IMG/VR virus record: IMGVR_UViG_3300028600_000001
Span: 1 to 36,761 of that record
Reading direction: 5' to 3' (one strand)
Length of the DNA stretch: 36,761 bases
Source of the DNA: a virus
Below, piece after piece: positions 1-36,761 of this stretch. The position numbers and the translations under genes are program-made. The notes under the pieces are model-generated. The model was not told the origin of the DNA and made no database searches. It saw only the letters and a list, made by a program, of their open reading frames with translations. How positions within the stretch are numbered: position 1 is the first letter of the stretch; every line of letters begins with the position of its first letter.

Positions 1-127
1 AATCCTTCCGGAGTAAACACCACGGGCAAATAAAGATCATCGGTCGTATAAACTTTATTAGTTAGGCTTCTCGTTACGAAATCTCTGTCTGTGGTGACCG
101 GAAATTCTGAGATTGCTAGATTTCCTT
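1..127. repeat. Terminal direct repeat, copy 1 (assembly overlap or terminal redundancy)
   Basis: Read by eye: aatccttccggagtaaacacc...gattgctagatttcctt is identical to 36635-36761. Confidence 0.95.
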
Positions 128-1106
128 CCGCCATTACAAAGTCTGTCATGCGGTAGTGTTGAGCAACATTTGTAGGGAACCTTAGGCTAAGAGACACACT
201 ATCATCATTGTTCGTCCCAATATTCGCGCCACCAGGAATTCCAAAAGTAAAGCTATGGATAAAAGACTCTAAGGTTGGAGTAATACTAAAGGTCGTCAAA
301 ACAACTTCAGTTGGAGGAGAAACAGTTCCCCCACTCCCGTACTCTAATCTCAAAACTAATTGAGCTACACGTGTAGCCCCATCTAAGGTTTGTGCGTTAA
401 ACCAAAAGGTGTATTCCTGAGTAGTGGATGCAAACTTATTGACATCTCCCCAGAGATGCCTTACGTCATTTACAGTAGAAGCGGCATCTGGGACGGTTGT
501 TTGAAGCTCTAGCGCAAAACGAGGGCTCCCCGAAGGATTAACAACATACTGCGGGTATCTGAAAAAGGTTATGAAATCCGTAGCTGTTGAAGCGACGCTT
601 CTTACAAACTGCCATCCACCAGGAGCTATGAACGTAACAGGAGCGCGCACTTCTCCTGCTGCAAACCCACCTGCCGCATCAACAGGTAGGGGAAGATTCC
701 ACCTGAATTGTCCGTTCGTAATGAAGTTTTCTGCGTGTAAAATTTCTCCCGTACTCTGAGTATCTACCCCTTGCGGCCAGCCTTCTCTGGTGAAAAGAAG
801 GTTTCCTAAAGAATCGTATACCTCTATAAAATAAAGCTCTACGTCCCCAATCGCATCTACGATGTTATAAACAGGAACTACGTCGTTGTTGCTCCCATCT
901 TGGAGAATTCCAGCTGCAATAGGCGTGGGATTAGGAAGAGGAGTAACCATGTAATTGGGAGGGCTACCGCTCTGAACAAAAATAGATTTAGGAGTTGTGC
1001 GATTTATATCAGAAAAAGAACGAACTTCTCCCGTTACGGGCAATCCGTTGAACAAGAAGTTTTCTTGCAGGTTAGGGCCACTTACAAAGTTAAGAGGTAA
1101 AGGCAT
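1..1106 (-). CDS. Tail fibre, 5' part (first ~368 codons) of a 783-codon ORF; full gene = complement(join(35389..36634,1..1106))
   Basis: ATG at 1106-1104 preceded by AGGAAAGAG. I checked every minus-strand codon from 1106 to 3 by hand and found no stop. The frame (start positions congruent to 2 mod 3) matches ORF 35389..36663 once 36634 is subtracted. Not in the ORF track because it runs off the window edge. Confidence 0.8.
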   Translation of the reverse strand, partial: MPLPLNFVSGPNLQENFLFNGLPVTGEVRSFSDINRTTPKSIFVQSGSPPNYMVTPLPNPTPIAAGILQDGSNNDVVPVYNIVDAIGDVELYFIEVYDSLGNLLFTREGWPQGVDTQSTGEILHAENFITNGQFRWNLPLPVDAAGGFAAGEVRAPVTFIAPGGWQFVRSVASTATDFITFFRYPQYVVNPSGSPRFALELQTTVPDAASTVNDVRHLWGDVNKFASTTQEYTFWFNAQTLDGATRVAQLVLRLEYGSGGTVSPPTEVVLTTFSITPTLESFIHSFTFGIPGGANIGTNNDDSVSLSLRFPTNVAQHYRMTDFVMAEGNLAISEFPVTTDRDFVTRSLTNKVYTTDDLYLPVVFTPEG

Positions 1107-1184
1107 GTGCTCTTTCCTATTATGTATTTTTACTTTACATTCTAAAAAAAGTTAAGTAACCTATTGGTGTGTTCAACTTAACTT

Positions 1185-1481
1185 ATGGAGAATTATCTTA
1201 TGTTACTATTTCTAATGCTTTTGTGCTTATTCGTACCGCTTTGGTTTCATGTCCACAAATGCGGGATGGGGGTTCAAGCCCATGTCGACGAAAGACACGA
1301 GGAACTACTAGAGCGTCTCAAAGATATTAAATACGATACGGGACCCCTGTTGGATGAATTGTACAAAACCAATGCTGACATCATTCGGTCCGACCTTCTC
1401 CAGCAAGAAGCGAAAGAGTTCGCTGAAGATAGAAAAAATGAGGAAAAAAAGATTTCCACGGAAACCGAAAAAAAGGATTAA
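1185..1481 (+). CDS. Hypothetical membrane-anchored coiled-coil protein on the opposite strand to its neighbours (moron-like); start may be the ATG at 1200
   Basis: The 98-aa ORF fills the only gap between two minus-strand structural genes. Hydrophobic N-terminus LLFLMLLCLFVPLWF, then a charged helical tail. GGAG lies 9 nt before the ATG at 1200. Its stop overlaps the convergent stop of 1478..3538. Confidence 0.5.
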   Translation: MENYLMLLFLMLLCLFVPLWFHVHKCGMGVQAHVDERHEELLERLKDIKYDTGPLLDELYKTNADIIRSDLLQQEAKEFAEDRKNEEKKISTETEKKD

Positions 1482-3538
1482 TTTGTTGCTGCACCTAAGG
1501 TAGCTTTCAGGGCGTCTTGTATCATATGTCTAGTCGTATGAGGCGCCCTTCCTTTTCTAGCCTGAGATAAGAGAGTTGAAGCTAATTTCTCTCTAAAGGC
1601 TTCAGATTCTAATAATCGACCGGCACCGCGCCCACCTAAAGAAAGAGCCCCAAGAGTGCCCGCTGTAGTTGCAGCCATCCCTAAATCCCCGCGTAATAGC
1701 GCGCCTGCAATAGTTCCTATCTCCGCACCCCCTATCAATAGTGCATCTAAACGGCTGTGCCCAGTGAGCGGGTTAGCCTTTCCTTTCAAAGCTTTTTCGC
1801 TCATGCTTACTCGACGAGTATAATTATCCAAAGCATTACGCTCAGATTCTTCTGGAACCAAGGCCTTTCTCTGATTTCTCCCTAGCTTTTTGCCCCACAA
1901 ATCAGTCAATTTTTGCGGATTAGTGGCCTCTTCTATTCCACCTTTGGCTCTCCCCAGATAACTTCCTAGCAATAACTTCTTTCCTCGCTCCCCAAGGCGA
2001 CCGGCTAGTTTTTCTACCAAACCAGATTCATCCCTATCTTTAGCAGTTTTAATAAAAGTATGCGCCAATCTTTCTTCTGGGAGCTTACCGTGGACTGCGT
2101 TAAGGATATTTTGATCTAAGAAGGGAGAAAAGTTTTTAGCGTAATTCTTCTCTGCCTTTTCATAGAGGTCTTTTATTTCTGCGTTTTCTGGTCGACCAAC
2201 AACGTCCTTGATATCCTCCTTCAAAGCGCTGCCCAGCTCAGAAAACATTCCTCCACGCTCTCTATCCAACATCATCTTGGAGCTTTTATAAGCCCCGCCC
2301 TTTCCTTTAAGATGCGCCGCTAATACATTAGCCTCTGATAAAGAAGGATGATGCCCAGTTTTACCCACCTCCTCGTATTTAGTCGTCCTATCAAAAATAT
2401 CCTTCATGGTAGGCTCATACTCTAAAAGAGGTTGAGATGTTATGGCTTTTTTGTACCCCTTGGCGGCCTTTAGGAATTTAGGGGTTTCTATGACTACCCC
2501 TCGTTTTTTTGCTGCGTCAGTCGCATTTTTGTAAAGTGCTTTTTTTTGACCGATGTGAGAATGATAAGAATCTTTTAGTTCCTGAGCCAACTGAGTATCA
2601 ACATCCGCATGAGGAACTCCTTGGTTTAATTCTTTTAATAAGACATCCCCTTCCCCCTTCAGATTTCTAGCTATTTCTGCTTTTGTAGCTTCAACGCCAG
2701 TTCCGGGTACGTGGCTTAAGATGTTGTCATATAGACGCGTCAAACGAGGAGATTCCAGAACCTCTCCCAAATGAATTTTAGTTCCTTTGGCTGCCTTTAA
2801 ATTTTTAATTACCTGCGCAGGATCAATTACTTTAGCAAGAGATTCAGTAGGGATAAAAGGAGACGCGGCTCCTCCCGCTGCATCTATAAGAGCAGAGAAT
2901 GCGGCCATTTGAGCGGCATGCTCTCCTTTATCTTCTCCTTCGGGAGCAAGAGCGGCCCCATAGAGCCCACTTCCGGCCGCGCGTCTTCCTAGAGCCGAAA
3001 GACCTGTTTGTCCACCTAGAACTTTAGATATGGCTTTGCCCGCTGCGGGAATACCCTCAGCAGCCTTCAAGGCTCCTTTAAGAGCGCCACCGCCTCCTAT
3101 GAAGGAACCAATATCTCCAGCTAGTTTTCCTATCTCATAAGGACCGCCATGGCTATGCTGAGGCATTTGAGCTTGTAAGCCCTTAGGCATAAGTAAATTA
3201 GCTACGCCCGCGGGAAGGCCGGCTACAGCATCTCCAGCTCCAAGAACAAAATCCTCTCCACTTTGAAGGGCATTTTTTAGATAGCCACCCTGTTGTTGCT
3301 GAGGACCTTGGGGCTGCATCCCTTGTGGACCGTCGCTCGACTCATCTTCTCCGTAAGGCTTAAAAAATATTTCTATTTGTTCGTCTGGCGTTTCCAACGG
3401 AAATACAAAGTCCTCGCCATCTTTATGACCGCCCAGCTTCACAGCTTTTGGGTCAAGGCCAATCTTCTTTATTTGCTCAACAGGCATATCCCTAGGAACA
3501 ACCAAAATGCTGTTATCATCTAATATTATTTCTCGCAT
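1478..3538 (-). CDS. Internal virion / DNA-ejection protein (positional analogue of P22 gp16), Gly/Ala-rich, 686 aa
   Basis: Last and largest gene of the run following the tail hub. Low-complexity Gly/Gln segments. No enzymatic motif recognised. Confidence 0.45.
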   Translation of the reverse strand: MREIILDDNSILVVPRDMPVEQIKKIGLDPKAVKLGGHKDGEDFVFPLETPDEQIEIFFKPYGEDESSDGPQGMQPQGPQQQQGGYLKNALQSGEDFVLGAGDAVAGLPAGVANLLMPKGLQAQMPQHSHGGPYEIGKLAGDIGSFIGGGGALKGALKAAEGIPAAGKAISKVLGGQTGLSALGRRAAGSGLYGAALAPEGEDKGEHAAQMAAFSALIDAAGGAASPFIPTESLAKVIDPAQVIKNLKAAKGTKIHLGEVLESPRLTRLYDNILSHVPGTGVEATKAEIARNLKGEGDVLLKELNQGVPHADVDTQLAQELKDSYHSHIGQKKALYKNATDAAKKRGVVIETPKFLKAAKGYKKAITSQPLLEYEPTMKDIFDRTTKYEEVGKTGHHPSLSEANVLAAHLKGKGGAYKSSKMMLDRERGGMFSELGSALKEDIKDVVGRPENAEIKDLYEKAEKNYAKNFSPFLDQNILNAVHGKLPEERLAHTFIKTAKDRDESGLVEKLAGRLGERGKKLLLGSYLGRAKGGIEEATNPQKLTDLWGKKLGRNQRKALVPEESERNALDNYTRRVSMSEKALKGKANPLTGHSRLDALLIGGAEIGTIAGALLRGDLGMAATTAGTLGALSLGGRGAGRLLESEAFREKLASTLLSQARKGRAPHTTRHMIQDALKATLGAATN

Positions 3539-3539
3539 A

Positions 3540-4775
3540 TTATATGGTTCTCACGTGGGCACGCTCATCTTTGCTTTTATCAAAATCTACTTTATAAATA
3601 GATTTCAATACGTCAGCTGGCAATATTTCTAGTCTAGATTTCTCGACTGCTTCTAGAGTAGATAGGGCTGAATCTATATATTTTCTGGCCAAACTTGGAT
3701 TAGTAAACCAAGACCCATACGCAGCATCAAATAATCCACGAACATGTCTTTGCGTTTCCTGCTGAACCCCGAGGCCTTCCATTTGCGTTGTAAGCCCCTG
3801 CATGATTGGGATTAGCTGGTTACGCGCAGCCAAATAAGAGTGGTAACGCTCTGGCTTATTCAATGCAAGTTTATCTTTTGCTAGGAGAGCCCTTCCGCTA
3901 ATCCCAGAATATTCAGCTGACTGATCAAGCCATTTTCTAAAATCTTTTGATTTTGGCCCATGAAGAAGTCTGTGCATAGAGGCGGCGGAATCAATTTGTT
4001 TTTTAAATGAAGGGCTTACGTTTCCTAGGGCGGCGGTTTGAGAGGCTAACAAACGTTGCTTCTCCACTTGTTCGGGGGTGCTTTGGAAAGGTAAAGCTTG
4101 TGGCTGCTGAGGCTGCGCCTGCGGCTGCATTCCTGCACCAGGTATGCCTTGTTGTTGGGGCTGCTGCATAGGTGCAGCTCCGGCTCCTCTCGATGCTAGC
4201 CTAGAAATTTCTTGAGGATTAAGAGCGTACGAGTCTTCGCCTTGAGGGAGGGCTAACGGCGAACGCGGAAGAGTATCGCCCCCTCCGCCACCTAGAGTTC
4301 TCTCATAAATAGCTTTCAGAGCTCCCGAATCCTGACTGGGTTGAGAAACAAGTGAGGCGGTTTGCTCCATAGCCTGAGACCACGCCTGAGGATGCTGAGC
4401 GCGAAATTGCGCCCTCTCGGGTGAAGTCATCGTCATCAACATCTGTCTCAACTGAAAGGGACCTCCGAAGCGCTCAGAACCCCCAATCGCTTTTTGAGCT
4501 TGTGTTGCCGCTATCAAATCAGCTAAAGATGTTTTTTTCTGAGTCCCTTCAGTTTGAGCAAGCATTTGTGCCAACTGAGCTTTCTGGAGTTGGGGCTGGT
4601 TTTCTACTTGGAGATTAAGGAGCTGGTTCGCAAGGGCTGCATGCTGCCTCTGCTGTTGTGCAGAACGCATTTGATTGGCGAAATTCGCCCCCCTCTGCAT
4701 AGCGGGAAAAGCCCCTCGAGCTGTGGGGTCTCCTTGAGGCTGGATCGCAGCCCAATTTAAGACAGGGAGGACCAT
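3540..4775 (-). CDS. Internal virion / ejection protein (positional analogue of P22 gp20), Gln/Pro-rich, 411 aa
   Basis: Position in the module. QQ/PQ low-complexity tracts. ATG at 4775 with GGAG upstream. Confidence 0.45.
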   Translation of the reverse strand: MVLPVLNWAAIQPQGDPTARGAFPAMQRGANFANQMRSAQQQRQHAALANQLLNLQVENQPQLQKAQLAQMLAQTEGTQKKTSLADLIAATQAQKAIGGSERFGGPFQLRQMLMTMTSPERAQFRAQHPQAWSQAMEQTASLVSQPSQDSGALKAIYERTLGGGGGDTLPRSPLALPQGEDSYALNPQEISRLASRGAGAAPMQQPQQQGIPGAGMQPQAQPQQPQALPFQSTPEQVEKQRLLASQTAALGNVSPSFKKQIDSAASMHRLLHGPKSKDFRKWLDQSAEYSGISGRALLAKDKLALNKPERYHSYLAARNQLIPIMQGLTTQMEGLGVQQETQRHVRGLFDAAYGSWFTNPSLARKYIDSALSTLEAVEKSRLEILPADVLKSIYKVDFDKSKDERAHVRTI

Positions 4776-5026
4776 TTTTCCGCTTCTCCAATTTGTTTGT
4801 TATTTTCTTCAACCATCTGATCATGAACCGCTTCGGCCTTAGTGGCATCCATGGTTTCTAAAACATCGTCATCGATATTAAAGTAATAATCGGATTCGTT
4901 TATGCTCTCTGGGCCAGATTTCCCGAGCTGCGCTTTAATATAATCTTTGACAGCAGAATCTCCCAGATCACTCACGGCAGTTGGGATATCCATTAAGGCC
5001 CCATTACTTAAAAATACGGTTCCCAT
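4757..5026 (-). CDS. Hypothetical acidic virion-module protein, 89 aa
   Basis: ORF tightly packed in the structural operon; overlaps the next gene by 19 nt. Confidence 0.4.
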   Translation of the reverse strand: MGTVFLSNGALMDIPTAVSDLGDSAVKDYIKAQLGKSGPESINESDYYFNIDDDVLETMDATKAEAVHDQMVEENNKQIGEAEKWSSLS

Positions 5027-5038
5027 AAGGGTTTTCCT

Positions 5039-5668
5039 CTAAAAGAAAAATGATGCGGCGGTTCCAATACCGCTCATTAAATTACTCATTTGATCAGCTT
5101 TAGCTTGGTTCTCCTGGGATTGACCTTGGAAGGCTAAGCCGGCTTGATTCATAAGATTTCTTGAGAAAAGGTCCGAGAGATTCCCGGCAGTCCCATAACC
5201 TATATCCGTGAGATGCTGCTCTCCGGAAAGACCAGACCCATATAGGCCCAATATGTTTTTAAGATAATCGTTGTACCCTCTATTCGCCATGTCCCCAGCC
5301 ATGCGCCCAGCTTGCATTTGGTGAGAAGGAGTTCCTAACATTCCTCCTGTGGCGGCTGCGCTATTAATCCCACGCATAGCTTCAGCTAAATCGTATTGAT
5401 AAGAAGGAGACTCAGTAAACCCTGAAGAAAGCCTTTTCATCAGCTCGCCCGGATCATTTAGAAGTTGGTCGTAAATGTCTTGTGTTCGCCCAAGAGCCTG
5501 CTCTCCAGCTTGCTGGTAAGGGCGTAAAGGAGCCGCTCCTTCTCCAGGAATTCTGTCAAGATAAGGCATCGCCGAATCTGCTGGATTTGGGGTATTTCCT
5601 CCCATAAACATGCCGGGAATGGCACCAAATCCGATTGAAGAAAGAATGTTATCCATCTCACGCCTCAT
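5039..5668 (-). CDS. Internal virion / ejection protein (positional analogue of P22 gp7), 209 aa
   Basis: Position and size. Gly/Met/Asn-rich. Hydrophobic C-terminal GIGTAASFFF. Confidence 0.4.
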   Translation of the reverse strand: MRREMDNILSSIGFGAIPGMFMGGNTPNPADSAMPYLDRIPGEGAAPLRPYQQAGEQALGRTQDIYDQLLNDPGELMKRLSSGFTESPSYQYDLAEAMRGINSAAATGGMLGTPSHQMQAGRMAGDMANRGYNDYLKNILGLYGSGLSGEQHLTDIGYGTAGNLSDLFSRNLMNQAGLAFQGQSQENQAKADQMSNLMSGIGTAASFFF

Positions 5669-5934
5669 ATAGTTGTAAAAGTTACTACCACGCCAGCCTT
5701 CTTACCTTTATATTCATCAGCATCTGTATCATACCAAATTCTGCCATTTGGCACATTAGGGTCCGCTCCAATCTGCGTAATTTGCGCTGTAGTTAAAAGG
5801 GGAATTTGAAAACCTTCCTCCGATAAATTCCTCTGCATCTCTTCTATCAAAGTAGTGAAATAGCTTTGCATCTCGGAAGTTGGGAACCCATTTTCCCCTA
5901 CCATTTTCTTTCTTTCCCATACTGGAATAAACAT
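5665..5934 (-). CDS. Small tail-associated protein, 89 aa
   Basis: Start/stop overlap with its neighbours. The motif LLTTAQITQIG..PNVPNGRIWYDTD resembles the TTAQRdal..P..G.liyNT motif seen at fibre or needle N-termini (from memory). Confidence 0.35.
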   Translation of the reverse strand: MFIPVWERKKMVGENGFPTSEMQSYFTTLIEEMQRNLSEEGFQIPLLTTAQITQIGADPNVPNGRIWYDTDADEYKGKKAGVVVTFTTI

Positions 5935-5942
5935 AGTTCCTC

Positions 5943-7454
5943 CTATTGCCAGAGGTTAGCGATGCCATTGGTGCAGCGCCATGGTCCTTCCCCAAAGTAT
6001 CTGATTTGAAGAACTAAATCATTCATGGACCCCAACTGCCACCAGACTAATCGGTTAGCCCGTACTCCCAAGCGTCTCAAGTCTTTTCTTAGGTAAGAGC
6101 TAAATTCATAGCCCCCATCTTTGGAAAGAGACAAAGCAACTCTAGGCTGGTATGAGAGCTGCGGAACAATGTGATCAGGATCGTTTCCTTGCTCCATAGT
6201 GAAAGAGAAATTTGTTAATACAAACCTCAACTGATTCGGCGCTCTTATGTTGGAGCACACGCGAATTCTTGGAATTTCTTTTATGTCTCCGTCACCGTAA
6301 TTGTATACGTGGGTAGACTCTTCCAACTGATAGATATTTCCATCATTAAAACTTATCCCGTAATACCTTCCTTCAAAATACGCCACTTCCCTTAGGATGT
6401 GATAATTCATATTCTCATCAGTTACATCAAAAAATTTCTTTGTTGTGAAATCGTAAATTAAGCTGAAGTTATCTTCTGCATTATAGAAGGTGAGCTGGTA
6501 CAAAAGATGCCCACTTATTTTTAGAAAAAAAGCAGAAGAATCTTCTGGATGTTTTAATTGCGCAAACTTGAAGTTCCAGCCATCAGTAGAAATTTGCTGA
6601 ATATCTGTTCCTTCAGAAAACATAATAACTGCGCCGCTCTTTTCATTTGAGCCTAACCAAGCAGTAATCTGGTCTGAAGATGCCAACGTAGCTGGATTTA
6701 CACAGCCATAATCAATATTGGTAGAAGTGCTTCTTTGGTAAGGAAACAACGTAGAAGGGACGCCCGTCCATTGTTCTGTCACCGTCCTTCCCATAACAAA
6801 CAATAGATTCCCCCTTCCAGCTACCCTAATTACTGCTGTGGCTAGGTCACCCTTAGTTTGAATAGACCCGCTAACAGGAGTTCCAGACGCTCCCCACAGC
6901 CAGGAAAGGCCATCACCTGGTGCTGAGAGATACCAATTGGCCGTAATGCGATCGACAATTATGAAAAAACCGTTTTGATAAGTTACATATCCAGGAATTA
7001 CGCCAGGTGGAAGAACAGCTATCTGGAAGGTATCGGCTACGTAATCGTAGACATAAAGAGCCGAAAGATCGCAGAAGGCCACTTGATTTGTGTTGTTTTC
7101 TGCAATAAAGACATCTCCGCTAAATGAGCCTATCGTTCCTATAGGATTTGAAGCGAAAGTGGTAAGGGGATTTCCCATCTGAATTAATGGGGTGAGACGA
7201 ACTACGCTATCACCGACTACTGCTACTAAGAAATCTCCTCGCGTGCTTGCGAAAAGACCTCTTCCTTTAAAGTCTTGGGATAAGGTAAGTACATTCGTGT
7301 ACCCATAGGTATCAACTAACCATCCATCTGCCAGCAGCATATTAAAAGTTCGAGACGCCTGAATCTTGGGGTCTCTTCCAAACGTAGAAGAACCAGCTAC
7401 GTCTACGGGAACCGGAATATGTTCCGGCGTAATTCTTTTGAAATTTTGAGGCAT
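5943..7454 (-). CDS. Tail hub / packaged-DNA stabilisation protein (P22 gp10-like), 503 aa
   Basis: Size and position directly after the adaptor. The C-terminus SLSKDGGYEFS...RLVWWQLGSMNDLVLQIR follows the pattern of the P22 gp10 C-terminus (SATTDGINYG...RVLWKRVGRIRRLIGFKLRV) as I recall it. Confidence 0.55.
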   Translation of the reverse strand: MPQNFKRITPEHIPVPVDVAGSSTFGRDPKIQASRTFNMLLADGWLVDTYGYTNVLTLSQDFKGRGLFASTRGDFLVAVVGDSVVRLTPLIQMGNPLTTFASNPIGTIGSFSGDVFIAENNTNQVAFCDLSALYVYDYVADTFQIAVLPPGVIPGYVTYQNGFFIIVDRITANWYLSAPGDGLSWLWGASGTPVSGSIQTKGDLATAVIRVAGRGNLLFVMGRTVTEQWTGVPSTLFPYQRSTSTNIDYGCVNPATLASSDQITAWLGSNEKSGAVIMFSEGTDIQQISTDGWNFKFAQLKHPEDSSAFFLKISGHLLYQLTFYNAEDNFSLIYDFTTKKFFDVTDENMNYHILREVAYFEGRYYGISFNDGNIYQLEESTHVYNYGDGDIKEIPRIRVCSNIRAPNQLRFVLTNFSFTMEQGNDPDHIVPQLSYQPRVALSLSKDGGYEFSSYLRKDLRRLGVRANRLVWWQLGSMNDLVLQIRYFGEGPWRCTNGIANLWQ

Positions 7455-7466
7455 AGGAAGTCCCTA

Positions 7467-8165
7467 TTAAGGTCGGAAACCTTTTCCTATATTTACATCT
7501 CCGTAATTTAGGCTGAATGGACCATTTCCAAGAACCTGCATAATGTCTAGGCTAAGATCAGGTGGGCTCACGTCTCTAATCATGCGCTCCATGTGTCGAA
7601 GCTTTCTTTCCTGGGATGGAGTCAAAGAAATCTGGTATTCATCAGCAATATCTTCTGCTAACGCATACTTCAAATACCGAAGATAGAAGCCCTCAAACGC
7701 AGTCAGTTCCTCATCTATGGTGACCGAGGAAAATCCAAACTTACCTTCTATCTCAAATGGATAGGCTAAATTGGGTAGAGGATATAGAAATAGATTTGTT
7801 CCATTTAACGTACGCTGAAAATAAGCTTGAGAGGGGAGAGTCGTAATGTTGTTAGCGCGACCCCATCCTTTGTATTGCTTCCTCTGAATAATATCTATTT
7901 CGTACCGTACCGTCCCGAGTGTAAAAGTTATGGTTGATGGATAGACAAGTAGGGGGATGAAATACTCTTCCTGCCCTACTACAGCAGTAAAGTTGTAAGG
8001 CTGGTAATAAGGTATTTGAGAAATTTCAGCTGTTTTGAAATCAAGGAGCTGGTTCAACAGAATCAGCCCCTGACTTTCTTGCTTTGGACTGAGAGTATCT
8101 AGTTCCTCTGAGTTAACAACAAACTTATATGCAGAATCTATAAGTTGTCTTGTCGTTATAGCCAC
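7467..8165 (-). CDS. Head-to-tail adaptor (gp4-like), 232 aa
   Basis: Position between the head genes and the tail hub. The N-terminal LIDSAYKFV...ESQGLILLNQLLD pattern is typical of podovirus adaptor proteins. Confidence 0.5.
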   Translation of the reverse strand: MAITTRQLIDSAYKFVVNSEELDTLSPKQESQGLILLNQLLDFKTAEISQIPYYQPYNFTAVVGQEEYFIPLLVYPSTITFTLGTVRYEIDIIQRKQYKGWGRANNITTLPSQAYFQRTLNGTNLFLYPLPNLAYPFEIEGKFGFSSVTIDEELTAFEGFYLRYLKYALAEDIADEYQISLTPSQERKLRHMERMIRDVSPPDLSLDIMQVLGNGPFSLNYGDVNIGKGFRP

Positions 8166-8187
8166 TATCCTCTCCCAATTTTAATTT

Positions 8188-9000
8188 CTACGTAAGTGAG
8201 TAAGTCGATCCCAAAGTTAAAACAGAAACTAGACCGCCCGCAGTATCTACAAAGGCTCCAACTCCGCGTTGCCCGGCTACGTCCCTTCCAACTGGCATAC
8301 GAATATACTTATTAGCAAACTGCACAGTCGATTCCACCCATATATTAAAATAATAATTTCCGTTCGCCCCGGGATCAGTATTTGATGGGGTGAAAAATGC
8401 TTGTGTATCGACCCCTCCTGCGTTACTCAAGGTAGACATAAAAGAGAATATTTTTGCTGTAGGAGGAACCTGAAGGGGGAATCCACCTATTTGAAATCCA
8501 AAAGAGGTATTAGAAAAATCCAGCTGTCCGTTTTCTAGGTGTCTCTCCCACTGAATAGTTCTAGAATTCAATCCGTCCTCAATCATCGTGAAGCTTTCTA
8601 CTTCCGTACTAACATTGACAAACACCCACCCTACAAATCTGTGAATATCGTAGGATTCGCCAGAAGGAGAATTTATTACAGGAACCGAAGGAATGGAGTC
8701 AGGAGAATCTTCTAGAACTGCAACTACCTTAGGGACTAAAGCGGCTAAAGAAGACTGGAGAACAAAAACGCCATACCAGCTGTTAGGAGCCACAGTGCCA
8801 GCCAATAAACCATTTAAACCATTGGTAGTTAAATCTAAAGTAATTGGAGAATTAACCACCATATCAAAGGTGTTAGTGCTATCTCTTGCCTGTCCCGTTC
8901 CTACAGAAATGGCTGCATTGCCAGCTACTGTGAACAGGCATCCCTGAACATACAAAAATCCTTTGTTTACTACAGGAACAGCTCTTTTTTCTATAGACAT
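8188..9000 (-). CDS. Structural paralogue family A, copy 4 (270 aa), function unknown
   Basis: Shares VVN.G.LY.QGC, G..RDSTNTFDM, WY..FV, YD..RFVGWV and GRD motifs with the three genes upstream. Confidence 0.7.
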   Translation of the reverse strand: MSIEKRAVPVVNKGFLYVQGCLFTVAGNAAISVGTGQARDSTNTFDMVVNSPITLDLTTNGLNGLLAGTVAPNSWYGVFVLQSSLAALVPKVVAVLEDSPDSIPSVPVINSPSGESYDIHRFVGWVFVNVSTEVESFTMIEDGLNSRTIQWERHLENGQLDFSNTSFGFQIGGFPLQVPPTAKIFSFMSTLSNAGGVDTQAFFTPSNTDPGANGNYYFNIWVESTVQFANKYIRMPVGRDVAGQRGVGAFVDTAGGLVSVLTLGSTYSLT

Positions 9001-9012
9001 GAAAATTAACTC

Positions 9013-9840
9013 CTAGATTGAGAATGTGAAACTACTTACCTGAATTTGGAGAGAGTTTCCTCCACCATCCCCGGCTATAATTCTTCCACCGATCCCGGCG
9101 TTACCACTTCCGTCTCTTCCAATCGCCATGGATAAGAAAGTTCTTCCAATACCACCACCCACAGCAACAGGAGAATCAAATTGAAATATATAAGCGCTGG
9201 TGGGTCCCGGATCAGTTACTCGTTGACTGATCGCAGCAGTAAAGGGGGTCACACCAGCAAGATTTAGTAAGACCCCTTGCGCTTCAAATTCTAGGGTAGT
9301 TGGTGGCACGAGACTTCCAAATGATCCAGTCATAAATGCATATGTGGCGCTTGTAAAAGAAACCGCGGTGGCAGTCAAATCATTCCAATATACTTTTCTC
9401 TTCCCAACACCACCAGGAATCATGGTGTACTGTAGGAGTCCGGAAGACCCGCTTCTCACCCAGCCAATAAATCTAAAAATATTATAAGTTTGATCACTTG
9501 AAAGGGGTAAATCTTTAGGAAATGGAATTTCATTAGGAGAAGTTGATGTAACAGCTATAGTGGCTACCTGAAGAGCGTCTAACTTGGAACCCATAATAAA
9601 AATGGCGTACCACGTGTCGTTTGAAAATGTTTCTGTTGGTTGAAGTCCATTAACACCGGAGACACTTAAATCCAAAATAGAGTCTTGTGACAATGCCATA
9701 TCAAACGTATTGGTGCTATCTCGCACTTGTCCGGCCGATACGCTAAGAGTATTTGCGGTAAGAGGCTCTACTAAGCATCCCTGTTCGTAAAGACTACCTT
9801 GGTTAACAACTTGAGTTACAAATTTTTGTTCTACGGCCAT
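9013..9840 (-). CDS. Structural paralogue family A, copy 3 (275 aa)
   Basis: Same motif set: VVNQGSLYEQGC, GQVRDSTNTFDM, WYAIFI, YNIFRFIGWV, PPTTLEFEA, IGRD. Confidence 0.7.
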   Translation of the reverse strand: MAVEQKFVTQVVNQGSLYEQGCLVEPLTANTLSVSAGQVRDSTNTFDMALSQDSILDLSVSGVNGLQPTETFSNDTWYAIFIMGSKLDALQVATIAVTSTSPNEIPFPKDLPLSSDQTYNIFRFIGWVRSGSSGLLQYTMIPGGVGKRKVYWNDLTATAVSFTSATYAFMTGSFGSLVPPTTLEFEAQGVLLNLAGVTPFTAAISQRVTDPGPTSAYIFQFDSPVAVGGGIGRTFLSMAIGRDGSGNAGIGGRIIAGDGGGNSLQIQVSSFTFSI

Positions 9841-9851
9841 TATTATCTCCT

Positions 9852-10664
9852 TTAAATTAAATGGGTGTACGAAAGAATAGAAATGTTCAAAGGGACTGTA
9901 GCGGAATCTACAATACCCCCAATACCCATGGCGTTATTAGCTAGCGCGTTTCTTCCAACCGGCATAGAGAAAAAAGTTTCTCCAAACTCAGTTATCAAAA
10001 CCGAAAAATCAAAATAATAGTCGTTTATTGTTGGTGGTTCTGTAGGAACAAAAGTAACGTGGGCGTCATATTGTGAAGTTGGAGGTATACCAAGCATCGT
10101 GCCAACTGCTTCAAATTCAAGACCTGTTGGTGGAACCCAGTCACTCAAGGTAGCCGTATCAAACTGAAAGCTTGTATTGGCAAAAGTTAGAGCAACCGAA
10201 GTCTGTTCCCAAAATACTTTCCGGCATCCCCCGCCAGTTGGAACCATCTTAAAATTTTCTATCTCCACAGATGCATTTGTGCGCACCCATCCCAAGAACC
10301 TAGATATGTCATAGGATTTACCGGAAGAACCGGAATTTAGGACAGCAATAGAAGGGAGAGAATCCACAGAATCAGACTTTACCGCCATCCCGAGTGGAAG
10401 AGCATTCTGAAGTTTTGAAGATAAAACAAATATTGCATACCATGTATTTGCTTCAGCGGCACCACTCTGTAACCCACCTAACCCAGGTACAGAAAAATCT
10501 ATAGCCAAGGGAAACAAAACCTTTATGTCAAAAAAGTTTTTACTGTCTCTTAACTGACCGCTAGAAATTGATACCGATAACGGTCCCGTTTTTTCCAGCA
10601 AACACCCCTGCGAATAAAGATTTGGAGCATTTACGACTTGTCGTACAAATGGCTCTGTGCCCAT
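9852..10664 (-). CDS. Structural paralogue family A, copy 2 (270 aa)
   Basis: Same motif set: VVNAPNLYSQGC, GQLRDSKNFFDI, WYAIFV, YDISRFLGWV, PPTGLEFEA, VGRN. Confidence 0.7.
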   Translation of the reverse strand: MGTEPFVRQVVNAPNLYSQGCLLEKTGPLSVSISSGQLRDSKNFFDIKVLFPLAIDFSVPGLGGLQSGAAEANTWYAIFVLSSKLQNALPLGMAVKSDSVDSLPSIAVLNSGSSGKSYDISRFLGWVRTNASVEIENFKMVPTGGGCRKVFWEQTSVALTFANTSFQFDTATLSDWVPPTGLEFEAVGTMLGIPPTSQYDAHVTFVPTEPPTINDYYFDFSVLITEFGETFFSMPVGRNALANNAMGIGGIVDSATVPLNISILSYTHLI

Positions 10665-10676
10665 TAGAATTCTCGG

Positions 10677-11453
10677 TTAGATTAAGTAATGACAAGATAA
10701 AACCTTAAGTTCTAAATTGCTTGCAGCAGCACTTACTATCGTACCAAACCCAAGATTTCCTGAGACATCTCGACCTACCAATATTCTGAACTCTATTGGA
10801 TCAGGCAAAGTAGGAAGCGCATTCACACACATAAAGTAGTCAGGTAACGTGGGTGGCTCCGTGCTTAAATAAGTTATATAGCCATTCTCAACTATTGAGG
10901 GATTAAGAACATCCATCTTCAGATTTACTTCAAGAGCGCTTGGAGGAATAGAAGCCCCTAGATTTCCTTGGTTGAAGGCGAAGACTGTGTTGTTTACCGA
11001 AAGGTCTACCGAAGGTAGATCCCAATAAACCGTTCTACTATTACCACCCGTAGGTACCATCCTAAACGGTCTAATTTGTTGAGTACCATCCACGAAGTAC
11101 CAGCCAACAAAACGATTCATGTCATAAGTAATCCCCTTCTCCGAAAACACTTCATAGGGAGGAGGAGTGTTATCCGTGGAAGACATGCCCTCAAAAACTG
11201 CGCTTAGCCTAGGCTGAGCAGCTTGAAGCTTAGAAGAAGCCAAATAGAGAGCATACCAATTATTGGCTGCCAGCTCTGGAGTCGTAAAAGTCACGCTAAG
11301 AGGCTGATTTACTACTATGTCAAAGCTGTTCGTGGAGTCCCGAACTCTCCCAGTAGAAAGTGAGAGAGTTGTGGGTCCCGGAGACGAAAGAACGCAGCCT
11401 TGAGCATATAAACTCGGCGCATTTACGCTCTGCAACGCAAATTCTATTCCCAT
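10677..11453 (-). CDS. Structural paralogue family A, copy 1 (258 aa)
   Basis: Same motif set: VNAPSLYAQGC, GRVRDSTNSFDI, WYALYL, YDMNRFVGWY, VGRD. Its start abuts the coat gene stop. Confidence 0.7.
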   Translation of the reverse strand: MGIEFALQSVNAPSLYAQGCVLSSPGPTTLSLSTGRVRDSTNSFDIVVNQPLSVTFTTPELAANNWYALYLASSKLQAAQPRLSAVFEGMSSTDNTPPPYEVFSEKGITYDMNRFVGWYFVDGTQQIRPFRMVPTGGNSRTVYWDLPSVDLSVNNTVFAFNQGNLGASIPPSALEVNLKMDVLNPSIVENGYITYLSTEPPTLPDYFMCVNALPTLPDPIEFRILVGRDVSGNLGFGTIVSAAASNLELKVLSCHYLI

Positions 11454-12796
11454 TAGACGTTCCCGGTAGGTATGCAGATTCGCATGCTATTTTCAGCGAC
11501 CAAGGTAGAACCGTAGATCACGTCATAAACGTAGGATCGTTGATTCTGCTGGAAGACTGTTCCCCAATAGTTTCGGAGGGAAATAGCTGTTCCTTCATGA
11601 GACTTATGCACAGTTGGGAAAGGAATTTCGTCTGGAAGTTCTGGAGAAGCGTAGTAGAAAGGTTTGCCGGACATGATGACGCCAGCCTTATGGCTTGGAA
11701 CTACACCAGCAGTTCTTCCTGCGAGCAACGACTGATTTATATTCTGATTAGGATCAGCGCTCGTGTTAACCAAAGCTGGATAAATTGGAACCGTAACATT
11801 ACCAGCACCATCCGTATTTACGTCTGCAGTACAACGAACCTGAACCGCGAAATCACTCAAGAAATGGCCAATGAAGGTTAAATAACGGAAGTTATTCGTC
11901 TCATCAAATTGGATTAAATCACCACTAACTAGAGCGCCTGTCTGGCTAAGAAGTGGGCTATTGAAAGTAATTTCAGTAATTACGCCATTTACTTCGTTGG
12001 TTGAAACTACTGTAAGAACGTTTGCAGGATTAGCCGCGTCTCCTACTGCACCAGCCTGATGGTCGGGCAGTAAGTTAGTCTGATAGTAATCACAACCGCC
12101 CTGATTACCAATCTTCCAACCCATTGCGTAGTCAGAGTTTCTTTTTTCTACGAACTGGTTTAATGCGTTACCAACAACGTCTGGCTGAATGATGTCAGGC
12201 AGGATAGATACGCACTGATCTTGAGCAGCACCGTAGTTACGGAACTGAACGCGGGAACGAGCCAACTGGGTAACGGAGTTATAAGCTGGTATAGCTGTGT
12301 CGCCAATAGTCCAACCATTAGTAAAGAAACGATAAGGACCGGAGGTAACGTCGACGACCTGACCATTATTGGGTGACTGGTCGTTTCTAACAACAAAGGA
12401 ACTTGTTACCTGACGTAACAAATCTTTTTCCATTTTGGCACCAATCTCATACATACGAGATTTACCAAATTTCTCCATGTAGTCCATCACATTGAAGATG
12501 TACTGTTCGGCATTAAAGGTGTAGTTAGAGCTGAGAGCTTGGGTAACAGATAAAGACTGAACCCTTTGTTCACTTCCCTGATTGGAAATCACCAAAGACT
12601 CTTGAGTTTGGGCTCTAGGCGGCAAATCAAACGTTACAGTATCCCCTAAGTTGCCAGGAATTTTATTAAATTCCTTGTACCGAGTGTTTGCAATACCTGT
12701 CTTTGGATTAAGAACAACAGAATAGTTAATGAGCCACGCAAGCTGCGCGTCCATATAACGTTGTACAGTTTGAAGGATATTGGTAGGTAAAGCCAT
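11453..12796 (-). CDS. Major capsid (coat) protein, 447 aa, probably P22-coat-like HK97 fold
   Basis: Follows the scaffold gene. Size near P22 gp5. AGGAGACATC lies upstream of the ATG. GDTVTFDLPPR-type motif. Confidence 0.75.
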   Translation of the reverse strand: MALPTNILQTVQRYMDAQLAWLINYSVVLNPKTGIANTRYKEFNKIPGNLGDTVTFDLPPRAQTQESLVISNQGSEQRVQSLSVTQALSSNYTFNAEQYIFNVMDYMEKFGKSRMYEIGAKMEKDLLRQVTSSFVVRNDQSPNNGQVVDVTSGPYRFFTNGWTIGDTAIPAYNSVTQLARSRVQFRNYGAAQDQCVSILPDIIQPDVVGNALNQFVEKRNSDYAMGWKIGNQGGCDYYQTNLLPDHQAGAVGDAANPANVLTVVSTNEVNGVITEITFNSPLLSQTGALVSGDLIQFDETNNFRYLTFIGHFLSDFAVQVRCTADVNTDGAGNVTVPIYPALVNTSADPNQNINQSLLAGRTAGVVPSHKAGVIMSGKPFYYASPELPDEIPFPTVHKSHEGTAISLRNYWGTVFQQNQRSYVYDVIYGSTLVAENSMRICIPTGNV

Positions 12797-12841
12797 GATG
12801 TCTCCTGATCAAATTACTCAACCAGGAAACTCTTTTTTAGT

Positions 12842-13537
12842 TTATTTCTCTGAAAAATAAGCTAAAAAGTCATCTACCGATTGAGGATCTCCGCCTTTGT
12901 GAGCGGGAGAATGTGAGATTTGGTCTAAAGGAGCAGGCGCATCAGTAAATTGTTGGACGTCAGGAGAACTTTTCTTCATAAGATCAGAAATAGCTGCATC
13001 AGCAGCTTCTTCCAATCCAGAGCCATAACTTTGTTCTACCATAAGAGCAATAGCTGGATTCTTAGCGAGATGATAAACAACATCGGCAGCAACATTTGGA
13101 TTCTTCATGGAAGCCTGGAGAATGCCCGGCATTTTATCTAACGGGAGATTCTTCGTGACCGTCCTAAAGTCCTTATGTTTCTGCTCTCCTTCCGATAACT
13201 TTTGTTTATACGAGTTAACGGCCGCCAAAGCGTCTTGTTTCTGTCTTTCTTTTTCCTGAGTTTGCTGCTGCTCATATAGTTTATTTAGAGCTTCCTGCGT
13301 CCCTCTCTCAGCAGCTTGTTTAGCAATGGCTTCTAGATCAGGCATGGAATTTTGCTGAGGAGCGCTAGTCGGTTGGTACTGACGAGCTGCTCGATCAGAA
13401 GCTTCCTTCCTAACTTTGCTTGCGACAGAGTTAAGACCTTGCTGATATTCGGCCTCGCTATAAAACTTTTGAGTATCAGGAGTTGGAGCACTTACTTCAG
13501 GGGAACTTAAACCCCCATTTTTTTCTTCTACTGACAT
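12842..13537 (-). CDS. Scaffolding protein, 231 aa
   Basis: Between the portal and coat genes. Charged, Gln/Glu/Lys-rich coiled-coil centre (QQQTQEKERQKQDALAAV). Confidence 0.6.
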   Translation of the reverse strand: MSVEEKNGGLSSPEVSAPTPDTQKFYSEAEYQQGLNSVASKVRKEASDRAARQYQPTSAPQQNSMPDLEAIAKQAAERGTQEALNKLYEQQQTQEKERQKQDALAAVNSYKQKLSEGEQKHKDFRTVTKNLPLDKMPGILQASMKNPNVAADVVYHLAKNPAIALMVEQSYGSGLEEAADAAISDLMKKSSPDVQQFTDAPAPLDQISHSPAHKGGDPQSVDDFLAYFSEK

Positions 13538-13688
13538 AATTTTTACCTATGATTTAACCCGCACACCGGGACACGACTGCCGTCGTCGACTTAACGCTGT
13601 CTGCGTCTCACAATACCCTCTGAGAAGAGGTAATTGGTTTCATATGCCTACAAAACCACCTAACAAAACCTACTTGGAAGTGCTACTA

Positions 13689-13716
13689 ATTATACAATTT
13701 AAACCAGAAAAGTCAA
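13689..13716 (-). promoter_or_regulatory. Near-consensus sigma70 promoter for the scaffold/coat (late) operon
   Basis: Minus strand reads TTGACT (13716-13711), 16-nt spacer, TATAAT (13694-13689). It lies about 150 nt upstream of the scaffold ATG. Confidence 0.65.
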
Positions 13717-13717
13717 C

Positions 13718-13758
13718 TTATTAACAGGTTATTAACAACTTATTAACAGGTTATTCAC
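13718..13758. repeat. Four 8-mers TTATTAAC / TTATTAAC / TTATTAAC / TTATTCAC at exact 11-bp phasing (equivalently two 22-bp tandem units)
   Basis: Copies start at 13718, 13729, 13740 and 13751. On the minus strand they begin 2 bp upstream of the -35 box. Confidence 0.9.
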
Positions 13759-13948
13759 ACTTTACATTCGTTGAAATGTCACCATAAGGGTTAACGGGCC
13801 ACTCCTTAAAAGAGTCTAGCAAAGACACTTTAACCTGTTGTAGAGGTCTGATGATCCGCAACTCCTCAAGCATCCCACGCGCCCATTCTGTCTCCCTTCG
13901 TAGTTTTCGTTCCTTCTCCCTGCGTCGTCTTCGCTCTTTCTGTTTCAT
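13751..13948 (-). CDS. Small Arg/Lys-rich protein, 65 aa
   Basis: ATGA start/stop overlap with the portal gene suggests coupled translation. N-terminus KQKERRRRREKERKLRR. Confidence 0.45.
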   Translation of the reverse strand: MKQKERRRRREKERKLRRETEWARGMLEELRIIRPLQQVKVSLLDSFKEWPVNPYGDISTNVKCE

Positions 13949-16137
13949 TTTTTATCCCCCTTTTCGGAAGCCTTACTCATAGCTCTTTCAACCGCCATTA
14001 AAGCATCAGCTGCTGAACGACTCTCTTCAGACTCAAGCCTTTCTTTTTCTAGCAAAGCTTTTTGAGAATCTAAACCTAACTCACCAAATACTTTCATGCG
14101 CTTGGTAAGAGCATCGACTTCCTTAGTATCAGCATTCTGTTTTTCCACGGCAGCCTTAGCGCTACTTAAGATAGTTTCTGTCTGAAGTTTCTGCTGCTGC
14201 AGTGCATACTCTTCTTGCTGTTTTTTAGCAGCCAGCTGAATCTCCTGACCCTTCAGCAGAGTTGGGTCTTGAGCTTTGAGAAGCTTCTGACGCTCAGCCA
14301 ATTCCATCTGCTGAGTCTGCATAGCCATCTGGGACTGCTGCTCCAACTTCTTAAGATAGGGCTCAACACCTTTCTTGAGCGACTCCACTCCTTTTATCTC
14401 TAGATTGTTTAAGAGGAGCTCAATACCTTGCTGTGTCTCTCCTATGTACTTACCTATGGCTGGATAGGCCTTACTTAAGCCCATCATCGTCTCTAGAGCT
14501 TCTTGGCGTCTTAGAGAGTTACTTGGGCCAGGAGTTATATCCACAGACAAACCGTGAGGATCGTAATTAAGAGAAGGCCCCCCTTCTTGATTGACCTTTA
14601 CATAAGCGCGACTCCCATTGGAATCTTTAACTGGGACCGTTCTAGCAGTCACGTAGTATTTAGGGATCAAGTCCATGCAAATAAGAGCAACTTGAGCTAG
14701 CCCATCTTCTACAAAATTGAAAAAATAAGGGAGGGCAGAAGCTGTCGAGAGACGATCTAAAGCAATGATTCCTTTGCCGCTGATAGGACCACGATTCTCT
14801 ATCATAGAGTGTTGGGTGCTAGATAAAACATTGGCTACCTCACTCATATTATGGAAAGAATCTAATACATGAGGGGGCGTCTGCTGGCGTGGCATAGGAG
14901 ATGGCGTCGGAACAGGCTGGTTGTCATCATCTTTATGGTTGTACACCAGAAGACTAGCCTTTCGAGTCTTAAGCCACGCTTCCGAAAAGGTCTCTTGGCT
15001 AGGCAATGCAGCTCTAGGCATCATCATTTGACTCATCTGAAGACTCTGCATGTCAGCCGAAATAGTATTTCCCGCAAAATTCTTCATCTCTTGGAGATAC
15101 TTTAAGTTTTTGACATAAGACTGGGTGAGCTGCCCGGTACCACTAGCTTCGCTTTGGGATAGACGAACTGAGTTTCCATCCAAAAAGACTAAAGGCAACA
15201 TGGAGTAACTGGTTTTTTCGATGGATAGAATTTGGTTATCAGTAAGCAAATATCGATAGATGTGAGTAACAATCGTGGTCCGTTCCCTCAAAATTCTAGG
15301 AGGGATCACCAAAGAAAAAGAGCCGTAGAGCCTATCGTATTCAGATTTGCTTATAACTTTAGGGCCGCTCTCATCCTCAATCTCATACATGCGTTCCTTT
15401 TTCTTCTTCTTCTGATAATGATCAGCTACCAAAATGATGCTTCTGTTACCACTCCGAAGCGTAAAGTTAAAAGAACCAACGTTGGTGCTGCCAGTTGCCT
15501 CTAGATAGTCTTCATCACCACGCTCCTTCCCTATTTCTTTCTTCAAAGCTTTGGAGCCAAATTTTTCTCCAAATTCTTCTATGGACATGGGGAAGAGATT
15601 TCCGCAGAAATCTGCGTCGCACTTGGATCGCTTGGTGGCTTTCTTGTCAAAATATGCAAGTGTGGGATCTATAACTTTTTCTATTCGAATTACTTGATCG
15701 AAAGAACGATCATGCTCGTACTCTGTAAATACTTTGAGAAAACTAAAACCACCAACCACTACCTCGCGCATAGCATCAAACAACATTTGTTTCTGAGATG
15801 AACTCGTTAGGATTTCTCTTAGAATTCCTTCTATTGCGTCTACCTGCTCAGCATCGTTCGGATTTTCTGAGGGAGAACCAACCTTTATGGAAGGTTCCTG
15901 ATCAACCCACGTTCTTAGGAGCTCGTTAACAGGCGCTTCCGTAATATTGAATTCCATAGAGGGGCATTGAGTTTCTCGAGCCAGAGCTTCATCTCCATCA
16001 CTAATGCTACTTTGATAAACAAACTTCATGAAATACTGGAAGCTATCGTAATTTGGCTTGAAATAGTTGTAGGAATCTTCAAGCTTATTTTTTATCAGCT
16101 TCAGTTCCTCTTCCGTACGGTAGGGGTTAGCACTCAT
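13945..16137 (-). CDS. Portal protein, 730 aa, with a ~130-aa C-terminal coiled coil (P22-portal-like barrel)
   Basis: Immediately after TerL. Size close to the P22 portal. C-terminal heptad-like Gln/Glu/Lys-rich region. Confidence 0.8.
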   Translation of the reverse strand: MSANPYRTEEELKLIKNKLEDSYNYFKPNYDSFQYFMKFVYQSSISDGDEALARETQCPSMEFNITEAPVNELLRTWVDQEPSIKVGSPSENPNDAEQVDAIEGILREILTSSSQKQMLFDAMREVVVGGFSFLKVFTEYEHDRSFDQVIRIEKVIDPTLAYFDKKATKRSKCDADFCGNLFPMSIEEFGEKFGSKALKKEIGKERGDEDYLEATGSTNVGSFNFTLRSGNRSIILVADHYQKKKKKERMYEIEDESGPKVISKSEYDRLYGSFSLVIPPRILRERTTIVTHIYRYLLTDNQILSIEKTSYSMLPLVFLDGNSVRLSQSEASGTGQLTQSYVKNLKYLQEMKNFAGNTISADMQSLQMSQMMMPRAALPSQETFSEAWLKTRKASLLVYNHKDDDNQPVPTPSPMPRQQTPPHVLDSFHNMSEVANVLSSTQHSMIENRGPISGKGIIALDRLSTASALPYFFNFVEDGLAQVALICMDLIPKYYVTARTVPVKDSNGSRAYVKVNQEGGPSLNYDPHGLSVDITPGPSNSLRRQEALETMMGLSKAYPAIGKYIGETQQGIELLLNNLEIKGVESLKKGVEPYLKKLEQQSQMAMQTQQMELAERQKLLKAQDPTLLKGQEIQLAAKKQQEEYALQQQKLQTETILSSAKAAVEKQNADTKEVDALTKRMKVFGELGLDSQKALLEKERLESEESRSAADALMAVERAMSKASEKGDKK

Positions 16138-16173
16138 AATTTTATAGTAGGTTAAGATTGGTTTTACTTAATT

Positions 16174-17685
16174 TCACCACCTATTTGCATAGAGCTCTGC
16201 TGTTCTAAAGGCAGACTCTGCGAACTTTTGCTCAAACTTAGAGACAGCTTCATCATTACTGTTCATTTTCTTAGGCCGATATTCACTAAAGGCATACTCT
16301 AAGGCTTCGCATACATGGCTGTGGTGATTCTTTTTGGGAACAGGTTTCAACGAAGGAATCTTGTCCCATCGGGAAGTTGGAAGAACCTCGTAGTGGAAAT
16401 CACCCAAGAGGCCTTCACGTATGGTGTGGCAGCCTTCTGAAAGAAGAAAGCCGGGTTCACCCTTTATCATACGTGTTAAGAAATATTTTAATGCATCTCT
16501 TCTGAATTCTACACTATTTGAGGCAGCAGGTTTAGAAATTACCCCGTGTTCTTTTAGGATTATGGATGCTGTCTTGCCATCAGCCGTACTTCCCATCCCA
16601 GAAGGATCATGACGACTCACATGGTTATTTCTCCACCACGGGTATTTTTTATCCAAAACTGGGATCACGGTGTCTGAAAGGAAGGGCCTTAAGAAATCCT
16701 GAACAGTGGGAAATTCATCGAGCACGAAAATCCTGCCGTCCGGCTGCCTCTGTATAACCACACACGCAGGAGTGTTGCCAAAGTCCCAGCCTAAACAAAT
16801 GGAAAGGTTTGGGATTGCCTTAAGATCGGCACGACTATATTGAATTGAATCATTGAACTCAGGATGGACAGGATGGCCCCACTGTACGGTTCCGTACTCT
16901 CCGCACAGATTCACCTTAATGTAATCCGTGGCAGCGCCACGCGCATTGTTAAGCCAATAGCCTGGGGGAGACGTGTACTGAGTGTACTCGGCGTCCGGGT
17001 TCTCTTTCCATTTGTTACCCTCTAAATCGATGGCGTACTCGTTTTCTTTTAGCTGATCTTTTGCCGTAGCTAGAACAACAGCGGGAGGATAGTCGAAGAG
17101 AGTCCACCCAGATCGTTTTTGTCTTTCAAAGAAATGATATATCCAGTGGTTCGTCTTAGGAGGGTTACAATCTGCGATGACGAGTCTTTTCCCTAATCCT
17201 CCTCCCATTTTACGACTGGGATAACGCATGGTCCTTTCCAAAACATCTGTTAAAAGCGCAGGACTTTTAATGAATTGACACTCGTTCAGATAGAATCCTG
17301 TTGCTTCTAAAGATTTGAGCTTTACGACGTCCTCTGGTCTTTCGAGGGCCATGAAGATGAGCTGGATTTCAACCCCCGGAAAGGTGAGGGTGTGATAGAT
17401 TCTTCCCTGACCAATGGGTCTTCCAAAATATTCTGAGGGGAACCACGATTGCCAGGTTGGCACCGTAGTGTCGTGTAGATTTGCGTAGGTATCTCTTACA
17501 ATTACCCATTTAGAACGACGAACGCCGTCAAAACAGGGTTTTTGATATAAAGTAGAATCAACCATAGAAACTAGGGCGATAGAGGACTTTCCACACCCAG
17601 CGGGCCCCTTAAGGAGCTTCACATCCGAGGTACGGTCAGATAAAAAAGCTAGTCCGATATCGTCATATCTAAAGTTGGTTATCAT
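16174..17685 (-). CDS. terL: Terminase large subunit, 503 aa
   Basis: Walker A GPAGCGKSS. Walker B-like LVIADCNPP. C-terminal RNase-H-like nuclease motifs (LGWDFGNTPA, HDPSG). Followed by the portal gene. Confidence 0.9.
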   Translation of the reverse strand: MITNFRYDDIGLAFLSDRTSDVKLLKGPAGCGKSSIALVSMVDSTLYQKPCFDGVRRSKWVIVRDTYANLHDTTVPTWQSWFPSEYFGRPIGQGRIYHTLTFPGVEIQLIFMALERPEDVVKLKSLEATGFYLNECQFIKSPALLTDVLERTMRYPSRKMGGGLGKRLVIADCNPPKTNHWIYHFFERQKRSGWTLFDYPPAVVLATAKDQLKENEYAIDLEGNKWKENPDAEYTQYTSPPGYWLNNARGAATDYIKVNLCGEYGTVQWGHPVHPEFNDSIQYSRADLKAIPNLSICLGWDFGNTPACVVIQRQPDGRIFVLDEFPTVQDFLRPFLSDTVIPVLDKKYPWWRNNHVSRHDPSGMGSTADGKTASIILKEHGVISKPAASNSVEFRRDALKYFLTRMIKGEPGFLLSEGCHTIREGLLGDFHYEVLPTSRWDKIPSLKPVPKKNHHSHVCEALEYAFSEYRPKKMNSNDEAVSKFEQKFAESAFRTAELYANRW

Positions 17686-17703
17686 TTCATAAATTTAACT
17701 CGC

Positions 17704-18669
17704 TTATGCCTGGGACATAGGGATGGTGAACCTAACAATTTTAGGAGGCGTGATGACCCAACTGTATTCTGCGTTCTCTTCGTCGATAGAAACGTTCAAC
17801 TCCCACTTACCTTGAATGGCTACCCCGAGAGTGCAACGTGGCATTAGAACGCCAGACAAGTCCGAGTCTAACTCTTGTGTACCCTCAATTAGCTTTGCAG
17901 TTCTGAATTTTTCCCTAAAAATATGGTGGCCTAGATTCCCCGCTGGTCCTAATAGCTGAGAGAATACATGGGAAATATCAGGCGTCTTTCTAAGCCAACG
18001 AATAAGAAAAGGATGGGACTGGGGAAAATCATAATAAAGAGGCGCACCATCCAAGCTCGCACAAACTTCTTCAGGAGACGGGTAATCTCCCGCATCAGAG
18101 CTCCACATTCCTCTCTCTCCTTCCTTAAACAACCTATGAGTAATGGTTTTGAGAGGCAAAGAGGGAACTCCGCGCTCGATAGACCATTCGATAGCCCTAC
18201 CGTAATCACATTTGCTGAATACCGCAGCTTCGGTATTTAAAGTTGGCATAGAAAAGAATATATCTTTAGAAAACGAGAGAAAAAGATTACGCGTTTCTTG
18301 AACAACGTCCGCTATCCTTGAGCGCGGCACAATCCAGAAAACCTGTTCCTCTCTCTTAAAGTAGCTGTCTCTAAGATCTAAAAAAGTTTCCGGAGTGTAC
18401 TGAGGAATAAACAATCTCTCGGGAGACCAATGATTATCGTAGTGCATACCCGCAGCGGAGATTAACTGGAGGTAGATATCTTTGATAGATAATGGATACC
18501 ACAAATCGCAGGTCTCCCCTCCTTTTTTAGCGATCGGAACAGTTGAAACTACCAGATCACATTCTTTCAAAAACAAGAAATGAGTTTTACTTTTCTGTAG
18601 GTCAAAGTTCATATAAATTTCTTTAACATCTTTGTAAAACTCACCTTCTCCAAACAGTTCATTCATCAT
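17704..18669 (-). CDS. Hypothetical protein, 321 aa, directly upstream of terL
   Basis: Long ORF with overlapping start/stop coupling to the upstream gene. No motif recognised. Confidence 0.6.
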   Translation of the reverse strand: MMNELFGEGEFYKDVKEIYMNFDLQKSKTHFLFLKECDLVVSTVPIAKKGGETCDLWYPLSIKDIYLQLISAAGMHYDNHWSPERLFIPQYTPETFLDLRDSYFKREEQVFWIVPRSRIADVVQETRNLFLSFSKDIFFSMPTLNTEAAVFSKCDYGRAIEWSIERGVPSLPLKTITHRLFKEGERGMWSSDAGDYPSPEEVCASLDGAPLYYDFPQSHPFLIRWLRKTPDISHVFSQLLGPAGNLGHHIFREKFRTAKLIEGTQELDSDLSGVLMPRCTLGVAIQGKWELNVSIDEENAEYSWVITPPKIVRFTIPMSQA

Positions 18670-18829
18670 TCTCTCCTCGCCGTTTAGGAATTATTATGTG
18701 TTCTTTAATATTACTTATAATCCGCATGGCACGTACAAATACTACTGCGAATAAAATACAACCGACGATAGAAATAACTACCAAAACTTCAAATCCAATG
18801 AATAGCACGTGCGCAACTGTTTCAGTCAT
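18659..18829 (-). CDS. Small single-pass membrane protein, 56 aa (not in the ORF track)
   Basis: Hand translation: MTETVAHVLFIGFEVLVVISIVGCILFAVVFVRAMRIISNIKEHIIIPKRRGENDE. GGGGAGGAAAA lies before the ATG. Its stop overlaps the next start. Confidence 0.5.
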   Translation of the reverse strand: MTETVAHVLFIGFEVLVVISIVGCILFAVVFVRAMRIISNIKEHIIIPKRRGENDE

Positions 18830-18960
18830 TTTTCCTCCCCTGTTAGATTTGCGAGAACTTCTTCCAATATCTCTCCTCTCAAACCAACCTCAAGTAATTC
18901 TTTGCGCCACCATTTAACGCTATCAACGCTTTCGCTCTCATCGTCAGATGTTTTATTCAT
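18826..18960 (-). CDS. Small acidic protein, 44 aa (not in the ORF track)
   Basis: Hand translation: MNKTSDDESESVDSVKWWRKELLEVGLRGEILEEVLANLTGEEK. ATGA-type overlaps at both ends. Shares the ACATCTGACGA 5' segment with family B. Confidence 0.45.
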   Translation of the reverse strand: MNKTSDDESESVDSVKWWRKELLEVGLRGEILEEVLANLTGEEK

Positions 18961-19132
18961 TGTCTAAGCTCCTCTGGAATTCTCTTAAGTCTCTCTCTAG
19001 GTGCCGAATGCGCTTGTTCATATCATTATATTCCACCTCACATCTTTTATCGTGGCTACGACTGTCTCTCCTATTAATAAAGACAATAATTAGGATTATA
19101 GATTGCAGCGCTAATATAAAAGTTTCAGTCAT
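18953..19132 (-). CDS. Small membrane-anchored coiled-coil protein (59 aa counted from MTET)
   Basis: GGGGGAGAG lies before the ATG at 19132. TM segment FILALQSIILIIVFI followed by a charged helix. Confidence 0.5.
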   Translation of the reverse strand: MTETFILALQSIILIIVFINRRDSRSHDKRCEVEYNDMNKRIRHLERDLREFQRSLDNE

Positions 19133-19457
19133 CTCTCCCCCTTTCAATTTGCTCTACTCGCCCCCAAAGATCAGCTACTTCTTTTTTCAACCCTTTAATC
19201 TCATCCAACCTTGCGACCTTTTCTTCCATTTTCTCTACGCGTCGAATGAAGTCCATAATGGTGGGGCACTCTTTAACCTTTCTATCGCGCTCCAGAGCTT
19301 TTTCTTTCTCATTTTTAATAAGTTCTAGCATTTCTTCCGTAAGTTGGTGAACATACCCTAAGTCGTTAGCCGTAAACTTTTTAGTACCTCCTTTCTCCTT
19401 AACATCTGAAAAAATATACAAAAGTTGTTCCAGCTTTTCGTCAGATGTTTCAGTCAT
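19125..19457 (-). CDS. Early paralogue family B, copy 3 (110 aa)
   Basis: MTETSDEKLEQL...KEKGGTKK, then a coiled coil. Paralogous to the two genes upstream. Confidence 0.6.
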   Translation of the reverse strand: MTETSDEKLEQLLYIFSDVKEKGGTKKFTANDLGYVHQLTEEMLELIKNEKEKALERDRKVKECPTIMDFIRRVEKMEEKVARLDEIKGLKKEVADLWGRVEQIERGRDD

Positions 19458-19704
19458 TGTGCTCTCTCTCCAGTTTGTTTAATCGCCGAGCCATATCATC
19501 TATTTCGTCACGAAATATTTTTTGTCTTCGGTGTTCTTGTGTGAGGCTGATCATTTCCTCAACCGTTTCTGAAAGAAACTTCCACTCGGTCCGACTAGCA
19601 TATTCAGTCCCTCCCTCTCGCTTGATTCGGGTAAGAAAAGATAAAATTTGATCCAGTTTATCCTCAGCTGCTATATCCCATTCCGATTTGTTTTCCATTG
19701 TCAT
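19450..19704 (-). CDS. Early paralogue family B, copy 2 (84 aa counted from MTMENK)
   Basis: The ATG at 19704 forms an ATGA overlap with the upstream stop. AEDKLDQILSFLTRIKREGGTEY matches the family. The longer tracked ORF start overlaps the previous gene by 106 nt. Confidence 0.55.
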   Translation of the reverse strand: MTMENKSEWDIAAEDKLDQILSFLTRIKREGGTEYASRTEWKFLSETVEEMISLTQEHRRQKIFRDEIDDMARRLNKLEREHND

Positions 19705-20009
19705 AAAGGCTCCGGCGTACAGGAACAGCCATTTGGTGTAAATGCTGAGCAAAGTGAAGCTGAGCAAAGTGAAAGAACTTGCTCCAGCTTGTCTAATCGT
19801 AGACAAATCCCATCCACACTGGACTGCAAATCAGCACCATCTACAGAAACATACGCCATTCTCTCATTTTTAGTCAGCTCGACAATTTCCCCCATAAGTT
19901 TGTAAATATACTTCCAGTCTTTAGAATGGGCCTTTTTAGCGCCCCCGGAAGCCTTAATATATTCAATAAAAGATGAAAGTCTTTCCAATTTATCGTCAGA
20001 TGTTTCCAT
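19701..20009 (-). CDS. Early paralogue family B, copy 1 (102 aa) with a Cys-rich tail containing a 5-aa duplication
   Basis: The tracked start at 20012 is GTG; the ATG at 20009 gives METSDDKLERL...KASGGAKK. Contains the 2 x 15-bp tandem repeat at 19744-19773. Confidence 0.55.
   Translation of the reverse strand: METSDDKLERLSSFIEYIKASGGAKKAHSKDWKYIYKLMGEIVELTKNERMAYVSVDGADLQSSVDGICLRLDKLEQVLSLCSASLCSAFTPNGCSCTPEPL
19744..19773. repeat. Perfect 2 x 15-bp tandem duplication GCTGAGCAAAGTGAA
   Basis: Read directly. It is in frame and encodes SLCSA-SLCSA in gene 19701..20009. Confidence 0.95.
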
Positions 20010-20161
20010 CACTCGTCCTCCTCATCAAGTTCCCAAGGATTATCGCAGAAGTCTGGGCGCTCAGGAGTGGGCATAAGAGGCCATTCCACGTAAGGAGGGA
20101 TTTCTAAGTCGGTTTCCCAAGGTAAGTCGGGGGATATGCTGAAAGATTCTGATTTGATCAT
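20009..20161 (-). CDS. Small acidic Pro/Trp-rich protein, 50 aa (not in the ORF track)
   Basis: Hand translation: MIKSESFSISPDLPWETDLEIPPYVEWPLMPTPERPDFCDNPWELDEEDE. CAGGAGCAACAC lies before the ATG. TGATG overlap with the next gene. First gene after the promoter at 20204-20232. Confidence 0.45.
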   Translation of the reverse strand: MIKSESFSISPDLPWETDLEIPPYVEWPLMPTPERPDFCDNPWELDEEDE

Positions 20162-20203
20162 GTGTTGCTCCTGTTTTTGAGTTAAACAATCCTAACTATC
20201 CTT

Positions 20204-20232
20204 ACTTTACTTTATATTTAAAGTAATGTCAC
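20204..20232 (-). promoter_or_regulatory. Promoter carrying the GTAAAGTAAAG motif
   Basis: Minus strand reads GTGACA (20232-20227), 17-nt spacer, TAAAGT (20209-20204), within ATAAAGTAAAGTAAGG. Confidence 0.45.
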
Positions 20233-20540
20233 TACCTTTTTGGGTGTAAAAAGAGATCAGGCGGGAATCTGGCGGGTTCTCCTTCACCTAAAATAACTCC
20301 CTTATTAATCACTTTTTCACACAAAAGCTCAAAGATACTTTGTCCCCCATCGAGCTTTAGGTGTGCTATTCCTGGCTTAAGAACTGCTCTATGTTGTTTC
20401 CATTCTGTGGTGGTGATCCACAGGTCCATAAGTCTTTTTGTTCCTTCCTGCTCCACCATCTCTAGTTCGATGTCGTTGAGTCCAAAGACTGATTTTATGG
20501 AGTTACGAACGGCTTGTTTTAGAGAGATGATCTCAGTCAC
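20232..20540 (-). CDS. Hypothetical early protein, 102 aa
   Basis: ORF in a tightly coupled operon (4-nt overlap with the upstream gene). Confidence 0.55.
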   Translation of the reverse strand: MTEIISLKQAVRNSIKSVFGLNDIELEMVEQEGTKRLMDLWITTTEWKQHRAVLKPGIAHLKLDGGQSIFELLCEKVINKGVILGEGEPARFPPDLFLHPKR

Positions 20541-20854
20541 ATTAGCCCCACTTTTAGTTTGCTGAATGTATTTTCGTATCTTCTTTTAGGTTTTGAGGTA
20601 TTGATATGTCCCTCTCGCTTATATGCTTCATTGCATTCTTTTAGCACGCTTAGGTATTCTTCATAGGTCTTGTAATAATAGTCGCGTATCTCCTCTCCGA
20701 CGCGCTCTGCGAGCTCATATATTTTCAGGAAAAACTCTTCTTCCACGAGTTCTTCGTGAAATAGTCTTCCGGTGAAGTGGTCATAAGCGGAGATAATCTC
20801 CTCCATACTATCTTCGACCTTTTGTATTTCCTGGAACACGTTTGAAATATCCAT
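20537..20854 (-). CDS. Hypothetical acidic helical early protein, 105 aa
   Basis: ORF with tight packing. Confidence 0.55.
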   Translation of the reverse strand: MDISNVFQEIQKVEDSMEEIISAYDHFTGRLFHEELVEEEFFLKIYELAERVGEEIRDYYYKTYEEYLSVLKECNEAYKREGHINTSKPKRRYENTFSKLKVGLM

Positions 20855-20855
20855 T

Positions 20856-21074
20856 TTATTTCTCCACCTTAAGTAGTTTTTTCAAGCTATCGGACTTGTG
20901 TTTGAACTCATCCATGAGCGCTTCTTTTTTAAGGGAGTCTTCTTCTCTTTCTGCGAGTCGATAAACATCTGTAGCTTCTTTCCAGTACTGTTCAATTGAG
21001 AGAGGTTTTTGATTTCTTAGGTATTTTACTGAGTGGAACTGATATGATTCAAAATCCGTTTTTTGAGTTCTCAT
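20856..21074 (-). CDS. Hypothetical early protein, 72 aa
   Basis: ORF with tight packing. Confidence 0.5.
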   Translation of the reverse strand: MRTQKTDFESYQFHSVKYLRNQKPLSIEQYWKEATDVYRLAEREEDSLKKEALMDEFKHKSDSLKKLLKVEK

Positions 21075-21104
21075 GACATTCTCCTTGTGGTTTAGGGAAA
21101 CTTA

Positions 21105-21485
21105 TTAAAGTTTTTTAGTTCTCCAACTGTTTATAAAATTACGAATAGCTTTTTTTAATTTTCTTTGATTTATAGGATTAACCCTAACCCAGAATGAAGC
21201 TATCATTTTCTCCATTAGAGAGGTTATGAAGGCATACGTTTCTTCGGAATACTCCTCTAAATACAAGCTATTATTTTTCATAACCTTAAAAAATGAGAAC
21301 TTAAGATTTTCAAGCCTGTAGAAGTTCGCATCAAGATGAAGTAAACGATTTTTACTACCTGGGACTACGCAGGGGGATAGTGGATCGGTTAAGTCCATGT
21401 CTTGATCGGCTATTTGCCATGCCACAAATACGCTACACTCCTCCTCGATTACGGTGGGAATGAATTCCTCATTATTTGAACCCAT
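21105..21485 (-). CDS. Early paralogue family C member (126 aa)
   Basis: C-terminal MIASFWVRVNPINQRKLKKAIRNFI aligns with MINSKWSRFNPMSHKRLRGL (22005..22385) and MINSRWSRLNPRNHKILQNL (22382..22837). Confidence 0.6.
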   Translation of the reverse strand: MGSNNEEFIPTVIEEECSVFVAWQIADQDMDLTDPLSPCVVPGSKNRLLHLDANFYRLENLKFSFFKVMKNNSLYLEEYSEETYAFITSLMEKMIASFWVRVNPINQRKLKKAIRNFINSWRTKKL

Positions 21486-21503
21486 AGGGCCTCTCCTTAT
21501 TAA

Positions 21504-21704
21504 TTATTTAAAGATGCTTTTAATTTTATTCCATACTCTGGTGCAATTTTTTTTAGAAACGTAGAACATTTTCTTAGGTATATAGACGAAGAACATTAGT
21601 GGGTTGTGGTTAACTTCAAGAGAGGTCCAGGTTTCCTTTTCGCCCTCAATTTCGTGGTTAAATAATTCCTCGATTTCCTCTTTTATTGGTTTAGGGGAAC
21701 TCAT
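21504..21704 (-). CDS. Hypothetical early protein, 66 aa, sharing the MSSPKPIK N-terminus with 22005..22385
   Basis: The 26-nt 5' end is identical to 22360-22385. Confidence 0.5.
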   Translation of the reverse strand: MSSPKPIKEEIEELFNHEIEGEKETWTSLEVNHNPLMFFVYIPKKMFYVSKKNCTRVWNKIKSIFK

Positions 21705-22005
21705 AGTTTTTCATCTCCTTTTCCCATCCTGTTTCTCCTTCTAATAGATTTTTGAGAGCTTCTTTCAATCTCCTACGATTTTTTATTTTCCATCTATACA
21801 AAGTAGAATCTCTCATTTTTTTCAGTATTAATAAAACTGATTTAACCGCCATCAGACAGCTGGGGCTCGGGATATATAGTGCCGCACAGATCTTAATAAG
21901 CCTCTTCACATCATCTTTTCCATACCATTTTTTAAACGTTGCCCAGTAGTGAAGGTGATATAAGTAATGTTTCTTAGTCCATTCAATAGACCCCCAATAT
22001 TCCAT
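21691..22005 (-). CDS. Hypothetical early protein, 104 aa, possibly a distant family C member
   Basis: ORF. YRWKIKNRRRLKEALKNLL weakly resembles the family C motif. Confidence 0.5.
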   Translation of the reverse strand: MEYWGSIEWTKKHYLYHLHYWATFKKWYGKDDVKRLIKICAALYIPSPSCLMAVKSVLLILKKMRDSTLYRWKIKNRRRLKEALKNLLEGETGWEKEMKNYEFP

Positions 22006-22385
22006 TATAGTTTTTTCTCCCCCATGAACTCCTGAATTTGCATTAGAAGCTCATTAGTTAACCCTCTTAATCTTTTATGACTCATGGGATTGAAGCGACT
22101 CCATTTGGAATTGATCATTTCATTAATCTGAAAAGTCACCTCCGGGAGAGAACAAAGGAAGCTCTCGTGTCCCGTATGGTGCCCAATAAATTTACACATT
22201 GCGTCTGCCAATAGTCTAAGGTCTTTAAGTAAATTTTTTAGAGGTTTTATTCTATAAAGTTCTCCCACCCATAGGTCACCAAGCACATCTCGCATACAAT
22301 CCAGAACTCGACCTCTTGCCATCAATAAAGTGTGATTTATTTCAGTGCGGTCCGATCCATCTTTTATTGGTTTAGGGGAACTCAT
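22005..22385 (-). CDS. Early paralogue family C member (126 aa)
   Basis: YRIKPLKNLLKDLRLLADAMCKFI and MINSKWSRFNPMSHKRL motifs are shared with 22382..22837. Confidence 0.6.
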   Translation of the reverse strand: MSSPKPIKDGSDRTEINHTLLMARGRVLDCMRDVLGDLWVGELYRIKPLKNLLKDLRLLADAMCKFIGHHTGHESFLCSLPEVTFQINEMINSKWSRFNPMSHKRLRGLTNELLMQIQEFMGEKKL

Positions 22386-22837
22386 TTGCTTTTCCTGGCA
22401 GCTTGTTCAAATGAAACTGTTTCACCTAGGTAGCCATACCGTGAGGGATCATAATCTTTGAATGCGAGTCCCAGGCCTTCAGTAATTTCATGTAAATTTT
22501 TATTTACAAGATTTTGTAATATTTTATGATTCCGAGGATTAAGCCGGCTCCATCTAGAATTTATCATTTTATTAAGATGCAAACTCACCTCTCCAATAGA
22601 GCCACCACTGAAGGTTTGTCGTCCCATAAATGTCATATACCTACACATCTCCTCCATCAATAATCGAATCTCTTTAAGTAAATTTTGGAGATGGTTTACT
22701 CTATAAAATCTTCCCCTGTTTAGGGTGTGATACACGCGAGATTTTTCCCTCAATACATTCCCTTTCAATAAAGAAGATTTATCTTCTATTAACAAGATCT
22801 CCAGCTTATCCCCCTTTTCTAATTCAGTTAGAATCAT
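22382..22837 (-). CDS. Early paralogue family C member (151 aa)
   Basis: YRVNHLQNLLKEIRLLMEEMCRYM and MINSRWSRLNPRNHKIL motifs. Confidence 0.6.
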   Translation of the reverse strand: MILTELEKGDKLEILLIEDKSSLLKGNVLREKSRVYHTLNRGRFYRVNHLQNLLKEIRLLMEEMCRYMTFMGRQTFSGGSIGEVSLHLNKMINSRWSRLNPRNHKILQNLVNKNLHEITEGLGLAFKDYDPSRYGYLGETVSFEQAARKSK

Positions 22838-23070
22838 AAATTATCCCCAACTTTCCTATCCTTAAGAAACCGTTTAAGCATGGCTTGTTTTTCGTCAACT
22901 TCTTCTGCGGCCATAGTGAGCACATCTTGCAGCATTTCCAATCTATCTTCTATTCTCATAAGGTCTTCGTTTGGCATGTATCTTTCATAGCTCTGGAAGA
23001 TCGTAGAGACGGAGTGTAGGAATGCTTCTTTATCAAATTTTAGTTCTTTTTTAAGTTGGTTTTTATCCAT
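22834..23070 (-). CDS. Hypothetical helical early protein, 78 aa
   Basis: ORF with a 4-nt overlap to the downstream gene. Confidence 0.5.
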   Translation of the reverse strand: MDKNQLKKELKFDKEAFLHSVSTIFQSYERYMPNEDLMRIEDRLEMLQDVLTMAAEEVDEKQAMLKRFLKDRKVGDNL

Positions 23071-23080
23071 GGTATTTCTC

Positions 23081-23200
23081 CTAACGAGAGGTGATTACAT
23101 ACGTGATTAAAAAAGATAAGAGGGTAATCCATCCCCATCCCATCGTTATTACTTCTTGATGTTTAAGTACGGCTAAAATTCCTAGTATTGCTAATACCAT
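23081..23200 (-). CDS. Small membrane protein, 39 aa (not in the ORF track)
   Basis: Hand translation: MVLAILGILAVLKHQEVITMGWGWITLLSFLITYVITSR. AGGAGCAAAA lies before the ATG. Confidence 0.4.
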   Translation of the reverse strand: MVLAILGILAVLKHQEVITMGWGWITLLSFLITYVITSR

Positions 23201-23215
23201 TTTTGCTCCTATTAT

Positions 23216-23404
23216 TTATTGATTTTCTTTAAACAAAAGTATTTTAGTTAAGACGAAATAGAAAAGGTAGGGTAGTAAAAAGGCTATAATAACTGCCAGG
23301 GCGGGCATCCAAAACCAGGCTATGCTTATCCCTCCCAGGACTTTAATGAGAGAGAGTACTGCTCCTACTAATAAAATAATTATCAGGTCATTTGAGTGAG
23401 TCAT
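23216..23404 (-). CDS. Small two-TM membrane protein, 62 aa
   Basis: Hydrophobic segments LIIILLVGAVLSLI and WFWMPALAVIIAFLLPYLFYFVL. GGAG lies upstream. Confidence 0.55.
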   Translation of the reverse strand: MTHSNDLIIILLVGAVLSLIKVLGGISIAWFWMPALAVIIAFLLPYLFYFVLTKILLFKENQ

Positions 23405-23420
23405 TCCTTTGATCTCCGGT

Positions 23421-23807
23421 TTATGTTGGTGGTAGAAGTTTTTTAATTTGGTCTGGCACCTCTAGTTTTGTTTCTTCTTCGTTGTCTGTAGTTACTCCTT
23501 GTGGCTTCGCGTTCTTCGGACCTATCATATTGAAGACAAACTGTTCTGTATCTACGGTACTAAGCGTAACGGCTTTGAGTGACGGGAACATTCTTGAGAA
23601 TATAATTTCGGCCGCTTTAAATCTAATACCTATTGGTACAATTTCGTTGCCAAAATTATTGGTTGCAAATTTGATTAATTCTTCTGCGGGATCGTATCCA
23701 GTTCTTGTGAGTTCCTCTCCAAGATTTTTTACATCCACGAGTTTTTCGTCGGGGAAGTCTTTATCTATTCTCTTGTAAAGAGTCATCCCATTGACTTTGG
23801 TCATCAT
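23421..23807 (-). CDS. First gene of the leftward early operon, hypothetical (128 aa counted from MMTKVNG)
   Basis: The tracked start at 23843 is a GTG inside the promoter -10/spacer region. The ATG at 23807 lies downstream of the predicted transcription start. Confidence 0.55.
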   Translation of the reverse strand: MMTKVNGMTLYKRIDKDFPDEKLVDVKNLGEELTRTGYDPAEELIKFATNNFGNEIVPIGIRFKAAEIIFSRMFPSLKAVTLSTVDTEQFVFNMIGPKNAKPQGVTTDNEEETKLEVPDQIKKLLPPT

Positions 23808-23831
23808 TTGCTCTCTGATCGAATAATAGCG

Positions 23832-23860
23832 ATTATCACACACTTTACTTTACTTTACAA
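23832..23860 (-). promoter_or_regulatory. Leftward early promoter with GTAAAGTAAAGTAAAG in its spacer
   Basis: Minus strand reads TTGTAA (23860-23855), 17-nt spacer AGTAAAGTAAAGTGTGT, GATAAT (23837-23832). Confidence 0.55.
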
Positions 23861-23872
23861 ATGGTGATTTAT

Positions 23873-24199
23873 ATGAGAAAACTAACTCACAAATTTGGTG
23901 CTGTTCGTCAAGAAATAGACGGTTTGAAGTTCCCTTCTAAGCTAGAACGCGATTATTACTTACATCTAAAGCTCCTTCAAAAGTTAGGGGAGGTCCTGTT
24001 CTTTTTACAGCAGGTACCTATCCATTTGCCTGGTGGTACCAAATACGTTTGTGACTTTCAAGTTTTTTACAAAAATGGGGAGGTAGCATTTATAGATGTG
24101 AAGGGAGTTGAGACAGATGTCTTTAAGGTAAAGAAGCGATTAGTTGAGGCCACTTATCCTTTTGAGATACAGGTTATTAAGAGGGGGGATTTCAGGTGA
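23873..24199 (+). CDS. DUF1064-like PD-(D/E)XK nuclease (putative Holliday-junction resolvase), 108 aa
   Basis: KFGAVRQEIDGLKFPSKLERDYYLHLKLL...YVCDFQV...FIDVKG matches the remembered DUF1064 pattern (k..vDGi.FdSk.Ea.ry..L......yi.DF.v......ED.KG). GGTGA lies 5 nt before the ATG at 23873. Confidence 0.6.
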   Translation: MRKLTHKFGAVRQEIDGLKFPSKLERDYYLHLKLLQKLGEVLFFLQQVPIHLPGGTKYVCDFQVFYKNGEVAFIDVKGVETDVFKVKKRLVEATYPFEIQVIKRGDFR

Positions 24200-24210
24200 A
24201 GTGTTCCCTA

Positions 24211-24335
24211 ACTTTAATATATATAATTTATGTTTTTCATGGGACAGTTAATGGAGTTGTACAGGACAGTTAACCTGTGGATAACTTTTATGTAGGGAAG
24301 GAATATGGATCACCCTGTGGGTAAGTTGTGGATAA
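24211..24335. promoter_or_regulatory. Candidate replication origin: AT-rich tract, 2 x GGACAGTTAA, and three co-oriented DnaA boxes
   Basis: 24211-24240 is 27/30 A+T. GGACAGTTAA occurs at 24242 and 24264 (22-bp spacing). TGTGGATAA occurs at 24276-24284 and 24327-24335 (perfect reverse complement of TTATCCACA). TGTGGGTAA occurs at 24316-24324 (1 mismatch). The region is adjacent to the RepA-like gene. Confidence 0.55.
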
Positions 24336-24434
24336 GTAGTTATGGAGGACGAAAGAGGGGTGGAAAGAGGGTTTAGTAGTGGTGTTTTGGGGTAAATGAC
24401 GGATTTTGGGCGTAGAAACCCTATGGAGTGGGGT

Positions 24435-25109
24435 TTAGCACCCTAGGTTGAAGGCTTTAAGGAGTGTTGGGATAGGAATGGAGGGGCACATATGTTGGAT
24501 TCGTTTCAGGAGGTTTATTTTTTCTTGGATCACTGCCTGAGAGACTTTGGAGAAAAAGGGTCTTGTGTCTCTGGGCCTCTTCAATACTTTGCCTAGGGCC
24601 ACAAAGGGGGCTCCTACGACAGCTTTGAGGGCTGCGTTGAGTTTCTGTCTAGCGTAGCTGATGTCATTCGTGAGCGTCTTCTCTGGCACTCCCACGTCTT
24701 TGAAGAACTGGGTGGTGAGTTTTCTTTCTGCGTTCAGGCCCCTTATAGCGTTGCTACGCAATAGTTTGGATCTTTGTCGGGATGTTAGGTAGCCAGCTCT
24801 AGTAAGGACCTCTAGGGCTCTTGCTACGCGCCTTAGGGACATTCCAGATTTAGAGGCTATGAAATCAACAGAGAGATTTATGAAGGAGGTTCGATTTTTT
24901 ACCGCACAGAATCGAAGCGACGACAAATCGAAGTGAGATAATATGACATGCAACACTTTCCAGACCGCTTCTCGTCCTTCTAGACGATGGGTTCTTCTAG
25001 TATCGCGACTCCAGGATATATTAGGAAGAAGATGAGGATTCTTCAGATAAGTCTGAATTTTCTCCCTGGCAATCCGTAGCGTCAATGGAGGTTTTTTTTC
25101 GTATTCCAC
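24435..25109 (-). CDS. Replication initiator, winged-helix RepA-like, 224 aa (GTG start uncertain)
   Basis: SGMSLRRVARALEVLTRAGYLTS...KLTTQFFKDVGVPEKTL resembles the wHTH and following segment of plasmid RepA-type initiators (from memory). Adjacent to the DnaA-box region. Confidence 0.45.
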   Translation of the reverse strand: MEYEKKPPLTLRIAREKIQTYLKNPHLLPNISWSRDTRRTHRLEGREAVWKVLHVILSHFDLSSLRFCAVKNRTSFINLSVDFIASKSGMSLRRVARALEVLTRAGYLTSRQRSKLLRSNAIRGLNAERKLTTQFFKDVGVPEKTLTNDISYARQKLNAALKAVVGAPFVALGKVLKRPRDTRPFFSKVSQAVIQEKINLLKRIQHMCPSIPIPTLLKAFNLGC

Positions 25110-25650
25110 CGGGTCCCTTCTCTTTTTGTGAAAAAGTTGGAATATTCTTGGAATTAAGCTCCCCGTGACTTATTTTTTCTAAATTCTTTAAAGCCCAAAG
25201 AGGCACCCCCTCCTTGTCTCGCCAAGTATAAACAGTTTGCCTAGACACATTCAAGGCCAAGGACAACTTGTATAGACTTCCAAAATAATGAACTGCTGGC
25301 GCAAGTGCGCCGTAAAAGACTTTGCTGTCGCTTCTAAGTTCTTCTGGGAATTGTTCCCATCTGATTGCTGTTATTTGTGCTTCTAGGATGAGCTTGTCGC
25401 GCTTGCTCATGTTGATGATAGAGATTCTGCGACCGAAAGGAATGGGTCCCATTTGAATGTAAATAGCTCCGATTAGCCGATAGAAATGCTCTAAGCTAGG
25501 GACGGCATTTGAAAAATCTAGGGTGACATGCTTATAGATTCGTATCTTTTCTAGTATTTTTTCTTTGGCGCGTTGATAGCCGCTGGTCCCTCGAATTGAA
25601 TTAAGGAACAACCGCATTTCAATTTTTACGCCGAATGTTATGCCTGCCAT
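25021..25650 (-). CDS. HTH DNA-binding protein (Cro/YdaS-like C-terminal HTH), 209 aa
   Basis: SLYKLSLALNVSRQTVYTWRDKEGVP is a classic HTH. AGAGGTGA lies before the ATG. Driven by the consensus promoter at 25671-25699. Confidence 0.6.
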   Translation of the reverse strand: MAGITFGVKIEMRLFLNSIRGTSGYQRAKEKILEKIRIYKHVTLDFSNAVPSLEHFYRLIGAIYIQMGPIPFGRRISIINMSKRDKLILEAQITAIRWEQFPEELRSDSKVFYGALAPAVHYFGSLYKLSLALNVSRQTVYTWRDKEGVPLWALKNLEKISHGELNSKNIPTFSQKEKGPGGIRKKTSIDATDCQGENSDLSEESSSSS

Positions 25651-25670
25651 ACTTCTTCACCTCTTTATTT

Positions 25671-25699
25671 ACTATACCTGTCTATTTGCAAAATGTCAA
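25671..25699 (-). promoter_or_regulatory. Consensus sigma70 promoter for the replication genes
   Basis: Minus strand reads TTGACA (25699-25694), 17-nt spacer, TATAGT (25676-25671). Confidence 0.7.
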
Positions 25700-25726
25700 T
25701 CTGGACAGTAAAGGTGAACATAGTAA

Positions 25727-25755
25727 CTTTGCTCCGGGCCCCTATGTGATACAAT
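25727..25755 (+). promoter_or_regulatory. Rightward promoter with an extended -10
   Basis: TGaTACAAT at 25747-25755 (extended -10) with a weak -35 (cTTTGC). AGGAG lies 10 nt before the ATG at 25782. Confidence 0.45.
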
Positions 25756-25781
25756 GACCGCTTCTTAGGAGCACGTAAAAA

Positions 25782-26090
25782 ATGGCTAAACTCACTTACA
25801 AACAACGAACAAAACTGGAGCGTAAGCCCAGCAACTTTGCTCTTCCTTCTAAAAAAGAGGGAGAAAGGGATAGATACCCACTCGTAAATGCGCAGGGAAA
25901 ACCCTCCCGCTCTCATGCTGCCAATGCTAAGGCGCGTGCTACTCAGATGTTTGAGAAAGGGAAGCTCACCGCAGGCCAAAGAGCTACCGTGAATCGGAAA
26001 GCAAATGCAGTTCTAAAAGCAACCGCCAAAAAACCTATGGCTACTACCTACACAAAACCAAAGAAAGCGAAAAAGAAAGTTCGTAAGTAA
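25782..26090 (+). CDS. Small basic Lys/Ala-rich protein, 102 aa, possibly DNA-binding
   Basis: Basic throughout, with C-terminal KPKKAKKKVRK. The segment FALPSKK...YPL...SRSHAANAKARATQ is reminiscent of a small phage protein family (uncertain). Confidence 0.6.
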   Translation: MAKLTYKQRTKLERKPSNFALPSKKEGERDRYPLVNAQGKPSRSHAANAKARATQMFEKGKLTAGQRATVNRKANAVLKATAKKPMATTYTKPKKAKKKVRK

Positions 26091-26161
26091 GACTTTCTCC
26101 TTTTTCCTTACTCTTCACTTATACCCCCTCCCAGTATGCGCTAAGGACTGCGCATTAAAAT

Positions 26162-26188
26162 CAAGGGCATGGAGCCCTTGTCTCTTCT
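26162..26188 (+). terminator. Rho-independent-type terminator
   Basis: CAAGGGC-ATGGA-GCCCTTG (7-bp stem) followed by TCTCTTCT. Flanked by further hairpins at 26136-26155 and 26192-26204. Confidence 0.45.
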
Positions 26189-26259
26189 AATCAGGGAGTC
26201 CCTGTGCTTCCTGCTTAGGAGGGTTGCGCCCTATTTTCTCTTCATCTCCTGCTTTTGTG

Positions 26260-26288
26260 TTGACTTACCTGAATAAGTAAAGTAAGTT
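26260..26288 (+). promoter_or_regulatory. Promoter of the repeat-protein cassette, carrying the GTAAAGTAAG motif
   Basis: TTGACT (26260-26265), 17-nt spacer, TAAGTT (26283-26288), within AATAAGTAAAGTAAGTTACTCC. Confidence 0.55.
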
Positions 26289-26328
26289 ACTCCGCATGAA
26301 AGAGACACAAGAATCCAAGGAGAAACAC

Positions 26329-26721
26329 ATGAAAATAGAGTTTCCTTTACCTATCAAGCACAAGAAATCCCCATCTTATTCTAAAAGAGAAGGTCGGTTG
26401 CCGCTGGTAGACACTTCGAAAATGAGTGAAGAAGAAAAATTAGAGCTGGTTAAGTCCCACCCCGCCAACATCCTAAATATAGATAATCCTACTATGGCCT
26501 TAATACAGTTCGCCATTAAGAATCTGGACCCGTCAGGTATTTCCATAAAGTGTAAGAGTGATGAGAGGGGCGTACTAGCAGTCGTCCATTTAAACGAAAA
26601 AAATTCTGAGGAAGTAAAGCTAGCATCGGTGAAACAGGATGGAGATTCGATTAGATACATCAAAAACCCCTCCCCAGCTGTGAAGGCAGCAGCCCGCATA
26701 TCAATGGAGAAGCACAAATGA
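26329..26721 (+). CDS. DUF4116-like repeat protein (130 aa counted from MKIEFPL)
   Basis: AAGGAGA lies 7 nt before the ATG at 26329; the tracked ATG at 26296 would sit at the predicted transcription start. Segments NPTMALIQFAIKN and NSEEVKLASVKQDGDSIRYIKNPSPAVKAAA match the repeats of the next genes. Confidence 0.65.
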   Translation: MKIEFPLPIKHKKSPSYSKREGRLPLVDTSKMSEEEKLELVKSHPANILNIDNPTMALIQFAIKNLDPSGISIKCKSDERGVLAVVHLNEKNSEEVKLASVKQDGDSIRYIKNPSPAVKAAARISMEKHK

Positions 26722-27305
26722 ATCCAACAACTTTCAAAGAAACATTAGAAAAAGCAGAGGGGGGGGACCGAGAAGCGCAATACCAATTGAGTGTTATGTA
26801 TATGAACGGAGAGGGAGTGAAGCAAAACGATGAAAAAGATTTTTATTGGTGCCAGAGGGCCGCAGAAAGCGGACACCCCAACGCCCAATACAACTTAAGC
26901 CTTATGTATATGCAAGGGATTGGAGTTGAGAAAGATCTGGAGAAACAGTTTTATTGGTCTGAGAAGGGCGCGACAAACGGCCACGAAGAAGCCCAATACA
27001 ACTTAAGCGTTATGTATAGGGACGGAATTGGAGTCGAGAAAGATAAAGAGAAAGAGTTTTATTGGCGCCAGAAGGCCGCCGAAGGGGGGTACCCATGCGC
27101 CCAACACAACCTAAGTGTTATGTATCTGGTGGAAAAAGATTTTGAAAATGCCTTTTATTGGGCCGAGAAGGCTGCAAAGGGGGGGAACCACCACGCCCAA
27201 AAAAACTTAAGTCGTATGTATACGAACGGCGACGGCGTTGAAAAAGATGATGAAAAATCTCTTTATTGGTTCAATAAATCTTGGTTTGAAAAGGAGAACT
27301 CATGA
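26718..27305 (+). CDS. Sel1-repeat (SLR/TPR-like) protein, 195 aa, about five repeats
   Basis: Repeated AQY.LS.MY..G.GV.KD..K.FYW..KAA..G units with ~36-aa period. ATGA coupling at both ends. Confidence 0.85.
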   Translation: MNPTTFKETLEKAEGGDREAQYQLSVMYMNGEGVKQNDEKDFYWCQRAAESGHPNAQYNLSLMYMQGIGVEKDLEKQFYWSEKGATNGHEEAQYNLSVMYRDGIGVEKDKEKEFYWRQKAAEGGYPCAQHNLSVMYLVEKDFENAFYWAEKAAKGGNHHAQKNLSRMYTNGDGVEKDDEKSLYWFNKSWFEKENS

Positions 27306-27916
27306 ACAAGACCGAAGTCTCAGCGATGAGCGAGGAGGAGCAGATCGCCCTAGTCAGAACAAATCCTATAGACCTAGAAAGCTACATTGTATACATAAAT
27401 AATCCTTCTGAATCTGTACAAATGGCCTCGGTTAGAAGCGACCCTCTCTCGATACGATACCTCCATAACCCTTCCGAATCCGTTCAAATGGAAGTTGTTA
27501 GAAAGGAAGGATGGGGGCTCGAATGCATCCAAAATCCTTCAGAGGAAGTGAAGCTAGAAGCAGTTAAACAGAATTCATGGGCGATTAAATGCATCCACCA
27601 CCCCTCGGAGGAAATGAAACTCTCAGCTGTCAAACAGAATGGATTTGTGATTTCCTCCATCCAAAACCCCTCGGAGGAAATGAAACTAGCAGCGGTTAAA
27701 CAGAATGGATTGTCGATCCAATGGGTCTTAGACCCTTCCGAAGAAGTTCAAATGGCGGCAGTAAATGAGGACGGACGGGCTATACGATATATCCATCACC
27801 CAAGCGTAGTAGTACAGCTAGCCGCGGTTCACCAGTATGAAACAGCCATCCTATATATCTCTAACCCATGCGAATTAGTTCAAAAAGAACATAAGATATG
27901 CCACCCGGATCACTAA
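27302..27916 (+). CDS. DUF4116-like 23-aa tandem-repeat protein, 204 aa (7-8 repeats)
   Basis: Repeated NPSEEVKLEAVKQNGWAI.YI. units. AAGGAGA lies before the ATG. Confidence 0.75.
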   Translation: MNKTEVSAMSEEEQIALVRTNPIDLESYIVYINNPSESVQMASVRSDPLSIRYLHNPSESVQMEVVRKEGWGLECIQNPSEEVKLEAVKQNSWAIKCIHHPSEEMKLSAVKQNGFVISSIQNPSEEMKLAAVKQNGLSIQWVLDPSEEVQMAAVNEDGRAIRYIHHPSVVVQLAAVHQYETAILYISNPCELVQKEHKICHPDH

Positions 27917-27918
27917 AA

Positions 27919-28392
27919 ATGAACAAGACCGAAGTCTCAGCGATGAGCGAGGAGGATCAGTTAAGGCTAATTAAAGAGAATGGATGGGCGATTGAATACA
28001 TTGAAAACCCTTCAGAGGAAGTGAAGCTGGAAGCGGTTAAAGAGTATGGATGGGAGATTCAACACATCCAAAACCCTTCCGAGGAAGTGAAGCTGGAAGC
28101 GGTTAAAAGTATGGGATGGTCGATTGCATACATCAAAAACCCTTCAGAGGAGATGAAGCTAGCAGCTGTTAACCAGAATGGATGGGCGATTGCATGCATC
28201 AAAAACCCCTCTGAAGCCGTTCAGTTGGCTGCAGTACAACAGGACGGCCATTCCATCGAATGCATCCACAATCCCTCGGAAGCCATTCAGCTAGCAGCAG
28301 TCCAAGAGAACAGCTATTCCATAGACTGGATATCCAACCCCTCTGAAGCCGTGAAGGCAGCCGCCGCATCCAAGCGGGCAAGAGATCCTTAA
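27919..28392 (+). CDS. DUF4116-like 23-aa tandem-repeat protein, 157 aa (about 5 repeats plus a partial one)
   Basis: The first 38 nt (ATGAACAAGACCGAAGTCTCAGCGATGAGCGAGGAGGA) are identical to the start of 27302..27916, favouring the ATG at 27919 over the tracked 27898. Confidence 0.7.
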   Translation: MNKTEVSAMSEEDQLRLIKENGWAIEYIENPSEEVKLEAVKEYGWEIQHIQNPSEEVKLEAVKSMGWSIAYIKNPSEEMKLAAVNQNGWAIACIKNPSEAVQLAAVQQDGHSIECIHNPSEAIQLAAVQENSYSIDWISNPSEAVKAAAASKRARDP

Positions 28393-28409
28393 CAAGTTAA
28401 CGTGCGAGC

Positions 28410-28438
28410 TTGACAACTCTTAATAAGTAAAGTAAAGT
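28410..28438 (+). promoter_or_regulatory. Promoter of the recombination module, carrying the GTAAAGTAAAG motif
   Basis: TTGACA (28410-28415), 17-nt spacer, TAAAGT (28433-28438), within AATAAGTAAAGTAAAGTACTCC. Confidence 0.6.
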
Positions 28439-28467
28439 ACTCCTTATGGATCAGGGAGAATTTAAAG

Positions 28468-29319
28468 ATGTTAACTCAATCAGAACTAGCAGCTCGTAAG
28501 GAAGGAATAGGAGGATCAGACGTAAGTGCACTGCTCGGGCTTAGCCCTTGGAAGAGCGCATTGGATGTCTATCAGGAGAAAACCCAAGAACTTCCCCCTC
28601 AAGAAATTACCCAATGGCAAGAGCTTGGGCACTTGATGGAGAATCAAATTCTAATTCCTTACTACCAACAAAAATACAATAAAGTCATAGAATTTCCTTC
28701 AACTATCAAGCACAAGAAATACCCCTTCATGCTCGCTCACGTGGATGGATTAGACGTAGAGAACAACCGCATTATCGAGTGTAAGAATGTAGGGGGGTAC
28801 AAAAACACAGATAAGTGGGGAGACGCTGGCACTGACCAAGTTCCTTACACGTACCTACTACAATGCATTCATTACATGGAAGTTCTAGAGGTTGAGGAAA
28901 CGTATTTGGTAGCACTCTTCGGCGGAAACTGCATTGAAGTCTTTATCATTAAGAGGAACGAAGAGCTAATAAACAAAGTAATTGAGAAAGAAAAACACTT
29001 CTGGGAGAACCACGTTGTTCCTGAGATTCCTCCGGAGCCTTCCACTCTCACAGACATAAAAAGTTTATATCCTTACTCTACAGAATCAAAAATAGCAGTA
29101 GCAAACACGCAGGTCTTAACGGATATCATCGAGTACCGCGAGTTGGAGCAGCGAAAATGTGGAGTTGAAAAAGAGATGGCTGTTAAAAAGGTAAGCGTTC
29201 AGAAATTCATGAAGGACGCAGAGATTTTAGTCTCACAAAACGAAGAGCAAATAGCTACCTTCAAGCAGACTAAAAAAGGATCTAGAACTTTTAGACTCAA
29301 AAAGAATTTTTTCCAATAA
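28468..29319 (+). CDS. YqaJ-type (lambda-exonuclease-fold) recombination exonuclease, 283 aa
   Basis: N-terminal GIGGSDVSALLGLSPWKSALDVYQEK is the hallmark YqaJ motif. PD-(D/E)XK elements HVDG...IIECK. Paired with RecT. Confidence 0.85.
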   Translation: MLTQSELAARKEGIGGSDVSALLGLSPWKSALDVYQEKTQELPPQEITQWQELGHLMENQILIPYYQQKYNKVIEFPSTIKHKKYPFMLAHVDGLDVENNRIIECKNVGGYKNTDKWGDAGTDQVPYTYLLQCIHYMEVLEVEETYLVALFGGNCIEVFIIKRNEELINKVIEKEKHFWENHVVPEIPPEPSTLTDIKSLYPYSTESKIAVANTQVLTDIIEYRELEQRKCGVEKEMAVKKVSVQKFMKDAEILVSQNEEQIATFKQTKKGSRTFRLKKNFFQ

Positions 29320-29329
29320 CCCTAACCCT

Positions 29330-29674
29330 ATGGAGATAGAAATGAGAAAACCAAACAACAAAACCCTAACTAACGAAGAAACGCTGAGAGAGGTCATGAA
29401 CTTTTGTCACGATATGCAGATGTCCAAAGATTCAATTTTAGATTTACAAAAAAATATGCTGGGAACTTACAAGATTTGTTTTGAGGCAGCAAAAGATGGG
29501 GTTCTCAAGGAGCCCAAAAAAGTTTTAGAAAACCTATTAAAGATGCTCGAGTACTCAAATGGAATTATTTCTTGTGGAAATAGAATCGGCATCCTAAATA
29601 AAGACGTATTCGATCAAATTATGGAAAAGTTTAAAAAGCAGTACGAAGAAAAAGGGGGGAAAAAAGATGCCTAA
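29330..29674 (+). CDS. Hypothetical protein between the exonuclease and RecT genes, 114 aa (or 110 aa from the ATG at 29342)
   Basis: ORF in the operon. GGAGA lies before the second ATG. Confidence 0.55.
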   Translation: MEIEMRKPNNKTLTNEETLREVMNFCHDMQMSKDSILDLQKNMLGTYKICFEAAKDGVLKEPKKVLENLLKMLEYSNGIISCGNRIGILNKDVFDQIMEKFKKQYEEKGGKKDA

Positions 29675-30539
29675 AACCGAGCTGAGCACTTCAAAGAACC
29701 AGCTATCCGTTATAGTGGAGAAGCAAACAGCCTCCTTAAGGAAGGCCCTGCCGAGTCACATCAAGGGACCCTCTTTCGTGCGGTCTCTTCAAACGCAGCT
29801 AAGGCTTATTCCTAAGCTTCAAGAATGCACTCCTTTGTCATTCCTCTCGTGCGCTTACCAGATAGCTCAACTAGGGCTTACGCCTTCACCTTTGCTCGGG
29901 GAATGCTATTTGATCCCCAGGCGTAAAAACGAAAAGAGAGGAACCGAGTGGATTGAGCGCTACCTATGTTCTCTAGTGATTGGCTATAAGGGCCTTATCT
30001 CCTTAGCAACAAGAGGGGGGAACGTACTGGACATCAGCACAGACGCCGTCTACGAAAAGGATGACTTTACGCTTGAAAAAGGAACCCATCCCAAGTGCAT
30101 AAACATCCCATTTGACGGAGAAGATCGTGGTGAATTTAGAGGAGCCTACGCGGTTGCTACTATGAAGAACGGCTTTAAAAAATTCGAGTACATGAGCAGG
30201 CATGAGATCAACAAAATCAGAGATAAGTCGGACGGATATCTAGCAGCCATAAAACCTCAAGGTGAAAAATCTACTTGGAAGAAGCCCAGCAGCCCTTGGA
30301 TAACAGACTACGACGAGATGGCAAAGAAGACCGTAATCAGGAGGCTCTGCAAGACGATTCCTTTCGCTTTAGAGCTCCAGCAAGCCATTTCTTTAGATGA
30401 GATTGGGGATCGCAGCCTATCCATGCAGGGGGAGCATATGCAGGCCTCCATTCCTGAAGGAGAGATACTGGACGCTCAAAGCTTTGACTCTTCTGAGCCA
30501 AGCTCAGCATCTGAGAATCTAAACAAGATTTTGGAGTAA
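29667..30539 (+). CDS. recT: RecT-family single-strand annealing protein, 290 aa
   Basis: ALPSHI...SFLSCAYQIAQLGLTPSPLLGECYLIP...VIGYKGLISLATRGG...FRGAYAVATMKNG aligns closely with E. coli RecT as remembered. Confidence 0.9.
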   Translation: MPKTELSTSKNQLSVIVEKQTASLRKALPSHIKGPSFVRSLQTQLRLIPKLQECTPLSFLSCAYQIAQLGLTPSPLLGECYLIPRRKNEKRGTEWIERYLCSLVIGYKGLISLATRGGNVLDISTDAVYEKDDFTLEKGTHPKCINIPFDGEDRGEFRGAYAVATMKNGFKKFEYMSRHEINKIRDKSDGYLAAIKPQGEKSTWKKPSSPWITDYDEMAKKTVIRRLCKTIPFALELQQAISLDEIGDRSLSMQGEHMQASIPEGEILDAQSFDSSEPSSASENLNKILE

Positions 30540-30551
30540 AGGAGAAATAAA

Positions 30552-30854
30552 ATGCGAAAACTAAGTAAGGACTTGTGGAGCAGATCATGCGATCACTCTT
30601 ATAAAGAATGCTCGGAATGCGCTTATCTAAGAGAGAATAACGTTTATTTAAAAGAGGAGGGTGGAGAAACAAAAGAGATCGGAAATTTAATTGTAAGTAG
30701 AAAGGTAGGAGAAAAAATATACATCGGAGACGATATTTTAGTTCAGATTTATCATATTGGTTCGGCTCCAAATTCAAAAAATAATAACGTAACTGTAGGA
30801 ATTTCAGCCCCTAAGGACATGTCTATACTTAGGGATAACATTAAAAAACTATAA
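30552..30854 (+). CDS. csrA: CsrA/RsmA-family RNA-binding protein with a ~44-aa Cys/His-containing N-terminal extension, 100 aa
   Basis: LIVSRKVGEKIYIGDDILVQIYHIG...NVTVGISAPKDMSILRDNI aligns with E. coli CsrA [59 protein letters not shown] lies before the ATG. Confidence 0.75.
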   Translation: MRKLSKDLWSRSCDHSYKECSECAYLRENNVYLKEEGGETKEIGNLIVSRKVGEKIYIGDDILVQIYHIGSAPNSKNNNVTVGISAPKDMSILRDNIKKL

Positions 30855-30867
30855 ACCGGAGGTAATT

Positions 30868-31491
30868 ATGGGCGAAACAGGGACGCTTATATTAATTGGT
30901 GTAGGAGTAGTAGTAATAATCGTAGCAGCTGTAGTGGCTATAAAATGTTTTAAAAAAAATGCGTTCGAAGAAAAGGTAGAGTTAGAGTTTCAGGTGAAGA
31001 CTGGTCATCTTGTGATGGTAAAGAGAAATAACCTAAAAGATCCTTTTTCATCTATATGCAGCTCTTGCTTTAGGCCTTCTGTTGACATTAAGGTTTTTAA
31101 TTCGGACGCAGAGTATGCGCAATCTGAATGGAAAAATTCTCCCACCCCCATATCTGATGAAGAGGCTAGCACAGGCAATAAGATAGCGGGATATCTCTTT
31201 AAAGCGAGTAAGGCGCTTAGTGATACAGCCTATAAATTAAAGAGAAAATACTCAGATCATAGGGCGAACAGAGGCTTAGAAAGAGAGAGGGAAGATGGGG
31301 GTGTAGAAATATTGGAAGTCAAAGATTCCTCTTCTCTCCTTAGACCTTCAAAGCAGAGTACTCAATGGAAAATAGCGCAAGAAAGAGAGGTTCTTAGAAT
31401 CAACATAGACATCTCTAAAAATATTAAAGATGTCGTGGAAGAAGGTCCTGAGCAGGCTCAAGAAGCTGGGGACATGTACATGAAATTGTAA
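30868..31491 (+). CDS. Single-pass membrane protein, 207 aa, function unknown
   Basis: N-terminal TM LILIGVGVVVIIVAAVVAI followed by a charged soluble region. GGAGG lies before the ATG. Confidence 0.6.
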   Translation: MGETGTLILIGVGVVVIIVAAVVAIKCFKKNAFEEKVELEFQVKTGHLVMVKRNNLKDPFSSICSSCFRPSVDIKVFNSDAEYAQSEWKNSPTPISDEEASTGNKIAGYLFKASKALSDTAYKLKRKYSDHRANRGLEREREDGGVEILEVKDSSSLLRPSKQSTQWKIAQEREVLRINIDISKNIKDVVEEGPEQAQEAGDMYMKL

Positions 31492-31497
31492 AGGCGA

Positions 31498-31797
31498 CTA
31501 CTTTTTCATAAGAAAATTGACCAGGTAATTGTGGCGTATTCGGCACTCCTCATACTTCTTAAAGTTATAATGAGTGGTGTAAATAAGGGTTTGAATACTG
31601 TCATCAGTGAAGAGCCTACGTTTCTCACACTTGATTAGGTAAGTGACCGGAACGCTACTTTTTACCTGGTTCGTCGCTTTGTGAAGCTTGGATATGTGGG
31701 ATGGCGTTAGGATTCGCGAACGAGTTGAGCAACTGGATAACATCAGGACCAAGGTGCTGGCAAGGAGAAGCATCGGCAATTTTTTTAATTTCATCAT
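31498..31797 (-). CDS. Outer-membrane spanin (o-spanin) lipoprotein, 99 aa
   Basis: Signal peptide plus lipobox LMLSS-C. The 5' end overlaps the 3' end of the i-spanin gene in another frame (31655-31797). Confidence 0.55.
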   Translation of the reverse strand: MMKLKKLPMLLLASTLVLMLSSCSTRSRILTPSHISKLHKATNQVKSSVPVTYLIKCEKRRLFTDDSIQTLIYTTHYNFKKYEECRIRHNYLVNFLMKK

Positions 31798-32041
31798 GTC
31801 TAATTTCCTCTAGGCCATCAATGAAATTTTCTACCTCCAATGCTTCCTGCCTCCAAAGTTTCTGAGTTAGAAGAGCTTGTTCGTATAATTGGAATAGGTG
31901 CTCTTCATTATCGTGATATTGCTCAGATACTTGCGTTTGGCACGAAGAAATACCCTCATTATAGCGTGCCTTACCATACATTTTTGTTATGCCAAGAACG
32001 CATATGAAGATAACTAAATATATTCCAAGCCTTAGAAACAC
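31655..32041 (-). CDS. Inner-membrane spanin (i-spanin), 128 aa, GTG start
   Basis: AGGAGG lies 4 nt before the GTG. N-terminal TM LGIYLVIFICVLGI and a helical periplasmic domain. Directly downstream of the transglycosylase gene. Confidence 0.55.
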   Translation of the reverse strand: MFLRLGIYLVIFICVLGITKMYGKARYNEGISSCQTQVSEQYHDNEEHLFQLYEQALLTQKLWRQEALEVENFIDGLEEIRHDEIKKIADASPCQHLGPDVIQLLNSFANPNAIPHIQASQSDEPGKK

Positions 32042-32049
32042 TGAACCTC

Positions 32050-32676
32050 CTATCTAGCTAGCATCTGTGGTAACCATTTGTAAAAAATATTATCTACGTA
32101 TTCAATCGTCTCCTTGCTATGTGAACCGGTTACTTTATATAGGTAAGAGATTATTTTTTTATACCCTTTCGCGCCTCCAGAAAGTTCTTGGGCCTTTAAG
32201 ACGTTACCCACACCTGAGTTATAGCTAGCCAAAGCAAGCTTATACCTATCAATCTTGCTTCTTTTTTCTTTCCATATTTTATTAAGAGCGTTCATATAAA
32301 GAGCTGCAGCTCTAATAGAACTTTCAGGATTCCAGGGGGTTTTTAAGTCCATGTATTTTTTCTTCATGTCCTTCCACGTAGGAGGCATGAATTGGCACAG
32401 GCCTACGGCACCAACAGGAGAGACAGCTTTTGGCTTCAGGCGGCTTTCTTGCCAACACTGAGCTTTTAAAAGTTGCCAAGGGGTTCCGGGCGGCAGGAAA
32501 ATAGATGCCGACTTGAAATAATGGTCGTATTTCTTAGGAAAGACAGAAGCCGACGAGGAGGCAAACGCCAATAAGCTGAGCAGACAAATAAAGAGCCTTG
32601 TCATGTGACGTAGTAGAAGAATCATTCCACCATCTTGAAACAGAACTCTTGTTTTTTTTATCGGATAATCTAGCAT
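32050..32676 (-). CDS. Lytic transglycosylase (SLT domain) endolysin with an N-terminal signal or signal-anchor, 208 aa
   Basis: Catalytic motif CWQESRL..., VGAVGLCQFMPPTW, AALYMN, ASYNSG. N-terminal LFICLLSLLAFASSSA. Confidence 0.85.
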   Translation of the reverse strand: MLDYPIKKTRVLFQDGGMILLLRHMTRLFICLLSLLAFASSSASVFPKKYDHYFKSASIFLPPGTPWQLLKAQCWQESRLKPKAVSPVGAVGLCQFMPPTWKDMKKKYMDLKTPWNPESSIRAAALYMNALNKIWKEKRSKIDRYKLALASYNSGVGNVLKAQELSGGAKGYKKIISYLYKVTGSHSKETIEYVDNIFYKWLPQMLAR

Positions 32677-32794
32677 TTAATGCCCTCAATGTGCCAAATG
32701 CACAGAGTGCGCCGATCGTAACTAGGAGCAGCTTAAACATTTCTTGAAAAAGAATCGCAGTTATAGTATCCATATCTATCATATAGTATATCAT
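32534..32794 (-). CDS. Candidate holin / small membrane protein, 86 aa
   Basis: Position immediately upstream of the endolysin. Hydrophobic segments FKLLLVTIGALCAFGTL and LIGVCLLVGFCL. It overlaps the endolysin ORF by 143 nt, so its extent is uncertain. Confidence 0.35.
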   Translation of the reverse strand: MIYYMIDMDTITAILFQEMFKLLLVTIGALCAFGTLRALNARLSDKKNKSSVSRWWNDSSTTSHDKALYLSAQLIGVCLLVGFCLS

Positions 32795-32823
32795 ACCCCC
32801 GAATTTTTTTAAGAAATCACACT

Positions 32824-33486
32824 CTATGCCAACTGGCGTGCCGTAATGGAATAGCTGCTAAAAGATATAGTGGAGGCAACCCCTCCTATAGCTGTTGCTA
32901 CTAGGGTATAGCCATCCGTAAGGGGAACTGTTTCGTTAGCAACCCAGATAATAGAAAGATTTACTTCGGGTGACGTGCTAACCACAGCGCTCATAGAACT
33001 TTCAGCAATCGTTGTTCCGATAGTATCAGAAAACCTAAAGCTGTATTCCTGGTTCACAGAAGCCGAAACAGTAAAGGAAGCTACCAGTTTAAAAACCCCC
33101 GTTCCCTGGGGGAGTAAGCGTTTGGCGGGAGTTCCTCCGACTGTCATTCCACCAAAAGAAAAAGAATTAAAGGGTGCTACAACAGCAATCTCTGCAAAAA
33201 CGCCTGCGCCTGGATTGGCAAGCGTGGTCGTCCCGCCAGTTCCGGCTGCAATGCTAACCTGTCCAGCTTGTATGCCAATGGCGGCTATTTGCGCATCGAT
33301 TCCTGCTAAATTTCCTGCAATCGTAGTGTTAACCGGCGTGTAATTTACTGGAAAATGAAAAGCGGGTAGGGCAGAGAGAGCCGTCTTTGTGGTTACAAGA
33401 CTAGCTCCTTGCGCAGTGGCAGCTTCATCTGCGCCTTGAACAGGTAAAGTGGCCGCTGGCAACTGGATGATATGAGAATTAGGCAT
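32824..33486 (-). CDS. Small fibre paralogue family D, copy 3 (220 aa)
   Basis: N-terminal LPAATLPVQGADE...LSALPA...NYTPVNTTIAGNLAGIDAQI is shared with the two upstream genes. Confidence 0.6.
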   Translation of the reverse strand: MPNSHIIQLPAATLPVQGADEAATAQGASLVTTKTALSALPAFHFPVNYTPVNTTIAGNLAGIDAQIAAIGIQAGQVSIAAGTGGTTTLANPGAGVFAEIAVVAPFNSFSFGGMTVGGTPAKRLLPQGTGVFKLVASFTVSASVNQEYSFRFSDTIGTTIAESSMSAVVSTSPEVNLSIIWVANETVPLTDGYTLVATAIGGVASTISFSSYSITARQLA

Positions 33487-33500
33487 AGAAAAATCCCATT

Positions 33501-34142
33501 TTATACGGTGACAACAGTGAATATGAATTGGTCAACGACCAATGTGTCCACAACGCCAGCATTAGAAGCCAGAACCACAATAGGGGTGGGCGGGGGACCG
33601 GCCGATAAATCAACCAAACATCCTAAGCTCACTATCTCTCTTTGTGCCGCAACTCCATCTATTTGTTGAGTCAAAAAAAGGTTGGCGGGAGAAAGGCCGA
33701 CAGCCACAGTGTATAATTGAGTAATTCCAGGAGTTATTCTAAGAACCACATCCACCTGAAAAACTCCGGATGCATTAGAATCAATGGCACCTGATGGAGA
33801 AGGAATAACCGTATACCCTCCAACCGTGAAAGGCACCACCACCGGTAAATTTATTGCTGTAAGATTAGTATTAACTGCGATGAAGCCACCTGCTGCTCCA
33901 CCATTATCTACTCGACCTGCTTGAGGGGACAATCCCCCTACTAATTGCGCATCTATACCTTGAAGGTGACCGCTAATTGTTGAAGAAGCTGGAACATAGT
34001 TCGTTGGAGAATAGGAAGCCGGCAATTCTGAAAACGTAGATTTTACAGACTCAATCGTTGAAGCTTTCGATAAAAAGAATTCGTCTGCACCTAAAATAGG
34101 AAGAGATGCCGCAGGTAAATTGACCAGATTTCTATTTATCAT
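33501..34142 (-). CDS. Small fibre paralogue family D, copy 2 (213 aa)
   Basis: LPAASLPILGADE...FSELPASYSPTNYVPASSTISGHLQGIDAQL. Confidence 0.6.
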   Translation of the reverse strand: MINRNLVNLPAASLPILGADEFFLSKASTIESVKSTFSELPASYSPTNYVPASSTISGHLQGIDAQLVGGLSPQAGRVDNGGAAGGFIAVNTNLTAINLPVVVPFTVGGYTVIPSPSGAIDSNASGVFQVDVVLRITPGITQLYTVAVGLSPANLFLTQQIDGVAAQREIVSLGCLVDLSAGPPPTPIVVLASNAGVVDTLVVDQFIFTVVTV

Positions 34143-34151
34143 AAATGGTCT

Positions 34152-35015
34152 CTAGGTAGTAAGACGAATAACGCTAAAAGAAAAAGACTGGAATGTAAGA
34201 GTAGTAGCAGTTCCGGGCGTTTCTAAAGAACAAAATAGTACATATCCGTCCGTAAGGGGGGAACTAACTTGATCTATGAATGTTAAACGACCGTTCTCTA
34301 AAAGGCTGTTACCACAAGAAATCAGAGCTTGGGCGCTTAAAATTGGATTGTTATTTTTAGCAATAGAAAAAATATAATTTTGAGCTGCACCGGCCCCTGC
34401 ATCTACTTCAAAATTAATATCAATGGCATAAATTCCTTCAGTGCTAGGAAGAATAGCGAAGTCGGGAGAGGCGCCTATTACTACGTCCCCTTTCTGGAAC
34501 GTTTGAGCGGTGGTAAAGGCCACTTGCGCGGTAGCTCCTGTCGCAGGTACGTTTACCGTAGCTGGAACAGTAGGGGCGCCTGCTATGCGTACAGAGCCCG
34601 TAGAAAGACCAAGCTCAGTATCTATCCCACCTAAGTTACCGGCCACAGTAGATGAAAGAGCGGGATAATTTGATGGAGTATAGGAAGCTGGTAATTGGGA
34701 CAAAGGAACCTGAAGTGCGTCTAAGGTGCCTCCTTGAGAAATAGCAAAAACATCATCAGGCTGCAATGGGAGGGGAGCTGACGGTAATTGAGTAGTATTT
34801 CTATCGGGCAGCGCTCCACAACTGTCGATTAAAAGTAAGTCGTCTAAATTGGAGTCAATCAATAATCCCCAACCCACATCGTCGATCAGGAAAAAACATC
34901 CGTCCGGAGGAGGGGGCCTGCTACCCCCCACCCTTTCTGGCAACTTAAAAGGTGAATAGGCTACAAGATTAGCCGCGACAGCTTCTAAGTATCCTTCTTC
35001 CAGCTCTTCATCCAT
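34152..35015 (-). CDS. Small fibre paralogue family D, copy 1 (287 aa) with an extra acidic ~70-aa N-terminus
   Basis: LPSAPLPLQPDDV...LSQLPASYTPSNYPALSSTVAGNLGGIDTEL. Confidence 0.6.
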   Translation of the reverse strand: MDEELEEGYLEAVAANLVAYSPFKLPERVGGSRPPPPDGCFFLIDDVGWGLLIDSNLDDLLLIDSCGALPDRNTTQLPSAPLPLQPDDVFAISQGGTLDALQVPLSQLPASYTPSNYPALSSTVAGNLGGIDTELGLSTGSVRIAGAPTVPATVNVPATGATAQVAFTTAQTFQKGDVVIGASPDFAILPSTEGIYAIDINFEVDAGAGAAQNYIFSIAKNNNPILSAQALISCGNSLLENGRLTFIDQVSSPLTDGYVLFCSLETPGTATTLTFQSFSFSVIRLTT

Positions 35016-35017
35016 TT

Positions 35018-35380
35018 CTAAACACGCCCATGAGGAAGGCCATCCAACCGAACTCCCACAGAAATAGCTTGCGCGCTAATTATCGAAAGAGTTTCTCCGG
35101 CTTTTACCTGGCGTAATGCAGGGTTAGCTTCCGAAGTGCTGAGAGCAAATGCGGCTCCGGGCAACGTAGCTGCCCCATCCACGGATACCCAAATAGTAGA
35201 CCCCGGAGTGGCCGCAAATAATGCGTGCCAAAAATTAAATTTAGAGGGAACTACAAAAGATTGTGCGACGCCAGCTGCTAAATTAACGTTATAGTTAAGA
35301 GAAGAAAACTTTAAACCATAAGCGGTTCTCTTATTTAAATCTTGCGTCATTTGAAAGACGCTAGCTGCTTCTATGCTCAT
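35018..35380 (-). CDS. Hypothetical tail-module protein, 120 aa
   Basis: ORF packed tightly between the fibre genes. Confidence 0.5.
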   Translation of the reverse strand: MSIEAASVFQMTQDLNKRTAYGLKFSSLNYNVNLAAGVAQSFVVPSKFNFWHALFAATPGSTIWVSVDGAATLPGAAFALSTSEANPALRQVKAGETLSIISAQAISVGVRLDGLPHGRV

Positions 35381-35388
35381 AAATCACC

Positions 35389-36761
35389 TCAATAGCGAAC
35401 TTGATAGTATACACCAAAATTGGTCGGTCTCGTAGATATGCCTCCAGCGTCATCTCCCATAAAAGTATTAGCAAGGGCAGTGCTTACTAAATCTAATACG
35501 GGGATGGCCCCTCCTCCTGATCCAGCAGAAATGGGATGATTATGAGAAGCAAAATCCTGAATCTGAGAATAATGAGCCAATAGGTTGGTAGGGTAAGGAG
35601 ATTCGCTGAAGATAGTATCTTGCGGCGAAAAAATATCGCCCATTCCTCGCAGAGCCATTCCCCTCAAATCGGGTACGGCAACAAATACTGAATTGAGAGC
35701 GGCTTGTGTTTTTAAGGTTACCGCGCTTGCCGAGTCTCCACTCAAAACATCAACTTGAATTCCAGTTCTAGCGGCTAGGAGAGGATCAACTCCTGCGCCA
35801 TCAACCGTATACCAGAAATAGTAATCCCCATTACCTACGGTTGAAAACGTGACATTAGCACCAGGCGGGATAGCCCCTCCACCGACTGGGGCAATATTCA
35901 TTTGAGAATGGCCCCTAGCAGCTGCATAGCTGGCCATTGCAACATCTTGGGTAGTCCAAGTAGATCGAAGGTTAACTTGAATTGGGGTGCCAGCTAGCCC
36001 AGGGTCTACGCCCGCTCCATCCACTGTGTACCAAAGATACGTTTGATTACCCACGATCCCTTCATTATTAAAACCCAAGGAAGCGCCAGCCGGGGGGATG
36101 CCCGTTACACTAATGCTACCTACCGTACGCCCTAAATCAGTTTTTAGAAAAATAGATAGGTTAGAGCCTACAGAAGTATTAAAGTCAAGAGAGTCTCCGG
36201 GGAAAAACACGTTTGAAATGAAAACTAATGTGGGGCCAGAAATCTCGTTTGTATTCCCAAGATAGCAGTCAAATCTATGTCCCGTAGGAGTTCCGGGAGT
36301 AACTGGGAAAAAGGTAAAGCCAGTAGCAGGCACACCATCAGCAGGAACTGCTGGGATTCCTACCTGATTATTAGATAAGAAAAAATACGTAGGGGCCACC
36401 GAAGAAATAGCCGCATCTACAAAAAATGGACCACTCCCAAATTGACACACCCCTTGGGCTACTGAGAAATATTTATCATATAAACGAGAGTAAGGAATCC
36501 CCAGAGGGCTCACTCCGTTAACCGGATAACTTGATCCGTCCGCCAAAAGTAAATTGGTAGTGGTGCTTATTGAAGGGGGGACCGCGTTCCCTAAAGTGGC
36601 TTCTATGTTCCCTATTGAAGAAGCATCGGCCGAAAATCCTTCCGGAGTAAACACCACGGGCAAATAAAGATCATCGGTCGTATAAACTTTATTAGTTAGG
36701 CTTCTCGTTACGAAATCTCTGTCTGTGGTGACCGGAAATTCTGAGATTGCTAGATTTCCTT
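35389..36761 (-). CDS. Tail fibre, 3' part; C-terminal phage tail-collar-like domain
   Basis: The tracked M at 36663 is an internal TTG (Leu). The frame stays open to the window end and continues at 1106..1. C-terminal VPDLRGMALRGMG...SHNHP...TRPTNFGVYYQVRY matches the remembered tail-collar domain pattern (lPDlRGr...G.g...H.H...rP....v.y.I). Confidence 0.75.
   Translation of the reverse strand, partial: GNLAISEFPVTTDRDFVTRSLTNKVYTTDDLYLPVVFTPEGFSADASSIGNIEATLGNAVPPSISTTTNLLLADGSSYPVNGVSPLGIPYSRLYDKYFSVAQGVCQFGSGPFFVDAAISSVAPTYFFLSNNQVGIPAVPADGVPATGFTFFPVTPGTPTGHRFDCYLGNTNEISGPTLVFISNVFFPGDSLDFNTSVGSNLSIFLKTDLGRTVGSISVTGIPPAGASLGFNNEGIVGNQTYLWYTVDGAGVDPGLAGTPIQVNLRSTWTTQDVAMASYAAARGHSQMNIAPVGGGAIPPGANVTFSTVGNGDYYFWYTVDGAGVDPLLAARTGIQVDVLSGDSASAVTLKTQAALNSVFVAVPDLRGMALRGMGDIFSPQDTIFSESPYPTNLLAHYSQIQDFASHNHPISAGSGGGAIPVLDLVSTALANTFMGDDAGGISTRPTNFGVYYQVRY
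36635..36761. repeat. Terminal direct repeat, copy 2
   Basis: Identical to 1-127. Confidence 0.95.

Follow-up and report, generated by a model that had tools for sequence, protein, structure and literature searches.

Mtd caps the fibre of phage BPP-1. In KP34-like Klebsiella phages, several receptor-binding proteins have a common short N-terminal docking peptide and differing bodies, the second receptor-binding proteins docking by such a peptide. The gene of the phi29 head fibre gp8.5 lies directly after the coat gene, and the protein aids adsorption. In BPP-1, the coat gene bbp17 is followed by bbp16, which we take to encode a cement protein. The short-tailed Legionella phage LME-1 has the order MCP (ALK43930), head decoration protein ALK43931 (ALK43931.1), adaptor (ALK43932) and nozzle (ALK43933); its decoration protein forms a trimer that spans two hexons and a penton, binding the capsid with its base while its distal part projects outwards (PMC12407071). 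The fold of this protein was described as without precedent and as common to uncharacterised phages (PMC12407071). Cyanophage A4 gp25 combines an N-terminal anchor with a CBM-like beta-sandwich, forms a trimer on the capsid threefold axes and has been proposed to bind host glycans as well (PMC12002296).

Here we describe four tandem genes that lie between the coat gene and a putative adaptor gene in a stretch of viral DNA of 36,761 nucleotides (hereafter the window). With a probability of roughly 0.7, we consider their products to be virion-surface adhesins or receptor-binding modules.

The four-gene array and its P22-like surroundings

The window has a 127-bp terminal repeat and represents a circular genome of 36,634 bp, of which the array takes up 3,266 bp (8.9%). 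The original prediction of four tandem, diverged paralogues of 258-275 aa was borne out (Table 1): all four are open reading frames whose products can be aligned end to end with 46 invariant columns, at identities of 36-39% to the first sequence and of 34-42% across all pairs. The paralogy is far beyond chance because even a distant pair (8188-9000 and 10677-11453) gave a BLASTP E-value of 1e-44 across 269 residues. Judged by these comparisons, the four genes are true paralogues and intact. All four products match the family HMM over its full length (positions 1-250) with E-values of 1e-54 to 1e-64, which are partly self-matches since the alignment behind the HMM contains the four window sequences; matches to it were also obtained with independent members. 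The window copies also fall within the size range of the family (240-300 aa) and carry the motifs by which it is recognised, G-x-x-R-D-S-T-N together with Y...G-[WY]. Most of the shared motifs reported earlier were recovered (VN..LY.QGC, G..RDS.N.FD, WY, Y[DN]..RF.GW, PP[TS] and GR[DN]), whereas 'WY..F' and 'PPT.LE.E' are kept in only some of the four copies. The N-G-x-N-G-L-D-T-G loop of the family is degenerate in paralogues B, C and D and deleted in paralogue A, in which the alignment has a 9-residue deletion at the usual site of the NGLNGLDTG loop.

Table 1. Array genes and neighbouring morphogenesis genes in the window. HMM E-values of the four paralogues are partly self-matches.
Feature	Coordinates	Strand	Properties and evidence
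Gp10-like tail hub, 503 aa	5943..7454	-	PHROG 578 head closure Hc3 (gp10/Hc3), 3e-35
Putative head-to-tail adaptor, 232 aa, GTG start	7467..8165	-	Synteny only; directly downstream of array
Paralogue D	8188..9000	-	270 aa; ORF, ATG start; HMM E=1e-64
Paralogue C	9013..9840	-	275 aa; ORF, ATG start; HMM E=3.7e-58
Paralogue B	9852..10664	-	270 aa; ORF, ATG start; HMM E=2.5e-62; copy used for model
Paralogue A	10677..11453	-	258 aa; ORF, ATG start; family HMM E=2.7e-54, full length
P22-type major coat protein, 447 aa	11453..12796	-	PHROG 283 major head protein, 2e-14; tblastn to VvAW1 'P22 coat protein'; directly upstream of array

The ATG of paralogue A, the first gene after the coat gene, overlaps the coat stop codon by one base; paralogue C has a strong AGGAG ribosome-binding site, and 22 nt separate paralogue D, the last copy, from the adaptor gene downstream. 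Neither the strength of the ribosome-binding sites nor GC3 could tell expression at high copy (head) from expression at low copy (tail). The DNA repeats between copies, which measure at most 37 nt at 65-81% identity, ruled out a recent duplication or gene conversion within the array. A foreign origin by composition was ruled out as well, the GC content of the array (0.42-0.44) being like that of the adjoining genes.

The flanking genes had been proposed to form a P22-like module, and their matches agree with this. Besides the coat and hub matches in Table 1, the window portal matches Pfam P22_portal (PF16510) at 3e-62 and ej209 matches a gp7-like 'DNA ejection' PHROG (PHROG 598), and a homologue of the hub (in L001) carries Pfam Phage_stabilise. 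On the evidence of sequence, a P22-type portal, coat, gp10 hub and gp7-like ejection protein arranged in P22 order constitute a P22-like morphogenesis module. The adaptor is assigned by synteny only, its gene preceding that of the gp10-like hub in all relatives and its homologue in phage MW202573 being annotated 'tail adaptor', but not by hhalign against P22 gp4, which was not significant; the 232-aa protein gave no Pfam, PHROG or PDB match.

At its canonical tail-fibre locus, this phage encodes a 783-aa fibre in which a Collar-like motif occurs, and also three small paralogues with a suggestive fibre-head-like appearance. The three small proteins at 32824-35015 were considered as members of the array family and ruled out as unrelated. 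The AlphaFold model of the 287-aa protein is poor (pLDDT 47), and its fold matches are therefore suggestive only.

Distribution and copy number of the family

The family to which the four proteins belong comprises 15,936 clusters at 50% identity in a library of 1.84 billion proteins. The array had been taken for an insertion peculiar to this phage, which proved incorrect: at least one family copy occupies the coat-adaptor slot in 63 of 64 adaptor-anchored loci, the lone exception being a filter artefact, and a family gene is also found between coat and adaptor in all family-anchored loci, so that only the copy number is special. The accompanying view that P22-like modules have nothing between these two genes has to be abandoned too, as P22 carries orf69 there and VvAW1 and Rhodoferax phage P26218 carry 1-3 small ORFs.

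When copy number was compared in relatives, as had been suggested, one copy was found in most of them and 2, 3, 4 or 5 copies in separate lineages. The paralogues group by phage in the tree, indicating that arrays of 2, 3, 4 or 5 copies arose by independent tandem duplication. A metagenome scan returned one relative, which is single-copy. The window copies form a divergent sub-branch, being 17-27% identical to typical family members. In the close relative L125, the C-terminal residues of the coat protein match those of the window coat at 19 of 24 visible positions, and there are at least two family copies, only 34-44% identical to the window copies.

Among cultured relatives, tblastn searches that used one window copy, one typical member and the consensus of the family as queries found no standalone family gene in 50,697 phage records. 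Compared with Pfam, PHROGs and NCBIfam, the four proteins gave nothing except a weak local match of paralogue D to PHROG 17105 in the NGLNG..WY region, and a PDB sequence search with two family profiles gave no chain at E<=10. The family is unnamed: Pfam, NCBIfam and PHROGs assign it no function, and no member has a solved structure. Across Pfam, PHROGs, NCBIfam, PDB and Foldseek, no confident match to a well-known, routinely multicopy protein appeared. In metagenomes the family is one of the commoner structural families of phages, and it belongs to the fixed gene set of an entire clade of P22-like phages of ~35-44 kb.

Fold and homology to tail-fibre tips

The AlphaFold2 model of paralogue B (pLDDT 86.5, pTM 0.86) is all-beta and contains two beta-sandwiches, one N-terminal (residues ~20-130) and one C-terminal (~135-270), preceded by a flexible arm (~1-20); the N-terminal 20 residues are of low confidence. 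In a Foldseek search of BFVD, the model resembled tail fibre proteins of Rhizobium phage Palo, Pseudomonas phage PPpW-3 and Xanthomonas phage XAJ2 (TM 0.59-0.66) and an uncharacterised 249-aa phage protein (TM 0.76), and in a search of PDB only generic jelly-roll/CBM domains were retrieved (TM<=0.29). Furthermore, hhalign aligned the family profile with residues 347-468 of PPpW-3 ORF15 at 94% probability (E=9e-8), a protein that lies at the P2 gpH tail-fibre position and carries an N-terminal Pfam Phage_tail_fib domain, and at 99% probability with the C-terminal half of a 458-aa protein in the tail-fibre locus of the P22-like phage MW202573. Of 114 family members, 34 matched PF21916, the second domain of Mtd, at E<=0.01, the best of them at 2.6e-5; P0058 scored above the gathering threshold, and no other Pfam family was matched. 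PF21916 had no match in any of the four window copies, and hhalign to BPP-1 Mtd itself was not significant (0.9% probability). Together, the profile comparisons and the predicted model indicate that the family shares ancestry with the distal part of genuine tail fibres. The original prediction had not recognised the family; unnamed it is, but not wholly unrecognisable, since it has homology to fibre tips and many of its members match PF21916.

What the window proteins do not have is the N-terminal attachment domain (PF12571) and the shaft of P2 gpH-type fibres: no Pfam match was obtained in the four proteins, and the module starts ~20 residues from the N-terminus. An identity with the DUF2793 tail protein (RcGTA Rcc00171, DMS3 gp49) was rejected, as no PF10983 match was found and the likeness to XAJ2 is one of fold only, in the non-DUF2793 part. 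Diversification of the DGR type was also rejected, with no TR/VR-like repeat involving 8188-11453 and no RT match among the scanned proteins; nor did these proteins give a Pfam match to a C-type-lectin (CLec) domain.

The homology to structural fibre modules, in both fold and profile, bears on whether the proteins act in the virion at all. A non-virion function, as assembly factor or in superinfection exclusion or anti-defence, with the genes merely residing in the late operon, would be compatible with the lack of a curated family match and with the indirect nature of the case for virion incorporation. Such a function appears very improbable in view of that homology and of the site of the genes, which is invariant among relatives, tightly spaced within the head-tail morphogenesis operon and marked by a start codon overlapping the coat stop.

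The model likewise bears on a second alternative, in which the proteins would be alternative tail-tip plugs or needle-knobs closing the gp10-like hub; with one trimer per particle, a burst would therefore be a mix of four particle types. No P22 gp26-like needle was identified in this phage, only an 89-aa ORF following the hub, and in the Sf6 needle a jelly-roll knob is combined with a short conserved N-terminal tip that binds the hub. However, a coiled coil is absent from the paralogue B model, the genes lie upstream of adaptor and hub and not after the hub, and an ORF of 89-140 aa is conserved at the needle position in relatives, which leaves this alternative hardly credible.

Proposed virion site and comparison with known systems

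Sequence conservation is distributed unevenly along the proteins. Among the window paralogues, conservation peaks in the N-terminal 20 columns (54% versus 38% overall), as it does in the L015 array (100% versus 48% overall), and the C-terminal half is the least conserved in both arrays. The arm has the consensus P-[IV]-V-N-x-[PG]-x-x-Y-x-[NQ]-G. Distances measured across 69 loci are larger for the family (0.51-0.63) than for the adaptor (0.44) and the coat (0.36). In a mirror-tree test, the partial correlation of N-domain distances was 0.43 with the coat and -0.06 with the adaptor, a result on the side of the coat, although physical linkage confounds it, the 5' half of the gene lying directly against the coat gene.

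We propose that the products of the four genes are variants, now diverged, of a single core protein of the virion surface in an uncultured P22-like podovirus clade, best read as shaft-less adhesins with one common docking peptide. The short, conserved and flexible N-terminal arm would dock the protein on the particle, the conserved beta-sandwich behind it would be kin to the Mtd second domain and the distal tail fibre, and the fast-evolving C-terminal jelly-roll/CBM-like beta-sandwich would touch a ligand on the host surface, probably a glycan. The proteins would in effect be tail-fibre receptor-binding heads without a shaft, probably trimers. As the anchor is the same and the bodies differ, the four copies would load the same class of site and provide four binding specificities per particle or per burst.

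The most likely site for these adhesins would be the outside of the T=7 capsid, where they would act as a decoration or head-fibre protein aiding reversible adsorption. This site is favoured because the gene always follows the coat gene, because those products of this slot that have been solved experimentally in short-tailed phages are capsid proteins, and because the N-domain varies along with the coat; the canonical tail-fibre locus, moreover, is already filled. On the other hand, the annotated homologues of the fold are without exception tail fibres and never capsid proteins, and universal retention would equally fit a primary tail receptor-binding protein. We place specific display on the capsid a little short of an even chance.

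The same post-coat position, universal retention and co-variation of the N-domain with the coat would also suit a purely structural cement, in which the paralogues would have become dedicated to separate quasi-equivalent threefold sites on the T=7 lattice, stabilising the capsid and having no host-binding role; an N-terminal arm with a globular body is found in lambda gpD and phage A4 gp25. Nevertheless, copy number shifts between 1, 2, 3, 4 and 5 without a matching coat change, divergence is faster than that of the coat and fastest in the distal domain, and the homology is to the receptor-binding ends of fibres, making a role as cement and nothing else improbable. Cement and adhesin roles are compatible with each other.

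A mounting of the receptor-binding proteins on the tail or neck, the four copies being alternative or co-mounted host-range determinants, is possible, though on balance unlikely. Their docking site would then be the adaptor, which is enlarged in the clade (232-404 aa versus 166 aa in P22), the adaptor/hub junction or the end of the 783-aa fibre, much as Mtd sits on the BPP-1 fibre and as the second receptor-binding proteins of KP34-like phages dock. All named fold homologues are tail fibres, fused versions occur at tail-fibre loci, and the link to the Mtd second domain points the same way. A conserved anchor combined with a variable body and fast turnover is the classic signature of a receptor-binding protein, the gene is core as a primary receptor-binding protein should be, and the array directly precedes the adaptor gene. 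Against a tail or neck site, a tail offers just 6-12 sites, for which 4-5 paralogues with the same anchor would therefore compete; the canonical fibre locus already supplies a long fibre and three small fibre-head-like paralogues; those genes of this slot that have been solved experimentally in short-tailed phages encode accessories of the capsid; and the N-domain has no residual correlation with the adaptor. Of the candidate roles named in the original prediction, decoration proteins or head fibres and interchangeable receptor-binding modules are the two readings favoured here, with the choice between a capsid and a tail site being one that we infer.

For the shaft-less adhesins, a more far-reaching and doubtful extension is that these phages carry their fastest-evolving host-recognition proteins on the head and not on the tail alone: a re-deployed fibre tip would have become a capsid-docked trimeric lectin, repeatedly multiplied in tandem, with a single conserved docking peptide bringing several specificities to the many equivalent sites of the capsid, and the resulting mosaic, multi-specific 'sticky head' would set the primary adsorption range. 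Should the proteins sit on the capsid, adsorption through the head would count as a core and rapidly evolving trait and not as an occasional accessory. A fibre-tip module with a 20-residue anchor that is repeatedly expanded in tandem offers a testable handle on host recognition in never-cultured phages and on the passage of receptor-binding modules between tail and, probably, head. The conserved anchor with a swappable lectin-like head would also form a compact modular display scaffold that could serve phage engineering.

Among the described systems, the decoration gene of LME-1 occupies the same slot as the window array in a short-tailed T=7 phage, but LME-1 is T7-like, not P22-like, and has a single decoration copy versus four in the window. 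Solved decoration proteins gave no PDB sequence match at E<=10 and no convincing fold match; with the fold matches being to generic jelly-rolls, homology to the LME-1 decoration protein is therefore not supported. A4 gp25 and phi29 gp8.5 are single-copy and have no sequence or strong fold match to the family, and the A4 gp25 gene, unlike the window array, is not coat-adjacent. PPpW-3 ORF15 (PHROG 988/17105) and the Palo 'tail fiber protein' have the same two-beta-sandwich fold (Foldseek TM 0.66), and the profile homology to the ORF15 type spans the G-x-N-G-L-D-T-G ... Y-x-V-Y-V-I motif region. These fibres, however, are 520-550 aa long with an N-terminal baseplate-attachment domain and a shaft, whereas the window proteins have only the ~20-residue arm and, unlike the fibres, are coat-adjacent and tandemly multiplied. 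The KP34-like proteins are large depolymerase tailspikes encoded at the tail-fibre locus, in contrast to the ~270-aa lectin-like heads encoded by the coat gene in the window. BPP-1 Mtd is, as the window proteins would be, a small, shaft-less and trimeric receptor-binding protein docked by its N-terminus. Its gene lies at the end of the tail module and the window array after the coat gene; and where Mtd has a C-type-lectin domain and a diversity-generating retroelement, the window phage would draw its diversity from gene multiplication.

Genome organization and the four-copy array

The 36,634-bp phage genome in the window is complete and circularly permuted, its assembly being circularly closed with an exact 127-bp terminal direct repeat. 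Its morphogenesis module, on the minus strand, contains copies A-D, four paralogues lying between the coat gene and the gene of a 232-aa protein named adaptor by synteny. Directly upstream of TerL, at the expected small-terminase position, is a 321-aa ORF without Pfam or PHROG match. No tRNA genes were found in the window and no integrase among the proteins scanned.

The original prediction of four diverged tandem paralogues between coat and adaptor was borne out by full-length alignment of the copies, with 46 invariant columns, 34-42% identity in all pairs and, for a pair that is among the most distant, a BLASTP E-value of 1e-44. The array is tightly packed, with spacers of 11-12 nt and the coat stop overlapped by the first ATG, and its base composition is like that of the adjoining genes. 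DNA similarity between copies is confined to short patches of at most 37 nt at 65-81% identity, showing that the duplications are old and have not been homogenized by conversion.

Tandem duplications are abundant in this genome, which as a whole is prone to them. Two small sets of tandem paralogues are three ORFs of ~103-118 aa with shared repeats of 63-80 nt and a pair of 126 and 151 aa with a shared 81-nt repeat. Furthermore, the genes of two paralogous DUF4116 proteins, which follow a Sel1-repeat gene, contain internal repeats of 66 nt and are near-identical over their first 42 nt. It is unusual for a small podovirus to carry Sel1-repeat and DUF4116 proteins, and their domains may hint at a host among amoeba-associated bacteria.

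Features of the window and, in the last two rows, Cys-rich ORFs of related loci
Feature	Position	Strand	Remarks
Terminal direct repeat	1-127; 36635-36761		exact, 127 bp
783-aa tail fibre gene	about 1106 to 1, then 36634 to 35389	minus	wraps window ends
gp10-like hub	5943-7454	minus	PHROG 578
Ejection-protein-like genes	after hub	minus
Adaptor, 232 aa	7467-8165	minus
Copy D, 270 aa	8188-9000	minus
Copy C, 275 aa	9013-9840	minus
Copy B, 270 aa	9852-10664	minus
Copy A, 258 aa	10677-11453	minus
Coat	11453-12796	minus	PHROG 283
Scaffold	12842-13537	minus
P22-type portal	13945-16137	minus	Pfam PF16510, 3e-62
TerL	16174-17685	minus
321-aa ORF	17704-18669	minus
Small tandem paralogous ORFs (three and two)	19125-20012 / 22005-22837	minus
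Sel1-repeat protein	26718-27305	plus	108-nt repeats
Two DUF4116 paralogues	27302-27916; 27898-28392	plus
RecE-like exonuclease and RecT-like annealing protein	within 28468-30539	plus	PHROGs 434 and 148
Transglycosylase-type endolysin	32050-32676	minus	PHROG 669
Second-array paralogue, 220 aa	32824-33486	minus
Second-array paralogue, 213 aa	33501-34142	minus
Second-array paralogue, 287 aa	34152-35015	minus
Extra Cys-rich ORF	L014 4214-4876; L018 9012-9935; L026 9281-9967; L036 9269-9919
Extra Cys-rich ORF, further loci	L084, L090, L097, L100-102, L113, L114

Distribution and copy number of the family

Profile searches found relatives of copies A-D only on metagenomic contigs, typically of 34-44 kb, where all of them are unnamed or labelled 'hypothetical'. 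When 1.84 billion cluster representatives were searched exhaustively with an HMM, 15,936 family clusters passed E<=1e-3 and 1,338 passed E<=1e-30; nearly all were standalone proteins of 240-290 aa. The gene order in 42 IMG/VR loci retrieved with the family is terL, portal, scaffold, coat, family gene, adaptor (~236 aa) and hub (~520 aa), followed by a small ORF, three ejection-like genes, a ~700-830-aa tail protein and a ~120-aa ORF. To counter the circularity of family-based retrieval, relatives were retrieved a second time via the adaptor gene, and 63 of the 64 loci holding both coat and adaptor genes carry at least one family member between them; in the sole exception, contig L023, the family gene overlaps the adaptor start and was dropped by the filter.

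The paralogues had been read as an insertion at a site that is empty in P22-like modules. Even in P22, orf69 lies between genes 5 and 4, and the occupancy of the slot in 63 of 64 loci makes the family gene a core gene of the clade rather than an insertion. In the nearest cultured relatives, with hub and coat identities of only 21-25%, the slot holds one to three small ORFs unrelated to the family. About a dozen of the related loci have an extra Cys-rich ORF between the coat and family genes (200-307 aa, N-terminal CxxC...CxxC), for which no Pfam match was found in the three scanned and which could be a mobile, homing-endonuclease-like insertion.

Most relatives carry a single family copy. Two copies were found in L015, L021 and L039, three in L020/L069 and L055/L056, four in the window and five in L013, and L125, a fragment from a close relative, carries at least two. 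In a neighbour-joining tree the paralogues cluster by phage lineage, with the four window copies, the five L013 copies and both L021 copies each grouping together, indicating that the arrays arose several times independently.

Anatomy of the proteins and homology to tail-fibre tips

The AlphaFold2 model of copy B, built from a 45-sequence alignment, is confident (mean pLDDT 86.5, pTM 0.86) and comprises ~20 N-terminal residues at low confidence (pLDDT 61-65) and two all-beta domains, roughly residues 20-130 and 135-270. Near-invariant residues of the family concentrate in the first domain, in a G..RDSTN motif, an NGxNGLDTG loop and a handful of Y, P and G positions. The window copies belong to a divergent branch, in which this loop, the most conserved of the family, has degenerated in copies B-D and given way to a gap of 9 residues in copy A; its function may have been lost there. 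The RDS.N.FD motif is retained in all four.

The N-terminal ~20 residues are the best conserved part of the window array (54% versus 38% overall) and are 100% identical between the L015 paralogues (48% overall), and conservation falls to 23-32% in several alignment windows of the C-terminal half of the window array. The family diverges more than its neighbours across 69 loci, where mean distances are 0.53 (arm), 0.51 (N-domain) and 0.63 (C-domain), versus 0.36 (coat) and 0.44 (adaptor). Likewise, 19 of the 24 visible C-terminal coat residues of L125 match the window coat, whereas its family copies share only 34-44% identity with any window copy, without one-to-one orthology. A short conserved anchor, a progressively variable body and rapid turnover form the pattern that would be expected of host-facing proteins docked on a conserved virion site.

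Foldseek searches of predicted viral structures matched an uncharacterized 249-aa phage protein (TM 0.76) and, at TM 0.59-0.66, parts of much longer proteins, among them a 521-aa 'tail fiber protein' of Rhizobium phage Palo, a 550-aa 'putative tail-collar fibre protein' of Pseudomonas phage PPpW-3 and a 332-aa DUF2793 protein of Xanthomonas phage XAJ2. PPpW-3 ORF15, encoded directly after baseplate J/I-like genes at the P2 gpH position, has a Pfam tail-fibre N-terminal attachment domain at residues 1-149, and hhalign maps the family to its residues 347-468 (94% probability, E=9e-8). MW202573, a P22-like metagenomic phage, has the module as the C-terminal half of a 458-aa protein (hhalign 99%), whose gene closes the tail module and directly precedes the lysis genes; in L042/L043 the module follows fibre-repeat sequence within a 404-aa protein. 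The sole Pfam match is to PF21916, which covers the second domain, a beta-sandwich, of Mtd, the receptor-binding protein of a Bordetella phage. It is matched by 34 of 114 members (best E=2.6e-5); none of the four window copies reaches it, and direct comparison with Mtd was not significant. P0058, a 510-aa protein of the representative library, contains two family modules head-to-tail, is above the Pfam gathering threshold for the Mtd domain, and represents a natural fusion between two array members or, alternatively, a read-through call. Among solved structures, matches are confined to generic jelly-roll and carbohydrate-binding-module domains and cover a single domain each time, and no PDB chain matches the family in sequence. 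Together, the fold and profile matches indicate that copies A-D share homology with the distal parts of tail fibres, those that face the receptor. Different from tail fibres, they have no attachment domain or shaft and carry a ~20-residue arm instead.

Site on the particle and comparison with known systems

We infer the location, oligomeric state and ligands of the family proteins, and consider them a virion-surface adhesin module with a probability of about 0.7. As to the site, the family gene always follows the coat gene, which counts for the capsid, but it adjoins the adaptor gene too, which would suit a tail or neck protein, as would the adaptor being larger than P22 gp4. The capsid is also favoured by BPP-1, in which bbp16, encoding a cement protein, is next after the coat gene, and by phi29, in which the head-fibre gene 8.5 has the same position. 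Legionella phage LME-1, the sole cryo-EM-solved short-tailed phage found with a gene in the coat-adaptor slot, has consecutive genes for coat (ALK43930), head decoration (ALK43931), adaptor (ALK43932) and nozzle (ALK43933). Its decoration protein, sharing the slot of the family gene and thus counted for the capsid, is trimeric, with a base bridging two hexons and a penton and an outward-projecting distal part (PMC12407071). Moreover, cyanophage A4 gp25, a capsid-bound trimer with an N-terminal anchor and a CBM-like domain that may also bind the host (PMC12002296), indicates that such a plan is workable on the capsid.

All annotated homologues of the fold are tail fibres and universal retention fits a primary receptor-binding protein, both consistent with a tail or neck site; however, six tail sites could not take several paralogues with the same anchor without competition, whereas many equivalent capsid sites could. 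N-domain distances show a partial correlation with coat (0.43) and not with adaptor (-0.06), which also speaks for the capsid, although the same result could come from the 5' half of the gene being physically linked to the coat gene. In further support of the capsid, the canonical tail-fibre locus is already occupied. We place the adhesin module tentatively, at slightly less than even odds, on the capsid, and regard a tail or neck location as somewhat less likely.

The 783-aa tail fibre gene lies after the ejection genes, at the P22 tailspike position. Its product, itself without PHROG or Pfam match, has a Collar-like VPDLRGMALRG motif at the C-terminus; homologues in relatives are of 705-832 aa, that of L001 with a weak Pfam Collar match. 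Past a 120-aa ORF downstream, between this gene and the endolysin, is a second array of three tandem diverged paralogues (28-32% identity) with common motifs (N-terminal LPAA.LP..GADE; LPASY.P.NY..ST..G.L.GID), which on comparison proved unrelated to the family of copies A-D. In a model of low confidence (pLDDT 47), a C-terminal beta-sandwich matches C1q/collagen-fibre heads and tail fibres, suggestive of a fibre head of the C1q/TNF kind.

The finding is real and goes beyond an annotation gap, the family being abundant, uncharacterized, core and probably structural, and one in which a shaft-less tail-fibre tip with a peptide anchor is recurrently expanded in tandem. Receptor-binding modules with a conserved anchor and a variable body, lectin-like heads on capsid decoration proteins, and phages with multiple receptor-binding proteins are already known, and the array is not categorically new. 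What is new is the combination of a standalone module, a fixed coat-adjacent slot and repeated lineage-specific arrays.

Follow-up and report, generated by a model that had tools for sequence, protein, structure and literature searches.

DUF4116 repeat proteins are encoded by giant viruses (Klosneuvirus, Hokovirus, Marseillevirus LCMAC201, and Bodo saltans virus) and by jumbo phages, in which several paralogues occur per genome (at 14 places in Agrobacterium phage Atu_ph07 and at 28 in Salicola phage SCTP-2). Most of the DUF4116 proteins have 300–1400 residues, with extra N-terminal regions. Sel1-like repeat (SLR) proteins, among them HcpC from H. pylori, EsiB from E. coli (4bwr), the Sel1 proteins with PDB codes 6ok3 and 8sxq, and the eukaryotic SEL1L, share canonical repeats of 36 residues and are scaffolds for protein–protein interactions. 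Where bacterial SLR proteins have been studied well, they are secreted or located in the periplasm and carry signal peptides.

Phages are known to carry repeat proteins which are otherwise typical of eukaryotes and their viruses. Two of three Ankyphage ANK proteins carry signal peptides, and an effect of ANKp on macrophages has been demonstrated. A role in eukaryotic interaction has been proposed for the eukaryotic association module of phage WO. Accessory gene blocks between phage core genes are also known, with the lambdoid morons and the genes gam and abc as examples.

Here, we describe a cassette of four repeat-protein genes (g1 to g4) from a phage represented by the IMG/VR record IMGVR_UViG_3300028600_000001. 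The complete stretch of 36,761 nt was analyzed and is referred to as the window. With the DUF4116 proteins of giant viruses and jumbo phages the cassette shares the 22-residue unit, the predicted solenoid fold (Foldseek probability 1.0, TM up to 0.79), and the occurrence of several paralogues per genome. It differs from them in that its phage has a small genome (36.6 kb) and a P22-like portal, that its DUF4116 proteins are short, with nothing but repeats, and that the DUF4116 genes are paired with a Sel1 gene. As with ANKp and the phage WO module, repeat proteins of a eukaryotic type are encoded by a phage; in contrast to the Ankyphage proteins, g1 to g4 lack signal peptides, and we found nothing to indicate lysogeny or a habitat in association with a host. 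Our preferred reading, which we put forward tentatively and at somewhat less than an even chance, is that the cassette is an accessory block of an early operon, coding for cytoplasmic protein-binding solenoids for host takeover or counter-defence.

Organization of the cassette

The cassette consists of four tightly packed ORFs on the plus strand (window positions 26296–28392), all with intact reading frames, which account for 5.7% of the 36.6 kb genome. The junctions g1/g2 and g2/g3 are ATGA overlaps, and g3/g4 are joined by TAA-AA-ATG. The four coupled repeat-protein genes postulated in an earlier sequence-only reading of the window are thus borne out.

Gene g1 (26296–26721) codes for a basic DUF4116-like protein of 141 aa (pI 9.4). 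An alternative ATG at 26329, with the ribosome-binding site AAGGAG on its 5′ side, would result in a protein of 130 aa and is the start called by JGI. Gene g2 (26718–27305) codes for an SLR protein of 195 aa with five 36-residue repeats. Genes g3 (27302–27916, 204 aa) and g4 (27919–28392, 157 aa) code for DUF4116 arrays, in which seven and five 22-residue units, respectively, are flanked by an N-terminal and a C-terminal cap. The products of g2, g3, and g4 are acidic (pI 4.7–5.3, with 4.7 for g4; net charge −9 to −11). We found no support for ATG 27898 as another start of g4.

The GC content of the cassette (0.43–0.45) is similar to that of its flanks. By synonymous-codon likelihood its genes rank 5, 45, 17, and 14 among 46 genes. 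Their GC3 values (0.46–0.54) are slightly above the genome mean of 0.40, and RecT also reaches 0.54. The cassette is not marked as foreign by composition or codon usage. The same sequence was recovered from four samples, which differ at no more than one position over 6.5 kb.

Family membership and predicted fold

The g2 protein matches the Pfam Sel1 profile (PF08238) with 139.9 bits (cut-off 30.7; E 1.3e-41) and five repeats, so that the earlier repeat count is confirmed by profile. It is also similar to phrog_8741 (3.5e-48) and matches solved Sel1 proteins strongly (PDB, E down to 9.9e-69); among phages, phrog_8741 and Akkermansia phage Chambord provide its counterparts. Unlike the well-studied SLR proteins, g2 has no signal peptide, is encoded by a phage, and belongs to what is probably an early operon.

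The g3 and g4 proteins match the Pfam DUF4116 profile (PF13475) with 45.6 and 43.3 bits, respectively (cut-off 24.9), and the PHROG families 5925 and 17056 with E values of 1e-36 to 1e-49 (g4 vs. phrog_17056: 2.3e-37). With 13 bits, g1 stays under the Pfam cut-off, but it matches the DUF4116-type family phrog_17056 (5.7e-10) and, by tblastn, 137 DUF4116 loci; it looks like a degenerate relative. Three DUF4116-like proteins had been proposed; this holds by Pfam for g3 and g4 and, going by the PHROG and tblastn matches, may hold for g1. A catalytic domain was found in none of the four proteins. The cassette consists of genuine genes whose products belong to the known families Sel1 and DUF4116, with g1 as the least certain member.

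Tandem Repeats Finder reports a period of 108 nt in g2 and of 66 nt in g3 and g4 (scores 185–320). The DUF4116 unit of the cassette thus has 22 residues (N-P-S-E-x-V-Q-L-x-A-V-x-x-x-G-x-A-I-x-Y-I-x) and not 23, as had been stated before.

The AlphaFold (AF2) model of g3 (pLDDT 95, pTM 0.86) is an alpha-solenoid, each unit of which consists of a 10-residue and a 6-residue helix. A published contact-based model of the DUF4116 family is likewise an alpha-solenoid (PMC8078820). For g1, the model (pLDDT 73) has a disordered N-terminus, two units, a low-confidence insert, and 1.5 more units (about 3.5 units). Foldseek did not reveal a counterpart of the g3 model in PDB (best E 0.46, TM at most 0.28). 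We considered assigning DUF4116 to a known solenoid fold and rejected this, the PDB matches to importin-alpha and HEAT-type proteins being weak (E at least 0.46); a DUF4116 profile search for known structures matched designed proteins only. As we found no DUF4116 member with a tested function or a solved structure, it is from the fold that we infer a binding role for this family.

Among 366 DUF4116 units, there is almost no variation at positions 2, 3, 10, 11, 18, and 21. Hypervariable positions are 16 and 19 (3.7 and 3.2 bits), three residues apart on the short helix. Such a pattern fits a scaffold whose surface varies. In relatives the array is fused to F-box, DUF7666, DUF7220, and DUF6378 domains, and the matches in BFVD include F-box and protein-kinase fusions. 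It seems to behave like a binding module.

Secretion had been considered for these proteins, but a crude hydropathy test detected neither a signal peptide (hydrophobic N-terminus) nor a transmembrane segment in g1 to g4 (maximal 19-residue Kyte–Doolittle means of 0.33–1.11). A cytoplasmic location is likely, judged from these profiles.

Promoters and operon context

On its 5′ side, the cassette is preceded by a 205-nt gap which follows a gene for a basic protein of 102 aa. The gap contains hairpins at 26162–26232 on the plus strand (stems at 26162–26180 and 26220–26232) which are possible terminators with poor T-tails; the RNA fold of 26091–26260 has a z-score of −1.76. A putative early promoter, P1 (26260–26288, plus strand), matches the consensus with TTGACT-17-TAAGTT. 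The promoter P2 (28410–28438, plus strand), located 3′ of the cassette, reads TTGACA-17-TAAAGT and agrees with the consensus at 10 of 12 positions. Over 39 nt, P1 is 77% identical to 28410–28448, including TTGAC, AATAAGTAAAGTAA, TACTCC, and ATG, and a AAGTAAAGTAA core is found at six intergenic sites of the phage. P1 has the weaker sigma-70 match of the two, and the scan returned only P2. P1 is a copy of P2, the promoter which the phage has for exo. The earlier proposal that the cassette has its own promoter and lies between a terminator cluster and the next promoter stands insofar as P1, the hairpins, and the following P2 are present; P1 proved to be a weaker copy of P2, and the numbers of promoter-like and terminator-like sites in the cassette region do not exceed shuffle expectation.

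P2 follows the g4 stop codon at a distance of only 17 nt, with no terminator in this interval. The next gene, transcribed in the same direction, is exo (28468–29319), which codes for a YqaJ/RecE-like exonuclease (Pfam YqaJ 1.4e-23; phrog_434 1.6e-67). A RecT-like annealing protein (29667–30539; phrog_148 1.1e-69) and a CsrA homologue (30552–30854; Pfam CsrA 9.7e-13) are encoded further downstream, both also on the plus strand. Given that a terminator is lacking at the 3′ end of the cassette, g1 to g4 would be co-expressed with exo, RecT, and CsrA. An integrase was not found in any ORF of at least 180 aa, and the setting appears to be of the lytic type.

The cassette looks accessory. Like the lambdoid morons and gam/abc, it is a block between core genes, with hairpins and a promoter-like site on its 5′ side, and is located upstream of recombination genes. 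It differs from the lambdoid morons by a promoter which is copied from the phage rather than imported, by the lack of a downstream terminator, and by a composition which does not deviate from the surrounding genome. Of its previous designation as a moron unit, only the accessory character can be retained.

The position raises the question of whether g1 to g4 assist the recombination module, either as Gam/Abc-like inhibitors of RecBCD-type nucleases or as scaffolds for exo and RecT. As lambda gam and P22 abc do, the cassette lies 5′ of the recombinase genes of an early operon, here immediately 5′ of exo–RecT with no terminator between them. The acidic nature of g2, g3, and g4, the exo fragment which opens g1 (see below), and the DUF4116 gene pair that comes after an AAA_24 (Sak4-type) ATPase in a distant relative of the phage would also fit. 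However, we detected no likeness in sequence or fold to Gam, Abc, or any nuclease inhibitor, and the exo fragment covers just 13 codons in a region which is predicted to be disordered. In most other viral loci the neighbours of DUF4116 genes are not recombinases, and relatives of the YqaJ and RecT genes of this phage were encountered at none of 159 DUF4116 loci. We thus consider a role as recombination helpers quite unlikely and prefer the interpretation that the solenoids bind host proteins.

Traces of recombination

Genes g3 and g4 begin with 38 identical nucleotides (27302–27339 and 27919–27956, both on the plus strand and both starting at the ATG), and 41 of the first 42 positions agree. 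The second copy supports 27919 as the start of g4. While this identity had been noticed before, its attribution to a recent duplication of the array was rejected: the DNA identity among repeat units is only 50–82% and g3 and g4 share 53% protein sequence identity, so that the similarity is local, with no support for a duplication beyond the first 38–42 nt. It most probably reflects a local exchange.

A second trace is found at the 5′ end of g1, where an in-frame stretch of 38 nt (26335–26372, plus strand) agrees at 34 positions with 28687–28724 and corresponds to exo codons 74–86 (IEFPxxIKHKKxP). We read this stretch as a recombination scar. The paralogues thus appear to swap sequence through recombination, which would fit a family that diversifies its binding surfaces. 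Contigs from two other samples in Logan end exactly at the 38-nt repeat. This is explained by a k=31 assembly-graph break at the repeat, so that the contig ends are uninformative on a variation of repeat number between samples. Overall, the relation of P1 to P2, the exo fragment in g1, the lack of a terminator, and the undeviating GC content and codon usage argue that the cassette belongs to the phage's own programme.

Another explanation would be that g1 to g4 are passengers with little or no function, from a repeat family whose spread and expansion are driven by recombination in phages proficient in it. Several loci show adjacent paralogues with homogenized ends, g1 looks degenerate, and the pairing with Sel1 stands alone: of 159 DUF4116 loci, only one has a Sel1 gene at a distance of up to 8 kb, for which reason a conserved Sel1 plus DUF4116 cassette was rejected. 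Passengers would hardly be expected to consist of four intact and tightly coupled frames in such a small genome, to be practically unchanged in four samples, or to share the codon usage of the remaining genome, and in the DUF4116 units the structural positions are kept while surface positions vary. We therefore regard this explanation as very unlikely and continue to favour functional, protein-binding solenoids.

Relatives of the phage and distribution of the repeat families

A close relative of the phage was not found: a megablast search with 16.8 kb had no match among 50,697 phage records, and the use of exo and g3 as protein seeds for IMG/VR, and of exo for JGI metagenomes, likewise led to none. 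An exact scan of IMG/VR and JGI metagenomes for the 23-base P1/P2 pattern returned no match, including from the source phage itself. The best portal matches have 21–24% sequence identity and are from podophages of Vibrio, Pseudomonas, Xanthomonas, and Acetobacter. These portal relatives, together with an SLT lysozyme encoded by the phage, hint weakly at a Gram-negative host. Neither tRNA genes nor Rfam matches were found in the phage. A distant relative, L025, has a portal with 28.5% sequence identity. It carries two DUF4116 genes side by side, which share an operon with CsrA (2.4e-20) and the AAA_24 ATPase, and two ankyrin-repeat proteins are encoded beside the DUF4116 pair.

DUF4116 is represented by approximately 7,000 clusters (50% identity) in public data, with members from giant viruses, from jumbo phages, and from bacteria of several phyla. 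The assumption that it is common in giant viruses was corroborated by Foldseek matches in BFVD (Klosneuvirus, Hokovirus, Marseillevirus, Mimivirus, and Bodo saltans virus, some with F-box fusions). That such families are foreign to phages could not be upheld, as Sel1 and DUF4116 are already known to occur in many of them. PHROGs contains four DUF4116-type families (5925, 17056, 25923, and 35305) and one Sel1 family, and IMG/VR has 202 confirmed DUF4116 stretches. DUF4116 genes occur in cultured phages of Agrobacterium, Salicola, Lactobacillus, Bacillus, and Pseudoalteromonas and in T4-like contigs, and Sel1 genes in an Akkermansia phage and a Pseudomonas phage.

For bacteria, 185,579 species genomes were scanned with a single peptide pattern, which may miss divergent members. 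The best 80 of 135 confirmed DUF4116 stretches are mainly from Clostridium/Peptostreptococcaceae, from Sulfurimonas and other Campylobacterota, and from CPR bacteria. Legionella, Chlamydiae, Rickettsiales, or other amoeba-associated lineages are not among these 80, contrary to the expectation that the families are typical of amoeba-associated or intracellular bacteria.

Around 114 viral DUF4116 ORFs, the identifiable neighbours include genes for DNA metabolism, DNA modification, and the anti-CBASS protein Acb1, with no constant partner. In the Herelleviridae phage Lbab1, the DUF4116 gene is located amid small genes near the genome terminus. PADLOC yielded one weak match for the cassette, between the first Sel1 repeat of g2 and the N-terminus of the PtuA model, which we discounted, and we found no literature that ties phage Sel1 proteins to anti-defence.

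It had been suggested that the cassette alters the dealings of the bacterial host with the cells of a eukaryote (an amoeba, a sponge, or an animal), but even though protist-infecting giant viruses are the richest source of DUF4116, sometimes in fusion with F-box domains, L025 has its two ankyrin-repeat proteins, and phage repeat proteins acting on eukaryotes have precedent, we consider "eukaryote-like" effectors a very unlikely explanation, as g1 to g4 lack the hydrophobic N-terminus or signal peptide present in two of the three Ankyphage ANK proteins, neither an integrase nor anything else pointing to lysogeny was found, the cassette is part of a presumably early recombination operon with a phage-type promoter, related genes occur in the above phages of free-living bacteria, and the best bacterial homologues are not from amoeba-associated lineages.

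Proposed function

In the preferred reading of host-directed binding proteins, the cassette would form the front of the phage's rightward early operon and be transcribed from P1, the duplicated exo promoter. An early timing is suggested by the promoter-like sequence, P1 being a weak sigma-70 match, and by the position. The four genes would be translated as a coupled unit into soluble cytoplasmic alpha-solenoid proteins, one Sel1-like and three of the DUF4116 type. Based on the predicted folds, these most likely act as adaptors or decoys which grip host proteins in the infected cell, be it for host takeover or to block a defence or nuclease system. A protein-binding scaffold acting during infection had already been suggested as one option, and this option fits the evidence.

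A more far-reaching scenario, which we consider unlikely, is that DUF4116 solenoids, here together with Sel1, are widespread and so far unrecognized viral decoys or inhibitors which, at an early stage of infection, bind and neutralize defence proteins or nucleases of the host. In each unit, positions 16 and 19 would then evolve by tracking these targets, and the homogenized 38-nt 5′ ends would allow exo and RecT of the phage to add, delete, or swap whole genes in frame, resulting in a "gene accordion" for counter-defence.

As it stands, the cassette is one further instance of accessory repeat proteins in phages, and it corrects the idea that Sel1 and DUF4116 families indicate a eukaryote-associated host. 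It is a compact case, with three short, repeat-only DUF4116 paralogues and a Sel1 protein encoded in a probable early operon of a 36.6 kb genome, so that constructs for structural studies and for screens of binding partners are readily derived from it. Should g1 to g4 prove to bind defence proteins or nucleases of the host, a role would be found for a large viral family which currently lacks annotation.

Genome context

The two ends of the window (1-127 and 36635-36761) are identical over 127 nt upon self-comparison, and the window is therefore a complete genome of 36,634 bp which is circularly permuted (circular or terminally redundant). Linearisation interrupts a minus-strand ORF of 783 aa, which extends across the junction (35389-36634 and 1-1106). 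The genome codes for a large terminase and for portal (P22-type, phrog_156), major head, and head-closure proteins, and also for a CsrA homologue, a DUF1064 protein, and an SLT lysozyme. It has a divergent switch region (~25.0-25.8 kb) with a Cro-like helix-turn-helix (HTH) protein; an integrase was not matched among the window ORFs of at least 180 aa. In the 400-nt gap immediately downstream of the minus-strand portal gene, short tandem repeats with unit lengths of 11/22 nt and 24 nt are found at 13714-13759 and 13891-13941, and these may mark a site involved in regulation or packaging.

The portal is only 21-24% identical to those of the closest cultured phages, and megablast returned no nucleotide relatives. 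The phage sequence is also present in JGI metagenome 3300028599 and was assembled by Logan from SRR12605076, SRR12605113, and ERR11809035; no more than one mismatch was seen in 6.5 kb.

The four cassette genes and their families

Four plus-strand genes, g1 to g4, occupy 26296-28392 (5.7% of the genome). They are joined by ATGA overlaps (g1/g2 and g2/g3) and a two-base gap (g3/g4), and code for proteins which consist of repeats only. The sequence-only reading of this cassette proved real and mostly correct in its description. Gene g2 (26718-27305) indeed codes for a Sel1 protein of canonical type, in which Pfam recognises five repeats (139.9 bits), and solved Sel1 structures match it strongly. 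Of the three genes called DUF4116-like, g3 (27302-27916; 45.6 bits) and g4 (27919-28392; 43.3 bits) exceed the Pfam cut-off of 24.9, whereas g1 (26296-26721) scores only 13 bits; it nevertheless matches DUF4116-type PHROGs and many DUF4116 loci. The repeat period is 66 nt, which corresponds to 22 aa rather than the 23 aa originally proposed. Proteins g1, g3, and g4 have common caps (N-terminal MSEEE-x-hydrophobic, C-terminal NPS-x-AVKAAA). While g2, g3, and g4 are acidic (pI 4.7-5.3), g1 is basic. GC content and codon usage resemble the rest of the genome, and hydropathy analysis of g1-g4 revealed neither a hydrophobic N-terminus nor a membrane segment.

Residues 5-50 of g2 match positions 8-53 of the PADLOC model PtuA1 (Septu ATPase; E 1.6e-8). 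This part is the first Sel1 repeat (26718-26870), and some PtuA seed sequences probably carry a Sel1/TPR-like N-terminus. A defence role for g2 was not accepted on this match, which includes no separately significant stretch. Directly upstream of the cassette, adjoining the Cro-like switch region, is a gene (25782-26090, plus strand) for a very basic 102-aa protein (pI 11.2, net charge +25; phrog_16160).

Predicted structure

The AlphaFold2 model of g3 is a regular solenoid (pLDDT 95, pTM 0.86) in which each unit is built from two helices, of 10 and 6 residues, and an N-P-S turn. In the g1 model the N-terminus, which is basic, is disordered, and ~3.5 units are present together with an insert. 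Foldseek found no real PDB counterpart of the g3 model (best E 0.46, TM at most 0.28, weak importin-type), and a DUF4116 profile search matched only designed proteins. A published contact-based model of the family is likewise an alpha-solenoid (PMC8078820).

When 366 units of relatives are compared, positions 2, 3, 10, 11, 18, and 21 are almost fixed while short-helix positions 16 and 19 are hypervariable, a pattern typical of repeat scaffolds whose binding face varies. In relatives, the array is fused to F-box, DUF7666, DUF7220, and DUF6378 domains.

Shared 5' ends of adjacent paralogues

As initially reported, the two larger genes, g3 and g4, open with 38 identical nucleotides (41/42 over the first 42), and this segment places the g4 start at 27919. 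Recent duplication of the array, which had been concluded from it, is not supported: repeat units within and between the genes have only 50-82% DNA identity, and the proteins are 53% identical. Because the identity runs only from the ATG to the end of codon 13 and the bodies have diverged, it is best read as local exchange (e.g., gene conversion) or nucleotide-level constraint. RecT-type recombination uses homology of roughly this direct-repeat length (~38 nt), and an exchange between the copies would be expected to remove g3, or to double it, with the reading frame exactly kept.

The distantly related phage L025 (IMG/VR, 31 kb; portal 28.5% identical over 705 aa) has adjacent DUF4116 genes whose 5' ends (7326-7360 and 7785-7819) share 33/35 nt from the ATG, with N-terminal sequences unrelated to those of g3 and g4. 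Near-identical 5' or 3' ends with diverged bodies were also found for adjacent paralogues in L091, L096, L040, L090, L080, and L082, so that DUF4116 arrays of viral and bacterial loci may repeatedly undergo gene conversion or unequal crossing-over.

The L025 early operon codes for CsrA (5703-5954), an AAA_24 ATPase, a 159-aa ORF, two DUF4116 proteins (140 and 274 aa), and DUF7448. As in our phage, adjacent DUF4116 genes are thus found near recombination-type genes and CsrA, an arrangement which recurs in a loose lineage. L025 (P22-like portal, GC 38%) also has two ankyrin-repeat genes (33-515 and 1127-2014) and is another phage carrying "eukaryote-like" repeats.

Putative promoters and proposed assembly of the cassette

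The putative promoter ahead of g1 (P1, at 26260, TTGACT-17-TAAGTT) and that ahead of the YqaJ/RecE-like exonuclease gene exo (P2, at 28410, TTGACA-17-TAAAGT) have in common TTGAC, AATAAGTAAAGTAA, and TACTCC, followed by the ATG. A cassette promoter had been proposed, and promoter-like P1 is there, but it resembles the phage's P2 and has the weaker sigma-70 match; a generic scan reported only P2. Counts of promoter-like and terminator-like sequences around the cassette were not above shuffled controls. The AAGTAAAGTAA core is found at six intergenic sites (7 matches vs. 1.47 expected). This core or an (AAGTA)n tandem pentamer heads transcription units at 1130-1159, 20202-20212, 23845-23855, 26275-26285, and 28425-28440, and may act as a promoter or operator specific to this phage. 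A TTGAC box at the same distance from it is shared by P1 and P2 only.

Codons 74-86 of exo (28687-28724) are copied in frame into g1 codons 3-15 (26335-26372; counted from a start at 26329) with 34/38 nt identical. This fragment is a recombination scar by which the start of the cassette is tied to a segment of promoter and exo that was duplicated. Together with the features common to P1 and P2, it suggests assembly of the cassette inside a P2-exo duplicate, in which case the cassette would use the phage's own promoter and none was imported.

Hairpins were detected upstream (26162-26232, plus strand) by scan and RNA fold. No terminator was found downstream of the cassette, and transcripts from P1 should therefore run into exo, a 114-aa ORF, RecT, and CsrA. 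The CsrA homologue (30552-30854, plus strand; Pfam 9.7e-13) closes the exo-RecT operon; as a phage copy of a global RNA-binding regulator, it may merit its own study.

Distribution of DUF4116 and Sel1

At E up to 1e-3, 7,017 of 1.84 billion cluster representatives fall into the DUF4116 family. BFVD matches are mostly from giant viruses, with jumbo phage Atu_ph07 and some unnamed entries. By tblastn, cultured phages of Agrobacterium, Salicola, Lactobacillus, Bacillus, and Pseudoalteromonas were found to carry such genes. The 202 confirmed IMG/VR stretches have no constant partner gene among their identifiable neighbours (T4-type portal, Gp23, topoisomerase, dUTPase, methylases, Acb1). Phages are also known to carry Sel1 genes (phrog_8741), among them Akkermansia phage Chambord, whose copy follows a gene annotated as a repressor at a distance of a few genes. 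With a Sel1 gene within 8 kb of only 1/159 DUF4116 loci, the four-gene combination is idiosyncratic.

A scan of 185,579 species, each represented by a single genome, with one peptide pattern confirmed 135 DUF4116 stretches. The best 80 are mostly from Clostridium and relatives, Campylobacterota, and CPR bacteria. Both families had been taken as marks of amoeba-associated and intracellular bacteria and of giant viruses, a view upheld for DUF4116 in giant viruses only: amoeba-associated lineages are absent from these best 80 of 135, and phages carry both families. One contig (CAZKTU010000001.1; 229,619 nt), deposited as "uncultured Oscillochloris" MAG, has at least six DUF4116 genes (L002, L082-L084, L087, L107), along with genes for Pyr_excise, a GT25 glycosyltransferase, and a GTPase of Ras/Arf type; it seems to come from a giant virus and to have been binned with a bacterial MAG by mistake.

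Possible function

We tentatively favour, at somewhat less than even chances, that the cassette proteins are cytoplasmic protein-binding adaptors or decoys which act early and are aimed at host proteins. We infer binding role, timing, and target alike: the cassette would be expressed early in infection, alongside the recombination genes, from the phage's own promoter type; g1-g4 would bind host proteins; and this would serve host takeover or counter-defence. A narrower variant, Gam/Abc-like help to exo-RecT, is consistent with cassette position and protein acidity and is unlikely. A near-neutral passenger repeat family is slightly less probable still, being a poor match for a small genome in which all four genes are intact and coupled. 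Least probable is the original proposal that the proteins alter the bacterial host's dealings with a eukaryotic cell: Ankyphages are a precedent, but two of three Ankyphage ANK proteins have signal peptides while hydropathy shows none in the cassette proteins, the phage gives no sign of lysogeny, and the taxonomic distribution of DUF4116 is not as expected.

Uncharacterised members of both families had been recorded before in phages and giant viruses. The cassette is chiefly useful as a compact entry point to DUF4116 function.

Follow-up and report, generated by a model that had tools for sequence, protein, structure and literature searches.

A phage-borne CsrA-family gene with a predicted cysteine-rich N-terminal leader

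The phage genome described here carries a gene for a 100-amino-acid (aa) protein that, judged from sequence profiles and a structural model, is very probably a CsrA-family RNA binder, and in which a 44-aa leader containing a compact cluster of three Cys residues and one His residue precedes the CsrA core. On balance, we lean toward reading this protein as a functional RNA-binding regulator of the CsrA/RsmA family that is expressed together with YqaJ and RecT and whose leader, as a metal or redox element, would modulate RNA binding. Phage carriage of csrA is already documented, and it is the leader-bearing, Cys-rich form that appears to be new. Fusing a Cys-rich module to the strand at the RNA-binding edge would amount to a natural experiment in the reengineering of CsrA specificity or control, and it could show how a phage customizes a global regulator of host type. 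One limit of the case is its dependence on a single genotype; another is that comparative and structural searches returned no support for the leader.

Phage genome and gene neighborhood

The csrA-like gene is phage-borne. The window, i.e., the whole stretch of DNA analyzed (36,761 nt; IMG/VR record IMGVR_UViG_3300028600_000001), contains genes for a portal, a large terminase, a major head protein, a scaffold, a head-closure protein, and an ejection protein, as assigned with PHROG. The first 127 nt are repeated at the window's end, which indicates that the assembly is circular and 36,634 bp long, and on independent contigs the gene order runs across the junction of the window's end with its start. 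The original prediction of a phage-delivered CsrA is borne out by this circular genome with its portal, terminase, head, and scaffold genes, but such carriage is not in itself new, as csrA was catalogued in 30 of 2517 phage genomes in 2020 (PMC7366521) and 44 phage records match the protein described here.

The portal is only 21 to 24% identical to its counterparts in P22-like phages of Proteobacteria, and the nearest relative of RecT is 41% identical, which together indicate an isolated phage lineage; with RecT relatives this distant, no close relative of the phage is available, nor any syntenic csrA for comparison. A scan of GTDB genomes with the portal returned no host match, no tRNA genes were found in the phage, and no integrase domain was found in the ORFs scanned. 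The gene is present on four contigs that are 99.98 to 100% identical, with an identical protein on all four, and thus represents a single genotype. Their samples of origin belong to no fewer than three separate studies or archives; one of the four, ERR11809035, is a benthic coastal-sediment metagenome (PRJEB64856; PMC12175321).

The csrA-like gene is part of a compact string of genes on one strand (Table 1), in which it begins 12 nt past the RecT stop codon and ends 13 nt ahead of the next gene.

Table 1. Features of the csrA-like gene and its neighborhood (coordinates are window positions)
Feature	Coordinates	Strand	Basis
Compact gene string including the CsrA-like gene	28468-31491	+	ORF list, Pfam
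Sigma-70-like promoter candidate, TTGACA-17-TAAAGT, upstream of the YqaJ-RecT-CsrA string	28410-28438	+	Consensus scan, 10/12 matches, pattern only
YqaJ exonuclease	28468-29319	+	Pfam
114-aa ORF	29330-29674	+	ORF list
RecT	29667-30539	+	Pfam
Shine-Dalgarno AAGGAG, 7-nt spacer to ATG	30539-30544	+	Sequence, start-codon survey
CsrA-like gene, N-terminally extended CsrA-family protein	30552-30854	+	Pfam, PHROG, PDB sequence matches
N-terminal extension, residues 1-44, orphan sequence	30552-30683	+	Open frame, homology searches
Cys/His cluster C13-D-H15-x4-C20-x2-C23, candidate single-metal site or redox-active Cys cluster	30588-30620	+	Residue positions
Internal GGAG (30663-30666), 11 nt, then ATC (codon 43)	30663-30680	+	Start-codon survey
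CsrA core, residues 46-98, beta1-beta5 plus helix stub	30687-30845	+	Pfam, AF2, Foldseek
6-residue insertion S71-K76 (SAPNSK), beta3-beta4 loop	30762-30779	+	phmmer alignments to RsmE and CsrA
R94 codon, equivalent of essential RNA-binding R44	30831-30833	+	Invariant column, alignment to R44
Truncated C terminus, 6 residues (DNIKKL) after the invariant Arg	30834-30851	+	Length survey of homologues
207-aa protein with N-terminal hydrophobic segment	30868-31491	+	ORF list

The CsrA core, its loop, and its C terminus

The ORF has exactly the coordinates, strand, and length of 100 aa first claimed for it, its 100 codons being followed by a stop codon. Its membership in the CsrA family was confirmed by HMM search: residues 46 to 98 match the Pfam CsrA profile (PF02599) at 48.3 bits (E = 9.7e-13; gathering score, 27) over profile positions 2 to 48 of 53, and the same residues match PHROG 9500, "CsrA-like regulator," at 4e-10. 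A PDB sequence search matched only CsrA, RsmA, and RsmE chains, the best of which was RsmE (2jpp; 5e-6). In the alignment with RsmE, LIVSRKVGE of the phage protein lies opposite LILTRKVGE, and ISAPKD..ILR lies opposite INAPKD..VHR, where GISAPKDMSILRDNI is paired with GINAPKDVAVHREEI. Both segments were named in the original claim of an alignment along the whole E. coli CsrA fold, and both do align, but the match covers only CsrA positions 2 to ~50, and most of the helix and tail is missing.

The alignments to PDB chains place R94 on R44 of Escherichia coli CsrA, a residue that is essential for RNA binding (PMC7366521). Residues L46, V48, R50, and K51 fall on CsrA L2, L4, R6, and R7, with L4 replaced by V and R7 by K. 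The best single-domain relatives were collected in a 76-sequence family alignment. Two of its columns, P87 and R94, do not vary, and at four others, L46, R50, G59, and A86, conservation is 90% or higher; the phage protein retains every one of these residues. An AF2 model computed with this alignment as input has a pLDDT of 83 to 96 for residues 41 to 100. When this monomer model was searched with Foldseek, the top seven PDB matches were all CsrA, RsmA, or RsmE, each with a probability of 1.00 (target-normalized TM score, 0.58 to 0.76; rmsd, 1.7 to 2.9 Å; 52 to 54 columns), and a search of a viral structure library with the model gave no significant match. On the basis of the alignments and the model, we assign residues 46 to 98 to a CsrA-family core in which the RNA-contacting residues are retained.

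The core is nonetheless distant from cellular CsrA. Scores against the NCBIfam CsrA equivalogs were all below the cutoffs (44.7 bits versus 70.1 for TIGR00202 and 43.2 versus 73 for NF002469), which indicates a divergent member of the family rather than an orthologue of housekeeping CsrA. The best identity to any cellular or representative protein was 59% over the core (phmmer, 1.84 billion representatives).

An insertion of about 8 residues between the beta strands had been described as noncanonical. Alignments to Pfam, RsmE, and CsrA reduce it to 6 residues, S71 to K76, and a survey of loop length in the 76 sequences removes its special status: the distance from G59 to A86 has a mode of 20, it is longer than that in 30 of the 76, and it reaches 26 in 4 of the 76 with the phage protein counted. 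The loop is long, yet it is inside the natural range of the family, at its top.

The C terminus is short, a feature absent from the original prediction. The tail of 6 aa after the invariant Arg is the shortest among the 76 sequences; in the others, the median is 20 and the minimum 7. DSSP assigned no helix after R94 in the AF2 model, and the CsrA C-terminal helix is largely absent from the phage protein. Two solved CsrA chains are themselves short, with 49 and 55 residues (5z38_E and 7yr6_E), so a helix stub may suffice. The activity of the protein could differ from that of housekeeping CsrA, because the equivalog cutoffs are missed and most of the C-terminal helix is gone.

The low equivalog scores and the shortest tail of 76 homologues, along with the loss of the canonical start and an outlying GC content (both described below), are also what a decaying or nonfunctional CsrA remnant might present. 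We consider decay very unlikely, given that the ORF is intact and lies behind a strong Shine-Dalgarno sequence in a compact operon, that all invariant and near-invariant family residues are kept, that the fold is predicted with confidence, that CsrA chains as short as the two solved ones exist, and that identical copies of the gene occur in four samples drawn from three or more separate studies or archives.

Translation, content, and origin of the N-terminal leader

The only in-frame ATG, GTG, or TTG codons ahead of the core are codon 1 (ATG) and codon 8 (TTG), both of which lie upstream of C13. Codon 8 lacks usable Shine-Dalgarno spacing; the ATG is preceded by the strong Shine-Dalgarno sequence that had been anticipated for the full-length ORF (Table 1). 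In the in-frame survey, ATG, GTG, and TTG were all absent from codons 9 to 89, and Asn45 (AAT) sits where canonical CsrA has Met1, in agreement with the earlier statement that no start codon is available at that point. If initiation is canonical, and hence at codon 1 or 8, the 44-aa extension must be in the product. The leader frame contains no stop codons, compared with three in each of the other two frames, and shuffled sequences stay open in ~2.4% of cases (P about 0.024). A start at the core would open a gap of 144 nt, against a range of -19 to 75 nt for gaps in the operon. The available starts, the open frame, and the operon spacing uphold the expectation that the extension is translated, almost certainly so, and for the 44-aa leader as a whole we regard translation as highly likely. 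Solved structures include CsrA chains with ~9 to 20 residues ahead of the first CsrA residue (start positions 10, 14, and 21), which shows that an N-terminal addition is compatible with the CsrA fold.

The one conceivable route to a short, near-canonical CsrA is initiation at the ATC of codon 43, which is unlikely. Such a start would yield an active product of ~58 aa and would turn the upstream 42 codons into a leader ORF or a device for translational coupling. The sequence GAGGAGGGTGGAG at 30654 to 30666 supplies an internal Shine-Dalgarno motif from which the ATC at 30678 is acceptably spaced. ATC is, however, a very weak initiator codon, ribosomes starting at the upstream ATG with its perfect Shine-Dalgarno sequence would traverse the internal site, and codons 9 to 89 offer no ATG, GTG, or TTG in its place, all of which makes the short product a highly improbable account of the gene.

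Within the leader that precedes the core in the full-length reading, the Cys and His residues noted in the original prediction are present, but their arrangement is C-D-H-x4-C-x2-C rather than C-D-H-x5-C-x2-C. The cluster exceeds chance composition. Cys makes up 0.92% of the phage proteome, and among the 44 ORFs listed as the phage's genes, only this one has three Cys residues within 11 residues. For a random 44-aa segment with the composition of this proteome, the chance that three Cys and one His fall within 11 residues is about 1.7e-4, and it rises to ~0.04 once the whole proteome is allowed for.

The retroviral-type CCHC zinc knuckle, an RNA-binding mini-domain, has the pattern C-x2-C-x4-H-x4-C. 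The leader resembles it in holding three Cys residues and one His residue within a very short span and in an RNA-binding context, and the likeness is one of resemblance only, for the ligand order and spacing here are C-x-H-x4-C-x2-C over 11 residues, which is not the canonical zinc-ligand spacing of the CCHC knuckle. The suggestion of a zinc knuckle is thereby reduced to a residue pattern: residues 1 to 45 match no Pfam family at E ≤ 10, zinc-finger models included; a PDB search with the leader gave chance-level matches only (E = 6.8); and AF2 gives the leader a pLDDT of 53 to 58, with a short, low-confidence helix at residues 21 to 24, by the CxxC.

The leader is an orphan in every collection searched. 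A word-indexed search across 5.8 billion proteins recovered nothing but the query, no match in an exhaustive phmmer search of 1.84 billion representatives reached residues 1 to 23, and a scan of IMG/VR and JGI metagenomes returned only CsrAs with canonical starts. No similarity to the leader was found elsewhere in the phage genome or in all of the loci fetched. Two kinds of candidate homologues were rejected. Matches of 100 to 310 aa that aligned in two stretches proved to be tandem CsrA-CsrA fusions rather than N-extended CsrAs, and a locus whose protein matches residues 19 to 97 and has "CLWC" upstream (L022) starts at a canonical Met-Leu-Ile that AAGGAG precedes by 7 nt. Taking the residue pattern as the guide, a metal or redox module is a tentative assignment for the leader.

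Base composition differs between the two parts of the gene. With a GC content of 0.34, the csrA-like gene is the lowest among the 44 listed genes; the core (0.304) lies at the 0.66th percentile of same-size windows, and the leader (0.394) is ordinary for the phage genome. This mosaic, measured on segments that are short, fits the capture of an AT-rich CsrA core and its joining, in frame, to resident sequence. An AT-rich core captured without a start codon of its own would have been fused to resident phage sequence, probably creating a leader specific to this lineage.

A fusion of this kind is also where a plainer reading begins, in which the protein is an ordinary CsrA whose start codon either was not captured or was lost (ATG to AAT), so that it is read from the nearest upstream ATG and carries a disordered tail with a functionless cluster. 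The difference in base composition between core and leader is as a recent fusion would give, the leader is a singleton orphan of low predicted order, N-terminal tags leave CsrA folding possible, and other CsrAs have short, unrelated, Cys-free leaders. Against an inert leader stand the improbability of its composition (~1.7e-4 per segment, ~0.04 proteome-wide), the fact that the cluster is unique in the phage, and the perfect Shine-Dalgarno sequence with operon-typical spacing, which resemble a designed gene start rather than an accidental read-in. We regard an inert leader as a fairly unlikely explanation, if nearly as probable as a metal or redox module, and the reading of a functional regulator with a modulating leader is the one followed below.

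Relation to other CsrA proteins and predicted mode of action

CsrA proteins are nearly always minimal, at about 60 to 75 aa. Like housekeeping CsrA, RsmA, and RsmE (1Y00; 2JPP), the phage protein has beta1 to beta5, aligned over positions 2 to 47, as well as the LIxxRKVGE and GIxAPKD...R signatures, with R94 in the place of R44. Unlike housekeeping CsrA, which has about 61 to 70 aa, it has 100 aa, a 44-aa Cys/His leader, Asn in place of Met1, a beta3-beta4 loop that is 6 aa longer, and only 6 residues past the Arg.

With the CsrAs of other phages (the RsmM type of F116-like Pseudomonas phages; Escherichia phage PTXU04 gp28, Pondi, and Bas95; and Providencia phage PSTCR8lys), the gene shares its nature as a small CsrA-domain gene of a tailed phage. 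Knockdown of PTXU04 gp28, a csrA homologue, led to smaller plaques and the class "Semi-fit" (PMC11879866). Variation described in the CsrAs of mobile elements is C-terminal and consists of extra helices (PMC7366521); the protein studied here shows the reverse, being N-extended and C-truncated. The 44 matching phage records align from residue 40 or 46 to residue 95 or 97 at 38 to 44% identity, and none of the 44 matches residues 1 to 39.

CsrA regulators able to take over host translation are also carried by other mobile elements, for example, RsmQ of Pseudomonas plasmid pQBR103 and the csrA-like genes of Legionella genomic islands (PMC9928087; PMC7366521), and RsmQ is described as reprogramming its host (PMC9928087). 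Plasmid and integrative and conjugative element (ICE) CsrAs differ in the type of element that carries them, and the papers found on them contain no report of an N-terminal Cys/His module. In the literature library searched as a whole, no report was found of a CsrA that is N-extended, Cys/His bearing, and C-truncated.

The closest parallels to the leader are seven metagenome CsrAs (P0023, P0049, P0060, P0081, P0084, P0085, and P0104) that likewise have Asn for Met1, usually in the context G-N-L, and a genuine leader before beta1; P0104, at least, lies in a phage replication/DNA-metabolism module. Since these Asn-junction proteins have leaders of 6 to 26 aa, leadered phage CsrAs are not unique. 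Unlike that of the phage protein, their leaders contain no more than one Cys and lack a His/Cys cluster, and the sequences are dissimilar. Among the sequences compared, the leader of the phage protein appears to be the longest genuine one, genuine meaning that Met is absent from the canonical start position, and no other is rich in Cys.

Family knowledge suggests how the protein would act. The core is predicted to form the usual domain-swapped homodimer, and the dimer would bind GGA sites in 5' leaders, often overlapping the Shine-Dalgarno sequence (PMC7366521). Occupancy of such sites would alter the translation or stability of host mRNAs, phage mRNAs, or both during infection. By a weaker inference, the C-x-H-x4-C-x2-C cluster would bind one metal ion or form a redox-sensitive disulfide. 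If structured, the leader would modulate RNA binding or the choice of partner, because its point of attachment is beta1 itself, which forms an edge of the RNA-binding site; an action independent of the core is unlikely.

A more specific form of this proposal, which we consider improbable, makes the leader a metal- or redox-sensing switch on beta1, in which zinc or thiol status would gate RNA binding or heterodimerization with host CsrA. The antagonists described for CsrA are external, namely, decoy sRNAs, FliW, and CesT. If such a switch were real, CsrA control would be self-contained, independent of decoy sRNAs (CsrB/RsmZ) or of protein antagonists (FliW and CesT).

Heterodimerization could also serve the opposite end, with the phage protein acting as an anti-CsrA: it would pair with host CsrA via the domain-swapped interface, and its bulky N-terminal module would block or retarget the RNA site(s) in a dominant-negative manner. 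The geometry would allow this, as the dimer-interface strands are conserved and the leader is attached to beta1, which borders the RNA-binding site (family knowledge; PMC7366521). However, no cellular CsrA is more than 59% identical to the phage protein; we hold an anti-CsrA role to be scarcely probable and retain the functional regulator with a modulating leader as the favored reading.

The initiation region of the csrA-like gene contains two AAGGA motifs 28 nt apart, one of them inside the Shine-Dalgarno sequence, and this pairing gives a hint of autoregulation. When the region was searched for an autoregulatory hairpin, the local fold was not significant (z = -0.62), and an Rfam search of the phage for a Csr/Rsm decoy RNA (a CsrB-like sponge) returned nothing at E ≤ 1. 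The GGA-densest region (24200 to 24434) was considered as an RNA sponge and rejected; its DnaA boxes and AT-rich tract fit a replication origin better, and a replication origin is what this region probably is.

Composition of csrA and relatives of its product

With a GC content of 0.34 against a mean of 0.425, csrA (30552-30854) has the lowest value among the 44 listed genes, and its GC3 is 0.30 versus a mean of 0.40 for the same set. The part encoding the CsrA core lies at the 0.66th percentile of GC among windows of the same size, whereas the leader is of ordinary composition. The lowest GC content, together with the disparity between an outlying core and an ordinary leader, suggests a mosaic or acquired origin for csrA.

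Asn replaces the canonical Met1, mostly within G-N-L, in a subgroup of CsrA homologues (P0023, P0049, P0060, P0081, P0084, P0085, and P0104) that have a true leader of 6 to 26 aa. Small ORFs lie on one side of the gene for P0104, and genes for an Rv2179c-like exonuclease, a dNMP kinase, and DNA polymerase A lie on the other; judged by this predicted gene content, the surroundings are a phage replication module.

Many of the top matches to the CsrA core outside the window (P0002 to P0017 and others) are single polypeptides with two to four tandem CsrA domains. Among them, P0005 (122 aa) includes a poly-Gly linker; four copies of the domain are present in each of P0004, P0010, and P0011. Such polypeptides would amount to covalently fused CsrA “dimers,” of which we know of no description.

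Putative replication origin and genome form

The intergenic region at 24200-24434, which contains three DnaA-box-like 9-mers and adjoins an HTH_36 gene, is probably the phage replication origin. GGA density also reaches its genome-wide peak here (11 per 150 nt versus a mean of 2.6).

Coordinates of the features discussed
Feature	Position	Strand	Remarks
DnaA-box-like 9-mer TGTGGATAA	24276-24284		perfect
DnaA-box-like 9-mer TGTGGATAA	24316-24324		8/9
DnaA-box-like 9-mer TGTGGATAA	24327-24335		perfect
Direct repeat GGACAGTTAA	within 24200-24434		10 nt, two copies
AT-rich tract	24209-24235		
HTH_36 gene	24435-25109	-	
P0104 gene	5001-5186 of metagenome locus L010		CsrA homologue, Asn for Met1

Positions 1-127 and 36635-36761 form an exact terminal repeat of 127 bp, and the assembly is therefore circular, at 36,634 bp. 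The same phage genome occurs at an identity of at least 99.98% in four samples (SRR12605076, SRR12605113, ERR11809035, and JGI 3300028599), one of which is benthic sediment from the North Sea.

Regulators and other genes

The window ORFs scanned yielded no integrase domain; Cro-like and HTH regulators are present at 24435-25650. The window contains no tRNA genes, and the whole of it gave no Rfam match at E ≤ 1.

Four paralogous genes in a row (8188-11453, minus strand; 258 to 275 aa) immediately follow the major head protein gene on its downstream side; they share 32 to 39% identity with each other (E values of 1e-35 to 1e-58). The neighboring 232-aa gene (7467-8165) is unrelated to this array.

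The csrA gene string forms the end of an early operon whose first genes (26718-28392, plus strand) encode a 195-aa Sel1-repeat protein (Pfam E = 1e-41) and a pair of DUF4116 repeat proteins, 204 and 164 aa long. Both repeat families are more characteristic of host-interaction proteins, and these proteins have relatives in the jumbo phages Atu_ph07 and SCTP-2.
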